Shown here: in pieces, positions 1 to 64,000 of the stretch | Layout: each line of letters begins with the position of its first letter | Numbering within the stretch: position 1 is the stretch's first letter | Assembly (NCBI GenBank): GCA_020851835.1 | Contig: JADZBZ010000167.1 | Span: forward strand, 13,128 to 77,127 | Source: Acidobacteriota bacterium | GTDB taxonomy: Bacteria > Acidobacteriota > Vicinamibacteria > Vicinamibacterales > UBA2999 | Direction of reading: 5' to 3' | Length of the DNA stretch: 64,000 nt | Notes under the pieces: generated by a model | Database searches by the model: none | The model's input: the letters and a program-made list of their open reading frames with translations, nothing else | Told to the model about the DNA's origin: nothing | Program-made: the position numbers and the translations under genes

Positions 1-1
1 G

Positions 2-103
2 CTGCTCGTGCCGTCCCTTACGAGCAACATCTTCACGGGTGGCGGTGGCGAGAGCATCCTGTCACCGCGCGTTGCGGTCGGGCGGCTGTTCAGGGGTCGA
101 TAG
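2..103 (+). CDS. 3' end of an unidentified CDS entering from beyond the window start
   Basis: Frame 2 is open from the window edge to TAG at 101-103 with strong G/C third-position bias. It lies just upstream of a VirB8/TrbF-like gene, so it may be a T4SS component, but no diagnostic motif is visible. Confidence 0.3.
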   Translation: MLVPSLTSNIFTGGGGESILSPRVAVGRLFRGR

Positions 104-114
104 GGAGCACGCTC

Positions 115-282
115 ATGGCACATCGCCCGCACGGTCCGACGCGCACTGACCACGAGGAGACGGCCTCTCCTGAGCTGACACGACTGCTCGTCATCGCCAT
201 TCTGGTGGCAATGGCGATCGGACTCGCGTGCGGCGTCGTATGGACCGCATATCACCTGCTGAAGGGGTCCTTCGGAGCCTGA
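115..282 (+). CDS. small (55 aa) single-pass membrane protein, unassigned
   Basis: ATG 115 to TGA 280-282 (below the ORF-track size cutoff). It has a hydrophobic core LLVIAILVAMAIGLACGVVW, and its stop overlaps the GAAGGAG RBS of the next gene. Small TM proteins are common inside conjugative T4SS operons. Confidence 0.3.
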   Translation: MAHRPHGPTRTDHEETASPELTRLLVIAILVAMAIGLACGVVWTAYHLLKGSFGA

Positions 283-293
283 AGGAGCTTGTA

Positions 294-764
294 ATGCCAG
301 CGACCGTCGGCGACATCGCTCCGAAGAGCCTGGAGAGCGCGAAGCGCCAGTTCGTGGAGGTGTACGGGTCGGCTCTCGTCCTCAACACCTACCTGAAGAT
401 CGCGCTCGTCCTGGTGTCGCTGATTGCGCTCGGCCTGGTTGGCCTCAACGTCTACACCACGTCGCGCTATGCCCAGATCAAGCCACTGGTCATCCGGATC
501 GACGGTGTGGGGCGTGCGGAGGCAGTCGCCTACGATGCCACGCTCTATGCCCCCCAGCCACCAGAACTGCGTTACTTCCTGACGCAGTTCGTCGTGAAGC
601 ACTTCAGCCGGATTCGGGCGACCGTCCAGCGCGAGTACCCCGATTCGCTCCTCTTCCTGGAGCCCACGCTGGCTGACGCGACGATCGCGCAGAACGACGA
701 ACGCGGAAACAGCAGACACAAGTGTTCCGTTCATCCATGCGTTCCGTCTTGCCACGAGCCCTGA
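294..764 (+). pseudogene. truncated VirB8/TrbF-family type IV secretion protein
   Basis: ATG 294 is preceded by GAAGGAG. The N-terminal cytoplasmic segment, TM helix (LKIALVLVSLIALGLVGL) and start of the periplasmic domain (KPLVIRIDGVGRAEAV...PPELRYFLTQFV) match the TrbF/VirB8 pattern. Similarity stops after about 130-140 aa, the tail (GNSRHKCSVHPCVPSCHEP) looks non-native, and roughly 90 aa of the usual C-terminus are missing. Confidence 0.6.
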
Positions 765-769
765 AGGTG

Positions 770-1195
770 TCATCGGCGGTCTCCGTCATGGTCCGGATCG
801 AGCTCGAGGCTTTCGAGGATGGGGCACTCACCGACCGGTCCACGGCCCGGGCAGGCCGAGGCCAACCGGCTGAGCACGCGTCGCATGGCGCGAAGGGTCC
901 GAATCTTCTGGTCGATATCGGTGAGCTTCGTCCGCGCGAGCGTCTGGACGCCCGAGCAATCTCGCCTCGGATCGACGCGGATCGACAGCAGGTCCTTGAT
1001 GTCGTCCAGGGAGAATCCCAGCTCCTGCGCGCGCTTGATGAATCGCACCCGCCGCACGGCCTCCGGCGAGAATGCGCGATAGCCGGACGCGAGCCGCGGC
1101 GGCTTCGGTAACAGGCCTTCGCGCTCGTAGTACCGGATGGTCTGCGGATTCACCCGGCCCTGTTCGGCCAGCCTACCGATGGTCAGGTGTCCCAT
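770..1195 (-). CDS. merR: MerR-family Hg(II)-type transcriptional regulator (orphan)
   Basis: HTH LTIGRLAEQGRVNPQTIRYYEREGLL. Three Cys lie in the MerR metal-ligand arrangement (DCSG, then ACPGRGPVGECPILESL, i.e. C-x8-C-P). Start placed at the 2nd ATG (1195), 5 nt after GGAGGA. Confidence 0.85.
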   Translation of the reverse strand: MGHLTIGRLAEQGRVNPQTIRYYEREGLLPKPPRLASGYRAFSPEAVRRVRFIKRAQELGFSLDDIKDLLSIRVDPRRDCSGVQTLARTKLTDIDQKIRTLRAMRRVLSRLASACPGRGPVGECPILESLELDPDHDGDRR

Positions 1196-1222
1196 GAGCA
1201 TCCTCCCTCACCGTTCAGGCCC

Positions 1223-1254
1223 AGCGTAGACCCTGTACCCAGGTACGGTGTCAA
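1223..1254 (-). promoter_or_regulatory. MerR-type promoter/operator: TTGACA, 19-20 bp spacer containing dyad CCGTAC-CTGG-GTACAGG, then TACGCT
   Basis: Minus-strand reading is TTGACAccgtacctgggtacagggtcTACGCT. It is near-identical in layout to the classical mer operator TCCGTAC-N4-GTACGGA inside an over-long spacer. It points toward merR itself. Confidence 0.6.
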
Positions 1255-1330
1255 GGCCCCGTTTGCGCCCGGCTCGGCCGCCGGGCCATCGGGACGTTCC
1301 CGGCGTACCTCAGACATCGCCCCAGTTCCC

Positions 1331-1359
1331 GTAATGCCCTGCCTCCGCGCGACACTCAT
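1331..1359 (+). promoter_or_regulatory. ECF-type promoter candidate, class 1: GTAATG-N16-CACTCAT
   Basis: Read directly: ccGTAATGccctgcctccgcgcgaCACTCATac. It lies about 70 nt upstream of the NmrA-like start. Confidence 0.55.
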
Positions 1360-1427
1360 ACAGGATGCGGGCCGGCCCGAAGGGTTGGCGCGGGCTTGAA
1401 ACGGAATGCCAGAGACAAGGGGATGTG

Positions 1428-2279
1428 ATGACAGACCAGCGGACCGTGCTAATCACCGGCGCCACGGGCAGGCAGGGAGGCGCGACCTTGCGGGCCCTGC
1501 GCGGTCAGGGTTTCGCCCTGCGGGCCATGACGCGTAAACCCGCCAGTGAAGCCGCCGAGGCGGTCGCGCATCTGGGCGCCGACGTCGTCTACGGCGACCT
1601 CGATGACTCGTCCTCGCTCGAGGCCGCCCTGGCCGGCGCCTGGGGCGTCTTCGCCGTGCAGAACACCTGGGAGGCCGGTGTCGAGAAGGAAGAGGAACAG
1701 GGCAAACGCCTGGCCGCCGTCGCGCGAAAGGCCGGCGTGCAGCACTTCGTGTACAGCTCGGTCGCCTCGGCACAGCGGCACACGGGCATTCCCCACTTCG
1801 AGAACAAGTGGAGAATCGAAGAAACCGTGCGTGGGTTGAAGTTTCCGTCGCACGTCATCATTCGGCCCGTCTTCTTCATGGAGAATCTGGTGACGCCGTG
1901 GTTCCTGCGCGATGACACGCTCTCGACGGCCATGGATCCCTCCACGGTGCTGCAGATGATTGCCGCCGCCGACATCGGCCGGTACGGCGCCCGCGCCTTT
2001 GTCGATGCCGGCTCGCTCAACCGCCGCGAGATCGACATCGCCGGAGACGCGGCGACGATGCCTCGAACAGCGGAGGTGCTCGGCCGGCATTTTCACCGGC
2101 GGATCGCGTTCGTGCGTGTGCCGATCGAACAGATTCGCGCCGGCAGCGATGATTTCGCCCTGATGCTGGAATGGTTCGACCGCGAGGGCTACAGCGTGGA
2201 TATCCCTGGACTCCAGCGGGAGTTTGGCATCGCACCGACGACGCTCGACGCGTGGGCCGACCAAGTCTCCCACGGGTAG
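1428..2279 (+). CDS. NmrA-family NAD(P)-binding protein
   Basis: VLITGATGRQGGA Rossmann motif and NmrA-like core (VQHFVYSS...PHFENKWRIEE). Start set at the internal ATG MTDQRT. Confidence 0.8.
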   Translation: MTDQRTVLITGATGRQGGATLRALRGQGFALRAMTRKPASEAAEAVAHLGADVVYGDLDDSSSLEAALAGAWGVFAVQNTWEAGVEKEEEQGKRLAAVARKAGVQHFVYSSVASAQRHTGIPHFENKWRIEETVRGLKFPSHVIIRPVFFMENLVTPWFLRDDTLSTAMDPSTVLQMIAAADIGRYGARAFVDAGSLNRREIDIAGDAATMPRTAEVLGRHFHRRIAFVRVPIEQIRAGSDDFALMLEWFDREGYSVDIPGLQREFGIAPTTLDAWADQVSHG

Positions 2280-2301
2280 TCGAGATGGGGTGGAATTTGG
2301 A

Positions 2302-4584
2302 TCACTTCGACTTGAGCGATACCGGCAGCTCGAGCGTCGCCGGTGCCAAGCAGTACTGATCATTGCACGCTTGGACGCGCAGCTTCAGTGTCGCGGTCGA
2401 GGCTGGGAGCCCAGGCACGAGCGCGCGCAGTTCTATCCGTCCGGAGTACACGGCGATCCCCTGCGGCGCGAACGGCGCCCTGAAGGTTTCCGCCGGCGGG
2501 TAGTCCACATGCAGCTTCGCCCCGTCCACGAACGTCAACTCGGTGGGAATCAGATTGCGGTCGGACGCCGGGTTGGCATTGATGTGGTAACCGGGATCGA
2601 TATCGATGACCACGCGCAACTCAGCACTCTGTTTGCCAGCAGCCCGCCGGGGCAGCAGGCTGGCCGTGGCAGGCACGTGGTCGGCGGAACCCGGCAACCC
2701 GGCCGACGGCTGCCCCGCTGCCGGCTCGGCCCGATTTAGCGCGGTCTGCAACGGCGGCTGACTGAGCCAGGCGAGCAGCGCGCCCCAGTCGTAGGGCCGT
2801 GCGGCAATCTGTCCGGACAGTGGCGCCAGGGCGCGCCGACCGGCGGTCGCGTACCGCACGTGACCGCCCTCGGCGCCGAGACCCAACAACAGCGCGACGG
2901 TCGCCGACTGACCGGCGGGCTGCACCGAGTCGCCGTCTGCCGGCGGCGCCACGAGCAGGTCGCTGGCGTCGGCGGTCGTTGCCAGCGATCCGTCGGGCCG
3001 GGCAAAGCGCGTGAGCATGGCGTCGGCGACCTGTTGTGCGCGCGTGCGCCACTCGGCCTCGCCGGTGATCTCGTGCAGGGCCAGGAACGCCTGTCCCAGC
3101 AGCGCGTAGTCATCGAGAAACCCGCCGCCTCCAGCGTGATCCTGAAAGAACTGATGCCTCAGCAGGCCGGTGCTCGCATCGAACGCCTGATTCCAGGCCC
3201 ACCTCGCAGCGTCGGTGGCGGTGCGCGTCAGCGCCGGATTGTCCAGAGCCTGGCCGGCCTGAAGGAACCCCAGGATGGCCAGCGCGTTATCGCCGATGAC
3301 GATCTTCTCGTCGCGCGCCGGCTGCGGCCGGCGGCTGCGCGCCGCCAACAGCTTGTCGCGCAGCGGTGCGAGCGTCTCGACCGCAGCAGCCAGGTGATCT
3401 TTGTCGGCGAGCACCTGCGCCTTGTCGCGATCCAGCCGCAGCACGCCGCCGGGCGACGGCTTCTGGCCACCGAAGCTCTCGGGCATCGGCGTCAACATGT
3501 AGAGGGCGAGGAATCGTCGGGTATCGGCCGCGCCCAAGACCGACTGAATTTGCTCTTTGGTCCAGACGTAGCTGACCCCTTCGACGCCGTCGATCTGTGA
3601 ATCCTGGGCGCTGTAGAAACCGCCGCCCTCCGCCTGCATCTCCGTGGTGAGGTAGTGCGCCGTGCGCCGCGCCACCAGCTTGAAGAATGGTCGCCCGGTG
3701 ATGGCGTAGGCCTGCGCGTACACTGCCAGCAGTTGGGCGTTGTCGTACAGCATCTTCTCGAAGTGCGGAATAGACCAGGTTGGCTCGGTGCTGTAGCGAT
3801 GAAAGCCGCCGGCGAGTTGGTCCATCACGCCGCCTTCGGCCATCGCCTGCAGCGTGGCGGTGACCATGTTCAAGACGTTGCGGTCGTGGGTCAGCCGGGC
3901 ATCGGACAGCAGCGCCGAGAGCACCGGCTCCTCCGGAAACATGGTCGAGCCGCCCCGGAACCCGCTGTTGGTCCCGTCGAACTGCGCCGCGGCCTGCTTG
4001 ACGGCCTCGGCGAGCCACGACTCGGGCGCCAGCGGGGCGCCGCCGGCCGCGCTCGGCCGGCTTTCTGCCTGCTGCAGGGCCTGATAGACCCGCGCACTCG
4101 TCTCGGTGACTTTCGCTCGCTCGCCGGTCCAGGCGTCGTGCAGAGACGTGAGAATGGACGGAAATCCAGTCCGGCCGCCCTGGTCTGTCGGCGGGAAGTA
4201 GCTGCCCGCGAAAAACGGCTTGAGGTCCGGCGTCAGAAACACGTTATTGGGCCAACCGCCGGCGCCGGTCATGATTTGGGTGGCCAGCATGTAGACGCCG
4301 TCCACGTCGGGCCGCTCCTCGCGGTCCACTTTGATGTTGACGAACCATCGGTTCATCAACGCGGCGATGTCCGGATTGGAATAGATCTCGCGCTCGGCGA
4401 CGTGGCACCAGTAGCAGGTGGAGTACCCCACCGACAGGAAGATCGGCTTGTTCTCGCGACGGGCTTTCTCGATCGCCTCGGGTCCCCACGGGTACCAGTC
4501 CACCGGATTATGGGCGTGCATCAGCAAGTACGGATCGTGGCTGTCAATCAACCGGTTGGTATACGTGGTGCCGTCGAACGTCAC
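2302..4584 (-). CDS. DUF255 thioredoxin-domain protein (YyaL/SSP411-like) with C-terminal DsbD-N-like domain
   Basis: N-terminus [54 protein letters not shown] is the family hallmark. The (alpha/alpha)6-like middle is present, and the C-terminal ~110 aa ends in [13 protein letters not shown] start at 4584. Confidence 0.85.
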
Positions 4585-4701
4585 GCCGGACGTCTTCGGC
4601 CCATGCGCCGCGCGACTCGTTCGAGTTCCGCCCGTTCGTCGTCTGGGAACTGACCCGGCTCAGGTGCTCGCAGTGTCGTCATCGTGAACGCTCCAGGAGA
4701 A

Positions 4702-5682
4702 TCAAATATGAGTGCCGGCGTGGCCGACAACATTACCCGGGCCCGTCGAAACCTGGTCGCGAATCGCGATCTCCCTCCTGCACCACTCCTCGAGACGTTC
4801 CGGGGTGCCGAGGTCCGACCAGCCCATCGAGGCGGGCCATGTGTACACGTCGAGGCCGCTGGCTGGCGCGATCACGTCTCGGGAGAAATCCGCTCTCACC
4901 ATTCCCGCGTATTCGCTCGCGACGACCTGGGAGCGTTCCTCCACCGGCGCGGAGAACGCTCCGGACAGGCGTTCGTGGAGATCCGGCAGGTGTTGCCGGT
5001 ACAGGCCGAGGAGGGCGTCGGCGCGCGCGACGAGCACCATCGTATTCCACACGGCGCCCAACGCGAGCAGACGCTCGGCTTCCGCGCTCTGCGGTTTCTC
5101 GACGAATGTCGCCACTGGTGCGACGCGACAGAGGGTCGGCCGACCTGGCGTGCCCTCGACCCGGGTAATCCAGCCGTATCCGGCGTCGGCCGACCACGCT
5201 TCTGCCCCGAAGAGGACGATGCGGCTCTCGCCTGACCGGATCCGTTCGACGGCGTCGCGTACGCCGAGCCGAAACTGTCGGACGTCCCCGACACCGTGAT
5301 CGGACGGCGTCAGCAGGACGCAGGCATGCGGCGCGTGTTCAACGACCGTGAGCAGTCCCAGCAGCACGCCGGCCGCGGTGCCGCGGTCAGCCGGTTGATA
5401 CGCGATGAGTCCCAATCCGGCGAGGTCGCGGTGCACGTGCAGGTACCGTCGGTGCGCTTCGTCCACCACCGTGACGGTCCGCGCTGACGGCGTCAGCGCC
5501 GCGACGCGGTCGAGCGTCTGCCCCAGAAGCGTCGGCCCGCTGCGCGCGCACCAGAATTGCTTCGGCACCCCGCCGGTCACGGCCGCCAGCCGTCGGCCCG
5601 CGCCGCCGGCGAGCACGACCGCCCAGAGGGGAGCGGCTGGGTCGCGCCATGAAGCCCGTCGCTCGCTACTCATTTTACTCAT
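4702..5682 (-). CDS. nucleotidyltransferase (mannose-1-phosphate guanylyltransferase-like)
   Basis: WAVVLAGGAGRRL...PKQF motif of sugar-phosphate nucleotidyltransferases. Start set at MSKMSSE; the longer ORF upstream overlaps the anti-sigma-like gene. Confidence 0.65.
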   Translation of the reverse strand: MSKMSSERRASWRDPAAPLWAVVLAGGAGRRLAAVTGGVPKQFWCARSGPTLLGQTLDRVAALTPSARTVTVVDEAHRRYLHVHRDLAGLGLIAYQPADRGTAAGVLLGLLTVVEHAPHACVLLTPSDHGVGDVRQFRLGVRDAVERIRSGESRIVLFGAEAWSADAGYGWITRVEGTPGRPTLCRVAPVATFVEKPQSAEAERLLALGAVWNTMVLVARADALLGLYRQHLPDLHERLSGAFSAPVEERSQVVASEYAGMVRADFSRDVIAPASGLDVYTWPASMGWSDLGTPERLEEWCRREIAIRDQVSTGPGNVVGHAGTHI

Positions 5683-5905
5683 TGGCGTCAGCAAACCGCG
5701 CCAGGATCTCGTCCCGCACTCGGTCCGGAAGGGGCTCGGGTTGCGGACCGTCCATCGTCCGCATGGCGGCGCGCAGGCGCTTGAGCGTGACGCGGCACTG
5801 CCGGCACATGCCGAGGTGATAGTGGAAGCGCAGCCGGTCGAGCCATGCGAGTTCGCCGTCCACATACGCCGTGAGGAGATCGGAGTTAGTGCCGCAGCGC
5901 GCCAT
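5675..5905 (-). CDS. small soluble zf-HC2 (ZAS, HxxxCxxC) anti-sigma-like protein, no adjacent sigma
   Basis: MARCGTNSDLLTAYVDGELAWLDRLRFHYHLGMCRQCR. It has the N-terminal Cys plus H-x3-C-x2-C, is 76 aa, and has no TM segment. Confidence 0.6.
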   Translation of the reverse strand: MARCGTNSDLLTAYVDGELAWLDRLRFHYHLGMCRQCRVTLKRLRAAMRTMDGPQPEPLPDRVRDEILARFADANE

Positions 5906-5960
5906 GGCGAACCTCCAGGCCCCGTGGAATCGGTTAGCATTCACGACGAGCGTCCGCCCG

Positions 5961-5989
5961 AATGGTCTCGTCACCTGGCGGAGCATTAC
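5961..5989 (-). promoter_or_regulatory. ECF-type promoter candidate, variant: GTAATG-N16-GACCATT
   Basis: Minus-strand reading is ccGTAATGctccgccaggtgacgaGACCATT, about 55 nt upstream of the ZAS-like gene. Confidence 0.35.
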
Positions 5990-6002
5990 GGTCCATCGGG
6001 CG

Positions 6003-6977
6003 TCATCGCCGGATCACGGTCGCATCCGGAAAGAACGCCTGCCACGCAAACCAGTACGACAAAGTCAGCGGCACGCGCTCGAGTGTCGCTCCAGCCAACG
6101 TCCCGGCCGTGGCGGAGCCATCGAACGCGCTCCACTCCGAGCCGGTCTCCTTGTCGATGAGGACAGTCGGGCGCGCGCCGGACCCGTCGGCGGTCGCGGC
6201 GACGATGAAGGTCTCGCCGTCGACCGACGCGACGATCACCCCAGCGGCCGCGACGTCGTCCAGGGGCACGGCGAATGCGCGGCCGTTGAATCGGAATGCC
6301 GCGACGCGCGTCTTCGCCGGCAGGGCCCGGCGATTGACGCGCGTCCGCCCGGTGACGCCGATCTCGCCGGTACCGTGGTACGGCCGGTACACGTCGGAGG
6401 CGCCGTTCAGCCCTCCGGCTTCGATCTTCGTGAGGACCAACGTGTCAGGGTGCCTCGTTCGCCACGCCTTCCAGCGCATCATGTCGGACGGCAGGACCTT
6501 CAGCGCGGCGCCGCGCAACGGTCCCTGAATCGCCGCTCCCGCGGCCTGTGCCCACCAGGAATCGGTCTGGCGGTCGTACATGACCAGGTTGTCGCGCCAC
6601 AACATGCCCGACACGCCAAAGCTCAACGTCCGGCCCTGGACCTGGCGGGCGTACACGATGCCCGTGTAGCAGAGCGGGCACCACGTGACGGCGATGGGCA
6701 CCGATCCCAACTTGTCGTTCACGATTTCGTGGCCGTTCAGCAGCCACGTCGAATAGGCCTTCGCCGTCTGGCCGTCGAAGACGCCGATCACGAGTTCGTC
6801 ATCGGCCATGAACGAGGTCTTCGCCGCCGGCACAAACACCGGCCGGTCGATGGCCGGAATGCCGTCTTTCGGCAGGCCGCGCATGACGGGATCGCCGTCG
6901 ATGACCGCGACCTCGGACCACGGCCGCTGCGCGGCGGGCGCGGCCGCGAGCATCACGGCCAGCAGGTATCTGCCCAT
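6003..6977 (-). CDS. DUF3179 domain protein (secreted)
   Basis: Signal-like N-terminus and hallmark IAVTWCPLCYTGIVY with MLWRDNLVMYDRQTDSWW. Confidence 0.8.
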   Translation of the reverse strand: MGRYLLAVMLAAAPAAQRPWSEVAVIDGDPVMRGLPKDGIPAIDRPVFVPAAKTSFMADDELVIGVFDGQTAKAYSTWLLNGHEIVNDKLGSVPIAVTWCPLCYTGIVYARQVQGRTLSFGVSGMLWRDNLVMYDRQTDSWWAQAAGAAIQGPLRGAALKVLPSDMMRWKAWRTRHPDTLVLTKIEAGGLNGASDVYRPYHGTGEIGVTGRTRVNRRALPAKTRVAAFRFNGRAFAVPLDDVAAAGVIVASVDGETFIVAATADGSGARPTVLIDKETGSEWSAFDGSATAGTLAGATLERVPLTLSYWFAWQAFFPDATVIRR

Positions 6978-6994
6978 AGCGTCCCCCTCGATGG

Positions 6995-7023
6995 CCCAGT
7001 CTCGGCGACTGGCGCGACGTTAC
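6995..7023 (-). promoter_or_regulatory. ECF-type promoter candidate, variant: GTAACG-N16-GACTGGG
   Basis: Minus-strand reading is atGTAACGtcgcgccagtcgccgaGACTGGGccatcgagggggacgctATG, immediately upstream of the DUF3179 start. Confidence 0.45.
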
Positions 7024-7373
7024 ATGGGCCGGACGGGTCATGCGGTTCGGGCTGACCGCTTCGCCCGCAGCCCGGTAACACCCGGGCGCCTCGAATTGCC
7101 CATGCAGCGCGATGAGTGTGAGGTCGCTGGAGGGCTTCATCGAAAAGGCTCGACGTGGACTCGGTGCTGCAGGCACCATGAGATGAAAACCGAGGCGCAC
7201 GGAGTGCGCCCCGGCCGTTGGACCGTCGGCAGTGCGTCTGGCGAGAACACCGTCCGAGACGCCGATAACGTACGTGACAGATCGCATCAGAGGAACGGTC
7301 TGGACTTGGCATTGCCCCCGAGTAATGTCAGCCGCGCGCGCTGCGTGGGCGGCCCCATGGAGGGAGTGAGATA

Positions 7374-8213
7374 GTGCACGGAGTCCTGCTGGGTACGGAG
7401 CGTGCCGTGAGGCTCCTGGCCTTCGCTGGCATTCTTGCTTCGATGATGCTGTGGGAATTGGCGGCGCCACGGCGCCGCCAGACCACGGCACGTCTGCGAC
7501 GATGGCCGGGGAATCTCGGCATGGTCGTGCTCGACACCCTCCTGCTGAGGCTCCTGTTTCCGCTCGCCGGTGTCGGCGTGGCGCTCGCCATCGAGGCTCG
7601 GGGTTGGGGCCTGTTCAATGTCCTGGGAGCGTCGACGTGGCTGGCGGTGCCGGCGTCGATCGTGGCTCTCGATCTCGCGATCTATCTCCAGCATGTCCTG
7701 TTCCATGCCGTGCCCGCTCTGTGGCGGCTTCACCGCATGCATCATTCCGATATCGAGGTTGACGCGACGACTGGCGTCCGCTTCCATCCGATCGAGATCC
7801 TGCTCTCGATGCTCATCAAGCTTGGCGTCGTCGCATCAATTGGCGCGCCGGCCGTGGCCGTCCTTCTGTTTGAGATCCTCTTGAACGCGACCTCGGTGTT
7901 CAATCACGGCAACGTCCGGTGTCCTCCGGCGATCGATCGGATCGTCCGGTGGTTCGTGGTCACGCCGGACATGCATCGCGTCCATCACTCGATCGTCGCG
8001 CGCGAGACCAACAGTAATTTCGGATTCAATCTCCCCTGGTGGGATCGGCTCTTCGGAACCTATCGAGCGCAGCCGGCGGCTGGCCATCTCGGCATGATGC
8101 TCGGCATCGAGCAGTTCCGGGCGCCACGAGAGCTTCGTCTCGATCGCATGCTCCTCCAGCCGTTTCGCGACGACGATCGCACGTATCCGTTGGGCCGCCG
8201 TGAGCCGCGATGA
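7374..8213 (+). CDS. fatty acid hydroxylase / sterol desaturase family membrane protein
   Basis: Histidine boxes HVLFH, HRMHHSD and HRVHHS; multiple TM segments; GTG start after GGAGGGAG. Confidence 0.8.
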   Translation: MHGVLLGTERAVRLLAFAGILASMMLWELAAPRRRQTTARLRRWPGNLGMVVLDTLLLRLLFPLAGVGVALAIEARGWGLFNVLGASTWLAVPASIVALDLAIYLQHVLFHAVPALWRLHRMHHSDIEVDATTGVRFHPIEILLSMLIKLGVVASIGAPAVAVLLFEILLNATSVFNHGNVRCPPAIDRIVRWFVVTPDMHRVHHSIVARETNSNFGFNLPWWDRLFGTYRAQPAAGHLGMMLGIEQFRAPRELRLDRMLLQPFRDDDRTYPLGRREPR

Positions 8214-8908
8214 TCTCGATCATTGTGCCGACCCACAACGAGGCGGCCATTCTCGACGACACGCTCAGCGGCATCCTGCGACTGCAGCGCGAGGCAGGTG
8301 TCGAGCTGATCGTGACCGATGGAGGCAGCACAGATGAGACCGTGGCCATCGCGCGCCGGTACGCGCGCGTAGTCGAAGCCCCGAAGGGCAAAGGCAGCCA
8401 GCTCAACGCCGGCGCGCATGCGGCAGGGGGCGACGTGTTCTTCTTCGTCCATGCCGACACGTGGCTTCCGGAGGGCACACTACGAACCATCGAGACGGCG
8501 GTGCGTGCCGGCTACGACGGCGGCGGATTCTCGAATGCTTTCGAGTCTCACAATCGGCGCATCAAGATCGTCGGTCGCGCAATCCGGTTCCAGTTCCGTG
8601 ACAAGGAGAACGATCCCGCCAATACGTCGTTTTACGGCGACAACGGCATCTTTGCGACGCGCACCGCGTTCGAGGCCCTGGGCGGCTTCAAGCCGTTGCC
8701 GATCATGGAAGACTACGACTTCTCGCGGAGACTACGCGAGCGCTTTCGAGCGATCCGGATCGTCGATCCCAAGCTCGTCGTGTCCTCCAGACGGCAACGG
8801 CACGCGGGGCTGATCCGTACACATCTGCAGTGGTTCCTGATCAAACGGCTGTACCTGTTGGGCGTGCCGCCCCAAGTTCTGGCCCGGTGGTACGGCGACG
8901 TGCGCTGA
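8210..8908 (+). CDS. family-2 glycosyltransferase, TIGR04283-like (copy 1)
   Basis: IIVPTHNEA...TDGGSTDET...FVHADT GT-A motifs. The C-terminal LGVPPQVLARWYGDVR is shared with the paralog at 44110-44802. ATGA overlap with the hydroxylase gene. Confidence 0.75.
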   Translation: MISIIVPTHNEAAILDDTLSGILRLQREAGVELIVTDGGSTDETVAIARRYARVVEAPKGKGSQLNAGAHAAGGDVFFFVHADTWLPEGTLRTIETAVRAGYDGGGFSNAFESHNRRIKIVGRAIRFQFRDKENDPANTSFYGDNGIFATRTAFEALGGFKPLPIMEDYDFSRRLRERFRAIRIVDPKLVVSSRRQRHAGLIRTHLQWFLIKRLYLLGVPPQVLARWYGDVR

Positions 8909-9019
8909 CGTCCTCGAACGAACGTCAGGATATGCGCGCGTCAGCGCGGGGAGCATGCCTATGCCGAGGCCGTGCGGGGCCGGCAGAGTGCCTGTTGACC
9001 GGCCGCGCCGCCAAAATGC

Positions 9020-9057
9020 CAGGAGCCCGTCCGGGCGTGTCCCCGAACAGGCTCCTG
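9020..9057. terminator. hairpin between convergent genes (CAGGAGCC ... GGCTCCTG)
   Basis: An 8-bp perfect stem read directly. On the minus strand it is followed by gcaTTTTgg, so it fits an intrinsic terminator for 9074-9505 and may also stop the plus-strand GT operon. Confidence 0.5.
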
Positions 9058-9073
9058 CCGACGTGACGCGTGG

Positions 9074-9505
9074 TTACATCATGGTCTTGATGTCGTAGGG
9101 CTCGCCCTTGGCGGGGATGACCCGCATCGCAATGAACGTGGCCTTGTCCTTGGAATAGACGCCCATGATCTTGACCTTCTCGGCCATGTGCGCGGCCAGC
9201 TGGCTGGAAGGCGCGGCCAGGATGATCGTCCTGTTCGCCTGTTTGATGGCCGTCGGGATGCCGAGGTTTGCGCAGACCGTCGCGCAGTTGGGCACCTTGG
9301 CCATCTTGCCATCCATGCTGACCATGTGGTCCTGGCCGGCATTCTGTTCGGGCATGAGCCCGTAACACTTCGTGTCCACCAGGACGCCCTCGATCGTGTC
9401 CATCTTCATGGTCATGCCCATACCGGATGCGCCCTGGGCATGCGCCATAGTCCCTGCCGTAGCCATCGCGGACAGGGTTACCGCCAGCAAAAGTCCAGAC
9501 CTCAT
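9074..9505 (-). CDS. secreted Met/Cys-containing protein of unknown function
   Basis: Sec signal (LLLAVTLSAMATAGTMAHA), then GMGMTMKMD and four Cys. Good codon bias; no family recognised. Confidence 0.6.
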   Translation of the reverse strand: MRSGLLLAVTLSAMATAGTMAHAQGASGMGMTMKMDTIEGVLVDTKCYGLMPEQNAGQDHMVSMDGKMAKVPNCATVCANLGIPTAIKQANRTIILAAPSSQLAAHMAEKVKIMGVYSKDKATFIAMRVIPAKGEPYDIKTMM

Positions 9506-9630
9506 GTGTCACCTCTCGGGTTTTCTGTTGAGTACGGACTGGTCCTCGACCAATCCCCGTCCCCTTCGTCCCGCCATGGTGTCGATCCGTTACAGCCATT
9601 CCCTGAGGGCCTCGCCCACGTGCTGTGGGT

Positions 9631-10233
9631 TCAGAATCGGCAGCCCGACGTTGAGCTGGTCTGGCCGCCCCCGATGCCGGACTTCTCCAGTCGGTCGTAG
9701 GCCTTGAGCCAGGCCCGGACCCGGACGTCGGTGTCCAGCACCACGGCCTTGAGATGGACGATCTGCGGCTCGGCTTCGGCCCCGGCGACGCGTTCGAGGC
9801 AGCGCCGCGAGTCGGACAGCCTGAGCAGGCTTTGCTGCGATTCTTTCGCGTTGCTCGTGGTCGTGAGCACGCTCTGATAGTCCGCCGCCAACTGCAGGAG
9901 CGCCCGTCGGTCCGCGGAGCCGTCTTCCGACCGCTCGAGGATCCACGACTCGACATCGTCGCGAACTCCGTTGTGATTCAGGTCCGCGCCGCGGATTTCG
10001 TCCCACAGTTGCTGCATCGGGTCCTGCTGAACCTCGGCTGGCGCCTCGCTGGCGAGTGGCCAGTAACTGGTTCGGGCCAGAGCCGCCGCCAGACCCCCCG
10101 CCAGGAGCAGCAGCCCTACGCCCACCTTCAACGTGCCGGATCTCGAACGCAGTATTCGACCGGTCCAGCCGCGCATCTGAACTCCAGGCGTCGGTCGCGT
10201 CCGGGCCAGTCGGGGCCCGGCGCCGCGAAGCAC
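9631..10233 (-). CDS. hypothetical membrane-anchored/secreted protein
   Basis: ORF with coding-like bias and an N-terminal hydrophobic segment VGVGLLLLAGGLAAAL. Start uncertain (10233 or 10176). Confidence 0.45.
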   Translation of the reverse strand: MLRGAGPRLARTRPTPGVQMRGWTGRILRSRSGTLKVGVGLLLLAGGLAAALARTSYWPLASEAPAEVQQDPMQQLWDEIRGADLNHNGVRDDVESWILERSEDGSADRRALLQLAADYQSVLTTTSNAKESQQSLLRLSDSRRCLERVAGAEAEPQIVHLKAVVLDTDVRVRAWLKAYDRLEKSGIGGGQTSSTSGCRF

Positions 10234-10281
10234 GCGGTGATTGGTCTCGCTTGACGCGCGCGCGTTACACGGGTGTGTCCG

Positions 10282-12936
10282 TCAGTCAGGCTCCGCGGTT
10301 TGCTGCAGCAGTTTGGCGACGAGCGCGGTCCACCCCGTCTGATGGCTGGCGCCGAGGCCGGCGCCGGTGTCGCCGTGAAAGTACTCGGAGAACTGAATCA
10401 GATCGCGCCAGTGCGGGTCGCGCTGGAATTTCTCGATCGCGCCGAAGGCCGGACGGCGACCTTCGCCGTTTCGGAGCAGCGTCCGAGCGAGCCGGCGGGA
10501 CAGCTCCTCGGCGATCTGCCAGAGCGTCATGCGCCGGCCGGATCCGGCGGGGCACTCGACGGTCAGCTCGTCGCCGAAGTAGTAGTGGAACTTCTGAAGT
10601 GATTCGATCAGCAGGAAGTTCAAGGGAAACCACACCGGTCCGCGCCAATTGGAATTGCCGCCGAAGACCCCGGTGGTCGATTCGCTGGGCTCGTAGCGGA
10701 CCTGGTGCCTTGTTCCGTTCAACTGGAGCACGTACGGATATTCGAGGTGGGCGCGAGACAGCGCGCGAACGCCGTACGGCGACAGGAACTCGGCTTCGTC
10801 GAGCAGGACGCCCAGCACACGTTTCAGTTGGTCCCGGTTCACGACCGACAGCAGACGGCGGTCGCCTCGTCCGGGCGTCTCCATGCAGGCGACGCCGTCG
10901 ATCAGGTCCGGCCGGTGCCGGACGAACCACTCGAGGCGCCGCCGGAACGCCGGCAGCCGGTCGAGGCACTCCGGTTCGAGCGTTTCTACGGCGAACAGTG
11001 GGATCAGGCCGACCATCGATCGCAACTTGACCGGCACGTGTTCGCCGCTCGGCAGGTGCAGGACGTCGTAGAAGAAACTGTCCTCTTCATTCCAGAGATT
11101 GACGTGGTTGTCGCCGCCGCGCGCGCTCATCGCGTGGGCAATGTGGAGGAAGTGTTCCCAGAACTTGCTCGCCATGTCCTCGTAGGCCTGGTTCTCGGCG
11201 GCCAGCTCGAGGGCGATGGCGAGCATGTTCAGGCTGTACATGGCCATCCAACTCGTGCCGTCCGACTGCTCCAGGTGTCCGCCGGTCGGCAGCTCGGCGC
11301 TGCGGTCGAACACGCCGATGTTGTCCAGGCCGAGAAATCCACCCTGGAACACATTTCGGCCCTCGGCATCCTTCCGGTTGACCCACCACGTGAAGTTGAG
11401 CAGCAGTTTCTGAAACACGCGTTCGAGGAAGGCGCGGTCTCCGGAGCCGCGCCGGCGCTTCTCGATCTTGTACACACGCCACGCCGCCCACGCGTGTACC
11501 GGTGGATTCACGTCGCCCAGCGCCCATTCGTAGGCGGGCATCTGACCGTTCGGGTGCATGTACCATTCGCGCAGCATCAGCAGGAGTTGCGCCTTCGCGA
11601 ACTCGGCATCGACGAGCGCCAGCGGCACCGCGTGGAAGGCCAGATCCCATGCCGCGTACCACGGGTACTCCCACTTGTCCGGCACAGAGATGACATCCGC
11701 GTTGAACAGATGCGTCCAGTCCGCGTTGCGACCGTGCGTTCGGGCGGCCGGCGGCCGCGGCTGGATCGGGTCTCCGTCGATCCACTCCTTCACGACGTAG
11801 TGATAGAACTGCTTGGACCACAGCAGGCCCGCGAACGCCTGCCGCATGACACGCGCGCCGTCTTCGCTCTGCGATGACGGGATGATCCCCGCGTAGAACT
11901 CGTCAGCTTCCTGGCGCCGGGCCAGGAAGGTGTCGTCGAACTCCCTGGTGAACGGGCCGCCGGGCCAATGGCGCTCGTCGTGGCCGCCGAGCCGCAGCCG
12001 GACGCGCACCTGTTCGCCGGGCGCAATCAGATGTCGCGAGTGCACCGCGGCTTTCGTGCCAACCCGCTCCGGGTTGACCGCGTCGGTCCGGCCGTGCACG
12101 ACGGCGTCGTTGATACCGTCCTTCGCGAAACGCGGGCCGGCCACGCCGAAGAGGCGCGAGGCGTTGGTCTCGTTCTCTGTGAAGAGCAGCTCGCCACCAT
12201 GCTCGGCGTGCAGCCACTGGCGGCCGTACGAAACGTCGTCGAGCGCGATCGCGGCCACCGCACTTCCAGGCACCGCACGGAGGACTGGACGCGGCGACGC
12301 CGGGTCCCACGACCACGTGTTCCGGAACCAGACAGTGGGCAGCAGGTGAATCGGCGCCGCCTCGGCTCCCCGGTTGACGACGGTGATCTGGATCAGGATG
12401 TCTTCCGGATCGCTCTTCGCGTACTCGACGAAGACGTCGAAGTACCGGTTGTCATCGAAGATGCCGGTGTCGATGAGCTCGAACTCCGGATCCTGGCGGC
12501 CGCGCCGGCGGTTCTCGTCGACCAGGTGGGCGTACGGAAACTCGGCCTGCGGATATTTGTAGAGCCACTTCATGCAGGAGTGGGTTGGCGTGTTGTCAAG
12601 GTAGAAGAAGTACTCCTTGACGTCCTCGCCGTGATTGCCCTCGTTGCCCGTGAGGCCGAACAGGCGCTCCTTGAGGATCGGGTCGCGTTCGTTCCAGAGC
12701 GCCAGCCCGAAGCACACGCGCTGGTGACGGTCCGAGATTCCCGCCAGTCCGTCCTCGTTCCAGCGATAGGCGCGCGATCGCGCGTGATCGTGCGGCAGGT
12801 ACTCCCAAGCCGTGCCGTCCGGGCTGTAGTCCTCACGGACCGTACCCCACGCGCGCTCGCTCAGATACGGACCCCAGCGCTTCCAATGGCGCTGTCGCCG
12901 ATGATCCTCGTCAAGCCTCAACTGTTCGGCCGTCAT
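10282..12936 (-). CDS. GH63-family glucosidase (MGH1-like)
   Basis: N-terminus [44 protein letters not shown] and (alpha/alpha)6 catalytic region typical of bacterial GH63. Confidence 0.8.
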
Positions 12937-14906
12937 CCCCGCCTCCTGCCCGCACCGCGTCCGGCTACGTCACGCTCACCCAGGACGTCGCGGTCGAGAC
13001 GCAGTAGTTCGCCGAGCGACCACGCCTGGAACGGACAGCCGCGCGGCACGAACGGCGGCTCGGCATCGGCGATTTCCGACACGTGCCCGAGGCCGGCGGC
13101 GCCGAGATGAGCGCGTAGCGGATCGAGAAAGCGGCGTGCGATGACGCGGTTCGCTCTTGTGTCGCCGTGCACGCGGAGCCAGGCCTCGACGAACGGTCCG
13201 AGCAGCCACGGCCACACGGTGCCCTGGTGATATGCGGCGTCGCGGGTGCGCACTTCGCCTTCGTAACGGCCGACGTAGCCGGGTGAGCCCGGCGCCAGCG
13301 TCCGGAGGCCCAGGGGCGTGAGCAGATGCTGTTCGACGGTCTCGACGATGCGGCGGGCCAGGCGGCCCGGCACGACGGGAAACGGCAGGCCGCCCACCGC
13401 GAAGATCTGGTTCGGACGGAGGGAGACATCGACCACGCCCCGGTCGTGATCGACGTCAATCACGTCGTAGAGCGCCCCGGCGGACTCGTTCCAGAAGCGC
13501 GCCACGAACGCGGATCGCCCCTGCTCGTAGAGCGCCCGCCACCGGTGCGAGCGGTGCCCGGCGATGCGCAGCGCGTTGAGCCACAGCGCATTCACTTCGA
13601 CGGGCTTGCCCACTCGGGGCGTGACGACGACGTCGTCGATCCTCGCATCCATCCACGTCAGCGCCGCGCCGGGTTCTCCCGCGGCGAGCAAGCCGTCTTC
13701 GTCGCGATGGATGCCGTACCGCGTGCCGCTGTCATAGGCGACCAGCACGAGCTCGGTTGACTCGCGCAGCCGCCGGCGTGCCGCGGCCGGGAGGAGGTCG
13801 GATCGTTTGCCGGCCGCCCGTTCGAGCTCATAAGCCGCGACGATGAACCACAGCGACGCGTCAACCGCGTTGAACTCAGGCGCGGCGCCAGCGTCGGGAA
13901 ATCGGTTGGGCACCATACCCTCGGAGATCGCGCCGCTCCACTCCAGCAGGATGTCGCGCGCGTCTTCGAGGCGGCCGAGCGTCAGGGCGAGTCCGCGCAA
14001 GGCGATGAAGGTGTCGCGGCCCCAGTCCGTGAACCATGGATAGCCGGCGACGATCGTGCGTCCCAAGCCGCGCCGCACGATGTAGGCGTCAGCGGCGCGT
14101 TCGAGCGGCTGGGTGAACGCGGCACGCCGACGCGCTTCCGCGGCCAGGTAGCTCTCCGCGGCGGCCTCCACGTCGTCGTTGTTGGCGATGGCCGGATGGC
14201 CCGGCTGGGCCGAGAGCATCCACACGGAGCGCCGTCCAGGCGTCAGCGCCCAGGACAACTCGCCGGGCGAGGCCAGGTCCTCGACATGATCCAAGCCGCG
14301 CGCCCGCTCCTCGGTGTACTCGAACTGTCGATACCACAGGGGATCGTGCCGGTACGCGCCGTTGGACGTGCTGTGCACCGCTGGCACGCCGGCGTATGGC
14401 GCCCAAGTGACCGCGGCGGCTTGTGTCGTGGCTTCGAAGTCGAACAACGGGTTTTCTCGATGTAGCGCGTGGTAGTCGCGGCCGGAAAGGAGCGGTCGAA
14501 CGACCAGCCGGGCCGGTCCGGCGCCGGACTGCAGCGTCCACGCCACCAACGCAGTTGGACGGTCGTGCACGAGAACGACTTCCTGCACGATGGCGCCGGC
14601 CTCGTCGAGCGTGTAGGTCCATCGAGGCCATGGGTCGTGCGAGAACGCCACGAGCTGCGACCGCCCGTCGGGGTGGATGACGCCTGGGACGTAGCGATGC
14701 GAGGTCAGCGCGATCCGTCGGCCCCCGATCTCGACCCACGCGTCGAAGCCGTTGACCAGCATCATGCGGCCGACTGGCGGAGCAGTGGCGACGAGCAGAA
14801 GTCCGTGGTACCGGCGGGTACGGACGCCGTTGACGGTACCCGACGCGAATCCGCCGAGGCCGTCGGTCTCAAGCCACTCCCGTTCGTCGCCCGTCCAGGC
14901 GCTCAT
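12933..14906 (-). CDS. glycogen debranching enzyme family protein (GDE N-terminal plus amylo-alpha-1,6-glucosidase domains)
   Basis: [29 protein letters not shown]-terminus and [12 protein letters not shown] catalytic-domain motif. 4-nt overlap with the GH63 gene. Confidence 0.8.
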
Positions 14907-14944
14907 GATGTGTACGACAACCGCCGCCGGGGTCTCATTGCCCT

Positions 14945-14973
14945 CACAGTCTCACCAGCACGCGGTCCGTTAC
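14945..14973 (-). promoter_or_regulatory. ECF-type promoter candidate, variant: GTAACG-N16-GACTGTG
   Basis: Minus-strand reading is ggGTAACGgaccgcgtgctggtgaGACTGTG, about 40 nt upstream of the debranching-enzyme start. Confidence 0.45.
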
Positions 14974-15064
14974 CCGGTGTGCCTGTACGTTCGGACGCTC
15001 GCCAAGACTGGTGTCTCGAGGTCATCCGCCGCGAGGAGTGCGGCTGGCGGCGGTACGACCGGCG

Positions 15065-17850
<2,786 letters not shown>

Positions 17851-18043
17851 GGTGCTTGTCGATCTGACCTGATCGTCCGGTGTCAGGACGCCGGTCGGGT
17901 TCCTGGTCGCAACGGCCGTGACAACGACGGCCATCGCCGCCAGGAACACCCGCATCCGCACATTTCTGAACAGGGCCACCATCGTCTCGGACGGTCGGGC
18001 GCGAGGACCCGCTGCCAGGAGGCCCTGGAGGAATCGCATGACG

Positions 18044-18072
18044 GTGAGTGAGACAACCTGGAGGGTTGTTAC
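18044..18072 (-). promoter_or_regulatory. ECF-type promoter candidate, class 1: GTAACA-N16-CACTCAC
   Basis: Minus-strand reading is gtGTAACAaccctccaggttgtctCACTCACcgtcATG. It lies about 200 nt upstream of the MerR-type promoter of merT. Confidence 0.5.
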
Positions 18073-18144
18073 ACGACGACGGGGACACGGGGACCGTAAC
18101 GCGACGGGTCTCCCGAGAGACTGCCCTACGAGCGGAGGGCATGC

Positions 18145-20223
18145 GTGGCGACGGAACCAGGCGACTTGGATTGGCTCGCGATCAATACCATCAGAACCCT
18201 GTCGATCGACGCGGTCCAGGCCGCCCGTTCCGGCCACCCCGGCACGCCCATGGCCATGGCGCCGGTGGCGTACACCCTCTGGCAGCACGTCCTGCGTTTC
18301 GATCCGGACGATCCGATCTGGCCCAATCGCGATCGGTTCGTGCTGTCGATCGGCCACGCATCGATGCTGCTGTATTCGCTGTTGCACCTGTGCGGCGTCA
18401 GAGCGGTCAACGCCGCGTACGAGCGGCTCGGCGAGCCGTCGGTCTCGCTCGACGACCTCACGCGATTCCGGCAGCTTGACGGCAAGTGTCCCGGCCACCC
18501 CGAATACCGATGGACCTCTGGGGTCGAGACGACGACCGGCCCGCTCGGCCAAGGCGTCGCCGCCAGCGTGGGGATGGCGATCGCGAGCCGGTGGATGGGG
18601 ACGTACTTCAACCGCCCGGGCTTCGACCTCTTCGACTACGACGTGTACGCGCTGGCCGGCGACGGATGCCTGATGGAGGGGATTGCCTCAGAGGCCGGCT
18701 CCCTGGCCGGCCACCTCGGACTCGACCGGCTGTGCTGGATCTACGACAACAACCACATCACGATTGAGGGGGCCACCAGCCTGGCCTTCTCCGAGGATGT
18801 CGCCGCGCGGTTCGTCGCTTACGGCTGGCAGGTGCTTCGTGTGCCCGACGCCAACGACCTGGGCCAGTTGCGCGCCGCCTTCGCGCGGTTTCGCACCGCC
18901 GGCGATCGGCCCACGCTGATCGTCGTGGACAGTCACATCGGGTACGGTGCGCCCCACAAGCAGGACACGAGCGCGGCCCACGGGGAGCCGCTGGGCGAGG
19001 AGGAAGTTCGGCTGGCCAAGCGTCAGTACGGCTGGCCGGAGGATGCGACGTTCCTCGTGCCCGACGGCGTCCGCGAGCACTTCGCGGCCGGCATCGGGTC
19101 GCGCGGCCGCGCGGCACGCGCCGCCTGGATGGATCGTTTCGAGGTCTACCGACGCGAGCATCCCGTCCTCGCTCGCGAGCTGTACGCGATGCAGCACCGC
19201 GACCTTCCCCAAGGGTGGGACGCCGACGTGCCGGCGTTTCCGGCCGATGCGAAGGGGCTCTCGGGCAGGGACGCGTCGAGCCAGGTGCTGAATGCCATCG
19301 CGCCTCGCGTGCCCTGGCTCGTCGGCGGCTCCGCCGACCTGGCCCCATCGACCAAGACTCGACTCACGTTCGAAGGCGCCGGCGACATCGGCGCGGGCCT
19401 CTGGGACGGCCGCAATCTCCACTTCGGCGTGCGCGAGCACGCGATGGGGGCGGTTCTCAACGGCCTGTCGCTCTCCAAGGTCCGGCCGTTCGGATCCGGG
19501 TTCCTGATCTTCAGCGACTACGGCCGGCCCGCTATCCGCCTGAGCGCGTTGATGGAGATTCCGGTCATCTACGTCTTCACGCACGACTCGATTGGCGTTG
19601 GCGAAGACGGGCCGACCCACCAGCCGGTCGAGCAACTGGCGTCGCTGCGCGCCATTCCCGGACTCGTCACGTTGCGGCCCGCCGACGCCAACGAGGTTGC
19701 CGAAGCCTGGCGGCTCATCATGCAGCTTCGGCACCGGCCAGTGGCGCTCGTGCTGTCTCGCCAGGACCTTCCGACCGTGGACCGGTCCCGATACGCGCCG
19801 GCGTCCGGCCTGGCTCGTGGAGGCTACGTGCTCGCCGACAGCGCGGACGGGGCGCCCGAGGTCGTGCTGCTCGCCACGGGCAGCGAAGTGTCCCTGTGCC
19901 TCGAGGCCCATGAACACCTCGCACGCGCCGGCGTCCGATCGCGGGTCGTCAGCCTGCCGTCGTGGGAGATCTTCGAGGAACAAAGCCGGGCGTACCGAGA
20001 CGACGTGCTGCCGCCAGCCGTGACGTCGCGGGTGGCGGTCGAGCAGGCGTCCACGTTCGGCTGGGAGCGGTACGTCGGCTCGCGCGGCGCGATTGTCGGG
20101 ATGCGGACGTTCGGGGCGTCCGCTCCGCTCAGGGCGCTCCAGAAGAAGTTCGGCTTCACGCCCGATCGGATCGTCGCGGTCGCGATGGAATTGCGCGCGC
20201 GTGCACGGGAGGCTCGGGCGTGA
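18145..20223 (+). CDS. tkt: transketolase
   Basis: [30 protein letters not shown]...[16 protein letters not shown], full-length three-domain match. GTG start. Confidence 0.95.
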
Positions 20224-20699
20224 GCGCGGGCGTCAGGCGCATCGCCGTGGGGGCCGACCACGCGGGCTATGGGTTGAAGACGCAGGTGGCCGAACACGTG
20301 CGCCGGCTGAGGCACGAAGTGCTCGATCTCGGTACCCGTTATACCCAGCCAGTCGACTACCCGGACTACGCGGAGGCCGTTGGGCAGGCGGTGCTGGACG
20401 GCCGGGCCGACCGCGCAATACTCGTGTGCGGCAGCGGAGTCGGCGCGTCGGTTGCCGCCAACAAGCTGCGCGGCATCCGGGCTGGCCTCTGTCACGACGT
20501 CTACTCAGCCCATCAGGGCGTGGAGCACGACAACATGAACGTGCTCGTCCTCGGCGCGCGCGTGATCGGGCCGGCGCTCGCCGAGGACCTGGTCGCGGCA
20601 TTCCTCGCCGCCACATTTTCCGGCGAAGCCCGGCACGTCCGGCGGTTGCACAAGGTGGCCGCGCTCGAAGCTCGGGAGCCGTCTCGGAAGGACACGTGA
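20220..20699 (+). CDS. rpiB: ribose-5-phosphate isomerase B
   Basis: [14 protein letters not shown]...[16 protein letters not shown] motifs. GTGA overlap with the tkt stop. Confidence 0.9.
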
Positions 20700-20703
20700 A
20701 CGC

Positions 20704-23568
20704 ATGAACCCCATCCTCAGCCTCGCCGGCTACGGCCAGTCGGTCTGGCTTGACTACATTCGACGCCACCTCATCACGTCCGGCGAGCTCCAGCGGCTCG
20801 TCGCCGAGGACGGCCTGGCCGGCGTGACCTCGAATCCCGCGATCTTCGAAAGGGCCATCGCGGGCAGCTCCGATTATGCCGAGGCGCTGGCGCGGCACGT
20901 GCGCGCCGGCGTCTCGACCGCCAAGGGCCTGTACGAGGCGCTGGCCATCGAGGACATCCAGATGGCCGCCGACGTCCTCCATCAAGTGTTCCTGAGAACG
21001 TCCGGTCGCGATGGGTTCGTTAGCCTCGAGGTCTCGCCAGAGCTCTCGCGGGCCACCCCGGGCACCCTCGACGAGGCGCGGCGCCTCTGGCACGCGGTGG
21101 GCCGCGAGAACGTCATGATCAAAGTGCCCGCCACACCCGAGGGCATCGTGGCAATCCAACCGCTCATCGCGGAGGCCATCAACGTCAATGTCACGCTCCT
21201 GTTCAGCGTCGCGGCCTATGAACGCGTCGCGGAGGCGTACCTCGCCGGCCTCGAGGCGCGCCTCGCTGCCGGCCTCGAGATTGGGCGCGTGGCCAGCGTC
21301 GCCAGCTTCTTCGTCAGCCGGATCGACACGGCGGTCGACGCGATCCTGACGGCGAAGGGCGCCAACTCGACCGGGACACTCGACCAGATCCGGCTCGCCG
21401 GCTTACTCGGGAAAACTGCGGTCGCCAACGCCAGGCAGGCGCGGCGGTCCTACCTGCGACGTCTCGATATGCCGCGATGGCGGGCGCTCGCCGAGCGCGG
21501 CGCGATGCCGCAGCGCCTGCTCTGGGCCAGCACCGGGACGAAGAACCCCGCGTACCCCGACACGAAATACGTCGAGGAGTTGATCGGCCGGGACACGGTC
21601 AACACGATCCCGCCGGCGACCTACGACGCGTTCCGCGCCCACGGCCGGCCGCGGGCGAGTCTCGACGAGGCGCCGGAGCAGGCCGACCAAGTCATCGATC
21701 AGCTCGAGGCCGCCGGCATCTCGCTTCAGGCGGTGGGCGAACAGTTGCTCGCGTCCGGTCTCGGGCAGTTCAGCGACGCGTTTCGAACGCTGCTCGCGGC
21801 CGTCGGCGATCGATGCGCGACGCTGAACGTGCCGGCCCGCCCGACGGTGACCTTGGCCGTCGGGACCGTTGAGCAGGCGGCCATCGACGCCGAGACGGCC
21901 CGCTGGACGAAGGCCGGATCGTCGAGCCGGCTCTGGGCGGGGGACGCATCTCTCTGGACGGGCCATGACGAGGCGAGCTGGCTCGGATGGCTCACCATCG
22001 TCGACCAACAGCACGCGCAGATTGACCATCTGGAGGCCATTGCGGACGATGTCCGGTCCGCGGGGTTTTCACATGCCTTGTTGCTCGGGATGGGCGGCTC
22101 CAGTCTGGCTCCCGAAGTGTTCAGACGGACGTTCGGCCGCCGGGTAGGCTTTCCGGACCTGCACATCCTCGACTCGACGGATCCCGCGCAGATCGCGCAC
22201 GTCGAGTCGCAAATCGATCTGGCGAACACGGTGGTTATCGTATCGAGCAAATCCGGCAGCACGCTCGAGCCGAATATCCTGCTGGACTATTTCTACGATC
22301 GCGTCAGCCGCGTTGCCGGCGCGGCCGAGGCCCCGCGACGGTTCATCGCGGTGACGGATCCGGGCTCGTTGCTCGCGCGAGCCGCGACCGAGCGCGGATT
22401 TCGGCACATCGCCTGCGGCGTGCCGAGCATCGGGGGACGCTACTCGGCGCTGTCCGACTTCGGGCTGGTGCCTGCCGCCGTGATGGGAATCGATCTGCGA
22501 CGGCTGCTGGAGCGCGCGGCGCGGATGGTGGTCACCTGCGCGGCCTGCGTGCCGCCGGGCGACAACCCGGGCGTGCGGCTGGGGATCGCGCTCGGCGCAC
22601 TCGCGCGCGGCGGCCGCGACAAGCTCACGCTGGTGGTGTCGCCCGCGATCGGCGACCTGGGCGCCTGGCTCGAACAACTGATCGCCGAATCGACCGGCAA
22701 GGCCGGCCGGGGCATCGTGCCGATCGACCTCGAGCCGCTGGGCGCGCCGCATCTCTATCGCGGCGACAGAACATTCGTCTACATTCGCCTCGAGGAAGCG
22801 CCTGACGCCGCCCAGGACGTCGCGGTGGTCGCCCTCGAGCAAGCCGGGCATGCGGTGTTGCGCGTGCGGGTCGACGACGCGTACGACCTGGGACAGGAAT
22901 TCTTTCGCTGGGAGATCGCCACAGCCGTCGCGGGCGCGATCCTCGGGATCAATCCCTTCGATCAACCTGATGTCGAGGCGAGCAAGGTCGCGACCCGGCG
23001 GCTCACCGACGAGTACGACGCGTCCGGATCGCTGCCGGCGGACCCGCCCTTTTGCGTCGAGGACAGGTTCGCTCTCCATGCGGATGCCGGTAACGCGGCC
23101 GCGCTCATGGCGGCGGCCGGAGGCCGCGCGCCCGCGGTCGAGTACCTGCGCGCCCACCTCGGGCGCGTGAGGGCGGGGGACTATGTCGCGTTGCTGGCCT
23201 ACGTGCCGATGAGCGATGCGCACCGCCGTGCGCTGCAGAACATCCGCCGCCTGGTCCGCGACCGACTCGGCGCGGCGACCTGTGTCGGGTTCGGCCCGAG
23301 GTTTCTGCATTCGACAGGGCAGGTCTACAAGGGCGGTCCCAATACCGGCGTCTTCATCCAGGTGACGTGTGACGACGCGGCCGATCTGCCCGTGCCCGGT
23401 CGGCGCTACACCTTCGGAATCGTGAAGGCGGCGCAGGCGCGCGGCGATCTTCAGGTGCTGGCGGAGCGCGGCCGGCGCGCGCTGCGCGTCCATCTTGGCC
23501 CGGATGTGGCCGCGGGGCTGGCCTCGCTCGGGCGGCTGATCGAACAGGCGCTCGGAGAACCGGCATGA
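20704..23568 (+). CDS. bifunctional transaldolase / glucose-6-phosphate isomerase
   Basis: N-terminal transaldolase (GQSVWLDYIRR...GVTSNPAIFE...IKVPAT) fused to a PGI-type C-terminal half (LLLGMGGSSLAPEV...SKSGSTLEP). 954 aa. Confidence 0.9.
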   Translation: MNPILSLAGYGQSVWLDYIRRHLITSGELQRLVAEDGLAGVTSNPAIFERAIAGSSDYAEALARHVRAGVSTAKGLYEALAIEDIQMAADVLHQVFLRTSGRDGFVSLEVSPELSRATPGTLDEARRLWHAVGRENVMIKVPATPEGIVAIQPLIAEAINVNVTLLFSVAAYERVAEAYLAGLEARLAAGLEIGRVASVASFFVSRIDTAVDAILTAKGANSTGTLDQIRLAGLLGKTAVANARQARRSYLRRLDMPRWRALAERGAMPQRLLWASTGTKNPAYPDTKYVEELIGRDTVNTIPPATYDAFRAHGRPRASLDEAPEQADQVIDQLEAAGISLQAVGEQLLASGLGQFSDAFRTLLAAVGDRCATLNVPARPTVTLAVGTVEQAAIDAETARWTKAGSSSRLWAGDASLWTGHDEASWLGWLTIVDQQHAQIDHLEAIADDVRSAGFSHALLLGMGGSSLAPEVFRRTFGRRVGFPDLHILDSTDPAQIAHVESQIDLANTVVIVSSKSGSTLEPNILLDYFYDRVSRVAGAAEAPRRFIAVTDPGSLLARAATERGFRHIACGVPSIGGRYSALSDFGLVPAAVMGIDLRRLLERAARMVVTCAACVPPGDNPGVRLGIALGALARGGRDKLTLVVSPAIGDLGAWLEQLIAESTGKAGRGIVPIDLEPLGAPHLYRGDRTFVYIRLEEAPDAAQDVAVVALEQAGHAVLRVRVDDAYDLGQEFFRWEIATAVAGAILGINPFDQPDVEASKVATRRLTDEYDASGSLPADPPFCVEDRFALHADAGNAAALMAAAGGRAPAVEYLRAHLGRVRAGDYVALLAYVPMSDAHRRALQNIRRLVRDRLGAATCVGFGPRFLHSTGQVYKGGPNTGVFIQVTCDDAADLPVPGRRYTFGIVKAAQARGDLQVLAERGRRALRVHLGPDVAAGLASLGRLIEQALGEPA

Positions 23569-24596
23569 TGCCCGCGGGGCCGACGGGCCGAATGACCCTG
23601 AGCCGCCACATTCTGGAGTGCCAGCGCCGGCAGCCGGACGCGACCGGAGAACTCGCCGTACTGCTCACGCAGTTGGCGTTCGCCGGAAAGGTCTTCGCGC
23701 ACGAGCTCCGGCGCGCGGCGCTCGTCGGCGATCTGGGCGCCACGGGCGCCACCAACGTGCAGGGCGAGGCGACCAGGAAGCTCGACGTGTTCGGCAACCA
23801 GACGATCATCGAGGCGTTTGCGCACGCCGAGATCGTGGCGGCGATCGTGTCCGAGGAGGAAGACGAGCCTCGCCAGATCGCGAGTGGAGCGAAGGCCTCG
23901 TACCTCCTGTGCGTGGATCCACTCGACGGGTCGTCGAATAGCGACACCAACGGCGTCGTCGGTACGATCTTCGGCGTGTACCGGAGCGGCCAACCGAGCG
24001 AGGCGCGCGGGGTCCGGTCCGGCCTGCCCGGTACGGGCCGCGAGCAGGTGGCCGCCGGCTACATCATGTACGGTCCCAGCACGGTCTTCGTCTACACCAC
24101 CGGAGACGGCGTCAACGGGTTCACGCTCGACGGTGACATCGGCGAGTTCCTGTTGACCCACCCTGACATCAGGTGTCCGGCGGAGGGACGCTACTACGCC
24201 GTGAATCTTGCCGCAGCGCGGGAGTGGCCCGCGGCCACGCAGGCGTATCTCGACAGCCTGGGCGATCCGACCGGCCGGTCCCGCGGCTATTCGCAGCGCT
24301 ACTCCGGCGCCCTGGTCGCCGATGTGCACCGCGCCCTGCTCGAGGGCGGGACGTACTTCTACCCGCCGGATCGCGGACATCCCGACGGCAAGCTCCGCCT
24401 GCTCTACGAGTGCGCGCCGCTCGCCTTCGTCGTCGAGCAGGCCGGAGGACGCGCCACGACCGGCGAGACGTGCGTCCTCGACGTGCGGATCGAGACGATC
24501 CACCAGCGCGCGCCCCTGGCGATCGGCAGCCGCGTGGAGATCGAGCGGTACGAGCAGTTCTTGAACACCAGATGTGATTGCGCGACACGGTCCTGA
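23565..24596 (+). CDS. fbp: class 1 fructose-1,6-bisphosphatase (copy 1)
   Basis: NVQGEATRKLDVF...VDPLDGSSN...YSGALVADVHR...GKLRLLYECAPLAF. ATGA overlap with the tal/pgi stop. Confidence 0.9.
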   Translation: MMPAGPTGRMTLSRHILECQRRQPDATGELAVLLTQLAFAGKVFAHELRRAALVGDLGATGATNVQGEATRKLDVFGNQTIIEAFAHAEIVAAIVSEEEDEPRQIASGAKASYLLCVDPLDGSSNSDTNGVVGTIFGVYRSGQPSEARGVRSGLPGTGREQVAAGYIMYGPSTVFVYTTGDGVNGFTLDGDIGEFLLTHPDIRCPAEGRYYAVNLAAAREWPAATQAYLDSLGDPTGRSRGYSQRYSGALVADVHRALLEGGTYFYPPDRGHPDGKLRLLYECAPLAFVVEQAGGRATTGETCVLDVRIETIHQRAPLAIGSRVEIERYEQFLNTRCDCATRS

Positions 24597-24632
24597 CCGG
24601 AGGGGACACCTCGCCATGGGAGACACGAAACG

Positions 24633-25613
24633 ATGCAGCTAGGGATGATCGGACTCGGCCGGATGGGCGGCAACATGGTGCGCCGCCTGATGCAGGGCGG
24701 CCACGCACTCGTCGTGCACGACCTCAATGCGGGCGCCGTGACCGCCCTGGTGGGTGAGGGCGCGACGGGCGTTGCGTCGCTCGACGATTTCGTCCACGCC
24801 CTCGCGCGACCTCGAATCGCCTGGATCATGGTGCCCGCCGGCGAGGCGACCGACGCGATGGTCGGCGCGCTGGCCGATCGGTTCGAGGCTGACGACGTCA
24901 TCGTTGACGGCGGCAATTCCCACTACAAGGACGACGTGCGCCGGGCGGGACACCTCGCCCAGCGTGGCATCCACTACGTCGACGTCGGCACGAGCGGCGG
25001 GGTCTGGGGGCTCGCGCGCGGCTACTCGCTCATGATCGGCGGCTCGGCGGGCATCGTGGGGCGTCTGGACCCGATCTTCCGCACGCTGGCCCCGGGCGAT
25101 GATGGCGTGGCCGAGGTGGGCCTGAAGAGCGGCACCGCGCGGAACGGGTACCTGCACTGCGGGCCCGCCGGCGCCGGGCACTTCGTCAAGATGGTGCACA
25201 ACGGGATCGAGTATGGCCTCATGCAGGCCTACGCGGAGGGCCTGGGTCTGCTCCGCGGCGCCGCCGCCCTGCCGCTGCCAGGCGGGTACCGCTATGAGTT
25301 CGCGCTCGAGCAGATCGCCGAGGTGTGGCGGCACGGAAGCGTGATCGGATCCTGGCTGCTCGACCTGACCGCCGCGGCGCTCGCCGAGGATCCCGGTCTG
25401 TCCGGCTACACTGGCGACGTCCAGGATTCCGGAGAGGGGCGCTGGACCATCGAAGCCGCGCTGGAAGAAGGGGTACCGGTGGACGTCCTCGCCACGTCGC
25501 TGTTCGCGCGTTTCCGCTCCCGCCAGGACCACACGTTCGCCGACAAGGTACTGTCGGCGATGCGCTTCAAGTTCGGCGGCCACGTGGAGCCCGCCGGGAG
25601 CAAACGGCCATGA
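24633..25613 (+). CDS. gnd: 6-phosphogluconate dehydrogenase, decarboxylating (short form)
   Basis: [44 protein letters not shown]. Confidence 0.9.
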
Positions 25614-27142
25614 CGCCGAAGACGCCCGCACCGTGCATGGTCGTGATTTTCGGCGCGACCGGGGATCTGGCCAAGCGAAAGCTCTTGCCCGCCCTTTACA
25701 ACCTCGCGAACCGCCAGCGGCTGCCGGAGGAGTTCACCGTCGTTGGCGCCGGCCGGGAACCGATCACGCACGACGCCTACCGCGAGAAGGTTCGTCGCGA
25801 CCTCGCCGAGTTCGGGCCGCCCGTGGCCGACCCCGCGCTCGCCGCGTGGTTCCATGCGCGCGTGTTCTCCGCGTTCGAAACGCCGGACGACCTCGAGACC
25901 TACGCATCGCTGGCCCGCCGGCTGAACCCATCCGACGCTGGATCGGCGGCAGCCAACGTCGTCTTCTATCTTGCCGTGCCCCCGAGCGCGGTGGCGGACA
26001 TCGTCGGCCGTCTCGGCGACCTCGGTCTGCTCGAGGAGCATGAGGGTGCCTGGCGGCGAGTGATCGTGGAGAAGCCATTCGGCTACGATCTGGCGTCGGC
26101 CCGCGCCCTCAACCAGCGGCTGCTCGCGCACCTCGCCGAGCGACAGATTTACCGCATCGATCACTACCTCGGCAAGGAGACGGTCCAAAACCTGATGGCC
26201 TTCCGGTTCGCGAACGGCATCTTCGAACCGGTCTGGAACCGGCGCTACATCGATCACGTGCAAATCACGGTCGCCGAAACGGTCGGCGTGGAAGATCGTG
26301 GGGGCTACTACGACCGGGCCGGGGCGTTGCGGGACATGGTGCAGAACCATCTGTTCCAACTCCTGGCGCTGACGGCGATGGAGCCGCCGAATTCATTCCA
26401 GGCCGACGCGGTGCGCGACGAGCGTGTGAAAGTGCTGAACGCCATTCATCTGTGCACGCCCGAGGAAGTGATGATGAGCGTGGTGCGAGGTCAGTACGCG
26501 GCCGGCGACGGCCTGCCCGGCTACCGCCAGGAGCGGGATGTCGCGCGAGATTCCACGACGGAGACCTTCATCGCACTGAAACTGCTCGTCGAGAACTGGC
26601 GGTGGGCGGACGTGCCGTTCTATCTGCGGACCGGCAAGCGGCTGCCGGCGCGCGTCTCAGAGGTGTCCGTGCAATTCCGTGGCGCACCGCTGCGGCTCTT
26701 TCGCGGACAGGCCGTCGGCGATGTCGAGCCCAACGTGCTCGTGATGCGCATCCAGCCCGACGAAGGCATCGCGCTGCGCCTGCAGGCGAAGGTTCCAGGT
26801 GAGCAGTTCCGCCTCGGCGCCGTGGACATGGACTTCGACTACGCCGACTACTTCGAGAGCCGGCCGAACACCGGGTACGAGACGCTCCTTCACGACTGCC
26901 TGATGGGCGACCAGACGCTGTTCCATCGCGCCGACATGGTCGAGGCCGGATGGACCGTGGTGGCGCCGATCCTCGACATCCTCCAGGCGGCGCCATCGGC
27001 GCTCCTGCACCCGTACCCCGCGCATGCGTGGGGCCCCGCCGCGGCCGACCGGCTCCTGGCGAACGATGGCCGGCAGTGGCGGACGGTCGCCCACCACTCG
27101 TCGCGTGGCCGCCACGATCGGTCCGCTTCGCAGGGCGTGTGA
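25610..27142 (+). CDS. zwf: glucose-6-phosphate dehydrogenase
   Basis: [35 protein letters not shown] motifs. ATGA overlap with gnd. The longer track ORF (25325) is an artefact. Confidence 0.95.
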
Positions 27143-27197
27143 ATCGCACCGCTTGACGACGGTCAACACGCCTGTCCTTTGTGAACCATCCACGCGT

Positions 27198-27226
27198 GTA
27201 ACGGTTCGCGCTCGCCACGGACTAGC
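27198..27226 (+). promoter_or_regulatory. ECF-type promoter candidate, variant: GTAACG-N16-GACTAGC
   Basis: Read directly: gtGTAACGgttcgcgctcgccacgGACTAGC, about 95 nt upstream of the DUF302 gene. Confidence 0.4.
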
Positions 27227-27319
27227 CATCAGAAGCGCGGGATGCTTCGCTCGCTCGGGAAATGGGTTCCCGTGGCGCGCGGTCCAGCGCTTCGCCAGTT
27301 ATCACAGGAGAACCGAAAC

Positions 27320-27796
27320 ATGTCGATCAAGACCCTCGTCGCTGCGTGTGCTGCCGTCCTCATGATCACCGCGTCCTCGTCCGCGCTCCGCGCGGCGGAC
27401 GATACCTTCGACGGAAAGCGCGTGACCGTCGCGTCCGCCAAGTCCTACGAACAGGTCGTGGATGCCGTGAAATCGCTCGTGGCGAAGAACGGCATGATGG
27501 TGATGGCGGAGGTCGACCAGGGCAAGATGCTGTCCATGACGGGGCTCAGCCTCAAGGCGACGCTCCTGCTCGTCGGCAGTCCCACCGTGGGCAAGCAGAT
27601 CTTCGAGCAGAACCACGCAGTCGGCCTGTACGTCCCGCTCCGGGTGTTCGTCTACGCGGATGCCAACGGCAAGGCCTTCGTGGAGTACGACCTGCCGTCC
27701 GCGGTCCTGGCGCAGTTCAAGAACGGGCAAATTGACATGGTGGCGAAGATGCTCGACGAGAAGCTCGCCGGCCTCGCCACCATGGCGGCCAAGTAG
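27320..27796 (+). CDS. DUF302 domain protein with signal peptide
   Basis: ATG 27320 after AGGAGAA. Signal LVAACAAVLMITASSSALRA and DUF302 core (MVMAEVDQGKML...LLLVGSPTVGKQI...YVPLRVFVY). Confidence 0.75.
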   Translation: MSIKTLVAACAAVLMITASSSALRAADDTFDGKRVTVASAKSYEQVVDAVKSLVAKNGMMVMAEVDQGKMLSMTGLSLKATLLLVGSPTVGKQIFEQNHAVGLYVPLRVFVYADANGKAFVEYDLPSAVLAQFKNGQIDMVAKMLDEKLAGLATMAAK

Positions 27797-27853
27797 AGGA
27801 CCTCCCAACGGGAGGCGACGCGTCCTCCCCGTCTTTCGATTCTGGAGTTCCTC

Positions 27854-28492
27854 ATGCCTGACGCCAAAGGAAGACTCATCGTGATTCGCCTCCTGTTCCT
27901 GGCGTTTGCGTCGGCGGCACCGGTGGCGTTTCCTTTGTCTCAGATGGGTTACGGCACACTGAACGAACTCGCCTGGCGTCTGATTTTGCCGGGTGCCGCG
28001 GCCCTCGCCGTCGGCGTCATCGTCCTCCAGCGTCGTGGCCGGGCGCTCGCGGCGGCCCTGCTCCGTGGCGCCGGGGCGGGAGCGCTGGCGACGCTGGCGC
28101 TGGAGGCCGTGCGGTACCCGGGATTCCGCCTGGGCTTCATGCCAGGAAATCTTCCGCAACTGATGGGGGTTCTGCTCCTCGACCGGTTTGCGCGCGGTCC
28201 ATCAGGCTGGTCCGACGTCACGGGCTTTGCCTATCATTTCTGGATGGGCGCCAGCTTCGGCGTGATCTTCGTGCTGCTGGCGATGGGCCGGTCTCGATGG
28301 TGGGCCGTGCCGTACGGGCTCGCCGTCGGTCTCGGATTCCTCGTCAGTCCTGTCGTGCAGGCGCTGGGCGTCGGCATCTTCGGCCGCGACTTCGGCTGGC
28401 ACTTTGCGGCGACGGTGCTGACGGCGCACTTGGCGTTTGGCGCCGCCTTGGCCCTGCTGCTGCCACGAACCCCCGTGGCGGAACGCCCGTGA
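27854..28492 (+). CDS. polytopic membrane protein, unassigned
   Basis: Five to six hydrophobic segments with good codon bias. The stop overlaps the GTG start of the next gene. Confidence 0.55.
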   Translation: MPDAKGRLIVIRLLFLAFASAAPVAFPLSQMGYGTLNELAWRLILPGAAALAVGVIVLQRRGRALAAALLRGAGAGALATLALEAVRYPGFRLGFMPGNLPQLMGVLLLDRFARGPSGWSDVTGFAYHFWMGASFGVIFVLLAMGRSRWWAVPYGLAVGLGFLVSPVVQALGVGIFGRDFGWHFAATVLTAHLAFGAALALLLPRTPVAERP

Positions 28493-29229
28493 GCGGACCC
28501 GACGCTCGATTCCTGACCGATGACGGCACGCGCGTGCCCGCCGTGACCTCGGACCAGATGCGCGAGATCGATCGCCTGGCGGTCGACACGACCGGCCCGA
28601 ACCTGTTTCAGATGATGGAGAACGCCGGCCGGTCGCTCGCCCTCCAGGCGATCGACCTCCTCGGCGCGGAGTGGCGTGGGGCGGGTGTCGTCGTGCTGGC
28701 CGGCGCTGGAGGCAACGGCGGCGGCGGCGTCTGTGCCGCGCGCCATCTCGCCAACCACGGCGTGGCCGTGCGCCTCGTGCTCGCCGATCCGGATCGACTG
28801 ACCGGCGTGGCGGCCCAACAGCGACGCGTCTTCGCGTCGACGCCTGGCCGGGAGGTACGGGCGGACGCGCTGGCTGGTGGTGGCCGGCCGGACGTCGTGA
28901 TCGACGCGCTCGTCGGCTACGGCCTCCGCGAGGCTCCACGTGGCGCGACCGCGGATCTGATCGACTGGGCGAACGCGAGCGGTGCGCCGATCCTCGCCCT
29001 CGATGTGCCGTCGGGTCTGGACGCGACGACGGGCGAGGCGCCGGGATTGGCCGTCGCGGCGCGAATGACGCTGACCCTGGCCCTTCCCAAAACCGGATGT
29101 GTGTCACCAGAAGTGGGCGAGCTCTGGCTGGCCGACCTTGGCATTCCCGTTAGCGTCTACAACGCCGCCGGCATTCCGTACGTCGATCCGTTCGGGGCGC
29201 GGTATCGCGTCCGCCTGCAGGTGCGGTGA
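28489..29229 (+). CDS. nnrE: NAD(P)H-hydrate epimerase (YjeF N-terminal domain only)
   Basis: VVVLAGAGGNGGGGVCAARHLANHG...DALVGYGL...LDVPSGLD motifs. GTG start at 28489. Confidence 0.75.
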   Translation: MSGPDARFLTDDGTRVPAVTSDQMREIDRLAVDTTGPNLFQMMENAGRSLALQAIDLLGAEWRGAGVVVLAGAGGNGGGGVCAARHLANHGVAVRLVLADPDRLTGVAAQQRRVFASTPGREVRADALAGGGRPDVVIDALVGYGLREAPRGATADLIDWANASGAPILALDVPSGLDATTGEAPGLAVAARMTLTLALPKTGCVSPEVGELWLADLGIPVSVYNAAGIPYVDPFGARYRVRLQVR

Positions 29230-29245
29230 CGAGGGGCCGCGGCTG

Positions 29246-31129
29246 ATGACGTCCGACGTCCCGCGCACGGCCCACCAGCAGGCGATCGGCGACTATGCCG
29301 TCATCGGCAATTGCCGGACCGCCGCGCTCGTCGGGCTGGACGGATCGATCGACTGGCTGTGCGTGCCTCGCTTCGACAGCCCGTCCATCTTCGGCGCGCT
29401 TCTCGATGCTTCCCGTGGCGGGCGCTGTCTCGTGCGCGTCGCCGGTACGAACGCCTCCACACGGCGCTATCTCGCGAACACCAATGTGCTCGAGACGACC
29501 TTCGTCTCCCAAAGCGGAACCGTGCGGCTGACGGATCTGATGCCGGTGACCGATGAAACACACCAGCGCACCCGGCTGGCGCCTGACGGCGAGCTGCTGC
29601 GCACGATCGAGTGCATCGCCGGCGACGTCGATGTCGACGTGCTGTGTGAGCCGCGGCCCGATTACGGGCGCTCCGCCGTCCGGATCGACGATCGTGGTCC
29701 GCTCGGGTTCGTCGCCGAAGCGCAGGGGCAACTCGTCGTCATCCGAGCGGACGCTCCGCTGACGCGTGACGCCGACGGCCGTGGGCTGCGGGGGCGGCTG
29801 CGATTGCGCCAAGGCGAGCGACGGTATGTTTCCCTGTCATGGACCGCCGCGCACCCGGCGGTGCTGCCCGTGCTCGGCGCGGAAGCGGCCGCGAGGGTCG
29901 CCGAGTCGGTGGCCTGGTGGCGGCACTGGGCCGATCGCTGCCGATACGAGGGGCCGTATCGATCCGAAGTCGTGCGGAGCGCGCTCGCACTCAAGCTCAT
30001 GTCGTACGCGCCGTCAGGGGCCATCGTCGCCGCGCCCACGACGTCCCTGCCGGAACAGATTGGCGGGCCTCGCAACTGGGACTACCGGTATTGCTGGTTG
30101 CGCGATGCCTCGATGACGCTGCGGGGCCTGTCGGGGCTTGGGTATGCGGACGAGGGCTGCGCGTTTCTGTCCTGGCTGCTGCACGCGACGCGGCTCACAT
30201 GGCCCGAGCTGCAGATTCTCTACGACGTCTTTGGGGAAACGCACCTTCCCGAGCTGGAGTTGGATCATCTCGACGGTTACGCCGCCTCTCGGCCGGTACG
30301 TATCGGCAACGACGCCACCGGACAATTGCAGCTCGACGTGTACGGGGAAGTGCTCGACGCCGTGTGGCGATTCGTCAGGATGGGCGGCCGGCTCGACCGC
30401 GCGACCGCGCGGATGCTCGTCGGCCTCGGCGGAACCGTAGTGCGTCGCTGGCGGGAGCCCGACGAAGGGATTTGGGAAATTCGCTCCGGCCGCCGGCATC
30501 ATACGTTCTCGAAAGCCATGTGCTGGGTGGCGCTCGACCGGCTGCTCGCCCTCCACGCCGGCGGTCACGTCCGGGGGGCCGTCGGACATTTCGAGCGCGA
30601 GCGCGAAGCGATTCGTGCCGAAATCGAAACACGCGGGTACAACGCGGCACTCGACAGCTACGTCGCCACCTTTGACGGCGGCGACGTCGACGCCAGCCTG
30701 TTGCTCCTCGGGTTGTACCGTTACGCGGACCCGCAGTCCGCTCGCATGCGGAGCACGTTCTCGCGCGTTCACGAGCGGCTTGGGCGGAACGCCATGATGT
30801 ACCGGTACCTCGATACCGACGATGGGCTGCCGCCTGGGGAGGGAGCCTTCGGCATCGCCGGTTTCTGGGCCGTGGAGTGCCGGGCGCTTGGTGGCGACGT
30901 CGCCGGGGCCCGGCGCGATTTCGAGGCCCTGTGCGGCCGGGCGAACGACGTGGGCCTCTTCGCCGAGGAATACGATCCGGACACTGGCGCCGCCCTCGGC
31001 AACTTTCCACAGGCCTTCACGCATGTCGGCCTGATCAACGCGGCGCTCACACTTGCGGCCTGTGAGCCAGGCCGGGAAGCGGCCGCCGGCTCCACCCGCC
31101 GGCAACAGATGATCACAGAGACGCTATGA
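29246..31129 (+). CDS. GH15 glycoside hydrolase (glucoamylase/trehalase family)
   Basis: IGDYAVIGNCRTAALVGLDGSIDWLCVPRFDSPSIFGALLD and WDYRYCWLRDAS motifs. Confidence 0.85.
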   Translation: MTSDVPRTAHQQAIGDYAVIGNCRTAALVGLDGSIDWLCVPRFDSPSIFGALLDASRGGRCLVRVAGTNASTRRYLANTNVLETTFVSQSGTVRLTDLMPVTDETHQRTRLAPDGELLRTIECIAGDVDVDVLCEPRPDYGRSAVRIDDRGPLGFVAEAQGQLVVIRADAPLTRDADGRGLRGRLRLRQGERRYVSLSWTAAHPAVLPVLGAEAAARVAESVAWWRHWADRCRYEGPYRSEVVRSALALKLMSYAPSGAIVAAPTTSLPEQIGGPRNWDYRYCWLRDASMTLRGLSGLGYADEGCAFLSWLLHATRLTWPELQILYDVFGETHLPELELDHLDGYAASRPVRIGNDATGQLQLDVYGEVLDAVWRFVRMGGRLDRATARMLVGLGGTVVRRWREPDEGIWEIRSGRRHHTFSKAMCWVALDRLLALHAGGHVRGAVGHFEREREAIRAEIETRGYNAALDSYVATFDGGDVDASLLLLGLYRYADPQSARMRSTFSRVHERLGRNAMMYRYLDTDDGLPPGEGAFGIAGFWAVECRALGGDVAGARRDFEALCGRANDVGLFAEEYDPDTGAALGNFPQAFTHVGLINAALTLAACEPGREAAAGSTRRQQMITETL

Positions 31130-31608
31130 ACATCGGAAGCCTCGCGCTCTGGGGGTTCGTCGCGACGATCGTCCTGACGACGCTGATGGCGGCCAGCCGC
31201 GCCCTCGGCTACTCGCGCATGGGCATGCCGTTCATCCTGGGGACGATGCTGACACCGAACCGGGATCGCGCCATGGCCGTGGGATTCGTCGTGCACGTGA
31301 TAAACGGTTGGTTTCTCGCGGTGCCGTACGCCCTCGCGTTCGAGAGCCTCGGGCGGGCCACGTGGTGGCTGGGTGCCGCCGCGGGGCTGCTGCACGGTCT
31401 ATTCGTCCTGCTGGTGGGCCTGTCGATCGTGCCTGGGCTGCACCCCCGCATGGCGAGCGAGCATCACGGTCCGGAGCCCACGCGACAGCTTCAACCGCCG
31501 GGGTTCCTGGGGCTCCATTACGGTCGAGGCACCCCGCTCGTCACGCTGGCGGCGCACGTCGTGTACGGCGCCATTCTGGGCGGACTGTATCGTCTCGCCG
31601 GGCAATAG
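31126..31608 (+). CDS. small 4-TM membrane protein (paralog of 53688-54131)
   Basis: Shares the pattern H-x2-NG ... G-x-LHG ... H-x2-YG-x2-LGG with the protein at 53688-54131. ATGA overlap with the GH15 gene. Confidence 0.55.
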   Translation: MNIGSLALWGFVATIVLTTLMAASRALGYSRMGMPFILGTMLTPNRDRAMAVGFVVHVINGWFLAVPYALAFESLGRATWWLGAAAGLLHGLFVLLVGLSIVPGLHPRMASEHHGPEPTRQLQPPGFLGLHYGRGTPLVTLAAHVVYGAILGGLYRLAGQ

Positions 31609-31621
31609 TCATGCTGCCCGT

Positions 31622-31650
31622 GTAATGCCCGAGCGGGATCCACCACTCAT
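31622..31650 (+). promoter_or_regulatory. ECF-type promoter candidate, class 1: GTAATG-N16-CACTCAT
   Basis: Read directly: cgTGTAATGcccgagcgggatccacCACTCATat, about 85 nt upstream of the dehalogenase start. Confidence 0.55.
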
Positions 31651-31733
31651 ATCCCAGACGGCCGTCGTGGGGGCAGACCCCGGTCAGCCGCCAGACCGGA
31701 GGCCACGTAGCTGCGGTCCAGGGAGGACACCCC

Positions 31734-32765
31734 TTGCCCTACACGCGCAAAGAATTCCTGCTGACCCTCGGTATGCTTCCTGTGGTTCCGAGTCTGCGAC
31801 CTTCGACGCGGGCCCAGGCGCCAGCGCGTGGCGCGGCCCCAGCGATCTCCGCGGCATTTCCGTATGAGTCCAAGTACGTCGAGGTGCTCGGCTCGCGGCT
31901 GCACTACGTCGACGAAGGGCAGGGGGATCCGATGCTGTTCATTCACGGGAACCCCACGTCGTCCTACTTGTGGCGCAATGTCATTCCGTATGTGACGGGC
32001 GAATCCCGTGCGATCGCTATCGACCTCATCGGAATGGGGAAGTCCGGCAAGCCGGACATCGACTACAAGTACCAGGATCACAAGCGCTATGTCGACGCCT
32101 TCATCGACGCGCTCGGCCTTCGGAACCTGACGTTCGTGATTCACGACTGGGGCACAGTCCTGGGTTTCGATTACGCGCGGCATCATGAGGGCAACGTCGT
32201 CGGGATCGCGTTCATGGAAGCGCTGGTCCCGCCCCGGCTCCCGAATCCCAACGCGCCCGCCCCCAATTCCGTGTTCGGGCGGTTCAGAACGCCTGGCGTC
32301 GGAGAAAAGATGATTCTCGAAGACAACTACTTCGTGGAGACCATGCTCCCCGGTGGCGTGATCCGCACGCTGAGCCAGGAAGAGATGGACTACTATCGCG
32401 CGCCCTACCCGACGCCCGCCTCACGAAAGCCCACGCTGATGTGGCCGAGAGAACTGCCGATGGGCGGCGAGCCCGCGCGCAACGTCGAAGTGGTCACGGC
32501 CGTCGGCGAATGGATGAAGATGACCGAGATTCCCATGCTGCACCTGTGGGGCCGGTCCGGGCCAGGTAATCCCGACGGCATCGCGTCTGAGATGGTCAAG
32601 CGGGTCAGGAACATTCAGTCCACTTTCGTCGGCATGGCGCGCCACTACCTGCAAGAGGACCAGCCGGAGACCATCGGCCGTGCCCTGGCCGACTGGCGTC
32701 GTCGGGTTCGGACGGGCCGGGCGGCGGTAGTCGCGCCCCGGGGGTCGCATGACGCAGCGGTTTGA
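31734..32765 (+). CDS. haloalkane dehalogenase family alpha/beta hydrolase with N-terminal signal-like extension
   Basis: HGNPTSSYLWRNV and VIHDWG (nucleophile Asp) hallmarks. TTG start after GGGAGGA. There is a ~45-aa N-terminal extension (TRKEFLLTLGMLPVV...TRAQA). Confidence 0.8.
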   Translation: MPYTRKEFLLTLGMLPVVPSLRPSTRAQAPARGAAPAISAAFPYESKYVEVLGSRLHYVDEGQGDPMLFIHGNPTSSYLWRNVIPYVTGESRAIAIDLIGMGKSGKPDIDYKYQDHKRYVDAFIDALGLRNLTFVIHDWGTVLGFDYARHHEGNVVGIAFMEALVPPRLPNPNAPAPNSVFGRFRTPGVGEKMILEDNYFVETMLPGGVIRTLSQEEMDYYRAPYPTPASRKPTLMWPRELPMGGEPARNVEVVTAVGEWMKMTEIPMLHLWGRSGPGNPDGIASEMVKRVRNIQSTFVGMARHYLQEDQPETIGRALADWRRRVRTGRAAVVAPRGSHDAAV

Positions 32766-34104
32766 TCTGATCGTCGTCGGTTCTGGCTCGGCGGCGGGGG
32801 CCGTCGCGTCGCGCTGCCGGGCGGCAGGGTGGACCGTGGCCATGATCGACAAACACCCGTTCGGCGGGACATGCGCCCTCCGCGGCTGCGATCCCAAGAA
32901 GGTGCTGGTCGGTGCGGCGGCGGCGATCGACGCCGCGCACGCGCTGTCCGGAAAGGGCGTCCGGCCCGACGGGCTGGCGATCGACTGGACGGCGCTGCTG
33001 CAGTTCAAGCGGACGTTCACGGATCCGGTGCCAGAGGCGCGGCAGGCGAGTCTGGCGCGGGCCGGCATCGAGACGTTTCATGGCGTCGCTCGCTTCGTCG
33101 GGCCCGTCCATCTGGCCATCGACGACGTCCGGCTGGAAGCGACGCGCGCGGTCGTGATTGCGGCCGGGGCCGCGCCTGCCGACCTCGGGTTTCCTGGAAG
33201 CGAGCGTCTTCTGACGAGCGACGGTTTCCTGGAACTGCCGTCATTGGCGTCGTCGATCGCGTTCGTCGGCGGCGGCTATATTTCATTCGAATTCGCGCAC
33301 ATCGCGGCGAGGGCTGGCGCCCGGGTGATCATTCTCCACCGGGGCAGCCGCCCACTCGCGCAGTTCGACGCCGGCCTGGTTGAGCGCCTGGTCCATCGGA
33401 CGCGCGCCCTGGGTATCGATGTCCGCCTCGACGCCGAGGTCCAGGCCGTCGAGGCGGTTGGAGGCTCGTGGCGTGTCTCGATTCGCGGTCCGCGCGGTGC
33501 GGCCATCGTCGAGGTCGACCTGGTCGTGCACGGCGCGGGACGCGTCCCCGACGTTCGTGATCTGCAATTGGACGCCGCGGGCGTGCAATCGTTGCGCGAG
33601 GGCGTCCAGGTCAACGAGTACCTGCAGAGCGTCTCGAATCCCAGGGTGTACGCCGCTGGCGACTGCGCGGCCACCGGCGGCCCCCCATTGACGCCGGTGG
33701 CGGGCTACGAGGGACGCATCGTGGCCGAGAACCTACTCGGCGGGAACCACGTCACACCGGATTACACGGCCATCCCAAGCGTCGTCTTCACGATGCCTCC
33801 GCTGGCTCGAGTCGGTCTGAGCGAAGACGAAGCCCGCGCGGCCGGCCTACGGTTCACGGCGCGCCACGAGGACACCTCGGGTTGGTACTCCTCGCGGCGC
33901 GTCGGAGAAGCGACGTCGGCGTTCAACGTGCTGGTCGAAGAAGGCACGGGGCGACTGCTCGGCGCCCACCTGCTCGGTCCGCACGCCGACGAGACGATCA
34001 ATCTCTTCGCGCTCGCAATGCGTGCCGGCGTGACAGCGGACCGGTTCAAGGAGATGCGCTGGGCGTACCCGACCCACGCGTCTGACACGGCGTACATGGT
34101 GTGA
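32749..34104 (+). CDS. FAD-dependent pyridine nucleotide-disulfide oxidoreductase (glutathione/dihydrolipoamide reductase family)
   Basis: DLIVVGSGSAAGA, redox-active GGTCALRGCDPKK, and C-terminal dimerisation domain with YPTHASD. Confidence 0.8.
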   Translation: MTQRFDLIVVGSGSAAGAVASRCRAAGWTVAMIDKHPFGGTCALRGCDPKKVLVGAAAAIDAAHALSGKGVRPDGLAIDWTALLQFKRTFTDPVPEARQASLARAGIETFHGVARFVGPVHLAIDDVRLEATRAVVIAAGAAPADLGFPGSERLLTSDGFLELPSLASSIAFVGGGYISFEFAHIAARAGARVIILHRGSRPLAQFDAGLVERLVHRTRALGIDVRLDAEVQAVEAVGGSWRVSIRGPRGAAIVEVDLVVHGAGRVPDVRDLQLDAAGVQSLREGVQVNEYLQSVSNPRVYAAGDCAATGGPPLTPVAGYEGRIVAENLLGGNHVTPDYTAIPSVVFTMPPLARVGLSEDEARAAGLRFTARHEDTSGWYSSRRVGEATSAFNVLVEEGTGRLLGAHLLGPHADETINLFALAMRAGVTADRFKEMRWAYPTHASDTAYMV

Positions 34105-34116
34105 AATGCGATGAAA

Positions 34117-34389
34117 CTAACGGTCCTGCCGGCGGCTGCCATCCGGAGCCGTGCGTGCCGCGCGAAAGATCGACCGCGCGTCCTCCTCGGCGTCGGCAGG
34201 CCGCCGAGACGTCCGCCCCGATCGCCCCAGCCGGCGCACCAGCGCCACGGCCTGCCGCATCTGCAGAAGGTAGCGGCTGCAGTGCCGGCACATCAGCAGA
34301 TGGGCCCGTATCGCCAGCCGCTGCCGCCACGAGAGATCGCCATTGATGTAATCCGACGCCAGACGTGCGACGTCCCGACAACGCAGCAT
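34117..34389 (-). CDS. soluble ZAS (zf-HC2) anti-sigma factor 1
   Basis: MLRCRDVARLASDYINGDLSWRQRLAIRAHLLMCRHC has the N-terminal Cys plus H-x3-C-x2-C. 90 aa, no TM segment, directly downstream of ECF sigma 1. Confidence 0.7.
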   Translation of the reverse strand: MLRCRDVARLASDYINGDLSWRQRLAIRAHLLMCRHCSRYLLQMRQAVALVRRLGRSGRTSRRPADAEEDARSIFRAARTAPDGSRRQDR

Positions 34390-34393
34390 GATT

Positions 34394-34999
34394 TCACGAC
34401 TCCAGCCGGGCGGCCAGTGCCGCCCGTAGCTTCGTACGGCCCCGGTGCAGAAGCACCCGCTGATTCGTCTCGCTGATGCCGAGGATATTACAGACCTCAT
34501 CGGCGTCGAGGTCTTCCAGGTCTCGAAGGGACACTACCGTGCGTTGGCTGGACGGGAGGCCGGACAGCGCCTCGTGCACCAGGTCCAGGAGTTCCGTTGA
34601 CAGGAGCAGGCGCTCGGGCGTGACCTTCCATTCTCGGGGCGGCACACGCCACCCGCCGGCCGGGTCGAACGCGTCTCCGTCGGGTGCCGGGTCCCCCTCG
34701 TCGGCCATCGGGACGTAGCGGGCCTCCTTGACGGCCCGGCTCTTCGCCCGGTTGGCCAGGACCCGGAACAGCCAGGTCTTGAACGTGGACCGTCCCTCGA
34801 ACTTCTCGATGCCGCGCAGAAAACCCATCCAGGTGTCCTGCACGACGTCCTCGGCGAGCGCGGCGTCGCGCACGTAATTGCGCGCCAGACGGAGCAGGGA
34901 GCGCTGGTACCGCGCCATGAGGGGGATGAAGGCGTCCTCGTCGCCCGCCAGGACCTGGGCCACGAGCGCTTCGTCTGATTCGATTAGGGACGCGGTCAT
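34394..34999 (-). CDS. ECF (group 4) sigma-70 factor 1
   Basis: Region 2 AEDVVQDTWMGFLRGIEKFEGRSTFKTWLFRVLANRA and region 4 LPSSQRTVVSLRDLEDLDADEVCNILGISETNQRVLLHRGR. The sigma2-sigma4 linker is long. Confidence 0.85.
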   Translation of the reverse strand: MTASLIESDEALVAQVLAGDEDAFIPLMARYQRSLLRLARNYVRDAALAEDVVQDTWMGFLRGIEKFEGRSTFKTWLFRVLANRAKSRAVKEARYVPMADEGDPAPDGDAFDPAGGWRVPPREWKVTPERLLLSTELLDLVHEALSGLPSSQRTVVSLRDLEDLDADEVCNILGISETNQRVLLHRGRTKLRAALAARLES

Positions 35000-35071
35000 G
35001 ACCCGGACTGCCGGTTGCCGCAAGGTCGGAAGAAGGTCGAATCGTCTGTGCGACGAACCGCTCGCATGCAG

Positions 35072-35100
35072 GTGAGTGTCTCGGCAGGCCAAAGGCTTAC
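35072..35100 (-). promoter_or_regulatory. ECF-type promoter candidate, class 1: GTAAGC-N16-CACTCAC
   Basis: Minus-strand reading is ttGTAAGCctttggcctgccgagaCACTCACct, about 75 nt upstream of ECF sigma 1 (autoregulation pattern). Confidence 0.6.
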
Positions 35101-35179
35101 AAAGTGGTCGGCCTTGGCGGCGGCCCGCGCCGCCTCCGGGTGCGCGCCCACGGCGCGCGCACCCGGCCACGCCGGTTCG

Positions 35180-35797
35180 CTACTGGGGGAAATTGAGCAC
35201 GACGCCCCCGGTGATCCGGTGGCCGTACCGGTTCTCGATGCCGAAAAACCCCGGCGCGTCGTTCTTCGAGGCCACCGCGACGAAGCGATAGTCGGCGCGC
35301 ACCCCCCAGCGACGGTTCACGTCGAACTTGACACCGCCGCCCACATTGCCGGCAAAGAGCGTGGTGTTGTCCGTGACCCCCAGATCAGCCCGGTCGAAGA
35401 GCGTCAAGCCGCCCGCTCCGCCAGTGACGTAGGGGACGCCCCGGCGGTCCCGTCCGCCCGGATAGACGACCACGTTGCCGCCGTACGACGCCATGTGCGG
35501 CGGTTTGGCGTCGCGGCTGCCCGTCGGAAAGTCGAGCGCCTGATCGATCCCGATGTTGCCACCCACCTCACCCTCGACGCCGACGTAGCGATTGACGTTG
35601 AACGTGACGGACCCGACCAGGGTGTATGTGGCGAATGATGGCGCGCCGCTGTCACCTTGCGTGAAGTATGTCGTCCCACCGGGGAAAATACCGATCTCGA
35701 CCCGCGGCGTCTCAGTGGACTGAGCGTAGGCCGCGCCGCCAACGAGCATGAACGCGACGGCCAACGCCACCGCGATTGTTCCTCTCACCGTACTCAT
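35180..35797 (-). CDS. outer-membrane beta-barrel protein (OmpW/porin-like, 8-stranded size class)
   Basis: Signal peptide ...GGAAYA-QS, alternating amphipathic strands, and aromatic C-terminus (VVLNFPQ). Confidence 0.7.
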   Translation of the reverse strand: MSTVRGTIAVALAVAFMLVGGAAYAQSTETPRVEIGIFPGGTTYFTQGDSGAPSFATYTLVGSVTFNVNRYVGVEGEVGGNIGIDQALDFPTGSRDAKPPHMASYGGNVVVYPGGRDRRGVPYVTGGAGGLTLFDRADLGVTDNTTLFAGNVGGGVKFDVNRRWGVRADYRFVAVASKNDAPGFFGIENRYGHRITGGVVLNFPQ

Positions 35798-35847
35798 GAT
35801 TCGTCTCCTCTTTTCTTGATGCTCAGCACCCCGCTGACATCTGCCAG

Positions 35848-35876
35848 GTGAGTCCCATGAGGCTCAGGTTCGTTAC
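35848..35876 (-). promoter_or_regulatory. ECF-type promoter candidate, variant: GTAACG-N16-GACTCAC
   Basis: Minus-strand reading is ccGTAACGaacctgagcctcatggGACTCACct, about 50 nt upstream of the OMP start. Confidence 0.45.
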
Positions 35877-35977
35877 GGCCAGTCGGCTCTGTAACGTCGC
35901 ACGCGGCCGACGGACTACTCAACGATCGCGGCGCGCTGTTCGCCGCCGCTGACACTGGCAAGAGGAGATCACTGACC

Positions 35978-36532
35978 ATGCATTTAACAATCCACACGTT
36001 GGAGTCGGCGCCTGATGAGGCCAAGGACCTGTTGAAGGCGGCCCACGATCGATTCGGATTCCTGCCCAACCTGCTCGGCGAGCTGGCGGGATCGCCGCCC
36101 GCGCTCGAGGCCTACTTGACGCTCGGCCGTTTGCTGGAAGAGACGTCATTGACGCGCCAGGAGCAGCAGGTCGTGCTGGCCGCCGCGAGCGTGGCGAACA
36201 ACTGCAAGTACTGCGTGGCGGCGCACACCGCGGGTCTGAAAGCCGCGGGCCTGGCTGAAGATCAGATCGAGGCGCTTCGCAGCGGGCGCGCGCTCGCCGA
36301 CCCCAGCCTGGAAGCGGTACGGTCTCTGACGGCGGCCGTGGTCGGAAGTCGTGGATGGGTGGGCGAGACCGAGCTGCGGAGTTTTCTGGACGCAGGTCAC
36401 ACGAAGGAGCAGGTCCTCGAGGTGCTGCTCGGGGTCGCCATGAAGACGCTGAGCAACTACACGAACCATGTGGCCCACACGCCGCTCGACGCGGCGCTCG
36501 AGGCGTTCGCCTGGGAAGCCGTGCGGGCCTGA
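35978..36532 (+). CDS. carboxymuconolactone decarboxylase (AhpD-like) family protein
   Basis: AAASVANNCKYCVAAHT (CxxC...H AhpD-type motif) in a two-repeat CMD fold. Confidence 0.8.
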   Translation: MHLTIHTLESAPDEAKDLLKAAHDRFGFLPNLLGELAGSPPALEAYLTLGRLLEETSLTRQEQQVVLAAASVANNCKYCVAAHTAGLKAAGLAEDQIEALRSGRALADPSLEAVRSLTAAVVGSRGWVGETELRSFLDAGHTKEQVLEVLLGVAMKTLSNYTNHVAHTPLDAALEAFAWEAVRA

Positions 36533-36596
36533 CGGGCGTGCGCCTTGACCCTCGAACGCTTGCTCGGCGACAGGCTGCCCGCACCGGCCGCGGCCA

Positions 36597-37616
36597 ATGA
36601 CAACGATCCCGAGGGCCCGGCTATCGGACGGCGGCGCGATGACGCTGTCGCGACACATCCTGGAGTCGCAGCGGCAGGCGCCGCGCGCGCGCGGCGAGCT
36701 CTCGGTCCTGCTCCTGCAGCTCGCGTTCGCCGGCAAGATCTTCTCGCACGCACTCCGCCGGTCCGCACTCGATGGCCGTCTCGGACCGACCGGCGACCGC
36801 AACGTCCAGGGCGAGGCCACGAAGCAACTCGACGTGTTCGGCAACAACACGATCGTCGAGGCGTTCGCCCGGAGCGAGCTGGTGGCCGCGATCGTGTCGG
36901 AGGAACTGGACGAGCCGCGCGAGATCGCGTGCGGCGAGCGGGCGAGCTACGTGCTGTGCGTGGATCCGCTGGACGGCTCGTCCAACAGCGACGTCAATGG
37001 CGTGGTCGCGACGATCTTCGGCGTCTATCGGCCGCCCCGCGAGAATGGCGCCGAGGCCAGCCTGGCGCGCGTGCGGTCAGGCCGCGACCAGGTCGCCGCC
37101 GGCTACATCATGTACGGTCCGAGCACGATCTTCGTCTACACGACAGGCAGCGGCGTGCACGGCTTCACCCTCGATCACGATATCGGGGAATTCCTGCTGA
37201 CCCATCCACAGATGGAGTGCCCGCCGCACGGCCCCTACTACGCCGCGAACCTGGCAAACCTGCAGGACTGGGACGCGGGCGCGCAGGAGTACGTCCGGCA
37301 TCTGGCGGCGGGCCTCGATCGCACTTACTCGCTCCGCTACTCGGGCGCGCTGGTGGCCGATGTCCACCGCAGCCTGCTCGAAGGAGGGATTTATCTGTAT
37401 CCCGCGGATCGGCAGCATCCCTCCGGCAAACTCCGCCTCGCCTACGAGTGCGCGCCGCTGGCGTTCGTCCTGGAGCAGGCGGGCGGCGCCGCCAGCACCG
37501 GAACGTCGGCGGTGCTCGACGCGCCGTTTGAGTCCATCCATCAGCGTGTCCCGTTCGCGGGGGGCAGCCGCGACGAGGTCGCGATGCTGGAGCGGTTCAC
37601 CCGTGATCGCCGCTGA
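36597..37616 (+). CDS. fbp: class 1 fructose-1,6-bisphosphatase (copy 2)
   Basis: Same motif set as copy 1 (NVQGEATKQLDVF, VDPLDGSSN, GKLRLAYECAPLAF), roughly two-thirds identical by eye. Start could be the internal MTLSRH. Confidence 0.9.
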   Translation: MTTIPRARLSDGGAMTLSRHILESQRQAPRARGELSVLLLQLAFAGKIFSHALRRSALDGRLGPTGDRNVQGEATKQLDVFGNNTIVEAFARSELVAAIVSEELDEPREIACGERASYVLCVDPLDGSSNSDVNGVVATIFGVYRPPRENGAEASLARVRSGRDQVAAGYIMYGPSTIFVYTTGSGVHGFTLDHDIGEFLLTHPQMECPPHGPYYAANLANLQDWDAGAQEYVRHLAAGLDRTYSLRYSGALVADVHRSLLEGGIYLYPADRQHPSGKLRLAYECAPLAFVLEQAGGAASTGTSAVLDAPFESIHQRVPFAGGSRDEVAMLERFTRDRR

Positions 37617-38346
37617 CCTGCGCGTGTTCGCGGACGCCGGCGCGGTGGCCAGCGCCGCGGCGCGCGAGGTCGCGCGCGTGCTTGGGGCGGCCGTGCGACG
37701 CCATGGGTCGGCGTCAATGGCGCTGGCGGGCGGCCAGACGCCGCGCGGGCTCTATCGGTGCCTCGCGCTCGATCACCGCGACGACACGCTCTGGGATCGC
37801 GTGGATGTCTATTGGGGCGACGAGCGCGACGTCCTGCACGATGACCACCGCAGCAACTACCGAATGGCGCGCGAATCGCTGCTCGACCACGTGGCGGTGC
37901 GGCCCGAACGCGTGCATCCGATGCCCATGTCGCCCGGTGACCCTGACCGGACGGCGGCAGAATACGAACGCACCCTGCGCGCGCGGTTCGATGGCGAGTG
38001 GCCGCGGTTCGACGTGGTGCTGCTGGGCATTGGCGACGACGGGCACACGGCGTCGCTCTTTCCTCGATCGGCGGCGCTGGACGAAACCACACGCTGGGTC
38101 GTCGCGACGACTGCGCCGACCGAACCGCGCGGCCGGGTGAGCCTCGCGCTCCCGGCCCTCACCCACGCCGCGGCGATCTTCGTGGTGGACGCCGGACGCT
38201 CGAAGGCCGAGGCGCTGCGCTGTGCCCTGATCACCCGTCCAGATCCCAGCTGTCCCGCTTCTTTCATCCGAACCGCGCACGCCCCTGTCCTCTGGTGGGT
38301 CGATGCCGAGGCGGCCGCGCTTCTCGGCCCGGAGAATCTCCGATGA
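37603..38346 (+). CDS. pgl: 6-phosphogluconolactonase
   Basis: LAGGQTPRGLY...VYWGDERDV...LLGIGDDGHTASLFP. GTG start overlapping the fbp2 3' end. Confidence 0.9.
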   Translation: MIAADLRVFADAGAVASAAAREVARVLGAAVRRHGSASMALAGGQTPRGLYRCLALDHRDDTLWDRVDVYWGDERDVLHDDHRSNYRMARESLLDHVAVRPERVHPMPMSPGDPDRTAAEYERTLRARFDGEWPRFDVVLLGIGDDGHTASLFPRSAALDETTRWVVATTAPTEPRGRVSLALPALTHAAAIFVVDAGRSKAEALRCALITRPDPSCPASFIRTAHAPVLWWVDAEAAALLGPENLR

Positions 38347-39119
38347 CGCGCACACCGTCAGTCTCCCGCAGTCGGCGCGCACGGGCTCGCGCCGTCCCGC
38401 GCACACTGGCCATCGACGTCGGCGGCACGGGGTTGAAGGCGGCCATCCTCGATCCGGTCGGCAGGCTCGTGGGCGACCGCGTGCGCGTGCCGACTCCCGC
38501 GCGATGTCCGCCGGCGGTTCTGGTACGCGCCGTACGCGATTTGGTGGCACCGCTGGGCCCGTACGACCGCGTCTCGGTGGGCTTTCCTGGAGTCGTTCGG
38601 GACGGTGTGGTGCGGACCGCGCCGAACTTCGGCAGCGCGCGGTGGCAAGGGTTCGACCTGGCGCGCGCGCTCACCCGCGCGTTGAAGCGACCCGTCCGCG
38701 TGCTCAACGATGCGGAGGTGCAGGGGCTCGCCGTGATCTCCGGAAAGGGCGTCGAGCTGGTCGTCACGCTGGGCACCGGCGTCGGCAGCGCGCTGTTCCG
38801 CGACGGGATACTGATGCCGCATTTCGAGCTGTCACAGCATCCCGTGCACGGCCACCGCACCTACGACGAATACCTGGGCGACCGGGCTCGCAAACGAGTG
38901 GGGAGGCGCAAGTGGACGCGCCGCGTCCGCAGGGTCATTCGCATTCTGGAGACCGTCTTCAACTACGACCGGCTGCACATTGGAGGCGGCAACGCGGCGC
39001 GTATCGACTTTCGACCGGGCCGTCGCGTACGTTTGGTCGACAATGCGGCGGGCCTGCTGGGAGGAGTGGCGCTGTGGCGCTCTCACCCCACCGCGCAGGC
39101 GTGGCGGGGACCCCGTTGA
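38343..39119 (+). CDS. ROK-family glucokinase (polyphosphate/ATP glucokinase-like)
   Basis: LAIDVGGTGLKAA, VGFPGVV, LNDAEVQG, TLGTGVGSAL motifs. ATGA overlap with pgl. Confidence 0.75.
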   Translation: MTRTPSVSRSRRARARAVPRTLAIDVGGTGLKAAILDPVGRLVGDRVRVPTPARCPPAVLVRAVRDLVAPLGPYDRVSVGFPGVVRDGVVRTAPNFGSARWQGFDLARALTRALKRPVRVLNDAEVQGLAVISGKGVELVVTLGTGVGSALFRDGILMPHFELSQHPVHGHRTYDEYLGDRARKRVGRRKWTRRVRRVIRILETVFNYDRLHIGGGNAARIDFRPGRRVRLVDNAAGLLGGVALWRSHPTAQAWRGPR

Positions 39120-39176
39120 GGCGCCTCCGATGCCTCACCGCCGGCCGCCGGCGAGCGGCCGCCTCCTTTACGCCCC

Positions 39177-39205
39177 GTAATATGCCGGGCGCTGCACGCA
39201 CTCAT
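39177..39205 (+). promoter_or_regulatory. ECF-type promoter candidate, class 1: GTAATA-N16-CACTCAT
   Basis: Read directly: ccGTAATAtgccgggcgctgcacgCACTCATtc, about 100 nt upstream of arsM. Confidence 0.5.
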
Positions 39206-39302
39206 TCTTAGGTCGAGGTGTGAACGGCTCGTCTGGGCGGAGCCGGGCATCGCGCGCGATTGCCGGCTGCCTCAACTGGACGCGCCTTTGGAGGAGAGAA
39301 AC

Positions 39303-40481
39303 ATGACCGTGTTGACAGACCGCGAGCTCGACGTCGACGAGGCCGTGCACAGCAGGTATTCCGACGCCGCTCTGGCCCGGGCACCTGAGCTCTGCTGTCC
39401 GGTGTCCTACGATTCCGGCCTGCTCGCCGCGATCCCTGAGGACGTGCTGGCGCGGGACTACGGGTGCGGGGATCCGACGCGCCACCTGCGGCCCGGTGAA
39501 ACGGTGCTCGACCTCGGCTCGGGCTCCGGCAAGGTGTGTTTTATCGCGAGTCAACTCGTCGGACCCGCCGGACGCGTGCTCGGCGTGGACGTGAACGACG
39601 ACATGCTGGCGCTCGCCAGGCGCAGCGCGCCGCTTGTCGCTCAACACACCGGCTACGCCAATGTCACCTTCGGCAAGGCTCGCATCCAGGACCTCGCCCT
39701 TGATCTGGATTGTCTCGGGACGTACCTCGCCGCTCGTCCGGTCCGGTCTTCCGCGGATCTCGATCGTCTCGATGCGGAACTCAGACGCCTTCGCGCGGAG
39801 TCGCCGTTGGTGGCCGACGGGTCGGTCGACGTGGTGCTCTCGAACTGCGTGCTGAACCTGGTCCGGCCGGAAGACAAGTCGCGACTGTTTGCCGAAGTAT
39901 TTCGTGTCCTCAGGAGAGGGGGGCGCGCCGTGATCTCGGACATCGTGTCCGACGAAGACGTCCCGTCCCACATGCAGCAGGACTCGGACTTGTGGACCGG
40001 TTGCATCTCGGGCGCGTTTCGCGAGGACTGCTTCCTCGAGGCTTTCGAGACCGCCGGCTTTCATGGCATCGCCGTCGCGGCAAGGTCGGAGGTGCCGTGG
40101 CGCACGGTCAAGGGCATCGAGTTCCGCAGCGTCACGGTCATCGCTCACAAAGGCAAGCAGGGTCCGTGCCTGGATCACAAGCAGTCCGTCATCTATCGCG
40201 GACCGTTCCGTGAGGTCACCGACGATGACGGCCACGTGCTGCGGCGAGGCGTGCGAACGGCGGTCTGCGCCAAGACGTTCAACATCTTCGCGCGCGAGCC
40301 GTACCGGTCGCATGTGGACCTGGTCGAGCCGCGGGTTCCTGTCGCGGCCGAGGATGCTCGGTCGTTTCCGTGTGCGAAGGGCGCCCTGATTCGCGATCCC
40401 CGCGAGACCAAGGGCGAGGGGTACGACGTGACGACGGCACCGAGCGGTGCGACGTGCTCGCCAGACGGGGGGTGCTGCTGA
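39303..40481 (+). CDS. arsM: arsenite S-adenosylmethionine methyltransferase
   Basis: ATG after GGAGGAG. The four catalytic-type Cys contexts of ArsM are visible (ELCCPVSYD, DYGCGDP, LSNCVLNLV, LWTGCISGA), with SAM motif VLDLGSGSG, the ArsM C-terminal domain and terminal GGCC. Confidence 0.8.
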   Translation: MTVLTDRELDVDEAVHSRYSDAALARAPELCCPVSYDSGLLAAIPEDVLARDYGCGDPTRHLRPGETVLDLGSGSGKVCFIASQLVGPAGRVLGVDVNDDMLALARRSAPLVAQHTGYANVTFGKARIQDLALDLDCLGTYLAARPVRSSADLDRLDAELRRLRAESPLVADGSVDVVLSNCVLNLVRPEDKSRLFAEVFRVLRRGGRAVISDIVSDEDVPSHMQQDSDLWTGCISGAFREDCFLEAFETAGFHGIAVAARSEVPWRTVKGIEFRSVTVIAHKGKQGPCLDHKQSVIYRGPFREVTDDDGHVLRRGVRTAVCAKTFNIFAREPYRSHVDLVEPRVPVAAEDARSFPCAKGALIRDPRETKGEGYDVTTAPSGATCSPDGGCC

Positions 40482-41503
40482 TGTCCCGGACGGCTGCTCT
40501 TCAGACCGCGACGGCTCCGGAGGCCGTCGGCACGCCGGGCTTCGCACGAACGCTCACGGGGGCGGGCCTCGCGCCCCTCACGCGTGGCCACGTCACGACG
40601 CTGCAGGTCAACGTCGGCCGGTTGTGCAACCTGGCGTGTCATCACTGCCACGTCGAGGCCGGGCCGCGCGAGACCGACGTCATGCCGGCGCCCGTGGCGG
40701 CGCGCATCGTGGACCTGCTGGATCTGAACCCCGGCATCGAGATCCTGGATCTCACCGGGGGCGCCCCGGAAATGAACCCGAGCTTCCGCCATCTCGTTCG
40801 TGAAGCGCGGCGGCGGCAGCGGCGGGTCATCGACCGCTGCAATCTCACCATCCTGCTCGATCCCCGCTTCGACGACTTGCCGGAATTCTTCGCCGCTCAG
40901 CAGGTCCACGTGGTCGCCAGCCTGCCGTGCTACACGGCGGAAAACGTCGACAGCCAGCGGGGGCGCGGGGTGTTCCATGAGAGCGTCGAGGCTTTGAGGC
41001 GGTTGAACGCCCTGGGATATGGTCGCCCGGACTCCGATCTCCGATTGGACCTGGTCTACAACCCGCTCGGGCCGTCCCTGCCGCCGCCACAGTCGGCTCT
41101 GGAGGCGACGTACCGCGAGGAACTCGGCCGCCTGTTCGGCATCGAGTTCCACCAACTGCTGACAATCACGAACATGCCGATCCGCCGGTTCGCCTGGACC
41201 CTCGAGCGGAGCGGCCAGACGGAGGCGTACATGAGCCTGCTCGTCAATCATTTCAATCCCGCCACGGTGGCGGGCCTGATGTGCCGGACTTTGGTGAGCG
41301 TCGGCTTCGACGGACGCCTGTACGACTGCGATTTCAACCAGATGCTGGGGCTGCCGATCGGCGGCGCGGCACAAGCGGCGCCGCGAACGGTGTGGGACGT
41401 CGACGCTCTCGATGTCCTGACGGGACGCGCGATCGCGACCGGCCGCCATTGCTTCGGGTGCACGGCCGGCGCGGGGTCGAGTTGCTCCGGAGCGCTCCTG
41501 TGA
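40481..41503 (+). CDS. arsS: arsenosugar-biosynthesis radical SAM protein ArsS (TIGR04167-type rSAM/Cys-rich domain)
   Basis: LQVNVGRLCNLACHHCHVEAGP (CxxxCxxC) and C-terminal Cys-rich tail HCFGCTAGAGSSCSG. 1-nt overlap (TGATG) with arsM. Confidence 0.8.
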   Translation: MSRTAALQTATAPEAVGTPGFARTLTGAGLAPLTRGHVTTLQVNVGRLCNLACHHCHVEAGPRETDVMPAPVAARIVDLLDLNPGIEILDLTGGAPEMNPSFRHLVREARRRQRRVIDRCNLTILLDPRFDDLPEFFAAQQVHVVASLPCYTAENVDSQRGRGVFHESVEALRRLNALGYGRPDSDLRLDLVYNPLGPSLPPPQSALEATYREELGRLFGIEFHQLLTITNMPIRRFAWTLERSGQTEAYMSLLVNHFNPATVAGLMCRTLVSVGFDGRLYDCDFNQMLGLPIGGAAQAAPRTVWDVDALDVLTGRAIATGRHCFGCTAGAGSSCSGALL

Positions 41504-42657
41504 TCGTGGCGATTGTGCTCATCGGGATCGCGGGCCTGCTGGCCTACGCGAACGGCGCGAACGACGTCTCGAAGGGGATCGCCACGCTTGTGGGCAGCGG
41601 CGTCACCGACTACCGACGGGCCATGGCGTGGGGCGCGATGTGGACCGGCGCCGGGGCGGTGCTGGCCACGTTTGTGACGGGTGCCATGCTGGCGACTTTC
41701 GGGAGCGGTCTGCTGACGTCCGGTGCGGCGCCGACCGTGCCCATGGCCGTGGCGTCGATCGGCGGCGCCTCGGCGTGCGTGCTCCTGGCCACGCGGTTCG
41801 GGTTGCCGGTCTCGACCACGCACGCCATCGTGGGCGCGATCGTGGGCGCCGCGCTTGCCGCCTACGGATCGACGCACATCGCCTGGTCCGTCCTCGGCGC
41901 GCGCGTCGCGCTGCCGCTGGCTGCCAGCCCGATTGTCGCGATGAGCGCTTCGTGGCTGATCTTGCGGGGCGTCGGGCGCGTGATGGGACCCGCGACGTCG
42001 TCGGCCGATTGCGTGTGCATGACGGCGAACGTGCAGCCGGCGGCCGTGATCGCTCCGGCCGCCGTCCTCTCGTACGCGACGCCCGCGATGGACGTGGCCG
42101 TGTCGTACGGTCACGCCGACGATTGCGCCCAGGCGCATCCGGCGGCGTGGCGGCTGACGGGCGATCATCTCCATTGGTTGTCCAGCGGCGCCGTGAGCTT
42201 CGCGCGCGGATTGAACGACACGCCGAAGATCGTCGCGCTCGTGCTGGCCGTGGCGGCGTTGATGCCGGCCCGGAGAATCGCACCCTGGCATCTGTTCGGG
42301 GTGGTCGCGTTCGCCATGGTCGCCGGCAGCCTGCTGGCGGGGCGGCGCGTGACGAAGTTCCTGGCGGAGGACGTGACGTCGATGACCCACCGCGATGGTC
42401 TGACGGCCAACGTCGTGACCGCGGCGCTCGTGGTCGCCGGCGCCGTGCACGGTCTGCCCATGTCCACGACGCACGTGGCCTCCGGGGGCATCATCGGTGC
42501 AGGCGTCGATCGGGGTTCGATCGTCTGGGATACCGCCAGGAAGATGGCGCTCGCGTGGGTGATAACCGTCCCGGCGGCCGCCCTGCTCGCCGTCGTCATC
42601 TACGCGTTGACCACGGCCACCGGCGCGCACTGGCTGGCGCTCGGAGCCAGAGGGTGA
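41500..42657 (+). CDS. PiT-family inorganic phosphate (or arsenate) transporter
   Basis: AYANGANDVSKGIATLVG and GLPVSTTHAIVGAIVG repeats of PHO4/PiT. GTGA overlap with arsS. Confidence 0.8.
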   Translation: MIVAIVLIGIAGLLAYANGANDVSKGIATLVGSGVTDYRRAMAWGAMWTGAGAVLATFVTGAMLATFGSGLLTSGAAPTVPMAVASIGGASACVLLATRFGLPVSTTHAIVGAIVGAALAAYGSTHIAWSVLGARVALPLAASPIVAMSASWLILRGVGRVMGPATSSADCVCMTANVQPAAVIAPAAVLSYATPAMDVAVSYGHADDCAQAHPAAWRLTGDHLHWLSSGAVSFARGLNDTPKIVALVLAVAALMPARRIAPWHLFGVVAFAMVAGSLLAGRRVTKFLAEDVTSMTHRDGLTANVVTAALVVAGAVHGLPMSTTHVASGGIIGAGVDRGSIVWDTARKMALAWVITVPAAALLAVVIYALTTATGAHWLALGARG

Positions 42658-43382
42658 GACGGTGGATCAAGGCGGCTGCCCTTGTGGCCTTGGCGTCCCT
42701 GGCCGTCGAGGCCGCCATCGCGTTTCCCATCGGTCGCCACGTGGATCAGATTGTCGAGTGGATTCGCGCGGCGGGTCCGGCTGGGGTCCTGGCGTATGCC
42801 GGGATCTATGTGCTGGCCGCCGTGCTGATGTTGCCGGGGTCGGCATTGACCGCCGCGGCCGGACTCGCGTACGGGCCGTGGTGGGGCGTGGCGCTCGTCT
42901 CGCCGGTCAGCGTGGCCGCCGCCACGCTGTCGTTCGTCCTGGGACGCACCCTCGCGCGGCCGTGGGTAGCGAGGCGCATCGAGGCCGATCCCAGATTTCG
43001 CGCGATCGATGCCGCAGTCGCTCGGCAGGGGTTCAAGATCGTGCTGCTGCTCCGGCTCTCTCCGGTCTTTCCGTTCAATGTGCTCAATTACGCGCTGGGC
43101 CTGACGGGCGTCCGGCTGCGCCATTACGTGCTGGCGTCCTTCCTTGGCATGCTGCCTGGCACGTTTCTCTACGTCTATCTCGGGTCCCTCGTGCGTGACG
43201 TCGCCGGGCTCGCGGCCGGCGGCGACGGCGCGGGCGTCGCCCGGCACGTCGCGTCGGCCGTCGGTTTCCTGGCGACCGTCGCCGTTACGATCTACATCGC
43301 CCGCATCGCGCGGCGGGCCCTCGACGAGGAGTTGTCTCGGCCTGCGCCGCGCGTGAGCCGGCCGGTCGGAGAAGGGCGGTGA
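42654..43382 (+). CDS. TVP38/TMEM64 (DedA-related, SNARE-associated) membrane protein
   Basis: LPGSALTAAAGLAYGPWWG...LLLRLSPVFPFNVLNYALGLT motif. GTGA overlap with the PiT gene. Confidence 0.8.
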   Translation: MRRWIKAAALVALASLAVEAAIAFPIGRHVDQIVEWIRAAGPAGVLAYAGIYVLAAVLMLPGSALTAAAGLAYGPWWGVALVSPVSVAAATLSFVLGRTLARPWVARRIEADPRFRAIDAAVARQGFKIVLLLRLSPVFPFNVLNYALGLTGVRLRHYVLASFLGMLPGTFLYVYLGSLVRDVAGLAAGGDGAGVARHVASAVGFLATVAVTIYIARIARRALDEELSRPAPRVSRPVGEGR

Positions 43383-44113
43383 CCAAGGCCAGGCGGGCGC
43401 ACGTGACGTGGGAGCCGGACGAGTGGCCCGATCGCACGGCGACGTCGCGCATCGCGCTGTGCGTGTTCGCAAAGCCTCCGCGTGCGGGACACGCGAAGAC
43501 GCGGCTTGCGACGGCGATAGGCGACGGGCTGGCCGCGGAATTGGCGCGGGCGTTCGTCCTGGACACATGGGCGCTCGTTAGTGGCATGCCCTGGGCGGAT
43601 CCGATCCTGGCCACGACCGACGCCGCCGATCCCGTTTGGGCTGCGCTGCCTGGGACGCGCGTGTGGCCTCAAGGGGACGGCGACCTCGGCGATCGCATGG
43701 AACGCGTGCTGCGCCAGGCGCTCGCGAGCTATCCCGCGGCGATCATTGTCGGTACCGACATTCCCGGACTTCCTGTCGAGCACCTCGACGCCGCGCGAGT
43801 CGGTCTCTCGGCGGCCGACGCCGTGATTGGCCCCTGCGAGGACGGCGGCTTCTACCTTGTGGGGAGCCGGCGGTGCCCACCCGGGCTGTTCGATCAGATT
43901 CCGTGGGGTACCGATCTGGCGTACGCGCGAACGGAGGAACGGCTTCGGAACGTCGGGCTTTCCTTGATCCGGACGCCGTCGTGGTTCGACGTCGACCGTC
44001 CCGAGGATCTGAACCGCCTTCGCGCACTGGGGGATTCGCTGCGCAAGAGGGCGCCCGCAACAGCACGAGTGCTTGAACGAGTGACCGCCGGCGTTCGCGG
44101 TGAGGCGTCATGA
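43379..44113 (+). CDS. TIGR04282 / DUF2064 glycosyltransferase-like protein
   Basis: LCVFAKPPRAGHAKTRL...IIVGTDIPGL...GPCEDGGFYLVG...IPWGT pattern of DUF2064. GTGA overlap upstream and ATGA overlap downstream. Confidence 0.75.
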   Translation: MTKARRAHVTWEPDEWPDRTATSRIALCVFAKPPRAGHAKTRLATAIGDGLAAELARAFVLDTWALVSGMPWADPILATTDAADPVWAALPGTRVWPQGDGDLGDRMERVLRQALASYPAAIIVGTDIPGLPVEHLDAARVGLSAADAVIGPCEDGGFYLVGSRRCPPGLFDQIPWGTDLAYARTEERLRNVGLSLIRTPSWFDVDRPEDLNRLRALGDSLRKRAPATARVLERVTAGVRGEAS

Positions 44114-44802
44114 CGGATCGGCTGTCGGTGGTGATCCCGGTCCTCAATGAAGCGGGCCGCATCGGCGGTCAACTCGCTCGACTTGCAACCTTGCCCGGGA
44201 TTCACGACATCGTCGTGGCCGATGGCGGCAGCACCGATGGGACCGTCGAGATCGTTCGGGCCGCTGGGACAGGGCGCTTGGTCCATGCCCCGGCTGGCCG
44301 CGGACCACAGATGAACGTGGGGGCGCGAGCGGCGACGGGGACCGTGCTGATCTTCCTGCACGCCGACGTCGAGCTTCCGGCCGACGCCGAGAATCTTGTG
44401 GCGGCCGCTTTGTCCGATCCGGCCATCGTCGGCGGCGCCTTCCGCGTCAGGACCGTCTCGGACGGATTCAGGGGCTGGCCGGAGAAGTGGTTATGGCTCG
44501 CCGACCTCCGGTCCCGCTACGCGCGGCTGCCGTACGGCGACCAGGCCGTCTTCGTGCGGCGAGAGGTGTTCGACAGGCTGGGTGGATTCGCGCCGCTGCC
44601 GTTGTTCGAAGACGTCGAGTTCGCTCGGCGCCTGCGGCGGGCCGGGCGCCTCCGAATCCTGCCGGCGGCAGTTCGAGTGTCGGGGCGGCGATTCATGGTG
44701 CGCCCCTACGCATCCGGCGTACTGATGAATCTCCTGCCGGCGCTGTTCCGGCTCGGCGTGCCGGCGACTACGCTCGCTCGTCTCTACGGGCAGGTGCGAT
44801 GA
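44110..44802 (+). CDS. family-2 glycosyltransferase, TIGR04283-like (copy 2)
   Basis: SVVIPVLNEA...ADGGSTDGT...FLHADV, and a C-terminal LGVPATTLARLYGQVR shared with 8210-8908. Confidence 0.75.
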   Translation: MTDRLSVVIPVLNEAGRIGGQLARLATLPGIHDIVVADGGSTDGTVEIVRAAGTGRLVHAPAGRGPQMNVGARAATGTVLIFLHADVELPADAENLVAAALSDPAIVGGAFRVRTVSDGFRGWPEKWLWLADLRSRYARLPYGDQAVFVRREVFDRLGGFAPLPLFEDVEFARRLRRAGRLRILPAAVRVSGRRFMVRPYASGVLMNLLPALFRLGVPATTLARLYGQVR

Positions 44803-44831
44803 AGCGAACGCGGTCTTGGTGAGGTGAACAC

Positions 44832-45437
44832 GTGTCCATTCGACCATTCATGGCCCTCATCGCGATCCCTGGACTGCTGGCAGGCTGCGCGCGCGATCCT
44901 GGCCGGGACGTCCAGCCGATCTCCCTCACGGGAAACGATGTCACTGGCGCGGGATCGTCGTCCGAGATCCTTCCACTCGACCAGGTCCGGAAGAGCCAAG
45001 CCGCGGCGGTGGCCCAGCGCGTCGCGAACACGCAGATTACCGTGACTTACAGCCGTCCCCTGGCTCGCGGGCGGGCATTGTTCGGCCAGCTCGTGCCGTA
45101 CGACCAGGTCTGGAACCCTGGCGCCGATCAGGCCACGGCCGTGCAGTTCAGCCGGGACGTCCAGGTTGCCGGCCACTTACTCGTAGCCGGGAAGTACAGC
45201 CTCTGGATGATTCCGCGCGCCGGGCGCTGGACGGTCATTTTCAATCGGGCCGCCGACGTGTACCACACGCCCTATCCCGGGCAGGCGCAGGACGCGCTGC
45301 GGCTCGACGTCGAACCGGGCGACGGTCCCGAGACGGACGTCCTCACCTTCGACTTTCCACTGGTCGACGGCAAGGAGGCAGTGTTGCGGCTGCACTGGGG
45401 GACGGTCACCGTGTCCGTTCCCGTCGTCGTGCCGTAG
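44832..45437 (+). CDS. DUF2911 lipoprotein
   Basis: Lipobox LLAGC and DUF2911 core ITVTYSRPLARGRALFGQLVPYDQVWNPGADQAT...GKYSLWMIP. Confidence 0.75.
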   Translation: MSIRPFMALIAIPGLLAGCARDPGRDVQPISLTGNDVTGAGSSSEILPLDQVRKSQAAAVAQRVANTQITVTYSRPLARGRALFGQLVPYDQVWNPGADQATAVQFSRDVQVAGHLLVAGKYSLWMIPRAGRWTVIFNRAADVYHTPYPGQAQDALRLDVEPGDGPETDVLTFDFPLVDGKEAVLRLHWGTVTVSVPVVVP

Positions 45438-45505
45438 CGGCCCAGACGCGGCTTGCGCGGGGACCGCACGTCGCGACGCTGGCGGTTGATTCGTCGGCGA
45501 ACGCT

Positions 45506-45534
45506 GTAATGTTTCGATCGACGCGGCCACTCAC
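45506..45534 (+). promoter_or_regulatory. ECF-type promoter candidate, class 1: GTAATG-N16-CACTCAC
   Basis: Read directly: ctGTAATGtttcgatcgacgcggcCACTCACac, about 70 nt upstream of the thioredoxin-family gene. Confidence 0.55.
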
Positions 45535-45601
45535 ACCACGATGCTCCGGCCATCGGCCGGGGCCGCTCAGCGGCCCGAAAGACCCAGAGGAGACACACAT
45601 C

Positions 45602-46018
45602 ATGCTGATCCGCAGCTTCAAGGCCTCCGTGCTCATGGCCGCGTTACTTGTGGCGGGGCACACCGCCGTGTTTGCCCAGGCCACGGACAACAATCCGAAA
45701 CCGTTCTCGCGCGAGGCCTTCGATGCGGCCACGGCGGCAGGCAAGACGGTCATGGTGGCGTTTCACGCGCCCTGGTGCCCGGTGTGCAAGGCCCAGGAGC
45801 CGAAGATTGAAGCGCTGCTGAACACCGAGTACAAGAACGTCGTGGCCTTCAACGTGGACTACGACACCAACGTGCCGCTGCGGAAGGAAATGCACGTCCT
45901 CAAGCAGGCGACGCTCATCATGTTTCGCGGTGACAAGGAAATCGCGCGCCTGAGCTTTCAGAGTGACGACGCCTCGATCCGGCAGTTCTTTGCCCACGCG
46001 AAGACCACCGGCCGGTAG
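45602..46018 (+). CDS. secreted thioredoxin-family protein (WCPVC)
   Basis: Signal peptide, then VAFHAPWCPVCKAQ. ATG after AGAGGAG. Confidence 0.8.
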   Translation: MLIRSFKASVLMAALLVAGHTAVFAQATDNNPKPFSREAFDAATAAGKTVMVAFHAPWCPVCKAQEPKIEALLNTEYKNVVAFNVDYDTNVPLRKEMHVLKQATLIMFRGDKEIARLSFQSDDASIRQFFAHAKTTGR

Positions 46019-46021
46019 CCC

Positions 46022-46732
46022 GTGCTCCGATTGGCCCTCAGTTTCGCCGCAGGCCTGCTGACGGCGTTGTCCCCGTGCGTGCTGCCCGCCCTGCCGATCG
46101 TGGTCGGCAGCGCGGCGGCCAGCCGCCGCCATGGGCCGCTGGCGCTCGCGGCCGGCCTCGTCGTGGCGTTCACCCTCGTCGGCCTGGCCATCGCGTCCGC
46201 CGGTACGTTCTTGGGCATTTCTGAGGACGCGGTTCGGGCAGGCGCCGCCCTCATGCTCGTCGCGGCGGGTATCGTCCTCTTCAGCCATCGTCTGCAGGAT
46301 GCGCTGAGCCGACGTCTATCGCCGATCGCGTCCGCGGCCGCGCGCGCCACGACGCGGGTCGGCGACGGCCTCGCCGGACAGTTTGCCGTGGGGGCGATGC
46401 TCGGGGCCGTTTGGAGTCCGTGTGTCGGGCCGACGCTCGGCGCGGCCATCGGCCTCGCGGCGTCCGGCCATTCCGCGGGATGGGCCGCGGCGCTGATGTT
46501 GGCCTTCGGTCTGGGTTCGGCGGCTCCGCTGCTGGCGATTGCCTATTTCTCGAGACGCATGATCGCGAGGCGCGGTCGGTTGATCTCCCTGGCTGAACGT
46601 GGCAAGCCGCTGTTCGGCGGAGCGCTCGTGCTGATGGGAGCGCTGGTGTTCCTGGGTGTGGACAAGGTGATTGAAGCCGCCGTGCTGGCGAGGCTGCCGC
46701 AATGGTGGATCGACCTCCTTGCGAGCGTGTAG
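46022..46732 (+). CDS. ccdA: cytochrome c biogenesis CcdA / DsbD-core thiol-disulfide transporter
   Basis: FAAGLLTALSPCVLPALP and GAVWSPCVGPTLGAA, the two conserved membrane Cys motifs. Confidence 0.85.
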   Translation: MLRLALSFAAGLLTALSPCVLPALPIVVGSAAASRRHGPLALAAGLVVAFTLVGLAIASAGTFLGISEDAVRAGAALMLVAAGIVLFSHRLQDALSRRLSPIASAAARATTRVGDGLAGQFAVGAMLGAVWSPCVGPTLGAAIGLAASGHSAGWAAALMLAFGLGSAAPLLAIAYFSRRMIARRGRLISLAERGKPLFGGALVLMGALVFLGVDKVIEAAVLARLPQWWIDLLASV

Positions 46733-46735
46733 GTC

Positions 46736-47908
46736 TTGTCGGCGGCTGCCACGGGCGCGCATTCATCCCGGACGTCAGACGTGACTCGCGACATCGTGCT
46801 GCTCGGTCTCGGCCACACCAACGCCGAAATCGTCCGCCGATGGCGCCGGAGGCCGTTTCGCGACGCCCGGCTCGTCTGCGTATCGGATAGCGCTTCTGCC
46901 GCGTACTCGGGCATGCTGCCGGCGGTTCTGGCTGGGCAGTGTCCGCCCGAACGGATGCGGATCGATCTCGCGCGCCTCTGCAAGGCGGCCGGCGCGGAGT
47001 TGGTCGTCGGATGCGCAATCGGGCTTGACGTCGCGCGGCGCCAACTCATCATGGACGGCTCCGCACCGGTCCGGTTCGACGTGCTGTCCATCGGTGTGGG
47101 GTCGGTCCCGACCGTGGCCGGCGTCGTCGTTGCCGACGCCAGGCCCTATATTCCGGTCAAACCCATGCGCACTCTGCTGTCCCGGCTCATCGCACGATTC
47201 GATCGGGTCGTGGATTCGTTCCGGCCGCAGACCGTCCGCGTTTCGATTGTCGGCGGAGGCGCCGGCGGGGTGGAACTGGCGCTGTGCATCGCGCCCTTCA
47301 TTCAGGCCACCTACCCGCGGCTGTCGGACGTCGGCGTGACGATCGTGACAGCCGACGGCGATCTTTTGCCCGGCGGCCTCCCGCGGACGCGTGAGCGCCT
47401 CGCTCGGATTCTGCGCGCGCGCCGCGTCCAGGTGGAGCGAAATGCTCGCGTGGTCAGGATCGACTCGGAGGGCGTGTCGCTCGAAGATGGCCGGACCCTT
47501 CAGAGCGACGCGGTCATATGGGCGACCGGTGCGGCTCCCCCACCTGTGCTCTCGACCTTTGGCCTTCCGGTGGACGACGCCGGATTCTTGCGCACGCGCA
47601 GTACTCTGCAGGTAGTGACCGGGGATCCGGTTTTCGCCGTGGGTGACACGGGCAGCATTGACGGCGCGGTGATGCCCAAGGCCGGTGTGTATGCGGTCCG
47701 GCAGGGGCCGCTGTTGTGGGAGAACCTCCGGCGCGCGCTCGATGGCCGGCCGCTGCGGCCGTTCGTGCCCCAGCCCGGGTTTCTCCGACTGCTCAACACC
47801 GGGGACGGACGAGCCCTGGGAGACTGGCGCGGGTGGTCCTTCGAGGGGACCTGGGTTCGGGTCTGGAAGGACATGATCGACCGCCGTTTCGTCGCGAGAT
47901 ATCAGTGA
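46736..47908 (+). CDS. FAD-dependent pyridine nucleotide-disulfide oxidoreductase, TIGR03169-like (family often fused N-terminally to SelD)
   Basis: NDH-2-like two-Rossmann layout (IVLLGLGHTNAE, VSIVGGGAGGVE, VFAVGDT). Confidence 0.65.
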   Translation: MSAAATGAHSSRTSDVTRDIVLLGLGHTNAEIVRRWRRRPFRDARLVCVSDSASAAYSGMLPAVLAGQCPPERMRIDLARLCKAAGAELVVGCAIGLDVARRQLIMDGSAPVRFDVLSIGVGSVPTVAGVVVADARPYIPVKPMRTLLSRLIARFDRVVDSFRPQTVRVSIVGGGAGGVELALCIAPFIQATYPRLSDVGVTIVTADGDLLPGGLPRTRERLARILRARRVQVERNARVVRIDSEGVSLEDGRTLQSDAVIWATGAAPPPVLSTFGLPVDDAGFLRTRSTLQVVTGDPVFAVGDTGSIDGAVMPKAGVYAVRQGPLLWENLRRALDGRPLRPFVPQPGFLRLLNTGDGRALGDWRGWSFEGTWVRVWKDMIDRRFVARYQ

Positions 47909-47952
47909 TGCAAGTGGGCCTGCCGCCCATGTCGTCCGTGTCGGGCGACCAT

Positions 47953-49305
47953 TCAGGGCTGGTCTCTCAGCCGCGCGTACACGGCATCCCGTACGCCGCC
48001 CGCGTTGACCTGGCACATCGGGACCATCTCGCCGTCGACGGGCACGCGGAGCACGCACGCTGACAGCCGTTCCTGTCCCGTTGCGGTGCCCAGTTCCGCC
48101 GGGCTCATGAAATGGTGCGAGACCACGGCGAAGCTGTCGATTCTCACGCGGCCTCGCGCAAGGTTCCACGCCAGACGCGAGCCGCTGGTCTCGAGGGCGG
48201 CGAGCCGACCGACCACCCAGCGACGCAGGGGGCCGAGCGTCCACGCCGGGTCCGTCAGCAGAATTCCCATCGCCCGACACGCGCGTTCCAGGGGCCTGTC
48301 GTCGCGGAAGTTGAGGCCACCCAGGCCGCGGTTCAGGAACGCGCGCATCATGTCAACGTCCGTTTCGTCGTCGCGCAGGATCGGAAAGACGCGCGGATCG
48401 CTTCCCGCGCGCTCATAGACGCCGAGGAGCTCGAGCCGCGTGCAGTCGGGATGGCCGAACGTGATCGCACGCGGCCCGCGGCGAACGAGACCGAAGCGCG
48501 CCAGGACCGGCTCGATCCGGTCCCACAGCTCCTGGACCGTCACGGCCTGCAGGCCCTTCTCCGTCCGGCCCACGCGCGCGACCGGCTGGAACGATAACAT
48601 CCCGAAGACATCGCGATTCCGCAGGCACCACTCGACGACAGGCGGCACGTCGTCGAGGTTGTCGCGCGTGATCGTCAACGTCGTGGCGGCACGAAGCGAC
48701 AGGCCCGTGGCGGTCCGCGCGGATCGAATCATGGCCGCGCACTCCTCGCGGAGCGGCGTCAACATGGTTTCGTCCGCCGGTCGCTTGTAGCCGAGTCGGC
48801 CGCGCTGCGTCGTGTCGATGTGGATCGACACCTCCGTCAGACCGGCCTCCGCCATCAGCCGCTCGAGCAGGCCGGGCCGGCGGCGGAACGTGTCGCCGTG
48901 AGTCATTACCATCGGGATGAGACCAATCCGGCGAGCGTGGCGGATATTCGCCGCGAGATCCTCAGTGGGCAGGAGCGTGACTTCGCCGTCCGTGATCTGC
49001 ACGTTGCCTTTCGGTCCGAGCCACGCCCGGAGCCGATCGAGCTGCTGGAATACTTGTTCGCGGCTGGCAGGCGGGATGCGGTTGGCTTCCTCTCCCAGGT
49101 AGCAACCCGTACAAGCGAAGTCGCAGCGAGGCTGGATCCCGATGGTCGCGCCACATCCGGTGGCCTGCTGTCCGAAGCCCTGTCCCGGCGTGCGCCACCG
49201 CGGGTCGAGCGAGGCCCACTGCTCGCGCAGCAGCCGTCTCTTTTCGTCCGGCACCGGCGACCTGAGGAGACGCAGCGCATCGATCAGCCGTGGCTTGCCG
49301 CTCAT
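47953..49305 (-). CDS. radical SAM protein, unassigned subfamily (~450 aa)
   Basis: IQPRCDFACTGCY (CxxxCxxC) near the N-terminus and a large C-terminal extension ending ...MVPMCQVNAGGVRD. Start set at MSGKPRL (49305), ATGA-overlapping the upstream gene. Confidence 0.7.
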   Translation of the reverse strand: MSGKPRLIDALRLLRSPVPDEKRRLLREQWASLDPRWRTPGQGFGQQATGCGATIGIQPRCDFACTGCYLGEEANRIPPASREQVFQQLDRLRAWLGPKGNVQITDGEVTLLPTEDLAANIRHARRIGLIPMVMTHGDTFRRRPGLLERLMAEAGLTEVSIHIDTTQRGRLGYKRPADETMLTPLREECAAMIRSARTATGLSLRAATTLTITRDNLDDVPPVVEWCLRNRDVFGMLSFQPVARVGRTEKGLQAVTVQELWDRIEPVLARFGLVRRGPRAITFGHPDCTRLELLGVYERAGSDPRVFPILRDDETDVDMMRAFLNRGLGGLNFRDDRPLERACRAMGILLTDPAWTLGPLRRWVVGRLAALETSGSRLAWNLARGRVRIDSFAVVSHHFMSPAELGTATGQERLSACVLRVPVDGEMVPMCQVNAGGVRDAVYARLRDQP

Positions 49306-49877
49306 CGCGGCGCCCCGCTCCGACGCACCGTCAGCAGCGTCCCAATCGACGGCCGATCGGCCGGTCCCGATCCGCGGTGAAGCAGTCTGACGATGCCCGA
49401 CGGATCCACGAGAACGTCTCCGCCGAGTTGATAGATGTCGTTGGCCAGGGCCGACGCTCGAGGCGTGCGCCCTCGGAACAGCTCCTTGATATATGCCCAA
49501 CAGGTGCGCGGCCCCCAGACATTCCACCGCGTGCCGAGAAACATGCCGCAGGCGGCATACAGCGTCCGCGTCTCATCGATGACAACCGGCCAGTCGAAGC
49601 CCATTTCGCGCACCCACGCGTCCGCGACCGGGCCTCCCATGAACGACACCACGACAATCTGGACATCGAGGTCTTGAAAGATCCGCTCGGAATCTTTCAG
49701 ATCGAGGAGGTGTCGGCGGCACGGCAGGCACCCCAGGTGCCGATGGAACACGAGCAGCAGCCAATGTCCGCGATAATCCTCGAGGCGACGCACCTGGCTT
49801 TGGGCGTCCGGAAGCTCGAACGGCGGGGCCTGACCTCCAACGACGGCGTGTGGCGGCTCCGGCGTCACCGCCGCCAC
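49302..49877 (-). CDS. peroxiredoxin-like (PRX_like2 / AhpC-TSA family) protein
   Basis: APPFELPD...WLLLVFHRHLGCLPCRRH thioredoxin-fold CxxC motif. GTG start. Confidence 0.7.
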   Translation of the reverse strand: MAAVTPEPPHAVVGGQAPPFELPDAQSQVRRLEDYRGHWLLLVFHRHLGCLPCRRHLLDLKDSERIFQDLDVQIVVVSFMGGPVADAWVREMGFDWPVVIDETRTLYAACGMFLGTRWNVWGPRTCWAYIKELFRGRTPRASALANDIYQLGGDVLVDPSGIVRLLHRGSGPADRPSIGTLLTVRRSGAPR

Positions 49878-51403
49878 CGGAGCACCGCCCGAAGCACCGC
49901 ACGAAGGCGAGGCGTCAACCGCGAGCGATTCCAGGCATCCCCGAGTCGTTTCCAGGCCTCGGATTGTGTCGGATACGGATGGATCGTCAGCCCGATTGAG
50001 CCCATGCGAACGCCGGCTCGCATGGCGACGACCATCTCGCCGATCAGCTCGCCCGCATGGCCCGCGACCATCGTCGCGCCCAGGATCGCGCCCGTGCGCC
50101 GATCGACGTGCACCCGCGCGAATCCCTCGGCGTCGTCATCCAGGATGGCGCGGTCATTCTCGGACAGCTCCACCGTCAAGGTGCTCACCGCGTCGCCCCG
50201 TTGCTCCGCATCCCCCGCGGACAGGCCCACGTGCGCCACTTCGGGATCGGTGTACGTCGCCCACGGCACGACCAGCGCGCTGGCTCTCTTGCGGCCGAAG
50301 AACAGGGCATTCTGCAAGACGATGCGCGCCATGGCGTCGGCCGCATGCGTGAACTTGTGGCGCGAACAGATATCCCCAGCGGCGTACACCCGGCGATTGG
50401 TGGTGCGCAGAAAATCGTCCACGATGACGCCGGCCGCGTGCCAGGCAACGCCGCCGGCGGCCAGATCTAGATCCTCGACGTTCGGGCTCCGCCCGACCGC
50501 GACGAGAATCTCGTCGCCTGCGACCTCGCCCTGCGCCCCGCTGGCCTCATACACCAGCACGCGCGGCTGATCGCCGGCACGCCGCTCGGCACGCAGAATC
50601 GTCGCGTGCCGTATCAGCGTGACCCCTTCGCGAAGGAGCGTCCGCTCCACGATGGCGGACGCGTCGGCGTCGTCGCGAGGCAGCAGACCGCCCCCGCGGA
50701 GAATCAAGGTAACCGCGCTGCCAAGGCGACGGAACGTCTGAGCCAGTTCGCAGCCAATCGGACCGGCGCCGATCACGAGCAGGTGGCGGGGTCGTTCGGT
50801 CAGCGAGAAGATCGTCTCATTCGAGTAGAAGCCCGTCTCGGCCAACCCCGGAACGTCAGGGACGGTCGGCCGCGCGCCCGTGGCGATCACGGCCCGGCTG
50901 AATTTCAGCGTCTGGTCGCCCACGGCCACCGCATCACCCTGAATGAAGCGAGCGTCGCCGAGGTACACGTCGACACCGAGGCTGGCCAGTCGCCCGACGG
51001 AGTCGTTTTTCGCGATCCCGGCACGCAATCGTCGCATGCGGGCCATGACCGCCGCGAAATCGACCGGATCGGGAGCGGGCGCGGCACCGATCCCGAACCG
51101 GCCGGCACTCCGCACGCCCGCCGCCGCCCGCGCCGCGCTGATTAGCGCTTTCGACGGAACGCACCCGAAGTTGAGGCAGTCGCCGCCCGTGAGATGACGC
51201 TCGACGATGGCAACCTTCGCGCCAAGGGAGGCGGCGCCGACCGCCGAGACCAAGCCGGCCGTGCCGGCGCCCAGGACGACGAGGTTGTAGCGCCCGGTCG
51301 GTGTGGGATTGACCCAGTCCGCGGGGTGCGCGTATCCCACGAGCGTTCGGTTGTGCTCGTCATCGGGAGCCACGAGCGACTGAGAAGGCGATGGGGGCGT
51401 CAT
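49865..51403 (-). CDS. MerA-like FAD-dependent disulfide oxidoreductase (no metal-binding N-domain, no C-terminal CC)
   Basis: YNLVVLGAGTAGLVSA, redox GGDCLNFGCVPSK, and a dimerisation domain ending HPYPTQSEA. Confidence 0.8.
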   Translation of the reverse strand: MTPPSPSQSLVAPDDEHNRTLVGYAHPADWVNPTPTGRYNLVVLGAGTAGLVSAVGAASLGAKVAIVERHLTGGDCLNFGCVPSKALISAARAAAGVRSAGRFGIGAAPAPDPVDFAAVMARMRRLRAGIAKNDSVGRLASLGVDVYLGDARFIQGDAVAVGDQTLKFSRAVIATGARPTVPDVPGLAETGFYSNETIFSLTERPRHLLVIGAGPIGCELAQTFRRLGSAVTLILRGGGLLPRDDADASAIVERTLLREGVTLIRHATILRAERRAGDQPRVLVYEASGAQGEVAGDEILVAVGRSPNVEDLDLAAGGVAWHAAGVIVDDFLRTTNRRVYAAGDICSRHKFTHAADAMARIVLQNALFFGRKRASALVVPWATYTDPEVAHVGLSAGDAEQRGDAVSTLTVELSENDRAILDDDAEGFARVHVDRRTGAILGATMVAGHAGELIGEMVVAMRAGVRMGSIGLTIHPYPTQSEAWKRLGDAWNRSRLTPRLRAVLRAVLRWRR

Positions 51404-51418
51404 TGGCCTGTACTGGGT

Positions 51419-52261
51419 TCAGTCATCATCGTGGGATCGGCCCTCGATATGGGTCCCACCTGGGTAAATGACGTTACGGCTCGCTCCGTCGTTCAAGAAG
51501 CGCGCAATCGCTTCCGCTGTCGAGTCCGGATGTTCCAGTAGCATCAAGTGCCCACCCGGCAGCATCGCGTTGTGCACGTTGGGCTGTATGATCGCCCGCC
51601 GCGAGAGCTCGGCGTCGCCACATCCCGTCAGATTGAGAATCGGCACGTTCCCGATCGCCCTGACCAGGGCAGCGCCTGGAACGCCCAGGAGGACGCGGTC
51701 GAAGGTCTCCGCGATCGCGCGCCAGCGATGCGCCGTGTAGTCGTCGAAGACCTCGTCGGGGACGTACGCCGGCTTGGCGAAATAAAATGCCCGAATAACC
51801 TGCGCGCCCCTCAGGACGACACACGCCAGATGCGCCATGCGGCGATGGTTGAGCAGAACGGCGCCCCAACCGAAACGGTCGTGCAGCAGTTGGCGCCTGA
51901 TGTCATCACGGTTCTCGCCAAGAGGCGTGTTGATTAAGACGATCCACGACACACGATCTCTGTGGTGAACCGCCCACGCAAGGGCCAGCACGCCACCGAG
52001 CGAATGGCCGACAAGGGCGAGCGGCCCTGACGGGAAGCGCCGTTCGATCGTGCCGGTGATGAAGTTCAGCTGGTCGCCGACGTCGTAGCGGCTTTCGACG
52101 TCCTTGTTCTCGCCGAAGCCGGGCAGATCGAAGGAGAGTGTGTCCGCGCTCGTCGGCGGCCGCCGCAGGCGACCCTCGAGTCCGGCAAAGAGACGCTTTG
52201 AGCCCGTGAGCCCGTGGATCAGCACGATCTGTGACGGAGACATAGCTTGAGAGTTGTCCAT
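51419..52261 (-). CDS. alpha/beta hydrolase
   Basis: IVLIHGLTGS and nucleophile elbow LVGHSLGG. Confidence 0.75.
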   Translation of the reverse strand: MDNSQAMSPSQIVLIHGLTGSKRLFAGLEGRLRRPPTSADTLSFDLPGFGENKDVESRYDVGDQLNFITGTIERRFPSGPLALVGHSLGGVLALAWAVHHRDRVSWIVLINTPLGENRDDIRRQLLHDRFGWGAVLLNHRRMAHLACVVLRGAQVIRAFYFAKPAYVPDEVFDDYTAHRWRAIAETFDRVLLGVPGAALVRAIGNVPILNLTGCGDAELSRRAIIQPNVHNAMLPGGHLMLLEHPDSTAEAIARFLNDGASRNVIYPGGTHIEGRSHDDD

Positions 52262-52325
52262 CGAGCGTGTCTCCGATGTCTCGGACTAATGGCGCCCGCT
52301 CGCGTGGCCGGCGCGGTCATTGAGG

Positions 52326-52772
52326 CTAGGACCCGAGGACCTTGGCGGTTTCCGGCGCGGCGCCGACTGCTGGCTCGTCGGGCCAGCGGTCCACCGCCTT
52401 CGGTCGCGCAGGCGAAACGCTTCCCAGCGCCTCACGGACTGCCTGTGCCGAGATACGGAAGTGCGACGCATGCCAGAGCGCGGCTCCGCGGTGGAGGATC
52501 AGAGCCTGTGGCGACTCGTGCCGGACGCGCAGGATCCTGGCGATGGCGTGGGAGACGGGCCTGTGCGGGTGGACCAGCACCATGAAGACGTCGGTCTCGA
52601 GCGACGGGTCACCCCGCAACTCCGCGATCTCCTCCAGCGCCAGGGCACTGACGCCGCACGTCGAGCTGTGCTTGAAGATGACGACCGGCCGCGTGAAGGA
52701 CCGCTTGAGGGCGCTGTCAAGAGCGGCCAGGTCTGGCAGCAACGGTGGCGCCTCAATGGTGCCGTGCATCAT
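52326..52772 (-). CDS. YtxJ-like (DUF2847) monothiol thioredoxin-fold protein
   Basis: PVVIFKHSSTCGVSALA, the T/S-C-x-x-S monothiol motif typical of YtxJ. Start at MMHG; 4-nt overlap with the DUF547 stop. Confidence 0.6.
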   Translation of the reverse strand: MMHGTIEAPPLLPDLAALDSALKRSFTRPVVIFKHSSTCGVSALALEEIAELRGDPSLETDVFMVLVHPHRPVSHAIARILRVRHESPQALILHRGAALWHASHFRISAQAVREALGSVSPARPKAVDRWPDEPAVGAAPETAKVLGS

Positions 52773-53668
52773 TCTCTCCCGTTCAGCGACCAGTCGTACT
52801 CCAGGTAGGCGATCCGCGGCGGCGTGCCCGCCAACGCGCCGGCCATCGCTGGAGGCGCGTACCGGGCGACAAATTGCGGGACGGTCCCCGCGGCGCGCTC
52901 GAAGTCCTCCCGGTACCACCTGAAGATCGAGGACAGGCGCAGTGTTCGTGACGCTGCGTCCCACTGGTTCTTCGACGTGTCCGCCAGAAATCGCCGTGCC
53001 GCGTCGTCGAGCTCGGCGTCGAGCACGTCCGCGCGGTAGGCCTCGGACCGAAGCGCCGGACAGCCCTTTGATGCACAGACGAGCGCAAAGTGCACGCGCG
53101 GGTCCGCGAACTGGGTGCGTAGCACGTCATTCTCGATCGTGTTCAACGAGATCTTCTTGCCGTCGGCGCCAAGCGGGATGAAGCTCTTACGGAACGCGGC
53201 GTACGGCAGAAACCCGATCGAGCGAATGCTCTTCAGCGGGTAGTGATCGAGGACCAGGCGAACCGTAAACGCGTTGTAGGCATTGATCCAGTACGCCATC
53301 CGCTCCGGCCGAGTCCAGCCCCGCTCGTCCGGGACTGCCGCAGCGAGAGCGTCAAGATAGACATCCAGAGCGGGTTGTCCGCGCTGGAGGAGACCCTCGT
53401 AGTCGACGCCGCCGCTCGAATCGTATGTGGCGAGAATCGCCGTCCAGGCGCGATGCTCGTGATCGAAGGGCTCAACCTGCGCGGTCGTCGGTGGTTGTGC
53501 AGCGCTCTGCGCGCCGCTGAACGAGCGCGCATCACGCGATGGCGTGGCCATGGCGATCGATACCAAGCCGAGAAGGACCGCAGCGAAGCCGTATCGGACG
53601 GCCGGTGGGGCTTCCCGGAGGGCTGCGCGGCAGTCCGCGCACCCTCGGCCGATGTCGTGGTCACCCAT
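52769..53668 (-). CDS. DUF547 domain protein (membrane-anchored/secreted)
   Basis: YWINAYNAFTVRLVLDHYP...HFALVCASKGCPAL...YDWSLN hallmark blocks. Start uncertain (53668 or 53725). Confidence 0.8.
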   Translation of the reverse strand: MGDHDIGRGCADCRAALREAPPAVRYGFAAVLLGLVSIAMATPSRDARSFSGAQSAAQPPTTAQVEPFDHEHRAWTAILATYDSSGGVDYEGLLQRGQPALDVYLDALAAAVPDERGWTRPERMAYWINAYNAFTVRLVLDHYPLKSIRSIGFLPYAAFRKSFIPLGADGKKISLNTIENDVLRTQFADPRVHFALVCASKGCPALRSEAYRADVLDAELDDAARRFLADTSKNQWDAASRTLRLSSIFRWYREDFERAAGTVPQFVARYAPPAMAGALAGTPPRIAYLEYDWSLNGRE

Positions 53669-53687
53669 ATCGACAGCCCGTGGCCGC

Positions 53688-54131
53688 TCAGGCGTGCGCC
53701 ACGCGCACCTCGACGCCCCCCGCAATGGCGCCCAGCAGGCCGCCGTAGATCAAATGTCCGACGAGCGATCCCATGGCCGCCATGGCGCCGCCCATCTGGC
53801 TGCTGAACAGGCCGGCACCCATCATCGGCATCACGACCACCTGCGCCATGAGCCAAAGCCCCACGCCCCAGATGGTGCCCTTGACCGCCGGCGAACCCGG
53901 CAGCACGCCATACAGCCCGAAGGCGAAGATCGCCGGGAAGATCAGCGAGCCGTTGACGAAGTGCATCACCATGCCGGCCGACCAACTGTTGCCCAGCATC
54001 GATCCGAGCATGGCCGCGATGTCCATGTGAAGGCCCATCATGGGGGCCACGAGGTACATCATGGCCGTCATTGCCAGCGTGCCGAGGAAGCCGCCGAGGA
54101 TCGCGCGTGAGAAGTGTGGATGTGTCTGCAT
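53688..54131 (-). CDS. small 4-TM membrane protein (paralog of 31126-31608)
   Basis: Met-rich TM protein sharing HFVNG / GHLIYGGLLG blocks with 31126-31608. Confidence 0.55.
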   Translation of the reverse strand: MQTHPHFSRAILGGFLGTLAMTAMMYLVAPMMGLHMDIAAMLGSMLGNSWSAGMVMHFVNGSLIFPAIFAFGLYGVLPGSPAVKGTIWGVGLWLMAQVVVMPMMGAGLFSSQMGGAMAAMGSLVGHLIYGGLLGAIAGGVEVRVAHA

Positions 54132-54199
54132 GGTATCTCGCTCCGGTCAGGTGTCGCCCGCGCGCCGCCGTGCGGCGTCCCACGCGCTGGCTCTACAAC

Positions 54200-54228
54200 G
54201 TGTGTGAGCGGTAGGCGGCCGGCATTAC
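54200..54228 (-). promoter_or_regulatory. ECF-type promoter candidate, class 1 (one mismatch): GTAATG-N16-CACACAC
   Basis: Minus-strand reading is ctGTAATGccggccgcctaccgctCACACACgt, about 70 nt upstream of 54131 and just downstream of the DoxX stop. Confidence 0.4.
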
Positions 54229-54239
54229 AGCGGATGCCG

Positions 54240-54707
54240 TCAGCCGCTCGTCCGAGTACGGGGTGCGGCTGACCCGCGCAGGAATCGGCGGGCGATCAGG
54301 TGATCGAGCGACACCGCGCCCGGCCCACGGATCAACAGAAACAGCAGAATCGAGGCCCACACCAAGTGCTCGTTCCAGGCGTTGGGATACACAAAGGTCT
54401 GGATTACTGCGATCATGCCGAGGAGCGGCAGCGTGGCGATTCGTGTCGCCAGGCCCACGAACAGGAAGATCGGGAACGTCAGTTCCTGCGTCATCGCGAT
54501 CCGAGCGGCGACGGCCGGATCCAGTAGTGGCACCTTGTACTCGTCGCGGAACAGGAGCAGCGTCATCTGCCAGGAGTGATACTTGATCAGGCCGGCGTTG
54601 AAGAACACCGCGCCGACGGCGATGCGCATCGACAGTTGGATGAGCGAGAGCGGAAAGCGCTCGAGCCGACGACGACCTGCCATGACGAGTCTAGCGATGG
54701 ATCTCAC
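54240..54707 (-). CDS. DoxX-family membrane protein (bufferin-cluster associated)
   Basis: RIAVGAVFFNAGLIKY...LPLLGMIAVIQ DoxX pattern. Start may be the internal ATG at 54683. Confidence 0.8.
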   Translation of the reverse strand: MRSIARLVMAGRRRLERFPLSLIQLSMRIAVGAVFFNAGLIKYHSWQMTLLLFRDEYKVPLLDPAVAARIAMTQELTFPIFLFVGLATRIATLPLLGMIAVIQTFVYPNAWNEHLVWASILLFLLIRGPGAVSLDHLIARRFLRGSAAPRTRTSG

Positions 54708-55488
54708 AAGTGTCCTCCGAAGCGGCGGTGAGGATTGACGTGACCAGGTCGTCGGTAAACAGGGCGGTGAGCGCGCGACCGGGGTCGAAGGAGTCGTCCC
54801 GATCGAGCGCGCAATCGGCAGCTTCGCCCAGTGGAATCGCCGCGTGGACGCCCTGCCGAAACAGGAACTCCGATTCGGACAGACGCGCGAAGTCGAACTG
54901 TCCGCGCGCGCCCCGCACCTGCAGCCAGATGTGCTCCGGCTCGAGCACCAGGTGCTCCGGCGCGGTGTCGGTCAGATACAGCCGCATCAGGTTGTCGATC
55001 GGCCACGCCGCCTTGAGATAGTCCAGGCCTGGTTGGAGTCGGAGCCGGACTGCCGTCATCGCGTCCGCCTCCAGCGCGGCGAAGACATCGAACGTCACAG
55101 CCGGCGTCTCGACCTCGATGCTGACCTTCCCCAACTGCCAGTCCAGCGCAGCGAAGTCACCGGCGTACGGCACGTGCGCCAGCTCCGACCAGCCGGAAAG
55201 CCAGGGAGGAAACGTCTCGCCGTACTCTGCCAGGCATGGCGCCGTTGGAGGGCATGCCTTGATGAAGATGCGGGCCGCCTCGATGAGCAAAGGCGAGCCC
55301 AGCAGCCAAGCCGTAGCCGGAAAGCGCCGGAGCAGTCCCTTGACCAGACTGGTCTCGTAGTGGCGATGATGGATCGCGAGCCGTCGCCAGCCATCTCCTT
55401 GGCCAGCCACCAGAGACACGTTCTCGAGGGCGTCGCGGCCGAGGACGATGGCGTCGCGCACGCGTTGCTGCAGCTCAGCGAGCGACAT
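54691..55488 (-). CDS. bufC: DUF2063 protein (BufC-type partner of the DUF692 enzyme)
   Basis: LAELQQRVRDAIV...LAIHHRHYETSLVKGLLRRFPATAWLLG, the DUF2063 N-terminal pattern. It overlaps the DUF692 gene 3' end. Confidence 0.75.
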   Translation of the reverse strand: MSLAELQQRVRDAIVLGRDALENVSLVAGQGDGWRRLAIHHRHYETSLVKGLLRRFPATAWLLGSPLLIEAARIFIKACPPTAPCLAEYGETFPPWLSGWSELAHVPYAGDFAALDWQLGKVSIEVETPAVTFDVFAALEADAMTAVRLRLQPGLDYLKAAWPIDNLMRLYLTDTAPEHLVLEPEHIWLQVRGARGQFDFARLSESEFLFRQGVHAAIPLGEAADCALDRDDSFDPGRALTALFTDDLVTSILTAASEDTCEIHR

Positions 55489-56341
55489 GGGGTGCCCCTT
55501 GGGCCGCCTGTCGGGCCAACACGCTCGCCAGGGTGGCCTCGTCAAGCAGATCGGCGAAGCTGGGCAGGTCGTCGTCCCACTCGATCAGCGTGGGCTTGGG
55601 ACCAAAGCGCCGCAGCGCGTAGGTGTAGAGACGCCACGCCTCGTCGGCAATGGCCGTGTCGTGGGTATCGACCAACACGCGGGTTCCAGCGTCAGGATCG
55701 TCTTCGCTCTGAAATCCGCCCAAGTGCAGTTCCCCGATGGCCTCCGCCGGCAGGCCGTCTAGGTAGGCCCGGGCGTCGTACCCGAGGTTCTCGGAGCTGA
55801 CGTAGACGTTGCTCACGTCGCACAGCAGCCGGCAGCCCGTCCGCCGGACCAGCTCGCCCAGGAACTCGACCTCGGTCATGGTGGATGTGCCGAACCCGAA
55901 ATAGCTCGACGGGTTCTCGACCAGAAAAGGCCGGCCGAGGCCGTCCTGGACTTGGTGCAAGTGCATCGCTAGGAGGTCCAGCGTTTCGTCGTCGTACGGC
56001 AACGGCAGGAGGTCGTTGAGGTACTCGCCTCTGTGGGTCGACCAGGCGAGATGCCCCGAGACGAGCACCGGATTCACGAGATCGATGAGTTCCCGGATTC
56101 GGGCGACGTGCGCCCAGTCCACGCCGCTGGCGCTGCCGATCGACACGCCGACGGTGTGAACGGAAATCGGATAGTCCCCGGCGAGCTGCAGCAGCAACTC
56201 GAAGGCGTGTGGATTCGCCAGGAAGTTTTCCGGATGGATTTCCAGCCAGCCGGCTGGCGGGCGGGTGGCCACCACTTCCGAGAGATGCGGAAGCCGTAGT
56301 CCGACTCCTGCGCGTGAGAGCATCTGGTGAGTTCGGGACAT
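55475..56341 (-). CDS. bufB: DUF692 / MNIO-family multinuclear non-heme iron oxidase (BufB-type)
   Basis: GVGLRLPHLSEVV...WLEIHPENF...VSGHLAW...FLVENPSSY...IGELHLGG, the DUF692 TIM-barrel blocks. Start at MSRTHQ. Confidence 0.85.
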   Translation of the reverse strand: MSRTHQMLSRAGVGLRLPHLSEVVATRPPAGWLEIHPENFLANPHAFELLLQLAGDYPISVHTVGVSIGSASGVDWAHVARIRELIDLVNPVLVSGHLAWSTHRGEYLNDLLPLPYDDETLDLLAMHLHQVQDGLGRPFLVENPSSYFGFGTSTMTEVEFLGELVRRTGCRLLCDVSNVYVSSENLGYDARAYLDGLPAEAIGELHLGGFQSEDDPDAGTRVLVDTHDTAIADEAWRLYTYALRRFGPKPTLIEWDDDLPSFADLLDEATLASVLARQAAQGAPHVAR

Positions 56342-56375
56342 GGTGGCCACCCTTTCGACGGAGGAACGCCGCGTC

Positions 56376-56642
56376 TTACTTGGGGCTCGTGCTGCCGCCG
56401 ACGATCCGAGTGCAGTAGCCCGCCGGAACGTAAATCCAGGCTTTCGGATCGCTGTTCCTCTTCGATGTGCCGCCGCACGAGTTGTTGCCCTCCGAGGCGC
56501 AGTCGTTCTGGCCGGCCTTGGCGATGCCGTAACACTTCTCGGCCTTGAAGCTCGGCATCTCCGCCGGCTTTTGCGCCCACAGGATGCTCGGCGCGGCCGC
56601 GGCCGCAGCGAACGCCGACGCGATGACAAAACGCTTGTTCAT
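56376..56642 (-). CDS. bufA: DUF2282 bufferin-type RiPP precursor (BufA1-like)
   Basis: 88 aa. Sec signal MNKRFVIASAFAAAAAAPSILWA, then a core with four Cys: EKCYGIAKAGQNDCASEGNNSCGGTS...YVPAGYCTRI. Confidence 0.85.
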   Translation of the reverse strand: MNKRFVIASAFAAAAAAPSILWAQKPAEMPSFKAEKCYGIAKAGQNDCASEGNNSCGGTSKRNSDPKAWIYVPAGYCTRIVGGSTSPK

Positions 56643-56702
56643 ACGTGCCTCCCCATTTGGCCGGCGATCCGGGCTTATCCCGAAGAACTCGGCCACATCC
56701 GT

Positions 56703-56731
56703 GTGAGTGCAGGCCGCGGGGCGGACATTAC
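56703..56731 (-). promoter_or_regulatory. ECF-type promoter candidate, class 1: GTAATG-N16-CACTCAC
   Basis: Minus-strand reading is ctGTAATGtccgccccgcggcctgCACTCACac, about 60 nt upstream of bufA. Confidence 0.6.
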
Positions 56732-56752
56732 AGGCCCGGGAGGACCACGGCT

Positions 56753-56781
56753 GTAAGGTTTGCCGGTCAACCGGCACTCAC
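56753..56781 (+). promoter_or_regulatory. ECF-type promoter candidate, class 1: GTAAGG-N16-CACTCAC
   Basis: Read directly: ctGTAAGGtttgccggtcaaccggCACTCACta, about 85 nt upstream of trx-sigma2. It is back-to-back with the bufA promoter, 21 bp between the -35 elements. Confidence 0.6.
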
Positions 56782-56867
56782 TAGCTGTGGCCAACGCGGG
56801 CCGGCGGCCGAACGGAACGAACCCGTGGGCGGCCCGCGCGAGCTTAAAGGACATCAGGAGAGGTGTG

Positions 56868-57242
56868 ATGCAGTCTTCTTCCTCCGTGGCCGCAGCCGCG
56901 GCCGAGACGTTTGATGACGTGGTCCTGGGCGGCGACCGGCCTGTTGTCGTAGACTTCTGGGCGCCTTGGTGCGGCCCGTGCCGGCGCTTCGCGCCGATCT
57001 TTGAGGCCCTGGCTGCGGAATTGCGCGATCGCCTCGACTTCGTCAGCGTCAACGTGGAGGCAGAGCCCGCTCTTGGCGACCGGCTGCAGATCTTCAGTAT
57101 TCCGACCCTGAAACTCTTTCGCGCGGGGCGCGAGGTCGCGAGCCAGGTCGGCGCGGGCACGAAGGATCAGACGAGAGCGACCCTCGAGCAGTGGCTCGCT
57201 GCGCGGCCCCAGGACGAGCCCGCGCCAGTCAGCCGGCCCTGA
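56868..57242 (+). CDS. trxA: thioredoxin (WCGPC)
   Basis: [18 protein letters not shown]...IPTLKLF. ATG after AGGAGAGG. Confidence 0.85.
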
Positions 57243-57310
57243 TGTGGTCGGTCGGAACGCCGCTCTTGCCCACGACAGTTCGATCGGCGGCCGAGCTTCC
57301 TCTCTATGAT

Positions 57311-57889
57311 ATGGGTGTGACGGATCCGCTGGCTCGGCTGCGGCGCCGCGAACCGGCGACGCTCCACGAGATCGTGCATCAGAACACGCGGCGTTTGTTC
57401 CGGGCGGCCCAAGGCATGGGCTTCTCCTCGGCCGAGGCGGACGATCTCGTCCAGGATGTCTTCGTGACGTTCCTGGAGACGCTCGATCGCTTCGAGGGCC
57501 GATCGCAGGTCAGTACGTGGCTGTTCGGTATCCTGCACCACAAGGTACAGGAGCGGCGCCGGTCGCGGGCGCGCGACGACCTGCACGATCCGGTCGACGA
57601 GCTCTTTGAGTCGAAATTCGACGCGAAGGGGAAGTGGATCGCGCCCCTGCCGTCGCCGGACCGTGTGGCCTCCTCGGCACAGGCGGCCGGCGCGATCGCG
57701 GACTGCCTCCAGGGTTTGCCGCCCCTGCACCGTGAGGTGTTCCACCTCCGTGAAGTTGAGGAACTGTCCGCGGCGGACGTCAGTAATATCATCGGCCGCA
57801 CCGTCACTCACGTAGGAGTGCTGTTCCATCGCGCGCGCCTTCGACTGCGCGAGTGCCTGGACGGCAAAGGCTGGAGTCCACCGCGATGA
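57311..57889 (+). CDS. ECF (group 4) sigma-70 factor 2
   Basis: Region 2 ADDLVQDVFVTFLETLDRFEGRSQVSTWLFGILHHKV and region 4 LPPLHREVFHLREVEELSAADVSNIIGRTVTHVGVLFHRAR. The linker architecture is like sigma 1. Confidence 0.85.
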   Translation: MGVTDPLARLRRREPATLHEIVHQNTRRLFRAAQGMGFSSAEADDLVQDVFVTFLETLDRFEGRSQVSTWLFGILHHKVQERRRSRARDDLHDPVDELFESKFDAKGKWIAPLPSPDRVASSAQAAGAIADCLQGLPPLHREVFHLREVEELSAADVSNIIGRTVTHVGVLFHRARLRLRECLDGKGWSPPR

Positions 57890-58125
57890 TGTCGTGTAAA
57901 CAGGTGTCCACGCTGATGTCCACGGGAGGGCTCGCCGACGCGCCGCTCAGGCAGCGCCTCGCCGTGCGTCTGCACCTGATGATGTGCGACAAGTGTTCGA
58001 CGTTCAAACGCTGGCTGGAACTGATGGGCGTGGCCGCGCGCGCGGAGAGCCACGCCCACGAAGACGAGGCGCCCGCGGACCTCGAAGCGCGCACGCTGCG
58101 GCGCCTCGAGCGGTCGCAGCTGTAA
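57886..58125 (+). CDS. soluble ZAS (zf-HC2) anti-sigma factor 2
   Basis: MMSCKQVSTLMSTGGLADAPLRQRLAVRLHLMMCDKC has the N-terminal Cys plus H-x3-C-x2-C. 79 aa, no TM segment, ATGA overlap with the sigma 2 stop. Confidence 0.7.
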   Translation: MMSCKQVSTLMSTGGLADAPLRQRLAVRLHLMMCDKCSTFKRWLELMGVAARAESHAHEDEAPADLEARTLRRLERSQL

Positions 58126-58140
58126 CGAGGTGTGCGGCGT

Positions 58141-58557
58141 ATGGGCCAGATTGACAAGGACCTCGGAACGCCACACGATAGGTCGGTGCGGTTGCAGCAC
58201 ACGATCGCGGCCCTCTTCCTAATCGCTGGCCTCGTCACCTCGAGCCTGGCGACGTGCGTCGCTGGGTCGATGGATTTGCCAGCGGCGCAGATGGCCTGCT
58301 GTCGCGCCGGCCACATGATGTGCGGCGAGAACGGGACCGCCGCGGATTGCTGCAAGAGCAGCCCACGCGTGGAGATGCCGTTCACGACCGTTGCGAAGGT
58401 CGTCTTGCACCAGCCGTGGCGTGCCTCGTCGGACGCACTGATTCCATTCGCCTCAATCGCCGCGCGTCCGGTCAGCCCCCTGGGCCGGCTCGACGGTCCG
58501 TCGCCGCCAAGTGTGCGGCGGTCCACTTACCTCCTGCTCTCCGTTCTTCGCGTCTAG
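58141..58557 (+). CDS. membrane-anchored Cys/Met/His-rich protein, unassigned
   Basis: ATG 58141 after GAGGTG. One TM (IAALFLIAGLVTSSLATCVAG), then AAQMACCRAGHMMCGENGTAADCCKSS. Lies between the anti-sigma 2 gene and the cusCBA-like genes. Confidence 0.5.
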   Translation: MGQIDKDLGTPHDRSVRLQHTIAALFLIAGLVTSSLATCVAGSMDLPAAQMACCRAGHMMCGENGTAADCCKSSPRVEMPFTTVAKVVLHQPWRASSDALIPFASIAARPVSPLGRLDGPSPPSVRRSTYLLLSVLRV

Positions 58558-58739
58558 ATCCCACCCGATTCGAGCGCGCGACCTCGGTGCACCGCCACGC
58601 ACGACCGTGTCGGTGTTGCCCGCGGCTGCGTAAGCGATCGGCCGCGCCGAGCGACCCCGCGGTGACCACCCGCGCGGTCCATCTGCCACGGCCATGTTCC
58701 CCGGACCTCGGGGGCGCGACAACAGCGGAGGAAACAGGA

Positions 58740-60110
58740 ATGACGTGCAGAAGAATCCGGTGTCTCTTCACGATCGACCAGGGGCTGCGACCTCCGCGAG
58801 GGTGGCGGAGGCGCGCCGCGACTGCCGCGACGGCGGCGGTTCTCGCAGTCGCGATGGCTCACGGGCTGACGGTCGAGGCAGCCCCCGGACAGAGTCCGCC
58901 GCGCGTCGAACAGGCGAACCCTGCGGTGGCATCGACGCCGCTCTCAACGCTGGTGGACGAGCTCATGCGCCAGAATCCGGACGTCCTGGCCGCCCGGAGC
59001 GCCGCGACCGCGGCGTCCTACGTGGCGCCGCAGGTATCGAGCCTGCCGGACCCGCGCGTGACGGTTCAGCAGATGAACGTCGGCAACCCGCTGCCCTTCG
59101 CGGGATATACCAGCAATAACTTCGCGTACCTCGCGGTGGGCATCTCCCAGGCGCTGCCGTATCCCGGCAAGCGCGCGCTGCGGGCGGACGTGGCGCGGGG
59201 CGACGCGGACGTTGCGACGGCGCGCATCGACGTCGTGTCGCGCGATCAGATCGAAGAGTTGAAGAAGACGTACGCGCGCCTGGCGTATTCACAGGCCGCC
59301 CTCGCCAACCTCGAACGCGACAATGCCCTCCTCCAGCAAGTGGAGCAGCAGGCGCACGCGCGGTACGCGAGCGGTCAGGGCAATCAGCAGGACGTCCTGC
59401 GCGCCCAACTGGAACGCACGACGATCCTGCGTGAGATGTCCTTGAACCGGCAGGCCAGCGGCGAAGCGCAGGCCGAGGTGAAGCGCCTCGTCCGGCGCGC
59501 GCAGGACTCGCCGGACATCGTGACCGAGGCGCTGGCGGCCACCTTCCTGCGGCAGACGCGCGCCGAACTGCTCGACGCGGTCCGCGCCGGGAACCCGGAC
59601 GTCCGCGAACAGTCGGCGGCCGTGACGCGCAATCAGACCGCCGTCGCACTGGCCGAGAAGGAGTTCCGCCCGGATTTTGGCGTCGCGTTCATGTATCAGA
59701 ACACGGGGCCGGCGTTTCCCGACTACTACATGGCCACGTTCGACGTCACGTTCCACCGCCACGCGCCCCGCGACGCCGCGCTGGCCCAGGCGCGTGTGAA
59801 CGTCGACCGCGCGGATCAGCAGCGGGATGCCGCGCTGCAGACCGCACTTGCGGACGCGCAGCGGCAGTACGTCATCGCGAAGACCGCGGAAGAACAGCTC
59901 CTGATCTACCGCGACGGACTGATCCCGCAGGCGCAGGCGACCATCCAGGCGGGACTCGCCGCGTATCAGGCGAACCGTGAAGACTTCCAGACGCTCCTCG
60001 CGTCGTTCGTGGACGTCCTGACCCTTGACCTGCAATACCAACAGACGCTGCTCGATCACGAAACGGCGCTGGCGCGCCTCGAACGACTCACAGGAGTGGC
60101 CCTGCGATGA
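58740..60110 (+). CDS. cusC: TolC-family outer membrane efflux protein
   Basis: ATG after GGAGGAAACAGGA. Signal-like N-terminus and two OEP repeats (LSTLVDELMRQNPDVLAA ... LLDAVRAGNPDV). Confidence 0.8.
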   Translation: MTCRRIRCLFTIDQGLRPPRGWRRRAATAATAAVLAVAMAHGLTVEAAPGQSPPRVEQANPAVASTPLSTLVDELMRQNPDVLAARSAATAASYVAPQVSSLPDPRVTVQQMNVGNPLPFAGYTSNNFAYLAVGISQALPYPGKRALRADVARGDADVATARIDVVSRDQIEELKKTYARLAYSQAALANLERDNALLQQVEQQAHARYASGQGNQQDVLRAQLERTTILREMSLNRQASGEAQAEVKRLVRRAQDSPDIVTEALAATFLRQTRAELLDAVRAGNPDVREQSAAVTRNQTAVALAEKEFRPDFGVAFMYQNTGPAFPDYYMATFDVTFHRHAPRDAALAQARVNVDRADQQRDAALQTALADAQRQYVIAKTAEEQLLIYRDGLIPQAQATIQAGLAAYQANREDFQTLLASFVDVLTLDLQYQQTLLDHETALARLERLTGVALR

Positions 60111-61756
60111 GTGCCGCCGACACGAACCACCCCACCTCCACGCAACACCCCTCCGATGGGCCGGCGACCGGCCAGTGGCATCGGCGCGCGTTCGCGATTG
60201 CGCTCGCGGGCTTCGTCGTCATGGCGGTCGTCGCCGCCGGCCTCGCGTGGCGGCTGTACACCAGCGGCGCTACGAGGCAGACTGCGGCGGACACGCCGCC
60301 GGCGGCCACCGTGGCCGACGCTGGTGCGTCACCGGAATCCACGATCGGCGCAACCGGACCAGGGCCGGCGTCGCAGCCGGCGCTGCAGCCGATTCAACTG
60401 TCGCCGCAGCGGCTGATGAGCATCGGCGTGCAGACCGGGGAGGTCGTCGTCAAGCCGGTCTCGCGGGAGATTCGGTCAGTGGGCAACGTCGTCGTCGACG
60501 AACGGCGGCTCTCGACCGTGCAGGTGCGGTTCGCGGGCTGGATCCATCAGGTGTACGTGGACGCGACCTACGACTACGTGAAACAGGGGCAACCGCTGTT
60601 CACGATCTACAGCCCGGACCTCGTGACCACGGAGCGCGAATATCTCGTCGCGAAGAAGAACCGCGACGCCGTGGCGTCGAGCGCGGTGCCCGGCGTCGCC
60701 GAAGGCGCCCAGGCCATCCTCGATGCCTCGGTGGCGCGACTGCGACAATGGAATCTGCCGCCGCGAGAGATCGAGCGCCTGCAATCGACCGGTGAAGTCC
60801 GCGCCGACCTCGAGATCGACGCACCCGCGACCGGGTACGTCACCGAGCGTCACGCGCTGCCGAACATGTACGTCCAGCCCCAGACGCCGCTGTATACCGT
60901 GGCTGACCTGTCGTCCGTCTGGGTCGTCGGCGAGTTCTTTCAGAGCGACATCGGGCAGTTCATGCGCGGCCAGCCCGCCACGATCACGACCGACGCGTAT
61001 CCCGGGCACGATTTTCGCGGCCGCGTCGACCAGGTGTACCCGCAAATCGACATGACGACCCGGACAGGCAAGGTTCGCTTCGTGTTTCCGAACGCGGATC
61101 TGAAGCTGACGCCGGGCATGTTCGTGACGGTGATGGCGAGCATTCCGATCGGCCGCGAACCCGTCGTGGCCGCGTCCGCGGTGCTGCACTCGGGCGCGCG
61201 GGACATCGCCTTCATCGATCACGGCGGGGGCTACCTCGAGCCCCGCGAGGTCGAGGTTGGACCACGCGTGGGTGATGAGGTCGTCGTGCGCAAGGGGCTG
61301 CGGGCGGGCGAACGGGTGGTGACGTCCGCCAACTTCCTGGTCGACTCGGAGAGCCAGCTGCAGGCCGCCCTCGGATCGTTTGCCCCGCCACCGCCTGGCG
61401 CCGGCGCGGCGGCGGCGATGAACGCTCCAGCGGCCGCCGCGACGCTGACGCTCACGACTGATCCCTCGCCTCCGCGGAAGGGCATGAACGCCCTTCGCGT
61501 GCAGGTCAAGGATGGGTCGGGCGCGCCGCTTGCGGGCGCCCAAGTCAGCGTGACGTTCTTCATGCCGGCGATGCCCGCGATGGGGATGGCGGCCATGCGC
61601 GCCGCCGCCGATCTGACCGAGCGCGGCGCGGGGACCTATGTCGGACAGCTCACGCTGGCGTCGGGCGGCACGTGGCAGGTCACCGTCGTCGCGCAGGAGG
61701 ACGGCCGCCCGGTGGCGCGGCAGCAGCTCTCGCTCACGGCCACGGGAGGGATGTAG
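60107..61756 (+). CDS. cusB: RND periplasmic adaptor (CusB-type) with C-terminal YtkA/FixH-like Met-rich domain
   Basis: HlyD-type barrel/lipoyl blocks (VQVRFAGWIHQVYVD...GQPLFTIYSPDL...). Extra ~110-aa C-terminal domain with FFMPAMPAMGMAAM. ATGA overlap with the OMF gene. Confidence 0.8.
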   Translation: MSAADTNHPTSTQHPSDGPATGQWHRRAFAIALAGFVVMAVVAAGLAWRLYTSGATRQTAADTPPAATVADAGASPESTIGATGPGPASQPALQPIQLSPQRLMSIGVQTGEVVVKPVSREIRSVGNVVVDERRLSTVQVRFAGWIHQVYVDATYDYVKQGQPLFTIYSPDLVTTEREYLVAKKNRDAVASSAVPGVAEGAQAILDASVARLRQWNLPPREIERLQSTGEVRADLEIDAPATGYVTERHALPNMYVQPQTPLYTVADLSSVWVVGEFFQSDIGQFMRGQPATITTDAYPGHDFRGRVDQVYPQIDMTTRTGKVRFVFPNADLKLTPGMFVTVMASIPIGREPVVAASAVLHSGARDIAFIDHGGGYLEPREVEVGPRVGDEVVVRKGLRAGERVVTSANFLVDSESQLQAALGSFAPPPPGAGAAAAMNAPAAAATLTLTTDPSPPRKGMNALRVQVKDGSGAPLAGAQVSVTFFMPAMPAMGMAAMRAAADLTERGAGTYVGQLTLASGGTWQVTVVAQEDGRPVARQQLSLTATGGM

Positions 61757-61758
61757 CC

Positions 61759-64000
61759 GTGCTCGCTCGGGTCATCGACTGGTGCGCGCGCAACCGCTTC
61801 CTGTTGTTCACCTTTACGCTGCTGCTGGTCCTGGCCGGCATCTATTCGCTCCGGCGAGTCCCGCTCGATGCGCTCCCCGACATCTCCGACGTCGAGGTCA
61901 TCATCCATACGCCCTGGGCCGGCGAGCCGCCCGACGTCATCGAGGACCAGGTGACGTACCCGATCGTGACGACCCTGCTCGCGGCGCCGCACGTCAAGGC
62001 GGTGCGTGCCCAGACGATGTTCGGCGACTCGTTCGTGTTCGTGATCTTTCAGGACGGGACCGATCTGTACTGGGCGCGCTCGCGGGCGCTCGAGTACATG
62101 CAGCAGATGGAAGGCCGGTTGCCGTCCGGCGTGCACCCGGTGATCGGTCCCGACGCGACCGGCGCGGGCTGGGTCTATGAGTACCTCGTGGTGGACCGCA
62201 GCCACACCCACAGCCTCGCCGACCTACGCAGTCTGCAGGACTGGTTCCTGCGATACCAGTTGGCGACCGTACCCGGCGTCGCCGAGATCGCCACCATCGG
62301 CGGCATGGTACGGCAGTACCAAGTGAATCTTGACCCCGACAAGCTGCGGGCGTACGGCATTCCACTGTCAACGGTCATCGCACGCGTGCGGGACAGCACG
62401 AACGAAGTCGGCGGCCGTCTTCTGGAGCTGGGCGGCGCGGAATACATGGTGCGCGGACTCGGCTATCTGAAGTCGTTGAACGACCTCGAAGACGTGCCGC
62501 TCGCGACGACCAGGACCGGCGTGCCGGTGCTGGTGAGGGATGTCGGCGACGTGTCGTTCGGGCCGGACATCCGCCGCGGCGTCGCGGAGTGGAACGGCGA
62601 CGGGGAGGCCGTCGGCGGCATCGTCGTGATGCGGTACGGCATGAACGCACTGGACGTGATCAACGGGATCAAGCAGAAGCTCACGGAGATCCGGCCGTCG
62701 CTGCCGCCGGGCGTGGAGGTCGTCGCCGGCTACGATCGGTCCGGGCTCATCCGCGACTCGATCGGCACGTTACAGCGCGATCTTCTCGAAGAAGCGGCGA
62801 TTGTCAGCCTCGTCATCATCATCTTTCTGTTCCATGTCCGGTCGGCGCTCATCCCGATCCTGACGCTGCCGATTGCGGTGCTGGCGTCGTTCATCCCGAT
62901 GTACGACCTCGGCGTCAGCTCCAACATCATGTCGCTCGGCGGCCTGGCCCTTGCCATCGGTGTGTTGGTCGACGCGGGCATCGTGATGGTGGAGAACGGC
63001 TACCGGCATCTCTCGGAGCGCCAGGCGATCGCCCCCGTCACGGAGTCCGAGCGCCACCACATCCTCATCGACGCCGCGAAGCAGGTCGGACCGGCCCTGT
63101 TCTTCTCGCTCGTGATCATCGTCGTGTCCTTTCTACCGGTGTTCTTGCTTGAAGCGCAGGAAGGACGGATGTTCAAGCCGCTGGCTTGGACCAAGACCCT
63201 AGCGGTCAGCTTCTCGTCGCTGCTGTCGATCACGCTCGTGCCCGTGTTGATGCTGATCTTCATCCGCGGACGGCTGAAGCCGGAGTCCCGGAACCCGGTG
63301 TCGCGATTCACACAGTGGCTCTATCTACCGATCCTGCGGCTCTGCCTGAGACACCGGCTGATCACGGTCGCGCTCAGCCTCGTCGTCCTGATCGGCACAA
63401 TTCCGTTGGCGGGACGTATCGGCAGTCAGTTCATGCCGCCGCTCTTCGAGGGCTCCTCGCTGTACATGCCCACCGCGCTGCCGGGCATCTCGATCACCCA
63501 GGCGTCGGGCCTGCTCCAGGCGCAGGACCGCATCATTCGGACGTTTCCGGAAGTCGCGAGCGTCTTCGGCAGCATCGGACGCTCAGATAGTGCGACGGAC
63601 AACGCCCCGCTGTCGATGTACGACACGACCGTCATGCTCAAACCGCGCGACGAGTGGCGGCCGGGAATGACCTACGAGACGCTCGTGGCCGAGATGGACG
63701 CCAAGCTCCAGATCCCCGGCTTGACGAACACCTGGACGATGCCCGTCCAGAACCGGCTGGACATGGAGTTGACCGGTATCAAGACGCCGGTGGGCCTGAA
63801 GGTCCAGGGGCCGACCGTTGCCGGCATCCAGCAGGTCGGCGCGCACGTGCAGCAGATCCTCTCGACGCTGCCGGACGTCCGGTCGATATTCGCCGAGCGG
63901 GTGGCCGAGGGCTTCTATGTCAACGTCGAGGTGCATCGGCCCGAGGCGGCGCGCTACGGCCTGACAGTGGCAGACGTGCAGCGCGCGGTGACCTCGGGCA
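61759..64000 (+). CDS. cusA: CusA-type heavy-metal efflux RND pump (5' ~747 codons; runs off the window end)
   Basis: GTG start. Collinear with E. coli CusA from memory (DALPDISDV, GPDATGAGWVYEY, LADLRSLQDWFL). The three Met of the CusA Cu(I)/Ag(I) triad contexts are visible (SLYMPT, APLSMYDTT, RLDMELTG). Absent from the ORF track because there is no stop in the window. Confidence 0.9.
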   Translation, partial: MLARVIDWCARNRFLLFTFTLLLVLAGIYSLRRVPLDALPDISDVEVIIHTPWAGEPPDVIEDQVTYPIVTTLLAAPHVKAVRAQTMFGDSFVFVIFQDGTDLYWARSRALEYMQQMEGRLPSGVHPVIGPDATGAGWVYEYLVVDRSHTHSLADLRSLQDWFLRYQLATVPGVAEIATIGGMVRQYQVNLDPDKLRAYGIPLSTVIARVRDSTNEVGGRLLELGGAEYMVRGLGYLKSLNDLEDVPLATTRTGVPVLVRDVGDVSFGPDIRRGVAEWNGDGEAVGGIVVMRYGMNALDVINGIKQKLTEIRPSLPPGVEVVAGYDRSGLIRDSIGTLQRDLLEEAAIVSLVIIIFLFHVRSALIPILTLPIAVLASFIPMYDLGVSSNIMSLGGLALAIGVLVDAGIVMVENGYRHLSERQAIAPVTESERHHILIDAAKQVGPALFFSLVIIVVSFLPVFLLEAQEGRMFKPLAWTKTLAVSFSSLLSITLVPVLMLIFIRGRLKPESRNPVSRFTQWLYLPILRLCLRHRLITVALSLVVLIGTIPLAGRIGSQFMPPLFEGSSLYMPTALPGISITQASGLLQAQDRIIRTFPEVASVFGSIGRSDSATDNAPLSMYDTTVMLKPRDEWRPGMTYETLVAEMDAKLQIPGLTNTWTMPVQNRLDMELTGIKTPVGLKVQGPTVAGIQQVGAHVQQILSTLPDVRSIFAERVAEGFYVNVEVHRPEAARYGLTVADVQRAVTSG

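Follow-up and report, generated by a model that had tools for sequence, protein, structure and literature searches.

A Buf1-type bufferin operon adjoining a putative ECF sigma/ZAS anti-sigma switch in a metal-resistance island of an Acidobacteriota bacterium

Does the four-gene locus found on an Acidobacteriota contig (GCA_020851835.1, JADZBZ010000167.1) encode a complete bufferin system, and which stress switch governs it in its setting of metal-resistance genes? The window, i.e. the whole stretch of DNA that was analysed, spans 64,000 nucleotides. The first-pass annotation had recognized a bufferin-type cluster in it and had suggested that the product may buffer more than copper. The chemistry and copper binding of bufferins have been reported (PMC11626156, PMC12452194), and the cluster itself is not new: bufferins were described in 2024 (Leprevost 2024), thousands of clusters have been catalogued and close relatives are already named in public annotation. 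All four genes are intact, lie on the minus strand and fall at the coordinates given in the first-pass annotation:

56376..56642, minus strand: bufA, an 88-aa Buf1 precursor with a predicted signal peptide (residues 1-24) and a 64-aa core with Cys37, Cys48, Cys56 and Cys77
55475..56341, minus strand: bufB, an MNIO (DUF692) iron-dependent oxidase of 288 aa
54691..55488, minus strand: bufC, a DUF2063 partner protein of 265 aa
54240..54707, minus strand: bufD, a DoxX-family membrane protein, with a GTG start at 54707 and an alternative ATG at 54683

A profile search assigned BufA to the DUF2282 family (PF10048, 80 bits, cut-off 22.4) over profile positions 2-52 of 53, and its length lies inside the 80-120 residue range of Buf1 precursors. 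The signal peptide, predicted by eye, combines a basic n-region (K3, R4), the hydrophobic stretch FVIASAFAAAAAAPSIL and a cleavage-type site between LWA and QK. This layout recurs in 22 relatives, across which C37, C48, C56 and C77 are invariant in the alignment. The spacing of the first three cysteines (I-11-II-8-III) is that of Cys12, Cys23 and Cys31 in Caulobacter Buf1. The signal-bearing, four-cysteine precursor proposed initially was thus borne out, including the exact core sequence quoted for it. Relatives from several phyla are 57-88% identical to BufA, and one of them, at 77% identity, bears the NCBI name 'BufA1 family periplasmic bufferin-type metallophore'. A sequence search of BufA against the PDB gave no match, and its AlphaFold2 model, built from 22 close relatives, is of low confidence (pLDDT 56). 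The gene is present as a sole copy in the genome, with a Shine-Dalgarno sequence (GGGGAGG) 5 nt ahead of its ATG. An N-terminally extended form starting at an upstream GTG was rejected, as the relatives begin at the Met of MNKR or MNTR and the Shine-Dalgarno sequence directly precedes that Met.

BufB, also encoded by a single gene in the genome, matches PF05114 with 308 bits. Its residues H62, H97, E142, N143, D175, N178, H206, D225 and H227 all recur unchanged in 3BWW, TglH (8HCI) and MbnB (7DZ9), and E254 recurs in 3BWW and TglH, whose alignments alone extend that far. By analogy with MbnB, we take these ten positions to be candidate metal ligands. The identity of the enzyme bears on the nature of the modified residues, which might be the oxazolone-thioamide pairs known from methanobactin instead of 5-thiooxazoles. 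Either chemistry has been assigned to closely related MNIO enzymes and the two are hard to distinguish, according to two reports (10.64898/2025.12.15.693703; 10.64898/2026.06.05.730506). However, BufB scores 330 bits on the NF050167 MNIO_BufB equivalog model (cut-off 310) as against 65 bits on the MbnB model (cut-off 325), and the NMR analysis of Caulobacter Buf1 and later selective labelling support thiooxazoles for bufferins. Methanobactin-like chemistry is thus highly improbable here.

The N-terminal part of BufC (residues 6-97) matches the DUF2063 profile PF09836 with 47 bits (cut-off 27). A sequence search of BufC against the PDB gave no match; the best fold matches of its AlphaFold2 model (pLDDT 93) are TglI (8HI7_A, E = 2.5e-6) and NGO1945 (3DEE, E = 1.7e-3). 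The same model matches the RRE proteins TbiB1 and lasso B1 protein only weakly (E about 2), and the presence of an RRE-like C-terminal domain in BufC is therefore no more than suggestive. BufD matches the DoxX profile PF07681 with 45 bits (cut-off 23.6) and the NF050144 HvfX family with 47 bits, under the cut-off of 80. It is 49-78% identical to the product of the fourth gene of related loci, and DoxX holds the same place in 59/71 of them. The alignments with these relatives begin only at residue 10-12 of BufD, and translation may therefore start at the ATG at 54683.

HMM searches thus matched DUF2282, DUF692 and DUF2063 above their cut-offs, and the proposed succession of DUF692, DUF2063 and DoxX genes after the precursor is confirmed. 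The A-B-C-D order, rightly identified at the outset as that of the bufferin family, is kept in 59 of the 71 related loci. The short overlaps mentioned in the first-pass annotation hold for bufB/bufC (14 nt) and for bufC/bufD (17 nt if bufD begins at its GTG); bufA and bufB are separated by a 34-nt gap. The assignment of bufABCD as a complete Buf1-type (DUF2282) bufferin cluster is supported by its agreement with the published family description (PMC11626156, PMC12452194) and by every sequence-level feature of membership that we looked for.

The region upstream of bufA contains a predicted promoter and, back to back with it, a second operon:

56704..56732, minus strand: predicted ECF-type promoter of bufA, an exact pattern match with TGTAATG as -35 element (56726-56732), 16 nt and CACTCA as -10 element (56704-56709)
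56752..56780, plus strand: twin divergent promoter of the thioredoxin-sigma-antisigma operon, TGTAAGG-N16-CACTCA
54201..54229, minus strand: next copy of the promoter motif, TGTAATG-N16-CACACA, with one mismatch, 11 nt past the bufD stop codon
56868..57242, plus strand: thioredoxin (WCGPC), first gene of the divergent operon; PF00085, 93 bits; TIGR01068, 101.7 bits (cut-off 96.8)
57311..57889, plus strand: ECF sigma factor with Sigma70_r2 and r4_2 domains and an inferred start codon; TIGR02937, 78 bits
57886..58125, plus strand: anti-sigma factor of 79 aa, soluble, zinc-binding (ZAS) type, with Cys4 and H30-x3-C34-x2-C37; zf-HC2

The motif TGTAANG-N15-17-CACTCA occurs four times in the window, with 0 expected, and a looser form occurs 12 times, with 3.75 expected. 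In the 3.9-Mb genome, a fragmented metagenome-assembled genome of 577 contigs, 10/10 copies in the assembled sequence lie inside the window, and shuffles give 1-2. They precede the mer, arsM/arsS, thiol-redox and buf genes and the thioredoxin-sigma operon upstream of the Cus pump genes, one copy thus being that of the sigma factor's own operon. The initial proposal that buf and the neighbouring metal loci share a promoter motif therefore stands. The copy at 54201..54229 marks the boundary at which the buf operon ends, on its 3' side, and a DUF6789 operon begins. Scanning positions 53600-57400 revealed no sigma-70-like promoter and a single weak terminator site, within bufD.

The motif found before bufA is not the one most common among its relatives. 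The SigF consensus described in Caulobacter, GTAACC-N16-CGAA (PMC3511200), precedes bufA instead in 49/80 genome loci and 57/80 metagenome loci, and in one such locus checked for it (L009, from the same taxonomic family) an NrsF neighbour was confirmed. The GTAAY-N17-CACTCA type of promoter is shared by this locus and about 10% of relatives, in which the buf genes likewise stand back to back with genes for an ECF sigma factor and a small cytoplasmic anti-sigma factor of the zinc type. In 8/8 related loci with an orthologous sigma gene adjacent, the motif lies 84-95 nt before bufA; in these eight loci the sigma orthologues (54-64% identity) are divergent from bufA. The ECF sigma factor is 20-25% identical to the SigF-type neighbours, and both it and bufB are absent from 19/19 genomes of the same genus. 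We consider it the likely regulator of bufABCD, the link from promoter to sigma factor being correlational and drawn from sequence patterns.

The anti-sigma gene overlaps the sigma gene by 4 nt. Its product (MMSCK...HLMMCDKC) is devoid of a hydrophobic segment, scores 48.8 bits against NF052368 antisigmaE, just under the cut-off of 50, and weakly matches the RsiW anti-sigma domain. The locus shows a TGTAATG-N16-CACTCA promoter and a ZAS anti-sigma factor rather than NrsF, and its pair conforms to the MseR/HrsE type of ECF-ZAS control as judged by motif pattern and gene layout.

The bufA leader contains a further conserved element:

56658..56695, minus strand: three-tier conserved hairpin, UGGCCG...CGGG-AUAAG-CCCG...CGGCCA

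The hairpin has a folding energy of -21.6 kcal/mol (z = -2.4), and its architecture, with an invariant GGGAU, is found in 13 distinct leaders. MAFFT and RNAalifold recovered the apical hairpin alone because the 3' arms differ in length, and this variation led us to use single-sequence folds, shuffles and an arm-swap test in place of a formal covariation count. In the arm-swap test, the leaders' own arms folded better than chimeras (p = 5e-5). Searching the leader and the intergenic region against Rfam gave no family match. A small upstream open reading frame in the leader was rejected; the frames differ among loci, with a stop at codon 4 in one of them (L031).

The surroundings described initially, a cluster set among a Cus pump, mer and ars, stood in part. 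arsM/arsS are present at 39288-41503, and a CusA-type pump carrying the AIGVLVDAGIVMVEN motif begins at 61672. The nearest 'mer-like' gene, coding for a flavoprotein at 49865-51403, three genes beyond bufD, is a NF004991 FAD oxidoreductase; its assignment as MerA was rejected (372 bits, MerA cut-off 454), and the true merT and merA are encoded at 15065-17817, some 36 kb away from buf. Further members of the putative regulon are thioredoxins, a bacilliredoxin resembling BrxC, a CcdA-type protein and disulfide reductases.

These neighbours raise the possibility that the peptide is a broad soft-metal buffer for Hg, Ag, As(III) and Cd in addition to Cu, which would explain its co-regulation with mer, ars and Cus. 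Consistent with this, the same island-wide promoter precedes buf, merT, arsM and the thioredoxin-sigma operon, and 15/80 related loci also have flavoprotein, DUF547, BrxC, DUF6789 or arsM/arsS genes no more than 10 kb from bufA. Elsewhere, MerC-Buf1 fusion proteins occur in mercury clusters (PMC12452194), and Cd, Cr and Au raise expression of the operons in Caulobacter and Cupriavidus (PMC11626156; PMC3511200). However, co-regulation speaks to the timing of peptide production and not to its ligands, and Caulobacter Buf1, the only characterized Buf1, took copper from a metal mixture with a Kd of about 1e-15 to 1e-20 M (PMC11626156). The BufA core is almost identical to those of relatives in ordinary contexts, and hence nothing in the peptide suggests an altered specificity. 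A broad-spectrum product is thus distinctly unlikely.

The composition of the putative regulon and the type of sensor might also point to an operon that serves mainly as a response to envelope oxidant or thiol stress, e.g. by hypochlorite, with metal binding as a secondary role, as proposed for the Haemophilus RpoE2 and Neisseria SigE regulons. The cytoplasmic Cys/zinc anti-sigma factor of the MseR/HrsE kind and the thiol-redox proteins listed above would fit such a role, and in Haemophilus, HOCl induces RpoE2, under whose control the MNIO/DoxX operon of that species is transcribed (PMC7907618). In contrast, dedicated metal genes (merTA, the CusA-type pump, arsM/arsS) belong to the same regulon, and the deletion phenotypes of Caulobacter Buf1 are reported to be copper-specific (PMC11626156). 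The metal and oxidant roles are not mutually exclusive; a primarily oxidant-directed operon nevertheless seems unlikely to us, if less so than a change in metal range.

The reading that we favour is that bufABCD is a functional Buf1 biosynthetic operon with a copper-chelating product, read by the divergent ECF sigma factor under the control of the ZAS anti-sigma factor. We give it a probability of about 0.88; its biosynthetic and functional part is by homology with Caulobacter Buf1, and its regulatory part comes from motif and gene patterns. By analogy with that system, BufA would be produced as an 88-aa precursor, of which Cys48 and Cys56 would be converted to 5-thiooxazole rings in the cytoplasm by the iron enzyme BufB together with BufC. 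The peptide would be exported by the Sec system with removal of residues 1-24, and a disulfide bond would form between Cys37 and Cys77. The folded 64-residue peptide would then bind copper in the periplasm via its two heterocycles and so reduce the level of free Cu(I)/Cu(II) during stress, with BufD presumably acting as a conserved membrane accessory.

Regarding control, bufABCD would fall outside the usual SigF/NrsF switch. The back-to-back ECF sigma factor would recognize the GTAATG-N16-CACTCA promoter of the buf operon and be restrained by the small cytoplasmic zinc/cysteine anti-sigma factor until thiol-reactive agents, i.e. soft metals or oxidants, free it. The freed sigma factor would then turn on together the bufferin operon and the mer, arsM/arsS, thiol-redox and Cus-pump operons of an accessory island of ~57 kb.

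A more general proposal, which we put forward tentatively and regard as rather unlikely, is that in a minority Buf1 lineage, amounting to some 8-12% of close relatives, an ECF-ZAS pair that senses thiols and zinc in the cytoplasm has taken over control from SigF/NrsF, which senses the periplasm. Here the pair would command a self-contained, horizontally variable island of ~57 kb, with merT/merA, arsM/arsS, a radical-SAM/DUF547 thiol-redox set, thioredoxins and the Cus pump, and the GGGAU leader hairpin may add control at the RNA level. If this is true, the bufferin would be one component of a broad defence against soft metals and agents that react with thiols, and its substrates may extend past copper. 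Apart from this proposal, the locus offers a clean natural case of one peptide machinery under two different stress switches within a single bacterial family. One sigma factor appears to join the bufferin to mercury, arsenic and copper-efflux genes, which offers a concrete and testable setting for a question from the bufferin papers, that of bufferin roles in stresses besides copper.

Compared with known systems, the peptide and enzymes are typical of Buf1, and the unusual trait is the wiring to a different stress sigma factor, common to mercury, arsenic and copper-pump neighbours. Caulobacter vibrioides buf1ABCD (CCNA_03363-03366 / CC3254-CC3257; PMC11626156) matches this locus in its four gene families and their order: a DUF2282 precursor with a Sec signal and four cysteines at the spacing found here, a BufB-type MNIO, a DUF2063 partner and DoxX. 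In both cases control lies with an ECF sigma factor encoded next door, but it is SigF with the membrane anti-sigma factor NrsF and the GTAACC-N16-CGAA motif in Caulobacter (PMC3511200), and an unrelated ECF sigma factor with a 79-aa ZAS protein and GTAATG-N16-CACTCA here; moreover, the putative regulon here takes in mer, ars and Cus genes. In Cupriavidus metallidurans, a metal-resistant soil bacterium, the gig (gold-induced genes) operon (RMET_RS24090-24075) is described as a homologue with the four Buf1 genes that responds to stress by transition metals (PMC11626156).

As regards the switch, the closest parallels are Neisseria meningitidis NMB2140-NMB2145 (SigE/MseR) and Haemophilus influenzae hvf/DoxX (RpoE2-HrsE), in which an MNIO, DUF2063 and DoxX set is under an ECF sigma factor (PMC2893595, PMC7907618, PMC11252979). 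There too, a small cytoplasmic ZAS anti-sigma factor presides over the MNIO/DoxX operon (PMC2893595, PMC7907618), with an essential cysteine near position 4; Cys4 and the ZAS pattern found here match Neisseria MseR (PMC2893595). The -35 elements begin with GTAA/GTMAG in all these systems. In contrast, the MNIO substrate in Haemophilus is HvfA and not a DUF2282 peptide (PMC11252979), and in Neisseria the sigma genes lie inside the MNIO operon rather than being divergent and the -10 element of sigma-E is CGTCTAA rather than CACTCA (PMC2893595). The Neisseria and Haemophilus regulons are also small and centred on msrAB rather than on metal resistance. Finally, as in methanobactin MbnABC, an MNIO and its partner would turn cysteines of a ribosomal peptide into copper-binding heterocycles, but the MbnABC precursor is different and devoid of a Sec signal, its chemistry is of the oxazolone-thioamide type, and its product serves for copper scavenging rather than buffering.

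The four closely packed genes of the buf operon are on the minus strand and span 54240-56642:

56376-56642, minus strand, bufA (88 residues; Pfam DUF2282 match, 80 bits)
55475-56341, minus strand, bufB (MNIO family match, 308 bits)
54691-55488, minus strand, bufC (DUF2063 domain)
54240-54707, minus strand, bufD (DoxX protein)

The 88-residue peptide quoted in the first-pass annotation is the bufA product, and profile searches for DUF2282, DUF692 and DUF2063 gave the matches listed for bufA, bufB and bufC. The short overlaps described there exist between bufB and bufC (14 nt) and between bufC and bufD (17 nt), but 34 nt lie between bufA and bufB. BufB also scores above the NCBI equivalog threshold for the bufferin maturase BufB (330 bits, cut-off 310). 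The 3.9-Mb MAG, in 577 contigs, codes for a single DUF2282 protein and a single MNIO enzyme.

At the sequence level, nothing in the published definition of the Buf1 family (Leprevost et al. 2024, PMC11626156; Antoine et al. 2025, PMC12452194) is missing from the cluster. BufA has a basic N-terminus, followed by a hydrophobic stretch, an LWA|QK cleavage-type site and cysteines 37, 48, 56 and 77. None of these four Cys residues varies when BufA is aligned with 21 relatives (57-88% identity), which come from Acidobacteriota, Alpha- and Gammaproteobacteria, Gemmatimonadota and Acidimicrobiia. The first three are spaced 11 and 8 residues apart, as in the Caulobacter peptide, whose two central Cys are converted to thiooxazoles and bind copper (PMC11626156). 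BufB shares nine His/Asp/Glu/Asn positions with each of the three solved MNIO structures considered (3BWW, TglH 8HCI and MbnB 7DZ9), and a tenth, E254, with both structures whose alignment extends that far. The BufC model (pLDDT 93) has as top fold matches the MNIO partner TglI and the Neisseria DUF2063 protein NGO1945, with weak matches to peptide-recognition (RRE) domains. We collected 80 related loci from species genomes, 71 of them long enough to judge gene order; the A-B-C-D order is kept in 59 of the 71. Finally, a BufA relative with 77% identity, from a Vicinamibacterales genome, is named 'BufA1 family periplasmic bufferin-type metallophore' by NCBI. Since all sequence-level Buf1 features are present and a near relative already bears this name, the cluster is an ordinary member of the published family. 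The initial observation of a bufferin cluster is confirmed and its interpretation supported; only the way its regulation has been rewired, the extension of the regulon over the whole island and the hairpin in the leader merit a further look.

Variants of the layout were also seen. In L066 and L084, a DoxX gene is upstream of bufA, beside DUF547 and oxidoreductase genes, rather than after bufC, and DoxX genes occur as a tandem pair in L027 and L070.

By homology, Cys48 and Cys56 would be oxidised to 5-thiooxazoles by BufB and BufC in the cytoplasm. The peptide would then be exported by the Sec machinery and cleaved after Ala24, a disulfide would join Cys37 and Cys77, and the folded 64-residue peptide would chelate periplasmic copper. 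Caulobacter Buf1 is reported to bind Cu(II) at ~6e-15 M and Cu(I) at ~7e-20 M (PMC11626156).

The neighbours of the operon include a CusA/CzcA-family pump, whose TM4 motif we take to be of the CusA (Cu/Ag) type by the published HME-RND classification. Its CusB-type adaptor (60107-61756) has an additional YtkA/FixH-like domain at its C-terminus, which includes an MPAMPAMGM run. A 141-aa Cys/Met/His-rich protein, encoded at 58132-58557 between the genes for the anti-sigma factor and the outer-membrane component of the pump, gave no family match. The flavoprotein encoded at 49865-51403, three genes past bufD, was considered as a MerA and discarded (372 bits, cut-off 454); it is an NF004991 FAD oxidoreductase. 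In L019, a homologue of this oxidoreductase gene directly follows bufD. Directly past bufD at the studied locus, DUF6789 (53688-54131, minus strand), a 147-aa, very methionine-rich membrane protein, has its own promoter motif copy. Its homologues are found within 1.5 kb of bufA in L022, L032, L035 and L077. It may regularly accompany bufferin genes and have a role related to copper. FAD oxidoreductase, DUF547, BrxC, DUF6789 or arsM/arsS homologues are found near bufA in loci including L010, L013, L019, L023, L066 and L084. Such genes occur at 15 of the 80 related loci at a distance of up to 10 kb from bufA; this raw count may reflect a recurrent association.

Beside bufA, the opposite strand codes for a thioredoxin, an ECF sigma factor and a soluble anti-sigma factor of 79 residues, which has Cys4 and an H-x3-C-x2-C zinc motif. 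The promoter motif that the first-pass annotation had described as shared with metal loci was recovered: TGTAANG-N15-17-CACTCA occurs four times in the window and never in shuffles, and 12 copies are present with up to two mismatches, against 3.75 expected. Metal loci and motif copies are as follows:

15065-17817, true MerA and MerT
18045, motif copy before merT
31621, motif copy before the dehalogenase-reductase pair
39176, motif copy before arsM
39288-41503, ArsS and ArsM-like methyltransferase
45505, motif copy before the secreted thioredoxin module
54201-54229, motif copy before the DUF6789 operon, directly after bufD
56704-56732, motif copy before bufA
56752-56780, motif copy before the divergent thioredoxin-sigma operon

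GTAANN-N16-CACTCA has 10 copies in the 3.9-Mb assembly, every one of them inside the window, between positions 1330 and 57810 (contig C167:14458-70910), compared with 1-2 copies in shuffled genomes. The predicted sigma regulon is therefore one ~57-kb island with mer, ars, thiol-redox, buf and Cus genes. One motif copy at 57782-57810 (plus strand), within the 3' end of the sigma gene and ~75 nt before the anti-sigma start, has a counterpart at the equivalent place in the relative L007 (8703-8729). It could be an internal promoter for the anti-sigma gene or a by-product of conserved region-4 coding sequence.

The predicted co-regulation of bufA with mer, ars and Cus genes would agree with the earlier proposal that BufA buffers metals beyond copper, as would the 15 loci with flavoprotein, DUF547, BrxC, DUF6789 or arsM/arsS genes near bufA and the MerC-Buf1 fusions on record (PMC12452194). 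However, Caulobacter Buf1 selects copper from a metal mixture (PMC11626156), and the BufA core is near-identical to those of relatives from ordinary contexts. We consider this broader role unlikely, and copper chelation is the reading that we retain.

Two unbiased sets of close relatives, 80 genome and 80 metagenome loci, were typed by the 300 nt that precede bufA. SigF-type motifs (GTAACC-N16-CGAA) precede bufA in 49 and 57 of them, respectively, and CACTCA-type motifs (GTAAY-N17-CACTCA), as at the studied locus, in 10 and 6. All eight loci with an adjacent orthologue of the studied sigma factor (54-64% identity) are of the CACTCA type, with the motif 84-95 nt ahead of the start codon. This ties promoter and sigma factor to each other by correlation only.

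A three-tier hairpin (56658-56695, minus strand) lies between the bufA -10 element and the ribosome-binding site; in the transcript it would be at the 5' end or close to it. Its fold is shared by all 13 distinct CACTCA-type leaders. In these, GGGAU at the apical loop never varies and the 5' arm is conserved (GUGRCGRAU), but the 3' arm is variable; the mean folding z is -1.7 relative to dinucleotide shuffles. The 5' arms fold better with their own 3' arms than with those of other loci (-23.9 versus -20.7 kcal/mol; permutation p = 5e-5), which indicates that the arms co-vary. No Rfam family matched the hairpin, and a conserved small ORF was rejected as its explanation. Read most simply, it would be a stabilising 5' stem-loop, but the invariant loop suggests a more specific role. 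A related hairpin is present in Acidobacteriota SigF-type leaders (CCGAUGUCCGG). In L092 (metagenome contig Ga0326597_10003402), the stretch from the -10 element to the apical hairpin contains seven tandem copies of the 5'-arm motif GTGGCGGAC.

Neither bufB nor the ECF sigma factor was found in the 19 other genomes of the genus (G001-G019), but both occur together in two further genera of that family, which makes the module accessory; it probably moves horizontally. G020, G022 and G039, which belong to different genera within the family or order, carry both genes. Several related contigs have implausible taxonomy labels (Bifidobacteriaceae, Dehalococcoidia), probably due to mis-binning.

The Caulobacter buf1 promoter, GTAACC-N16-CGAA, depends on SigF, which the membrane protein NrsF keeps in check (PMC3511200). 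L009, from the same family as the studied genome, similarly has the SigF motif and a confirmed NrsF neighbour. In contrast, the studied locus has another ECF sigma factor, a soluble ZAS anti-sigma factor and a CACTCA-type promoter. Control of MNIO/DUF2063/DoxX operons by an ECF sigma factor paired with a small cytoplasmic ZAS anti-sigma has been published elsewhere: by SigE and MseR, whose Cys4 is essential, in Neisseria (PMC2893595), and by the HOCl-induced RpoE2/HrsE system in Haemophilus (PMC7907618). The substrate of the Haemophilus MNIO is HvfA, a precursor that differs from the DUF2282 peptide of the studied locus (PMC11252979). The correlations described here thus point to a Buf1 cluster placed under a Neisseria/Haemophilus-like ECF-ZAS switch, already published for other MNIO operons.

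Follow-up and report, generated by a model that had tools for sequence, protein, structure and literature searches.

Putative divergent promoters of one ECF sigma factor between a bufferin operon and a thioredoxin-sigma-anti-sigma operon of an Acidobacteriota bacterium

Two near-identical elements lie on opposite strands between a bufferin operon and a thioredoxin-sigma-anti-sigma operon of an Acidobacteriota bacterium, and raise the question of which regulator reads them. Positions refer to the window, the whole 64,000-nt stretch of DNA that was analysed. The minus-strand element (56703-56731) faces bufA and reads ctGTAATG-N16-CACTCAC, with its -35 hexamer at 56726-56731 and its -10 at 56703-56709. 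The plus-strand element (56753-56781) faces the genes for thioredoxin, an ECF sigma factor (sigma 2) and an anti-sigma factor, and reads ctGTAAGG-N16-CACTCAC, with the -35 at 56753-56758 and the -10 at 56775-56781. The gap between the two -35 hexamers is exactly 21 nt (56732-56752), and only the -35 and -10 blocks are common to both copies, as the spacers differ in sequence. From the minus-strand element (PbufA), transcription is predicted to start near 56697, leaving a 5' UTR of about 55 nt to the bufA ATG at 56642; from the plus-strand element (Ptrx-sig2), a start near 56788 would leave about 80 nt to the trx ATG at 56868. A scan of 56300-57000 found neither sigma-70-type promoters nor terminators, and an Rfam scan of the whole window returned no RNA family, so that the 5' UTRs contain neither a riboswitch nor a leader element. 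The window sequence was found in DNA sequencing runs of wastewater metagenomes only, and no RNA run lists it.

The left-hand operon, on the minus strand, begins with bufA (56376-56642), which encodes a DUF2282 bufferin precursor of 88 residues with a signal peptide and four cysteines (Pfam PF10048, E = 1.3e-22). It is followed by bufB (55475-56344, start codon approximate), encoding an MNIO modification enzyme of the MbnB/TglH/ChrH type, formerly DUF692 (PF05114, E = 4.7e-92), by bufC (54691-55545), encoding a DUF2063 partner protein (PF09836, E = 3.1e-12), and by bufD (54240-54707), encoding a DoxX membrane protein (PF07681). With the four Pfam families above cut-off and in order in one operon, bufABCD is a Buf1 cluster, and the DUF2282-MNIO-DUF2063-DoxX order recurs in about 70 related loci. 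The plus-strand operon opens with a thioredoxin carrying a WCGPC motif (56868-57242; PF00085, E = 8e-27), followed by ECF sigma 2 (57317-57889, GTG start, 190 residues, Pfam Sigma70_r2 and r4_2) and by an anti-sigma factor of 79 residues (57886-58125), the start of which overlaps the sigma stop codon (ATGA). An earlier note, made from the sequence alone, had described the near-identical elements with -35 hexamers 21 bp apart and named the genes on either side; a direct reading of the sequence confirms the former and the Pfam assignments the latter (DUF2282, DUF692, DUF2063 and DoxX on the minus strand; thioredoxin, ECF sigma and a zf-HC2-like protein on the plus strand).

The plus-strand operon probably runs on to the end of the window. 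Downstream of the anti-sigma gene and on the same strand are an open reading frame for a Cys/Met/His-rich protein of 141 residues (58132-58557) and genes for an outer-membrane factor (58740-60110; Pfam OEP), a membrane-fusion protein (60107-61756; TIGR01730) and an RND pump of the CusA/CzcA family (61780-64000, cut by the window end; TIGR00914, 785 bits). Neither the motif nor a long gap is present between these genes, and HlyD-RND genes likewise follow the sigma/anti-sigma pair in a related locus, L001.

The same motif recurs through the window well in excess of chance. GTAAKG-N16-CACTCAC has 13 matches with at most two mismatches, against 1.14 expected, and none of 100 shuffled sequences reaches 13; exact matches number three, at 45506, 56703 and 56753. 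A looser search, for TGTAA-N17..21-CACTC, returned six matches against 0.02 expected, all six with identical spacing. One of the 13 matches (28489, minus strand, two mismatches) was treated as due to chance, and the other 12 were counted as sites; weaker matches at 35891 (plus), 51449 and 34463 (both minus) score within the range of shuffled sequences and were not counted as regulon members. All 12 sites have the fixed 16-nt spacer, the sequence of which is not conserved, and 11 of them are intergenic and co-oriented with a gene, 46-90 nt before its start codon, except for the merT site at 227 nt. A weight matrix from the 12 sites scores each of them at 20 or more and the remaining window at 13.5 or less; built from the window's own sites, it is circular as a test and shows a clean gap only. 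The twin elements thus appear to be two of at least 12 promoters of one regulon in the window, which the earlier note had missed.

The genes behind the other sites point to a large regulon for soft metals and thiols. On the plus strand, putative promoters precede genes for an NmrA-like reductase (site at 1331-1359), an alpha/beta hydrolase with a pyridine-nucleotide disulfide oxidoreductase (31622-31650), an ArsM-like methyltransferase with an ArsS radical-SAM protein (39177-39205), and an exported thioredoxin with DsbD_TM and flavoprotein oxidoreductase genes (45506-45534, an exact match). Those on the minus strand precede genes for a DUF255/DsbH thioredoxin-domain protein (site at 4708-4736, gene at 2302-4584), merT-merP-merF-merA (GTAACA-N16-CACTCAC at 18044-18072, genes at 15065-17817), a second ECF sigma factor (sigma 1, 34394-35002) with its own zinc-binding (ZAS) anti-sigma (34117-34389; GTAAGC-N16-CACTCAC at 35072-35100), an outer-membrane beta-barrel protein (variant GTAACG-N16-GACTCAC at 35848-35876, gene at 35180-35797) and a DUF6789 protein (GTAATG-N16-CACACAC at 54200-54228, 69 nt before the gene at 53688-54131). 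A scan of the mer leader found no sigma-70-type promoter or terminator. The mer operon has no adjacent merR. Several of these targets recur elsewhere: in L001 and some nine further loci the sigma gene has DUF6789 as its divergent, motif-bearing neighbor, the ArsM-like gene carries a site in one further locus, and disulfide reductases are conserved regulon members in two.

We then considered the motif in related loci, of which a wider family was gathered through an alignment of the anti-sigma; the family search reached Aquitalea (Neisseriales), Rhodocyclaceae and Pseudomonas. In 11 related loci the motif precedes the sigma gene, and in 29 it is found on the divergent side. In four of the 11, including L001, GTAAnn-N16-CACTC stands 80-160 nt upstream of the sigma gene, a signature of autoregulation, and no match with a 16-nt spacer was found in the 76 unrelated sigma loci of the same search. 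The motif also precedes bufA in five other Acidobacteriota genomes and, weakly, in a sixth, and is kept there even where bufA is some 17-20 kb from the sigma gene. The strong sites in related loci all have the 16-nt spacer, again with no conservation of its sequence. The position and orientation of the motif are conserved across genomes of several phyla, including related soil and wastewater bacteria.

Two blocks, a spacer that keeps its length but not its sequence, and a place upstream of co-oriented genes that include the sigma operon in orthologs are what is found at ECF promoters. We therefore consider it quite probable, from the sequence comparisons, that the twin elements act as divergent promoters for a single ECF sigma factor. 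This is most likely sigma 2, the gene of which lies 0.5 kb to the right. The earlier suggestion that this sigma drives the bufferin operon along with its own is thereby supported computationally, by the sites upstream of the sigma gene, on the divergent side and before bufA elsewhere. The main competitor is sigma 1, which might read these promoters alone or overlap with sigma 2, making a two-sigma network instead of simple autoregulation. Sigma 1 and its anti-sigma (34117-35002), overlooked in the earlier note, are clear paralogs of the pair studied here: sigma 1 is 35% identical to sigma 2, the positions of C4, H30, C34 and C37 are identical in the two anti-sigmas, the sigma 1 start has its site 70 nt upstream, and sigma-1-like genes adjoin bufferin operons in three related loci. 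However, sigma 1 orthologs from other phyla (45-56% identity) lack the upstream motif, which is only suggestive, whereas the motif is present in or beside the gene at every sigma 2 ortholog locus of at least 50% identity. Moreover, the variant GTAACG-N16-GACTCA is found near sigma-1-type genes, at 35848 in the window and in two related loci, which hints at a separate specificity of sigma 1 and at sigma 1 being a downstream target of sigma 2. We regard it as unlikely that sigma 1, alone or together with sigma 2, reads these promoters.

Far less probable is that the twins are not promoters and form the half-sites of one palindromic operator for a dimeric metal sensor of the MerR or ArsR type. 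A repeat search does describe the pair as an inverted repeat with 31-nt arms that are 71% complementary, and a MerR-family gene is found inside the window (770-1201). However, the window's ten other sites stand alone with a definite orientation and lack a partner arm, as do most of those in related loci. In the six related loci with a twin arrangement like that of the window, and more weakly in a seventh, the distance between copies varies from 12 to 188 nt, and nothing is conserved but a pair of short blocks, always 16 nt apart, as in ECF promoters; the operator reading was rejected on these grounds. Chance resemblance, or a dispersed repeat that regulates nothing, is scarcely credible and was also rejected: nothing but the short length of the conserved blocks speaks for it, the match counts in the window and the conservation across phyla contradict it, and the pair is not a mobile repeat because the spacers are not conserved.

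For sigma 2, the nearest NCBIfam models, PRK11922 and TIGR02943, both score below cut-off, the orthologs of 53-68% identity come from metagenome-assembled genomes of Acidobacteriota/Vicinamibacterales, and the PDB matches are the generic ECF relatives CnrH, SigW and RpoE. The main text of the ECF re-classification paper holds no description of a numbered group that matches sigma 2; the Neisseria and Haemophilus relatives were placed in 'ECF group 13' (PMC7907618). The anti-sigma matches Pfam zf-HC2 weakly and scores 49.3 bits against NCBIfam NF052368 'antisigmaE', with a cut-off of 50, a model that its paralog anti-sigma 1 passes with 59.5 bits. Its Cys4, His30, Cys34 and Cys37 are invariant in the nine relatives of the alignment and no hydrophobic segment is present, in agreement with the soluble ZAS partner proposed earlier.

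The operon likely has two more promoters, also missed in the first description. The first is a TATGAT hexamer (57305-57310, plus strand) 6 nt before the sigma GTG, a putative -10 for the housekeeping sigma that would yield a leaderless sigma mRNA; all 17 orthologs with 53% identity or more have a TAyrAT box 5-10 nt ahead of the sigma start codon. The second is GTAATA-N16-CACTCAC (57783-57811, plus strand), a sigma-type site inside the region-4.2 coding DNA and 68 nt before the anti-sigma ATG. This putative promoter would serve the anti-sigma and the genes after it, and contains rare codons (AGT, 4.7% of Ser; ACT, 4.1% of Thr). The internal site is present in 23 related loci, none of which has an upstream site, and among orthologs of at least 50% identity the upstream and internal sites are mutually exclusive, the exception being the window, which has both. 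The embedded site also follows the -10 of its clade, CACTCAC or CACTAAC in Acidobacteriota and CAATAAC in Gemmatimonadota. Region 4.2 is the helix that reads the -35 element.

In the mechanism that we propose, the promoters would consist of a -35 TGTAAK(G), a fixed 16-nt spacer and a -10 CACTCA(C/T), the left one serving bufABCD, the operon for a copper-binding bufferin RiPP, and the right one trx, sigma 2 and the anti-sigma, with transcription probably continuing into the CusCBA/Czc-like efflux system. The leaderless-type promoter right before the sigma gene would supply a basal pool of sigma and anti-sigma. Without stress, sigma 2 would be held by the cytoplasmic zinc-binding anti-sigma. Sigma 2 would be set free when a thiol-reactive stress strikes the Cys4/Cys34/Cys37 zinc site; candidate stressors are an oxidant (HOCl, H2O2), an electrophile or a thiophilic metal (Cu, Hg, As, Cd). 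The inducing signal is uncertain because oxidants did not induce the Neisseria system (PMC2893595). Free sigma 2 would then fire both twins and at least ten other promoters of the window, raising merTPFA, the arsM/arsS-like genes, thioredoxins, the DsbD-like protein, disulfide reductases, DUF6789, the outer-membrane protein and sigma 1. The system might be reset in three ways: by the co-induced thioredoxin, by the co-transcribed anti-sigma, and by the sigma-gene-internal promoter feeding only the anti-sigma. Since the embedded site tracks the clade-specific -10, promoter and protein sequence may constrain each other. The wider picture is put forward tentatively, at a little under even confidence: a feedback promoter with two alternative homes, upstream of sigma or in region-4.2 DNA, this mutual constraint, and a single cytoplasmic thiol/zinc sensor that co-ordinates copper, mercury and arsenic-related defences with thiol repair.

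Copper-binding peptides of the bufferin type belong to the most widespread RiPPs, but studies of how they are regulated are limited to Caulobacter (SigF-NrsF) and, in an indirect way, to Neisseria and Haemophilus. The present locus supplies a promoter motif and a candidate regulon for a bufferin cluster in Acidobacteriota, a major and little-cultured soil phylum, and would link the cluster, through a single cytoplasmic ZAS sensor, to genes for mercury, arsenic and thiol stress. The choice between upstream and gene-internal feedback promoters across the family offers a design rule for ECF circuits that can be tested, and the 225-bp bidirectional fragment together with the small sigma/anti-sigma pair makes a compact system that is directly testable in a heterologous host.

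Comparison with known systems places these features in context. In the E. coli rpoE operon, the internal sigma-E-dependent promoter rseAp3 feeds rseA. The site at 57783-57811 is similar in being a sigma-dependent promoter, here putative, inside the sigma gene that would feed the anti-sigma in negative feedback, and differs in lying within region-4.2 DNA and in its exclusion of an upstream autoregulatory promoter among close orthologs. Streptomyces SigR-RsrA shares the ZAS spacing C-x25-H-x3-C-x2-C, a soluble, redox-sensing anti-sigma and the presence of thioredoxin in the regulon, here even within the sigma operon itself. The SigR promoter, GGAAT-N18-GTT, is unlike the one found here. SigR-RsrA is not known outside Actinobacteria and has no known link to RiPPs or metal efflux, and against the RsrA equivalog TIGR03988 anti-sigma 1 scores 22 bits, with a cut-off of 62.5, and anti-sigma 2 has no match.

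In Caulobacter, SigF-NrsF controls buf1 and buf2, so that there too an ECF sigma drives a DUF2282-DUF692-DUF2063-DoxX operon, in a metal-stress response. The statement in the earlier note of a GTAACC-type -35 and a membrane anti-sigma proved correct: the motif of SigF reads GTAACC-N16-CGAA, and its anti-sigma NrsF, a DUF1109 protein, has six transmembrane segments (PMC3511200). The -35 likewise begins with GTAA and the spacer is also 16 nt, but the Caulobacter promoter is not matched here, where GTAAKG-N16-CACTCAC is found. NrsF is a membrane protein with periplasmic cysteines, whereas the sigma gene is followed here by a soluble ZAS protein of 79 residues resembling zf-HC2 and antisigmaE, so the latter does not qualify as an NrsF. 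SigF is reportedly not strongly autoregulated (PMC3511200).

By anti-sigma, promoter and gene neighborhood, the closest known systems are Neisseria SigE (NMB2144/NGO1944)-MseR (NMB2145) and Haemophilus influenzae RpoE2-HrsE. In both genera a ZAS anti-sigma is already known to go with a DUF692/DUF2063/DoxX operon, a precedent that the earlier note overlooked. Both have a short cytoplasmic ZAS protein with Cys4, His30, Cys34 and Cys37 at identical positions, and in MseR Cys4, Cys34 and Cys37 are required for anti-sigma activity (PMC2893595). In both, the pair is linked to a cluster for DoxX, a periplasmic Cys-peptide, DUF692 and DUF2063, and the regulon includes thiol and oxidant-repair genes. 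RpoE2-HrsE is induced by HOCl and H2O2, and autoregulation of its sigma gene is weak or absent (PMC7907618), which resembles the many relatives here that have no upstream site. The Neisseria promoter has a -35 GTMAGBWTT and a -10 CGTCTAAH (PMC2893595). Its -35 fits the plus-strand site GTAAGGTTT and, in part, the minus-strand site GTAATGTCC, and the 22-nt register from -35 to -10 is the same. Betaproteobacterial members of the family share this -35 and register and have a Neisseria-type -10 (GGTCTAA in one locus). The Neisseria -10 CGTCTAA, which was defined by experiment, differs from the CACTCA(C/T) found here, so that specificity is not directly transferable. Further differences are that the RiPP operon is co-transcribed with sigma in Neisseria and divergent and adjacent here, that the precursor is of the EGKCG-repeat type in Neisseria and Haemophilus and of the DUF2282 (Buf1) type here, and that the phylum here is Acidobacteriota. 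Their regulon comprises about two transcription units, against at least 12 putative promoters in 57 kb here, including those of mer, ars-like and RND efflux genes. New in the present locus are an Acidobacteriota-specific -10, CACTCAC, a large predicted soft-metal and thiol regulon that includes merTPFA, a putative second sigma-type promoter in the region-4 coding DNA of the sigma gene, and a conserved leaderless-type -10 box just ahead of the sigma gene.

Positions 56400-57100 were read directly. The PbufA promoter copy, ctGTAATG-tccgccccgcggcctg-CACTCAC, runs on the minus strand from 56731 down to 56703, and the Ptrx copy, ctGTAAGG-tttgccggtcaaccgg-CACTCAC, occupies 56753-56781 on the plus strand. 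Both spacers are 16 nt long and the -35 hexamers are 21 nt apart, so that the coordinates and description of these elements in the earlier note are exact. In a repeat search, the two elements come out as an inverted repeat of 31 nt (71% complementarity); they share only the two blocks, and the spacers differ. The pair is flanked on the minus strand by bufA (DUF2282, 56376-56642), together with the MNIO/DUF692, DUF2063 and DoxX genes, and on the plus strand by a thioredoxin gene (trx, 56868-57242), whose operon includes the ECF sigma factor sigma 2 (57317-57889) and a small zf-HC2-like protein, anti-sigma 2 (57886-58125); the genes are thus as first assigned. The -35 of one promoter is situated about 57-62 nt upstream of the start site predicted for the other, which probably leaves room for two holoenzymes at the same time.

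With up to two mismatches, GTAAKG-N16-CACTCAC has 13 matches in the 64-kb window versus 1.14 expected, and TGTAA-N17..21-CACTC has 6 versus 0.02, with identical spacing in all 6. A clean group comprises 12 sites, at 1331+, 4708-, 18044-, 31622+, 35072-, 35848-, 39177+, 45506+, 54200-, 56703-, 56753+ and 57783+. All except one are intergenic (11 of 12) and aimed at a gene whose start codon follows after 46-90 nt, or after 227 nt in the case of merT. The genes downstream encode an NmrA-like reductase, a DUF255/DsbH thioredoxin-domain protein, MerT-MerP-MerF-MerA (MerA 906 bits on NF010311), a hydrolase and a disulfide oxidoreductase, a second ECF sigma factor (sigma 1) with its own zinc-binding (ZAS) anti-sigma, an outer-membrane beta-barrel protein, an ArsM-like methyltransferase with ArsS (TIGR04167, 434 bits), an exported thioredoxin together with DsbD_TM and a flavoprotein, DUF6789, BufA (from PbufA) and the trx-sigma operon (from Ptrx). 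The latter continues without a break into an outer-membrane factor, a membrane-fusion protein and a CusA/CzcA-family RND pump (TIGR00914, 785 bits). The motif excess and this gene set argue that the twin promoters belong to a regulon for soft-metal and thiol stress that is concentrated in the window. Between the anti-sigma and efflux genes lies a 141-aa ORF (58132-58557, plus strand) rich in Cys, Met and His, with stretches MACCRAGHMMCGENGTAADCC; it matches no Pfam or NCBIfam family and may encode an accessory protein that binds metal. Another zf-HC2 (ZAS-like) ORF, the third in the window, has 103 aa (5675-5986, minus strand; Pfam E 2.3e-8) and is found directly upstream of a nucleotidyl-transferase gene, with no sigma gene adjoining.

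The merT-merP-merF-merA operon is complete (15065-18072 including the promoter, minus strand) and has no adjoining merR; its divergent neighbor resembles a transketolase gene. Its site, GTAACA-N16-CACTCAC, precedes a leader that holds a small possible membrane ORF. The sole MerR-family gene of the window (770-1201) is 16 kb from the mer operon and scores below the cut-off of the MerR model. Mercury resistance governed by an ECF/ZAS sigma factor instead of MerR would be unusual, if true. One regulon site precedes both the ArsM-like gene and arsS, which encodes the arsenosugar radical-SAM protein (39177-41503, plus strand); the ArsM-like gene also bears a site in locus L092 (1277, minus strand), and in three other Acidobacteriota loci (L238, L250, L251) the sigma/anti-sigma pair is immediately followed by genes for ArsS and a methyltransferase. 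DUF6789 (53688-54228, minus strand), a small membrane protein of unknown function, is the commonest divergent, motif-bearing neighbor of the sigma 2 family (L001, L185, L188, L189, L192, L195 and others), and may be a core target of this family.

The motif could be read by either sigma factor of the window, or by both. Sigma 1 (34394-35002, minus strand) is 35% identical to sigma 2; its partner is a paralogous ZAS anti-sigma of 90 aa with C4/H30/C34/C37 (locus 34117-35100, minus strand). Possibly the two share specificity, since sigma 1 is a ZAS-partnered paralog with its own site, GTAAGC-N16-CACTCAC, 70 nt upstream, but the motif was not found upstream of sigma 1 orthologs in other phyla. A variant, GTAACG-N16-GACTCA(C/T), occurs near sigma-1-type genes in the window (35848-35876, minus strand), L091 (3451), L092 (2190) and L161 (2000), and may represent sigma 1 specificity. 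Further variant sites at 35891 (plus) and 51449 (minus) score within the range of shuffled sequences; if real, the 35848-/35891+ sites would make a further back-to-back pair, and the gene on its plus side is AhpD-like. The simplest reading of these sequences is that sigma 2 recognizes the TGTAAK...CACTCA sites and has sigma 1 among its targets. Locus 34117-35100 may form a sigma cascade.

The genome of the window is from a Vicinamibacterales-like member of the Acidobacteriota, present in wastewater metagenomes. In all four closest sigma 2 orthologs (L001-L004, 55-68% identity), GTAAnn-N16-CACTC precedes the sigma gene by 80-160 nt; the same search gave no match with a 16-nt spacer in 76 more distant sigma loci (L005-L080). 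L001 has a similar twin, with DUF6789 replacing bufA. A search with bufB found the divergent buf/sigma/anti-sigma layout in three loci (L085, L090, L110), and a bufferin operon about 17-20 kb from the sigma gene in L114 and L115, which share a contig with L002 or L003. The motif precedes bufA at the same position as in the window in L085, L090, L110 and L114, and in a weaker form in L115. An alignment of nine anti-sigmas, used as query, retrieved 80 further loci from Acidobacteriota, Gemmatimonadota, Krumholzibacteriia, Methylococcales, Pseudomonas, Rhodocyclaceae and Aquitalea. A strong site was present upstream of sigma in 11, a strong divergent site in 29, and both in 6-7. Because twin loci differ in the gap between their -35 elements (12 to 188 nt), the back-to-back geometry is recurrent, not fixed, and this variable spacing argues against a required interplay between two bound holoenzymes. 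Regulon members recurring across genomes are bufA, DUF6789, the ArsM-like gene and disulfide reductases. This comparative pattern is the one that a cognate ECF promoter would be expected to leave. It rules out a palindromic operator, a repeat element and chance as readings of the twin.

The sigma operon appears to have two further promoters. In 17/17 orthologs of at least 53% identity, a TAyrAT hexamer precedes the start codon of the sigma gene (GTG, rarely ATG) by 5-10 nt; the version in the window is TATGAT (57305-57310, plus strand), with the sigma 2 GTG at 57317. This anatomy suggests a housekeeping-sigma promoter yielding a leaderless sigma/anti-sigma mRNA, which would provide a basal supply of both proteins. 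The twelfth site, GTAATA-N16-CACTCAC (57783-57811, plus strand), lies inside the sigma 2 gene, 68 nt before the anti-sigma ATG, and spans region 4.2 codons (AGT AAT ATC ... ACT CAC). We consider it, with moderate confidence, a real promoter from which the anti-sigma and its downstream genes alone would be transcribed, as negative feedback, because several features converge. Its AGT and ACT codons are rare (4.7% of Ser and 4.1% of Thr codons in the window). The site is found at identical codons in 23 related loci (L183, L184, L186, L187, L189, L197, L200, L201, L204, L214 and 13 more), all without an autoregulatory site upstream of sigma; it is placed some 90-105 nt ahead of the stop codon of the sigma gene. 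GTAA is retained despite Ser/Cys/Gly and Asn/Lys replacements, and the embedded -10 tracks that of the clade (CACTCAC/CACTAAC, or CAATAAC in Gemmatimonadota). Finally, among orthologs of at least 50% identity, the upstream site is present in 12 loci and the internal site in 10; the window alone has both, and no locus lacks both (Fisher's exact p = 3e-5, which overstates independence as the loci are phylogenetically related).

Motif excess, placement and cross-genome conservation support the proposal of the earlier note that one sigma factor would drive both its own operon and the bufferin operon. Thiol-reactive stress would free sigma 2 from its ZAS anti-sigma, and PbufA, Ptrx and the remaining regulon would then fire together. 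Thioredoxin, extra operon-derived anti-sigma and the internal promoter would restore the off state.

The partner of sigma 2 had been described as a soluble ZAS protein, which agrees with its 79 aa and absence of a hydrophobic segment; its ATG overlaps the sigma 2 stop codon. Residues M1, C4, V7, H30, L31, M33, C34 and C37 are kept in 9/9 aligned relatives. It scores 49.3 bits on the NCBIfam model antisigmaE (cut-off 50), and the paralog beside sigma 1 scores 59.5 bits. The Cys4/His30/Cys34/Cys37 positions are exactly those of the Neisseria meningitidis ZAS anti-sigma MseR, whose three Cys are required for activity (PMC2893595). The meningococcal sigma-E operon, NMB2140-2145, includes a DoxX gene and three genes then unnamed (PMC2893595). 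The gonococcal operon comprises NGO1948 (DoxX), NGO1947 (periplasmic protein), NGO1946 (DUF692), NGO1945 (DUF2063), NGO1944 (ECF sigma) and NGO1943 (PMC2954202), and its product is the copper-binding peptide gonophorin (PMC12668002). The plus-strand -35 of the twin (GTAAGGTTT) fits the Neisseria sigma-E consensus (-35 GTMAGBWTT, -10 CGTCTAAH; PMC2893595), and the -35 to -10 distance is the same. In L246, a Rhodocyclaceae locus of the anti-sigma family, we found GTAATG-N16-GGTCTAA, with two GTAAKn-N16-GGTCTAA sites at 3006 (minus) and 4368 (plus). These predicted sites show a -35 and a spacing that are shared between phyla and a -10 that varies, here to a Neisseria type. Because the -35 fit and the distance match Neisseria while L246 has GGTCTAA, CACTCA(C/T) is a clade-specific -10 variant; Gemmatimonadota members have CAATAAC.

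In Haemophilus influenzae, RpoE2 and HrsE, a 67-aa cytoplasmic ZAS, respond to HOCl/H2O2 and barely autoregulate (PMC7907618). The comparison with Caulobacter drawn in the earlier note is correct: the system there consists of SigF, with the motif GTAACC-N16-CGAA, and NrsF, a 6-TM anti-sigma of the DUF1109 family (PMC3511200; PMC11626156). Surveys of bufferins and MNIO enzymes give sigma and NrsF genes for Buf1 clusters and leave ZAS partners unmentioned (PMC12452194). What is new here is the -10 specific to Acidobacteriota, the extent and gene content of the regulon, with its mer operon that lacks an adjacent merR, and the predicted feedback promoters, alternatively upstream or embedded. Judged from its sequence, the window system is an ECF/ZAS-controlled metallophore operon of the known Neisseria/Haemophilus type, which is its nearest relative, and not of the Caulobacter SigF-NrsF type.
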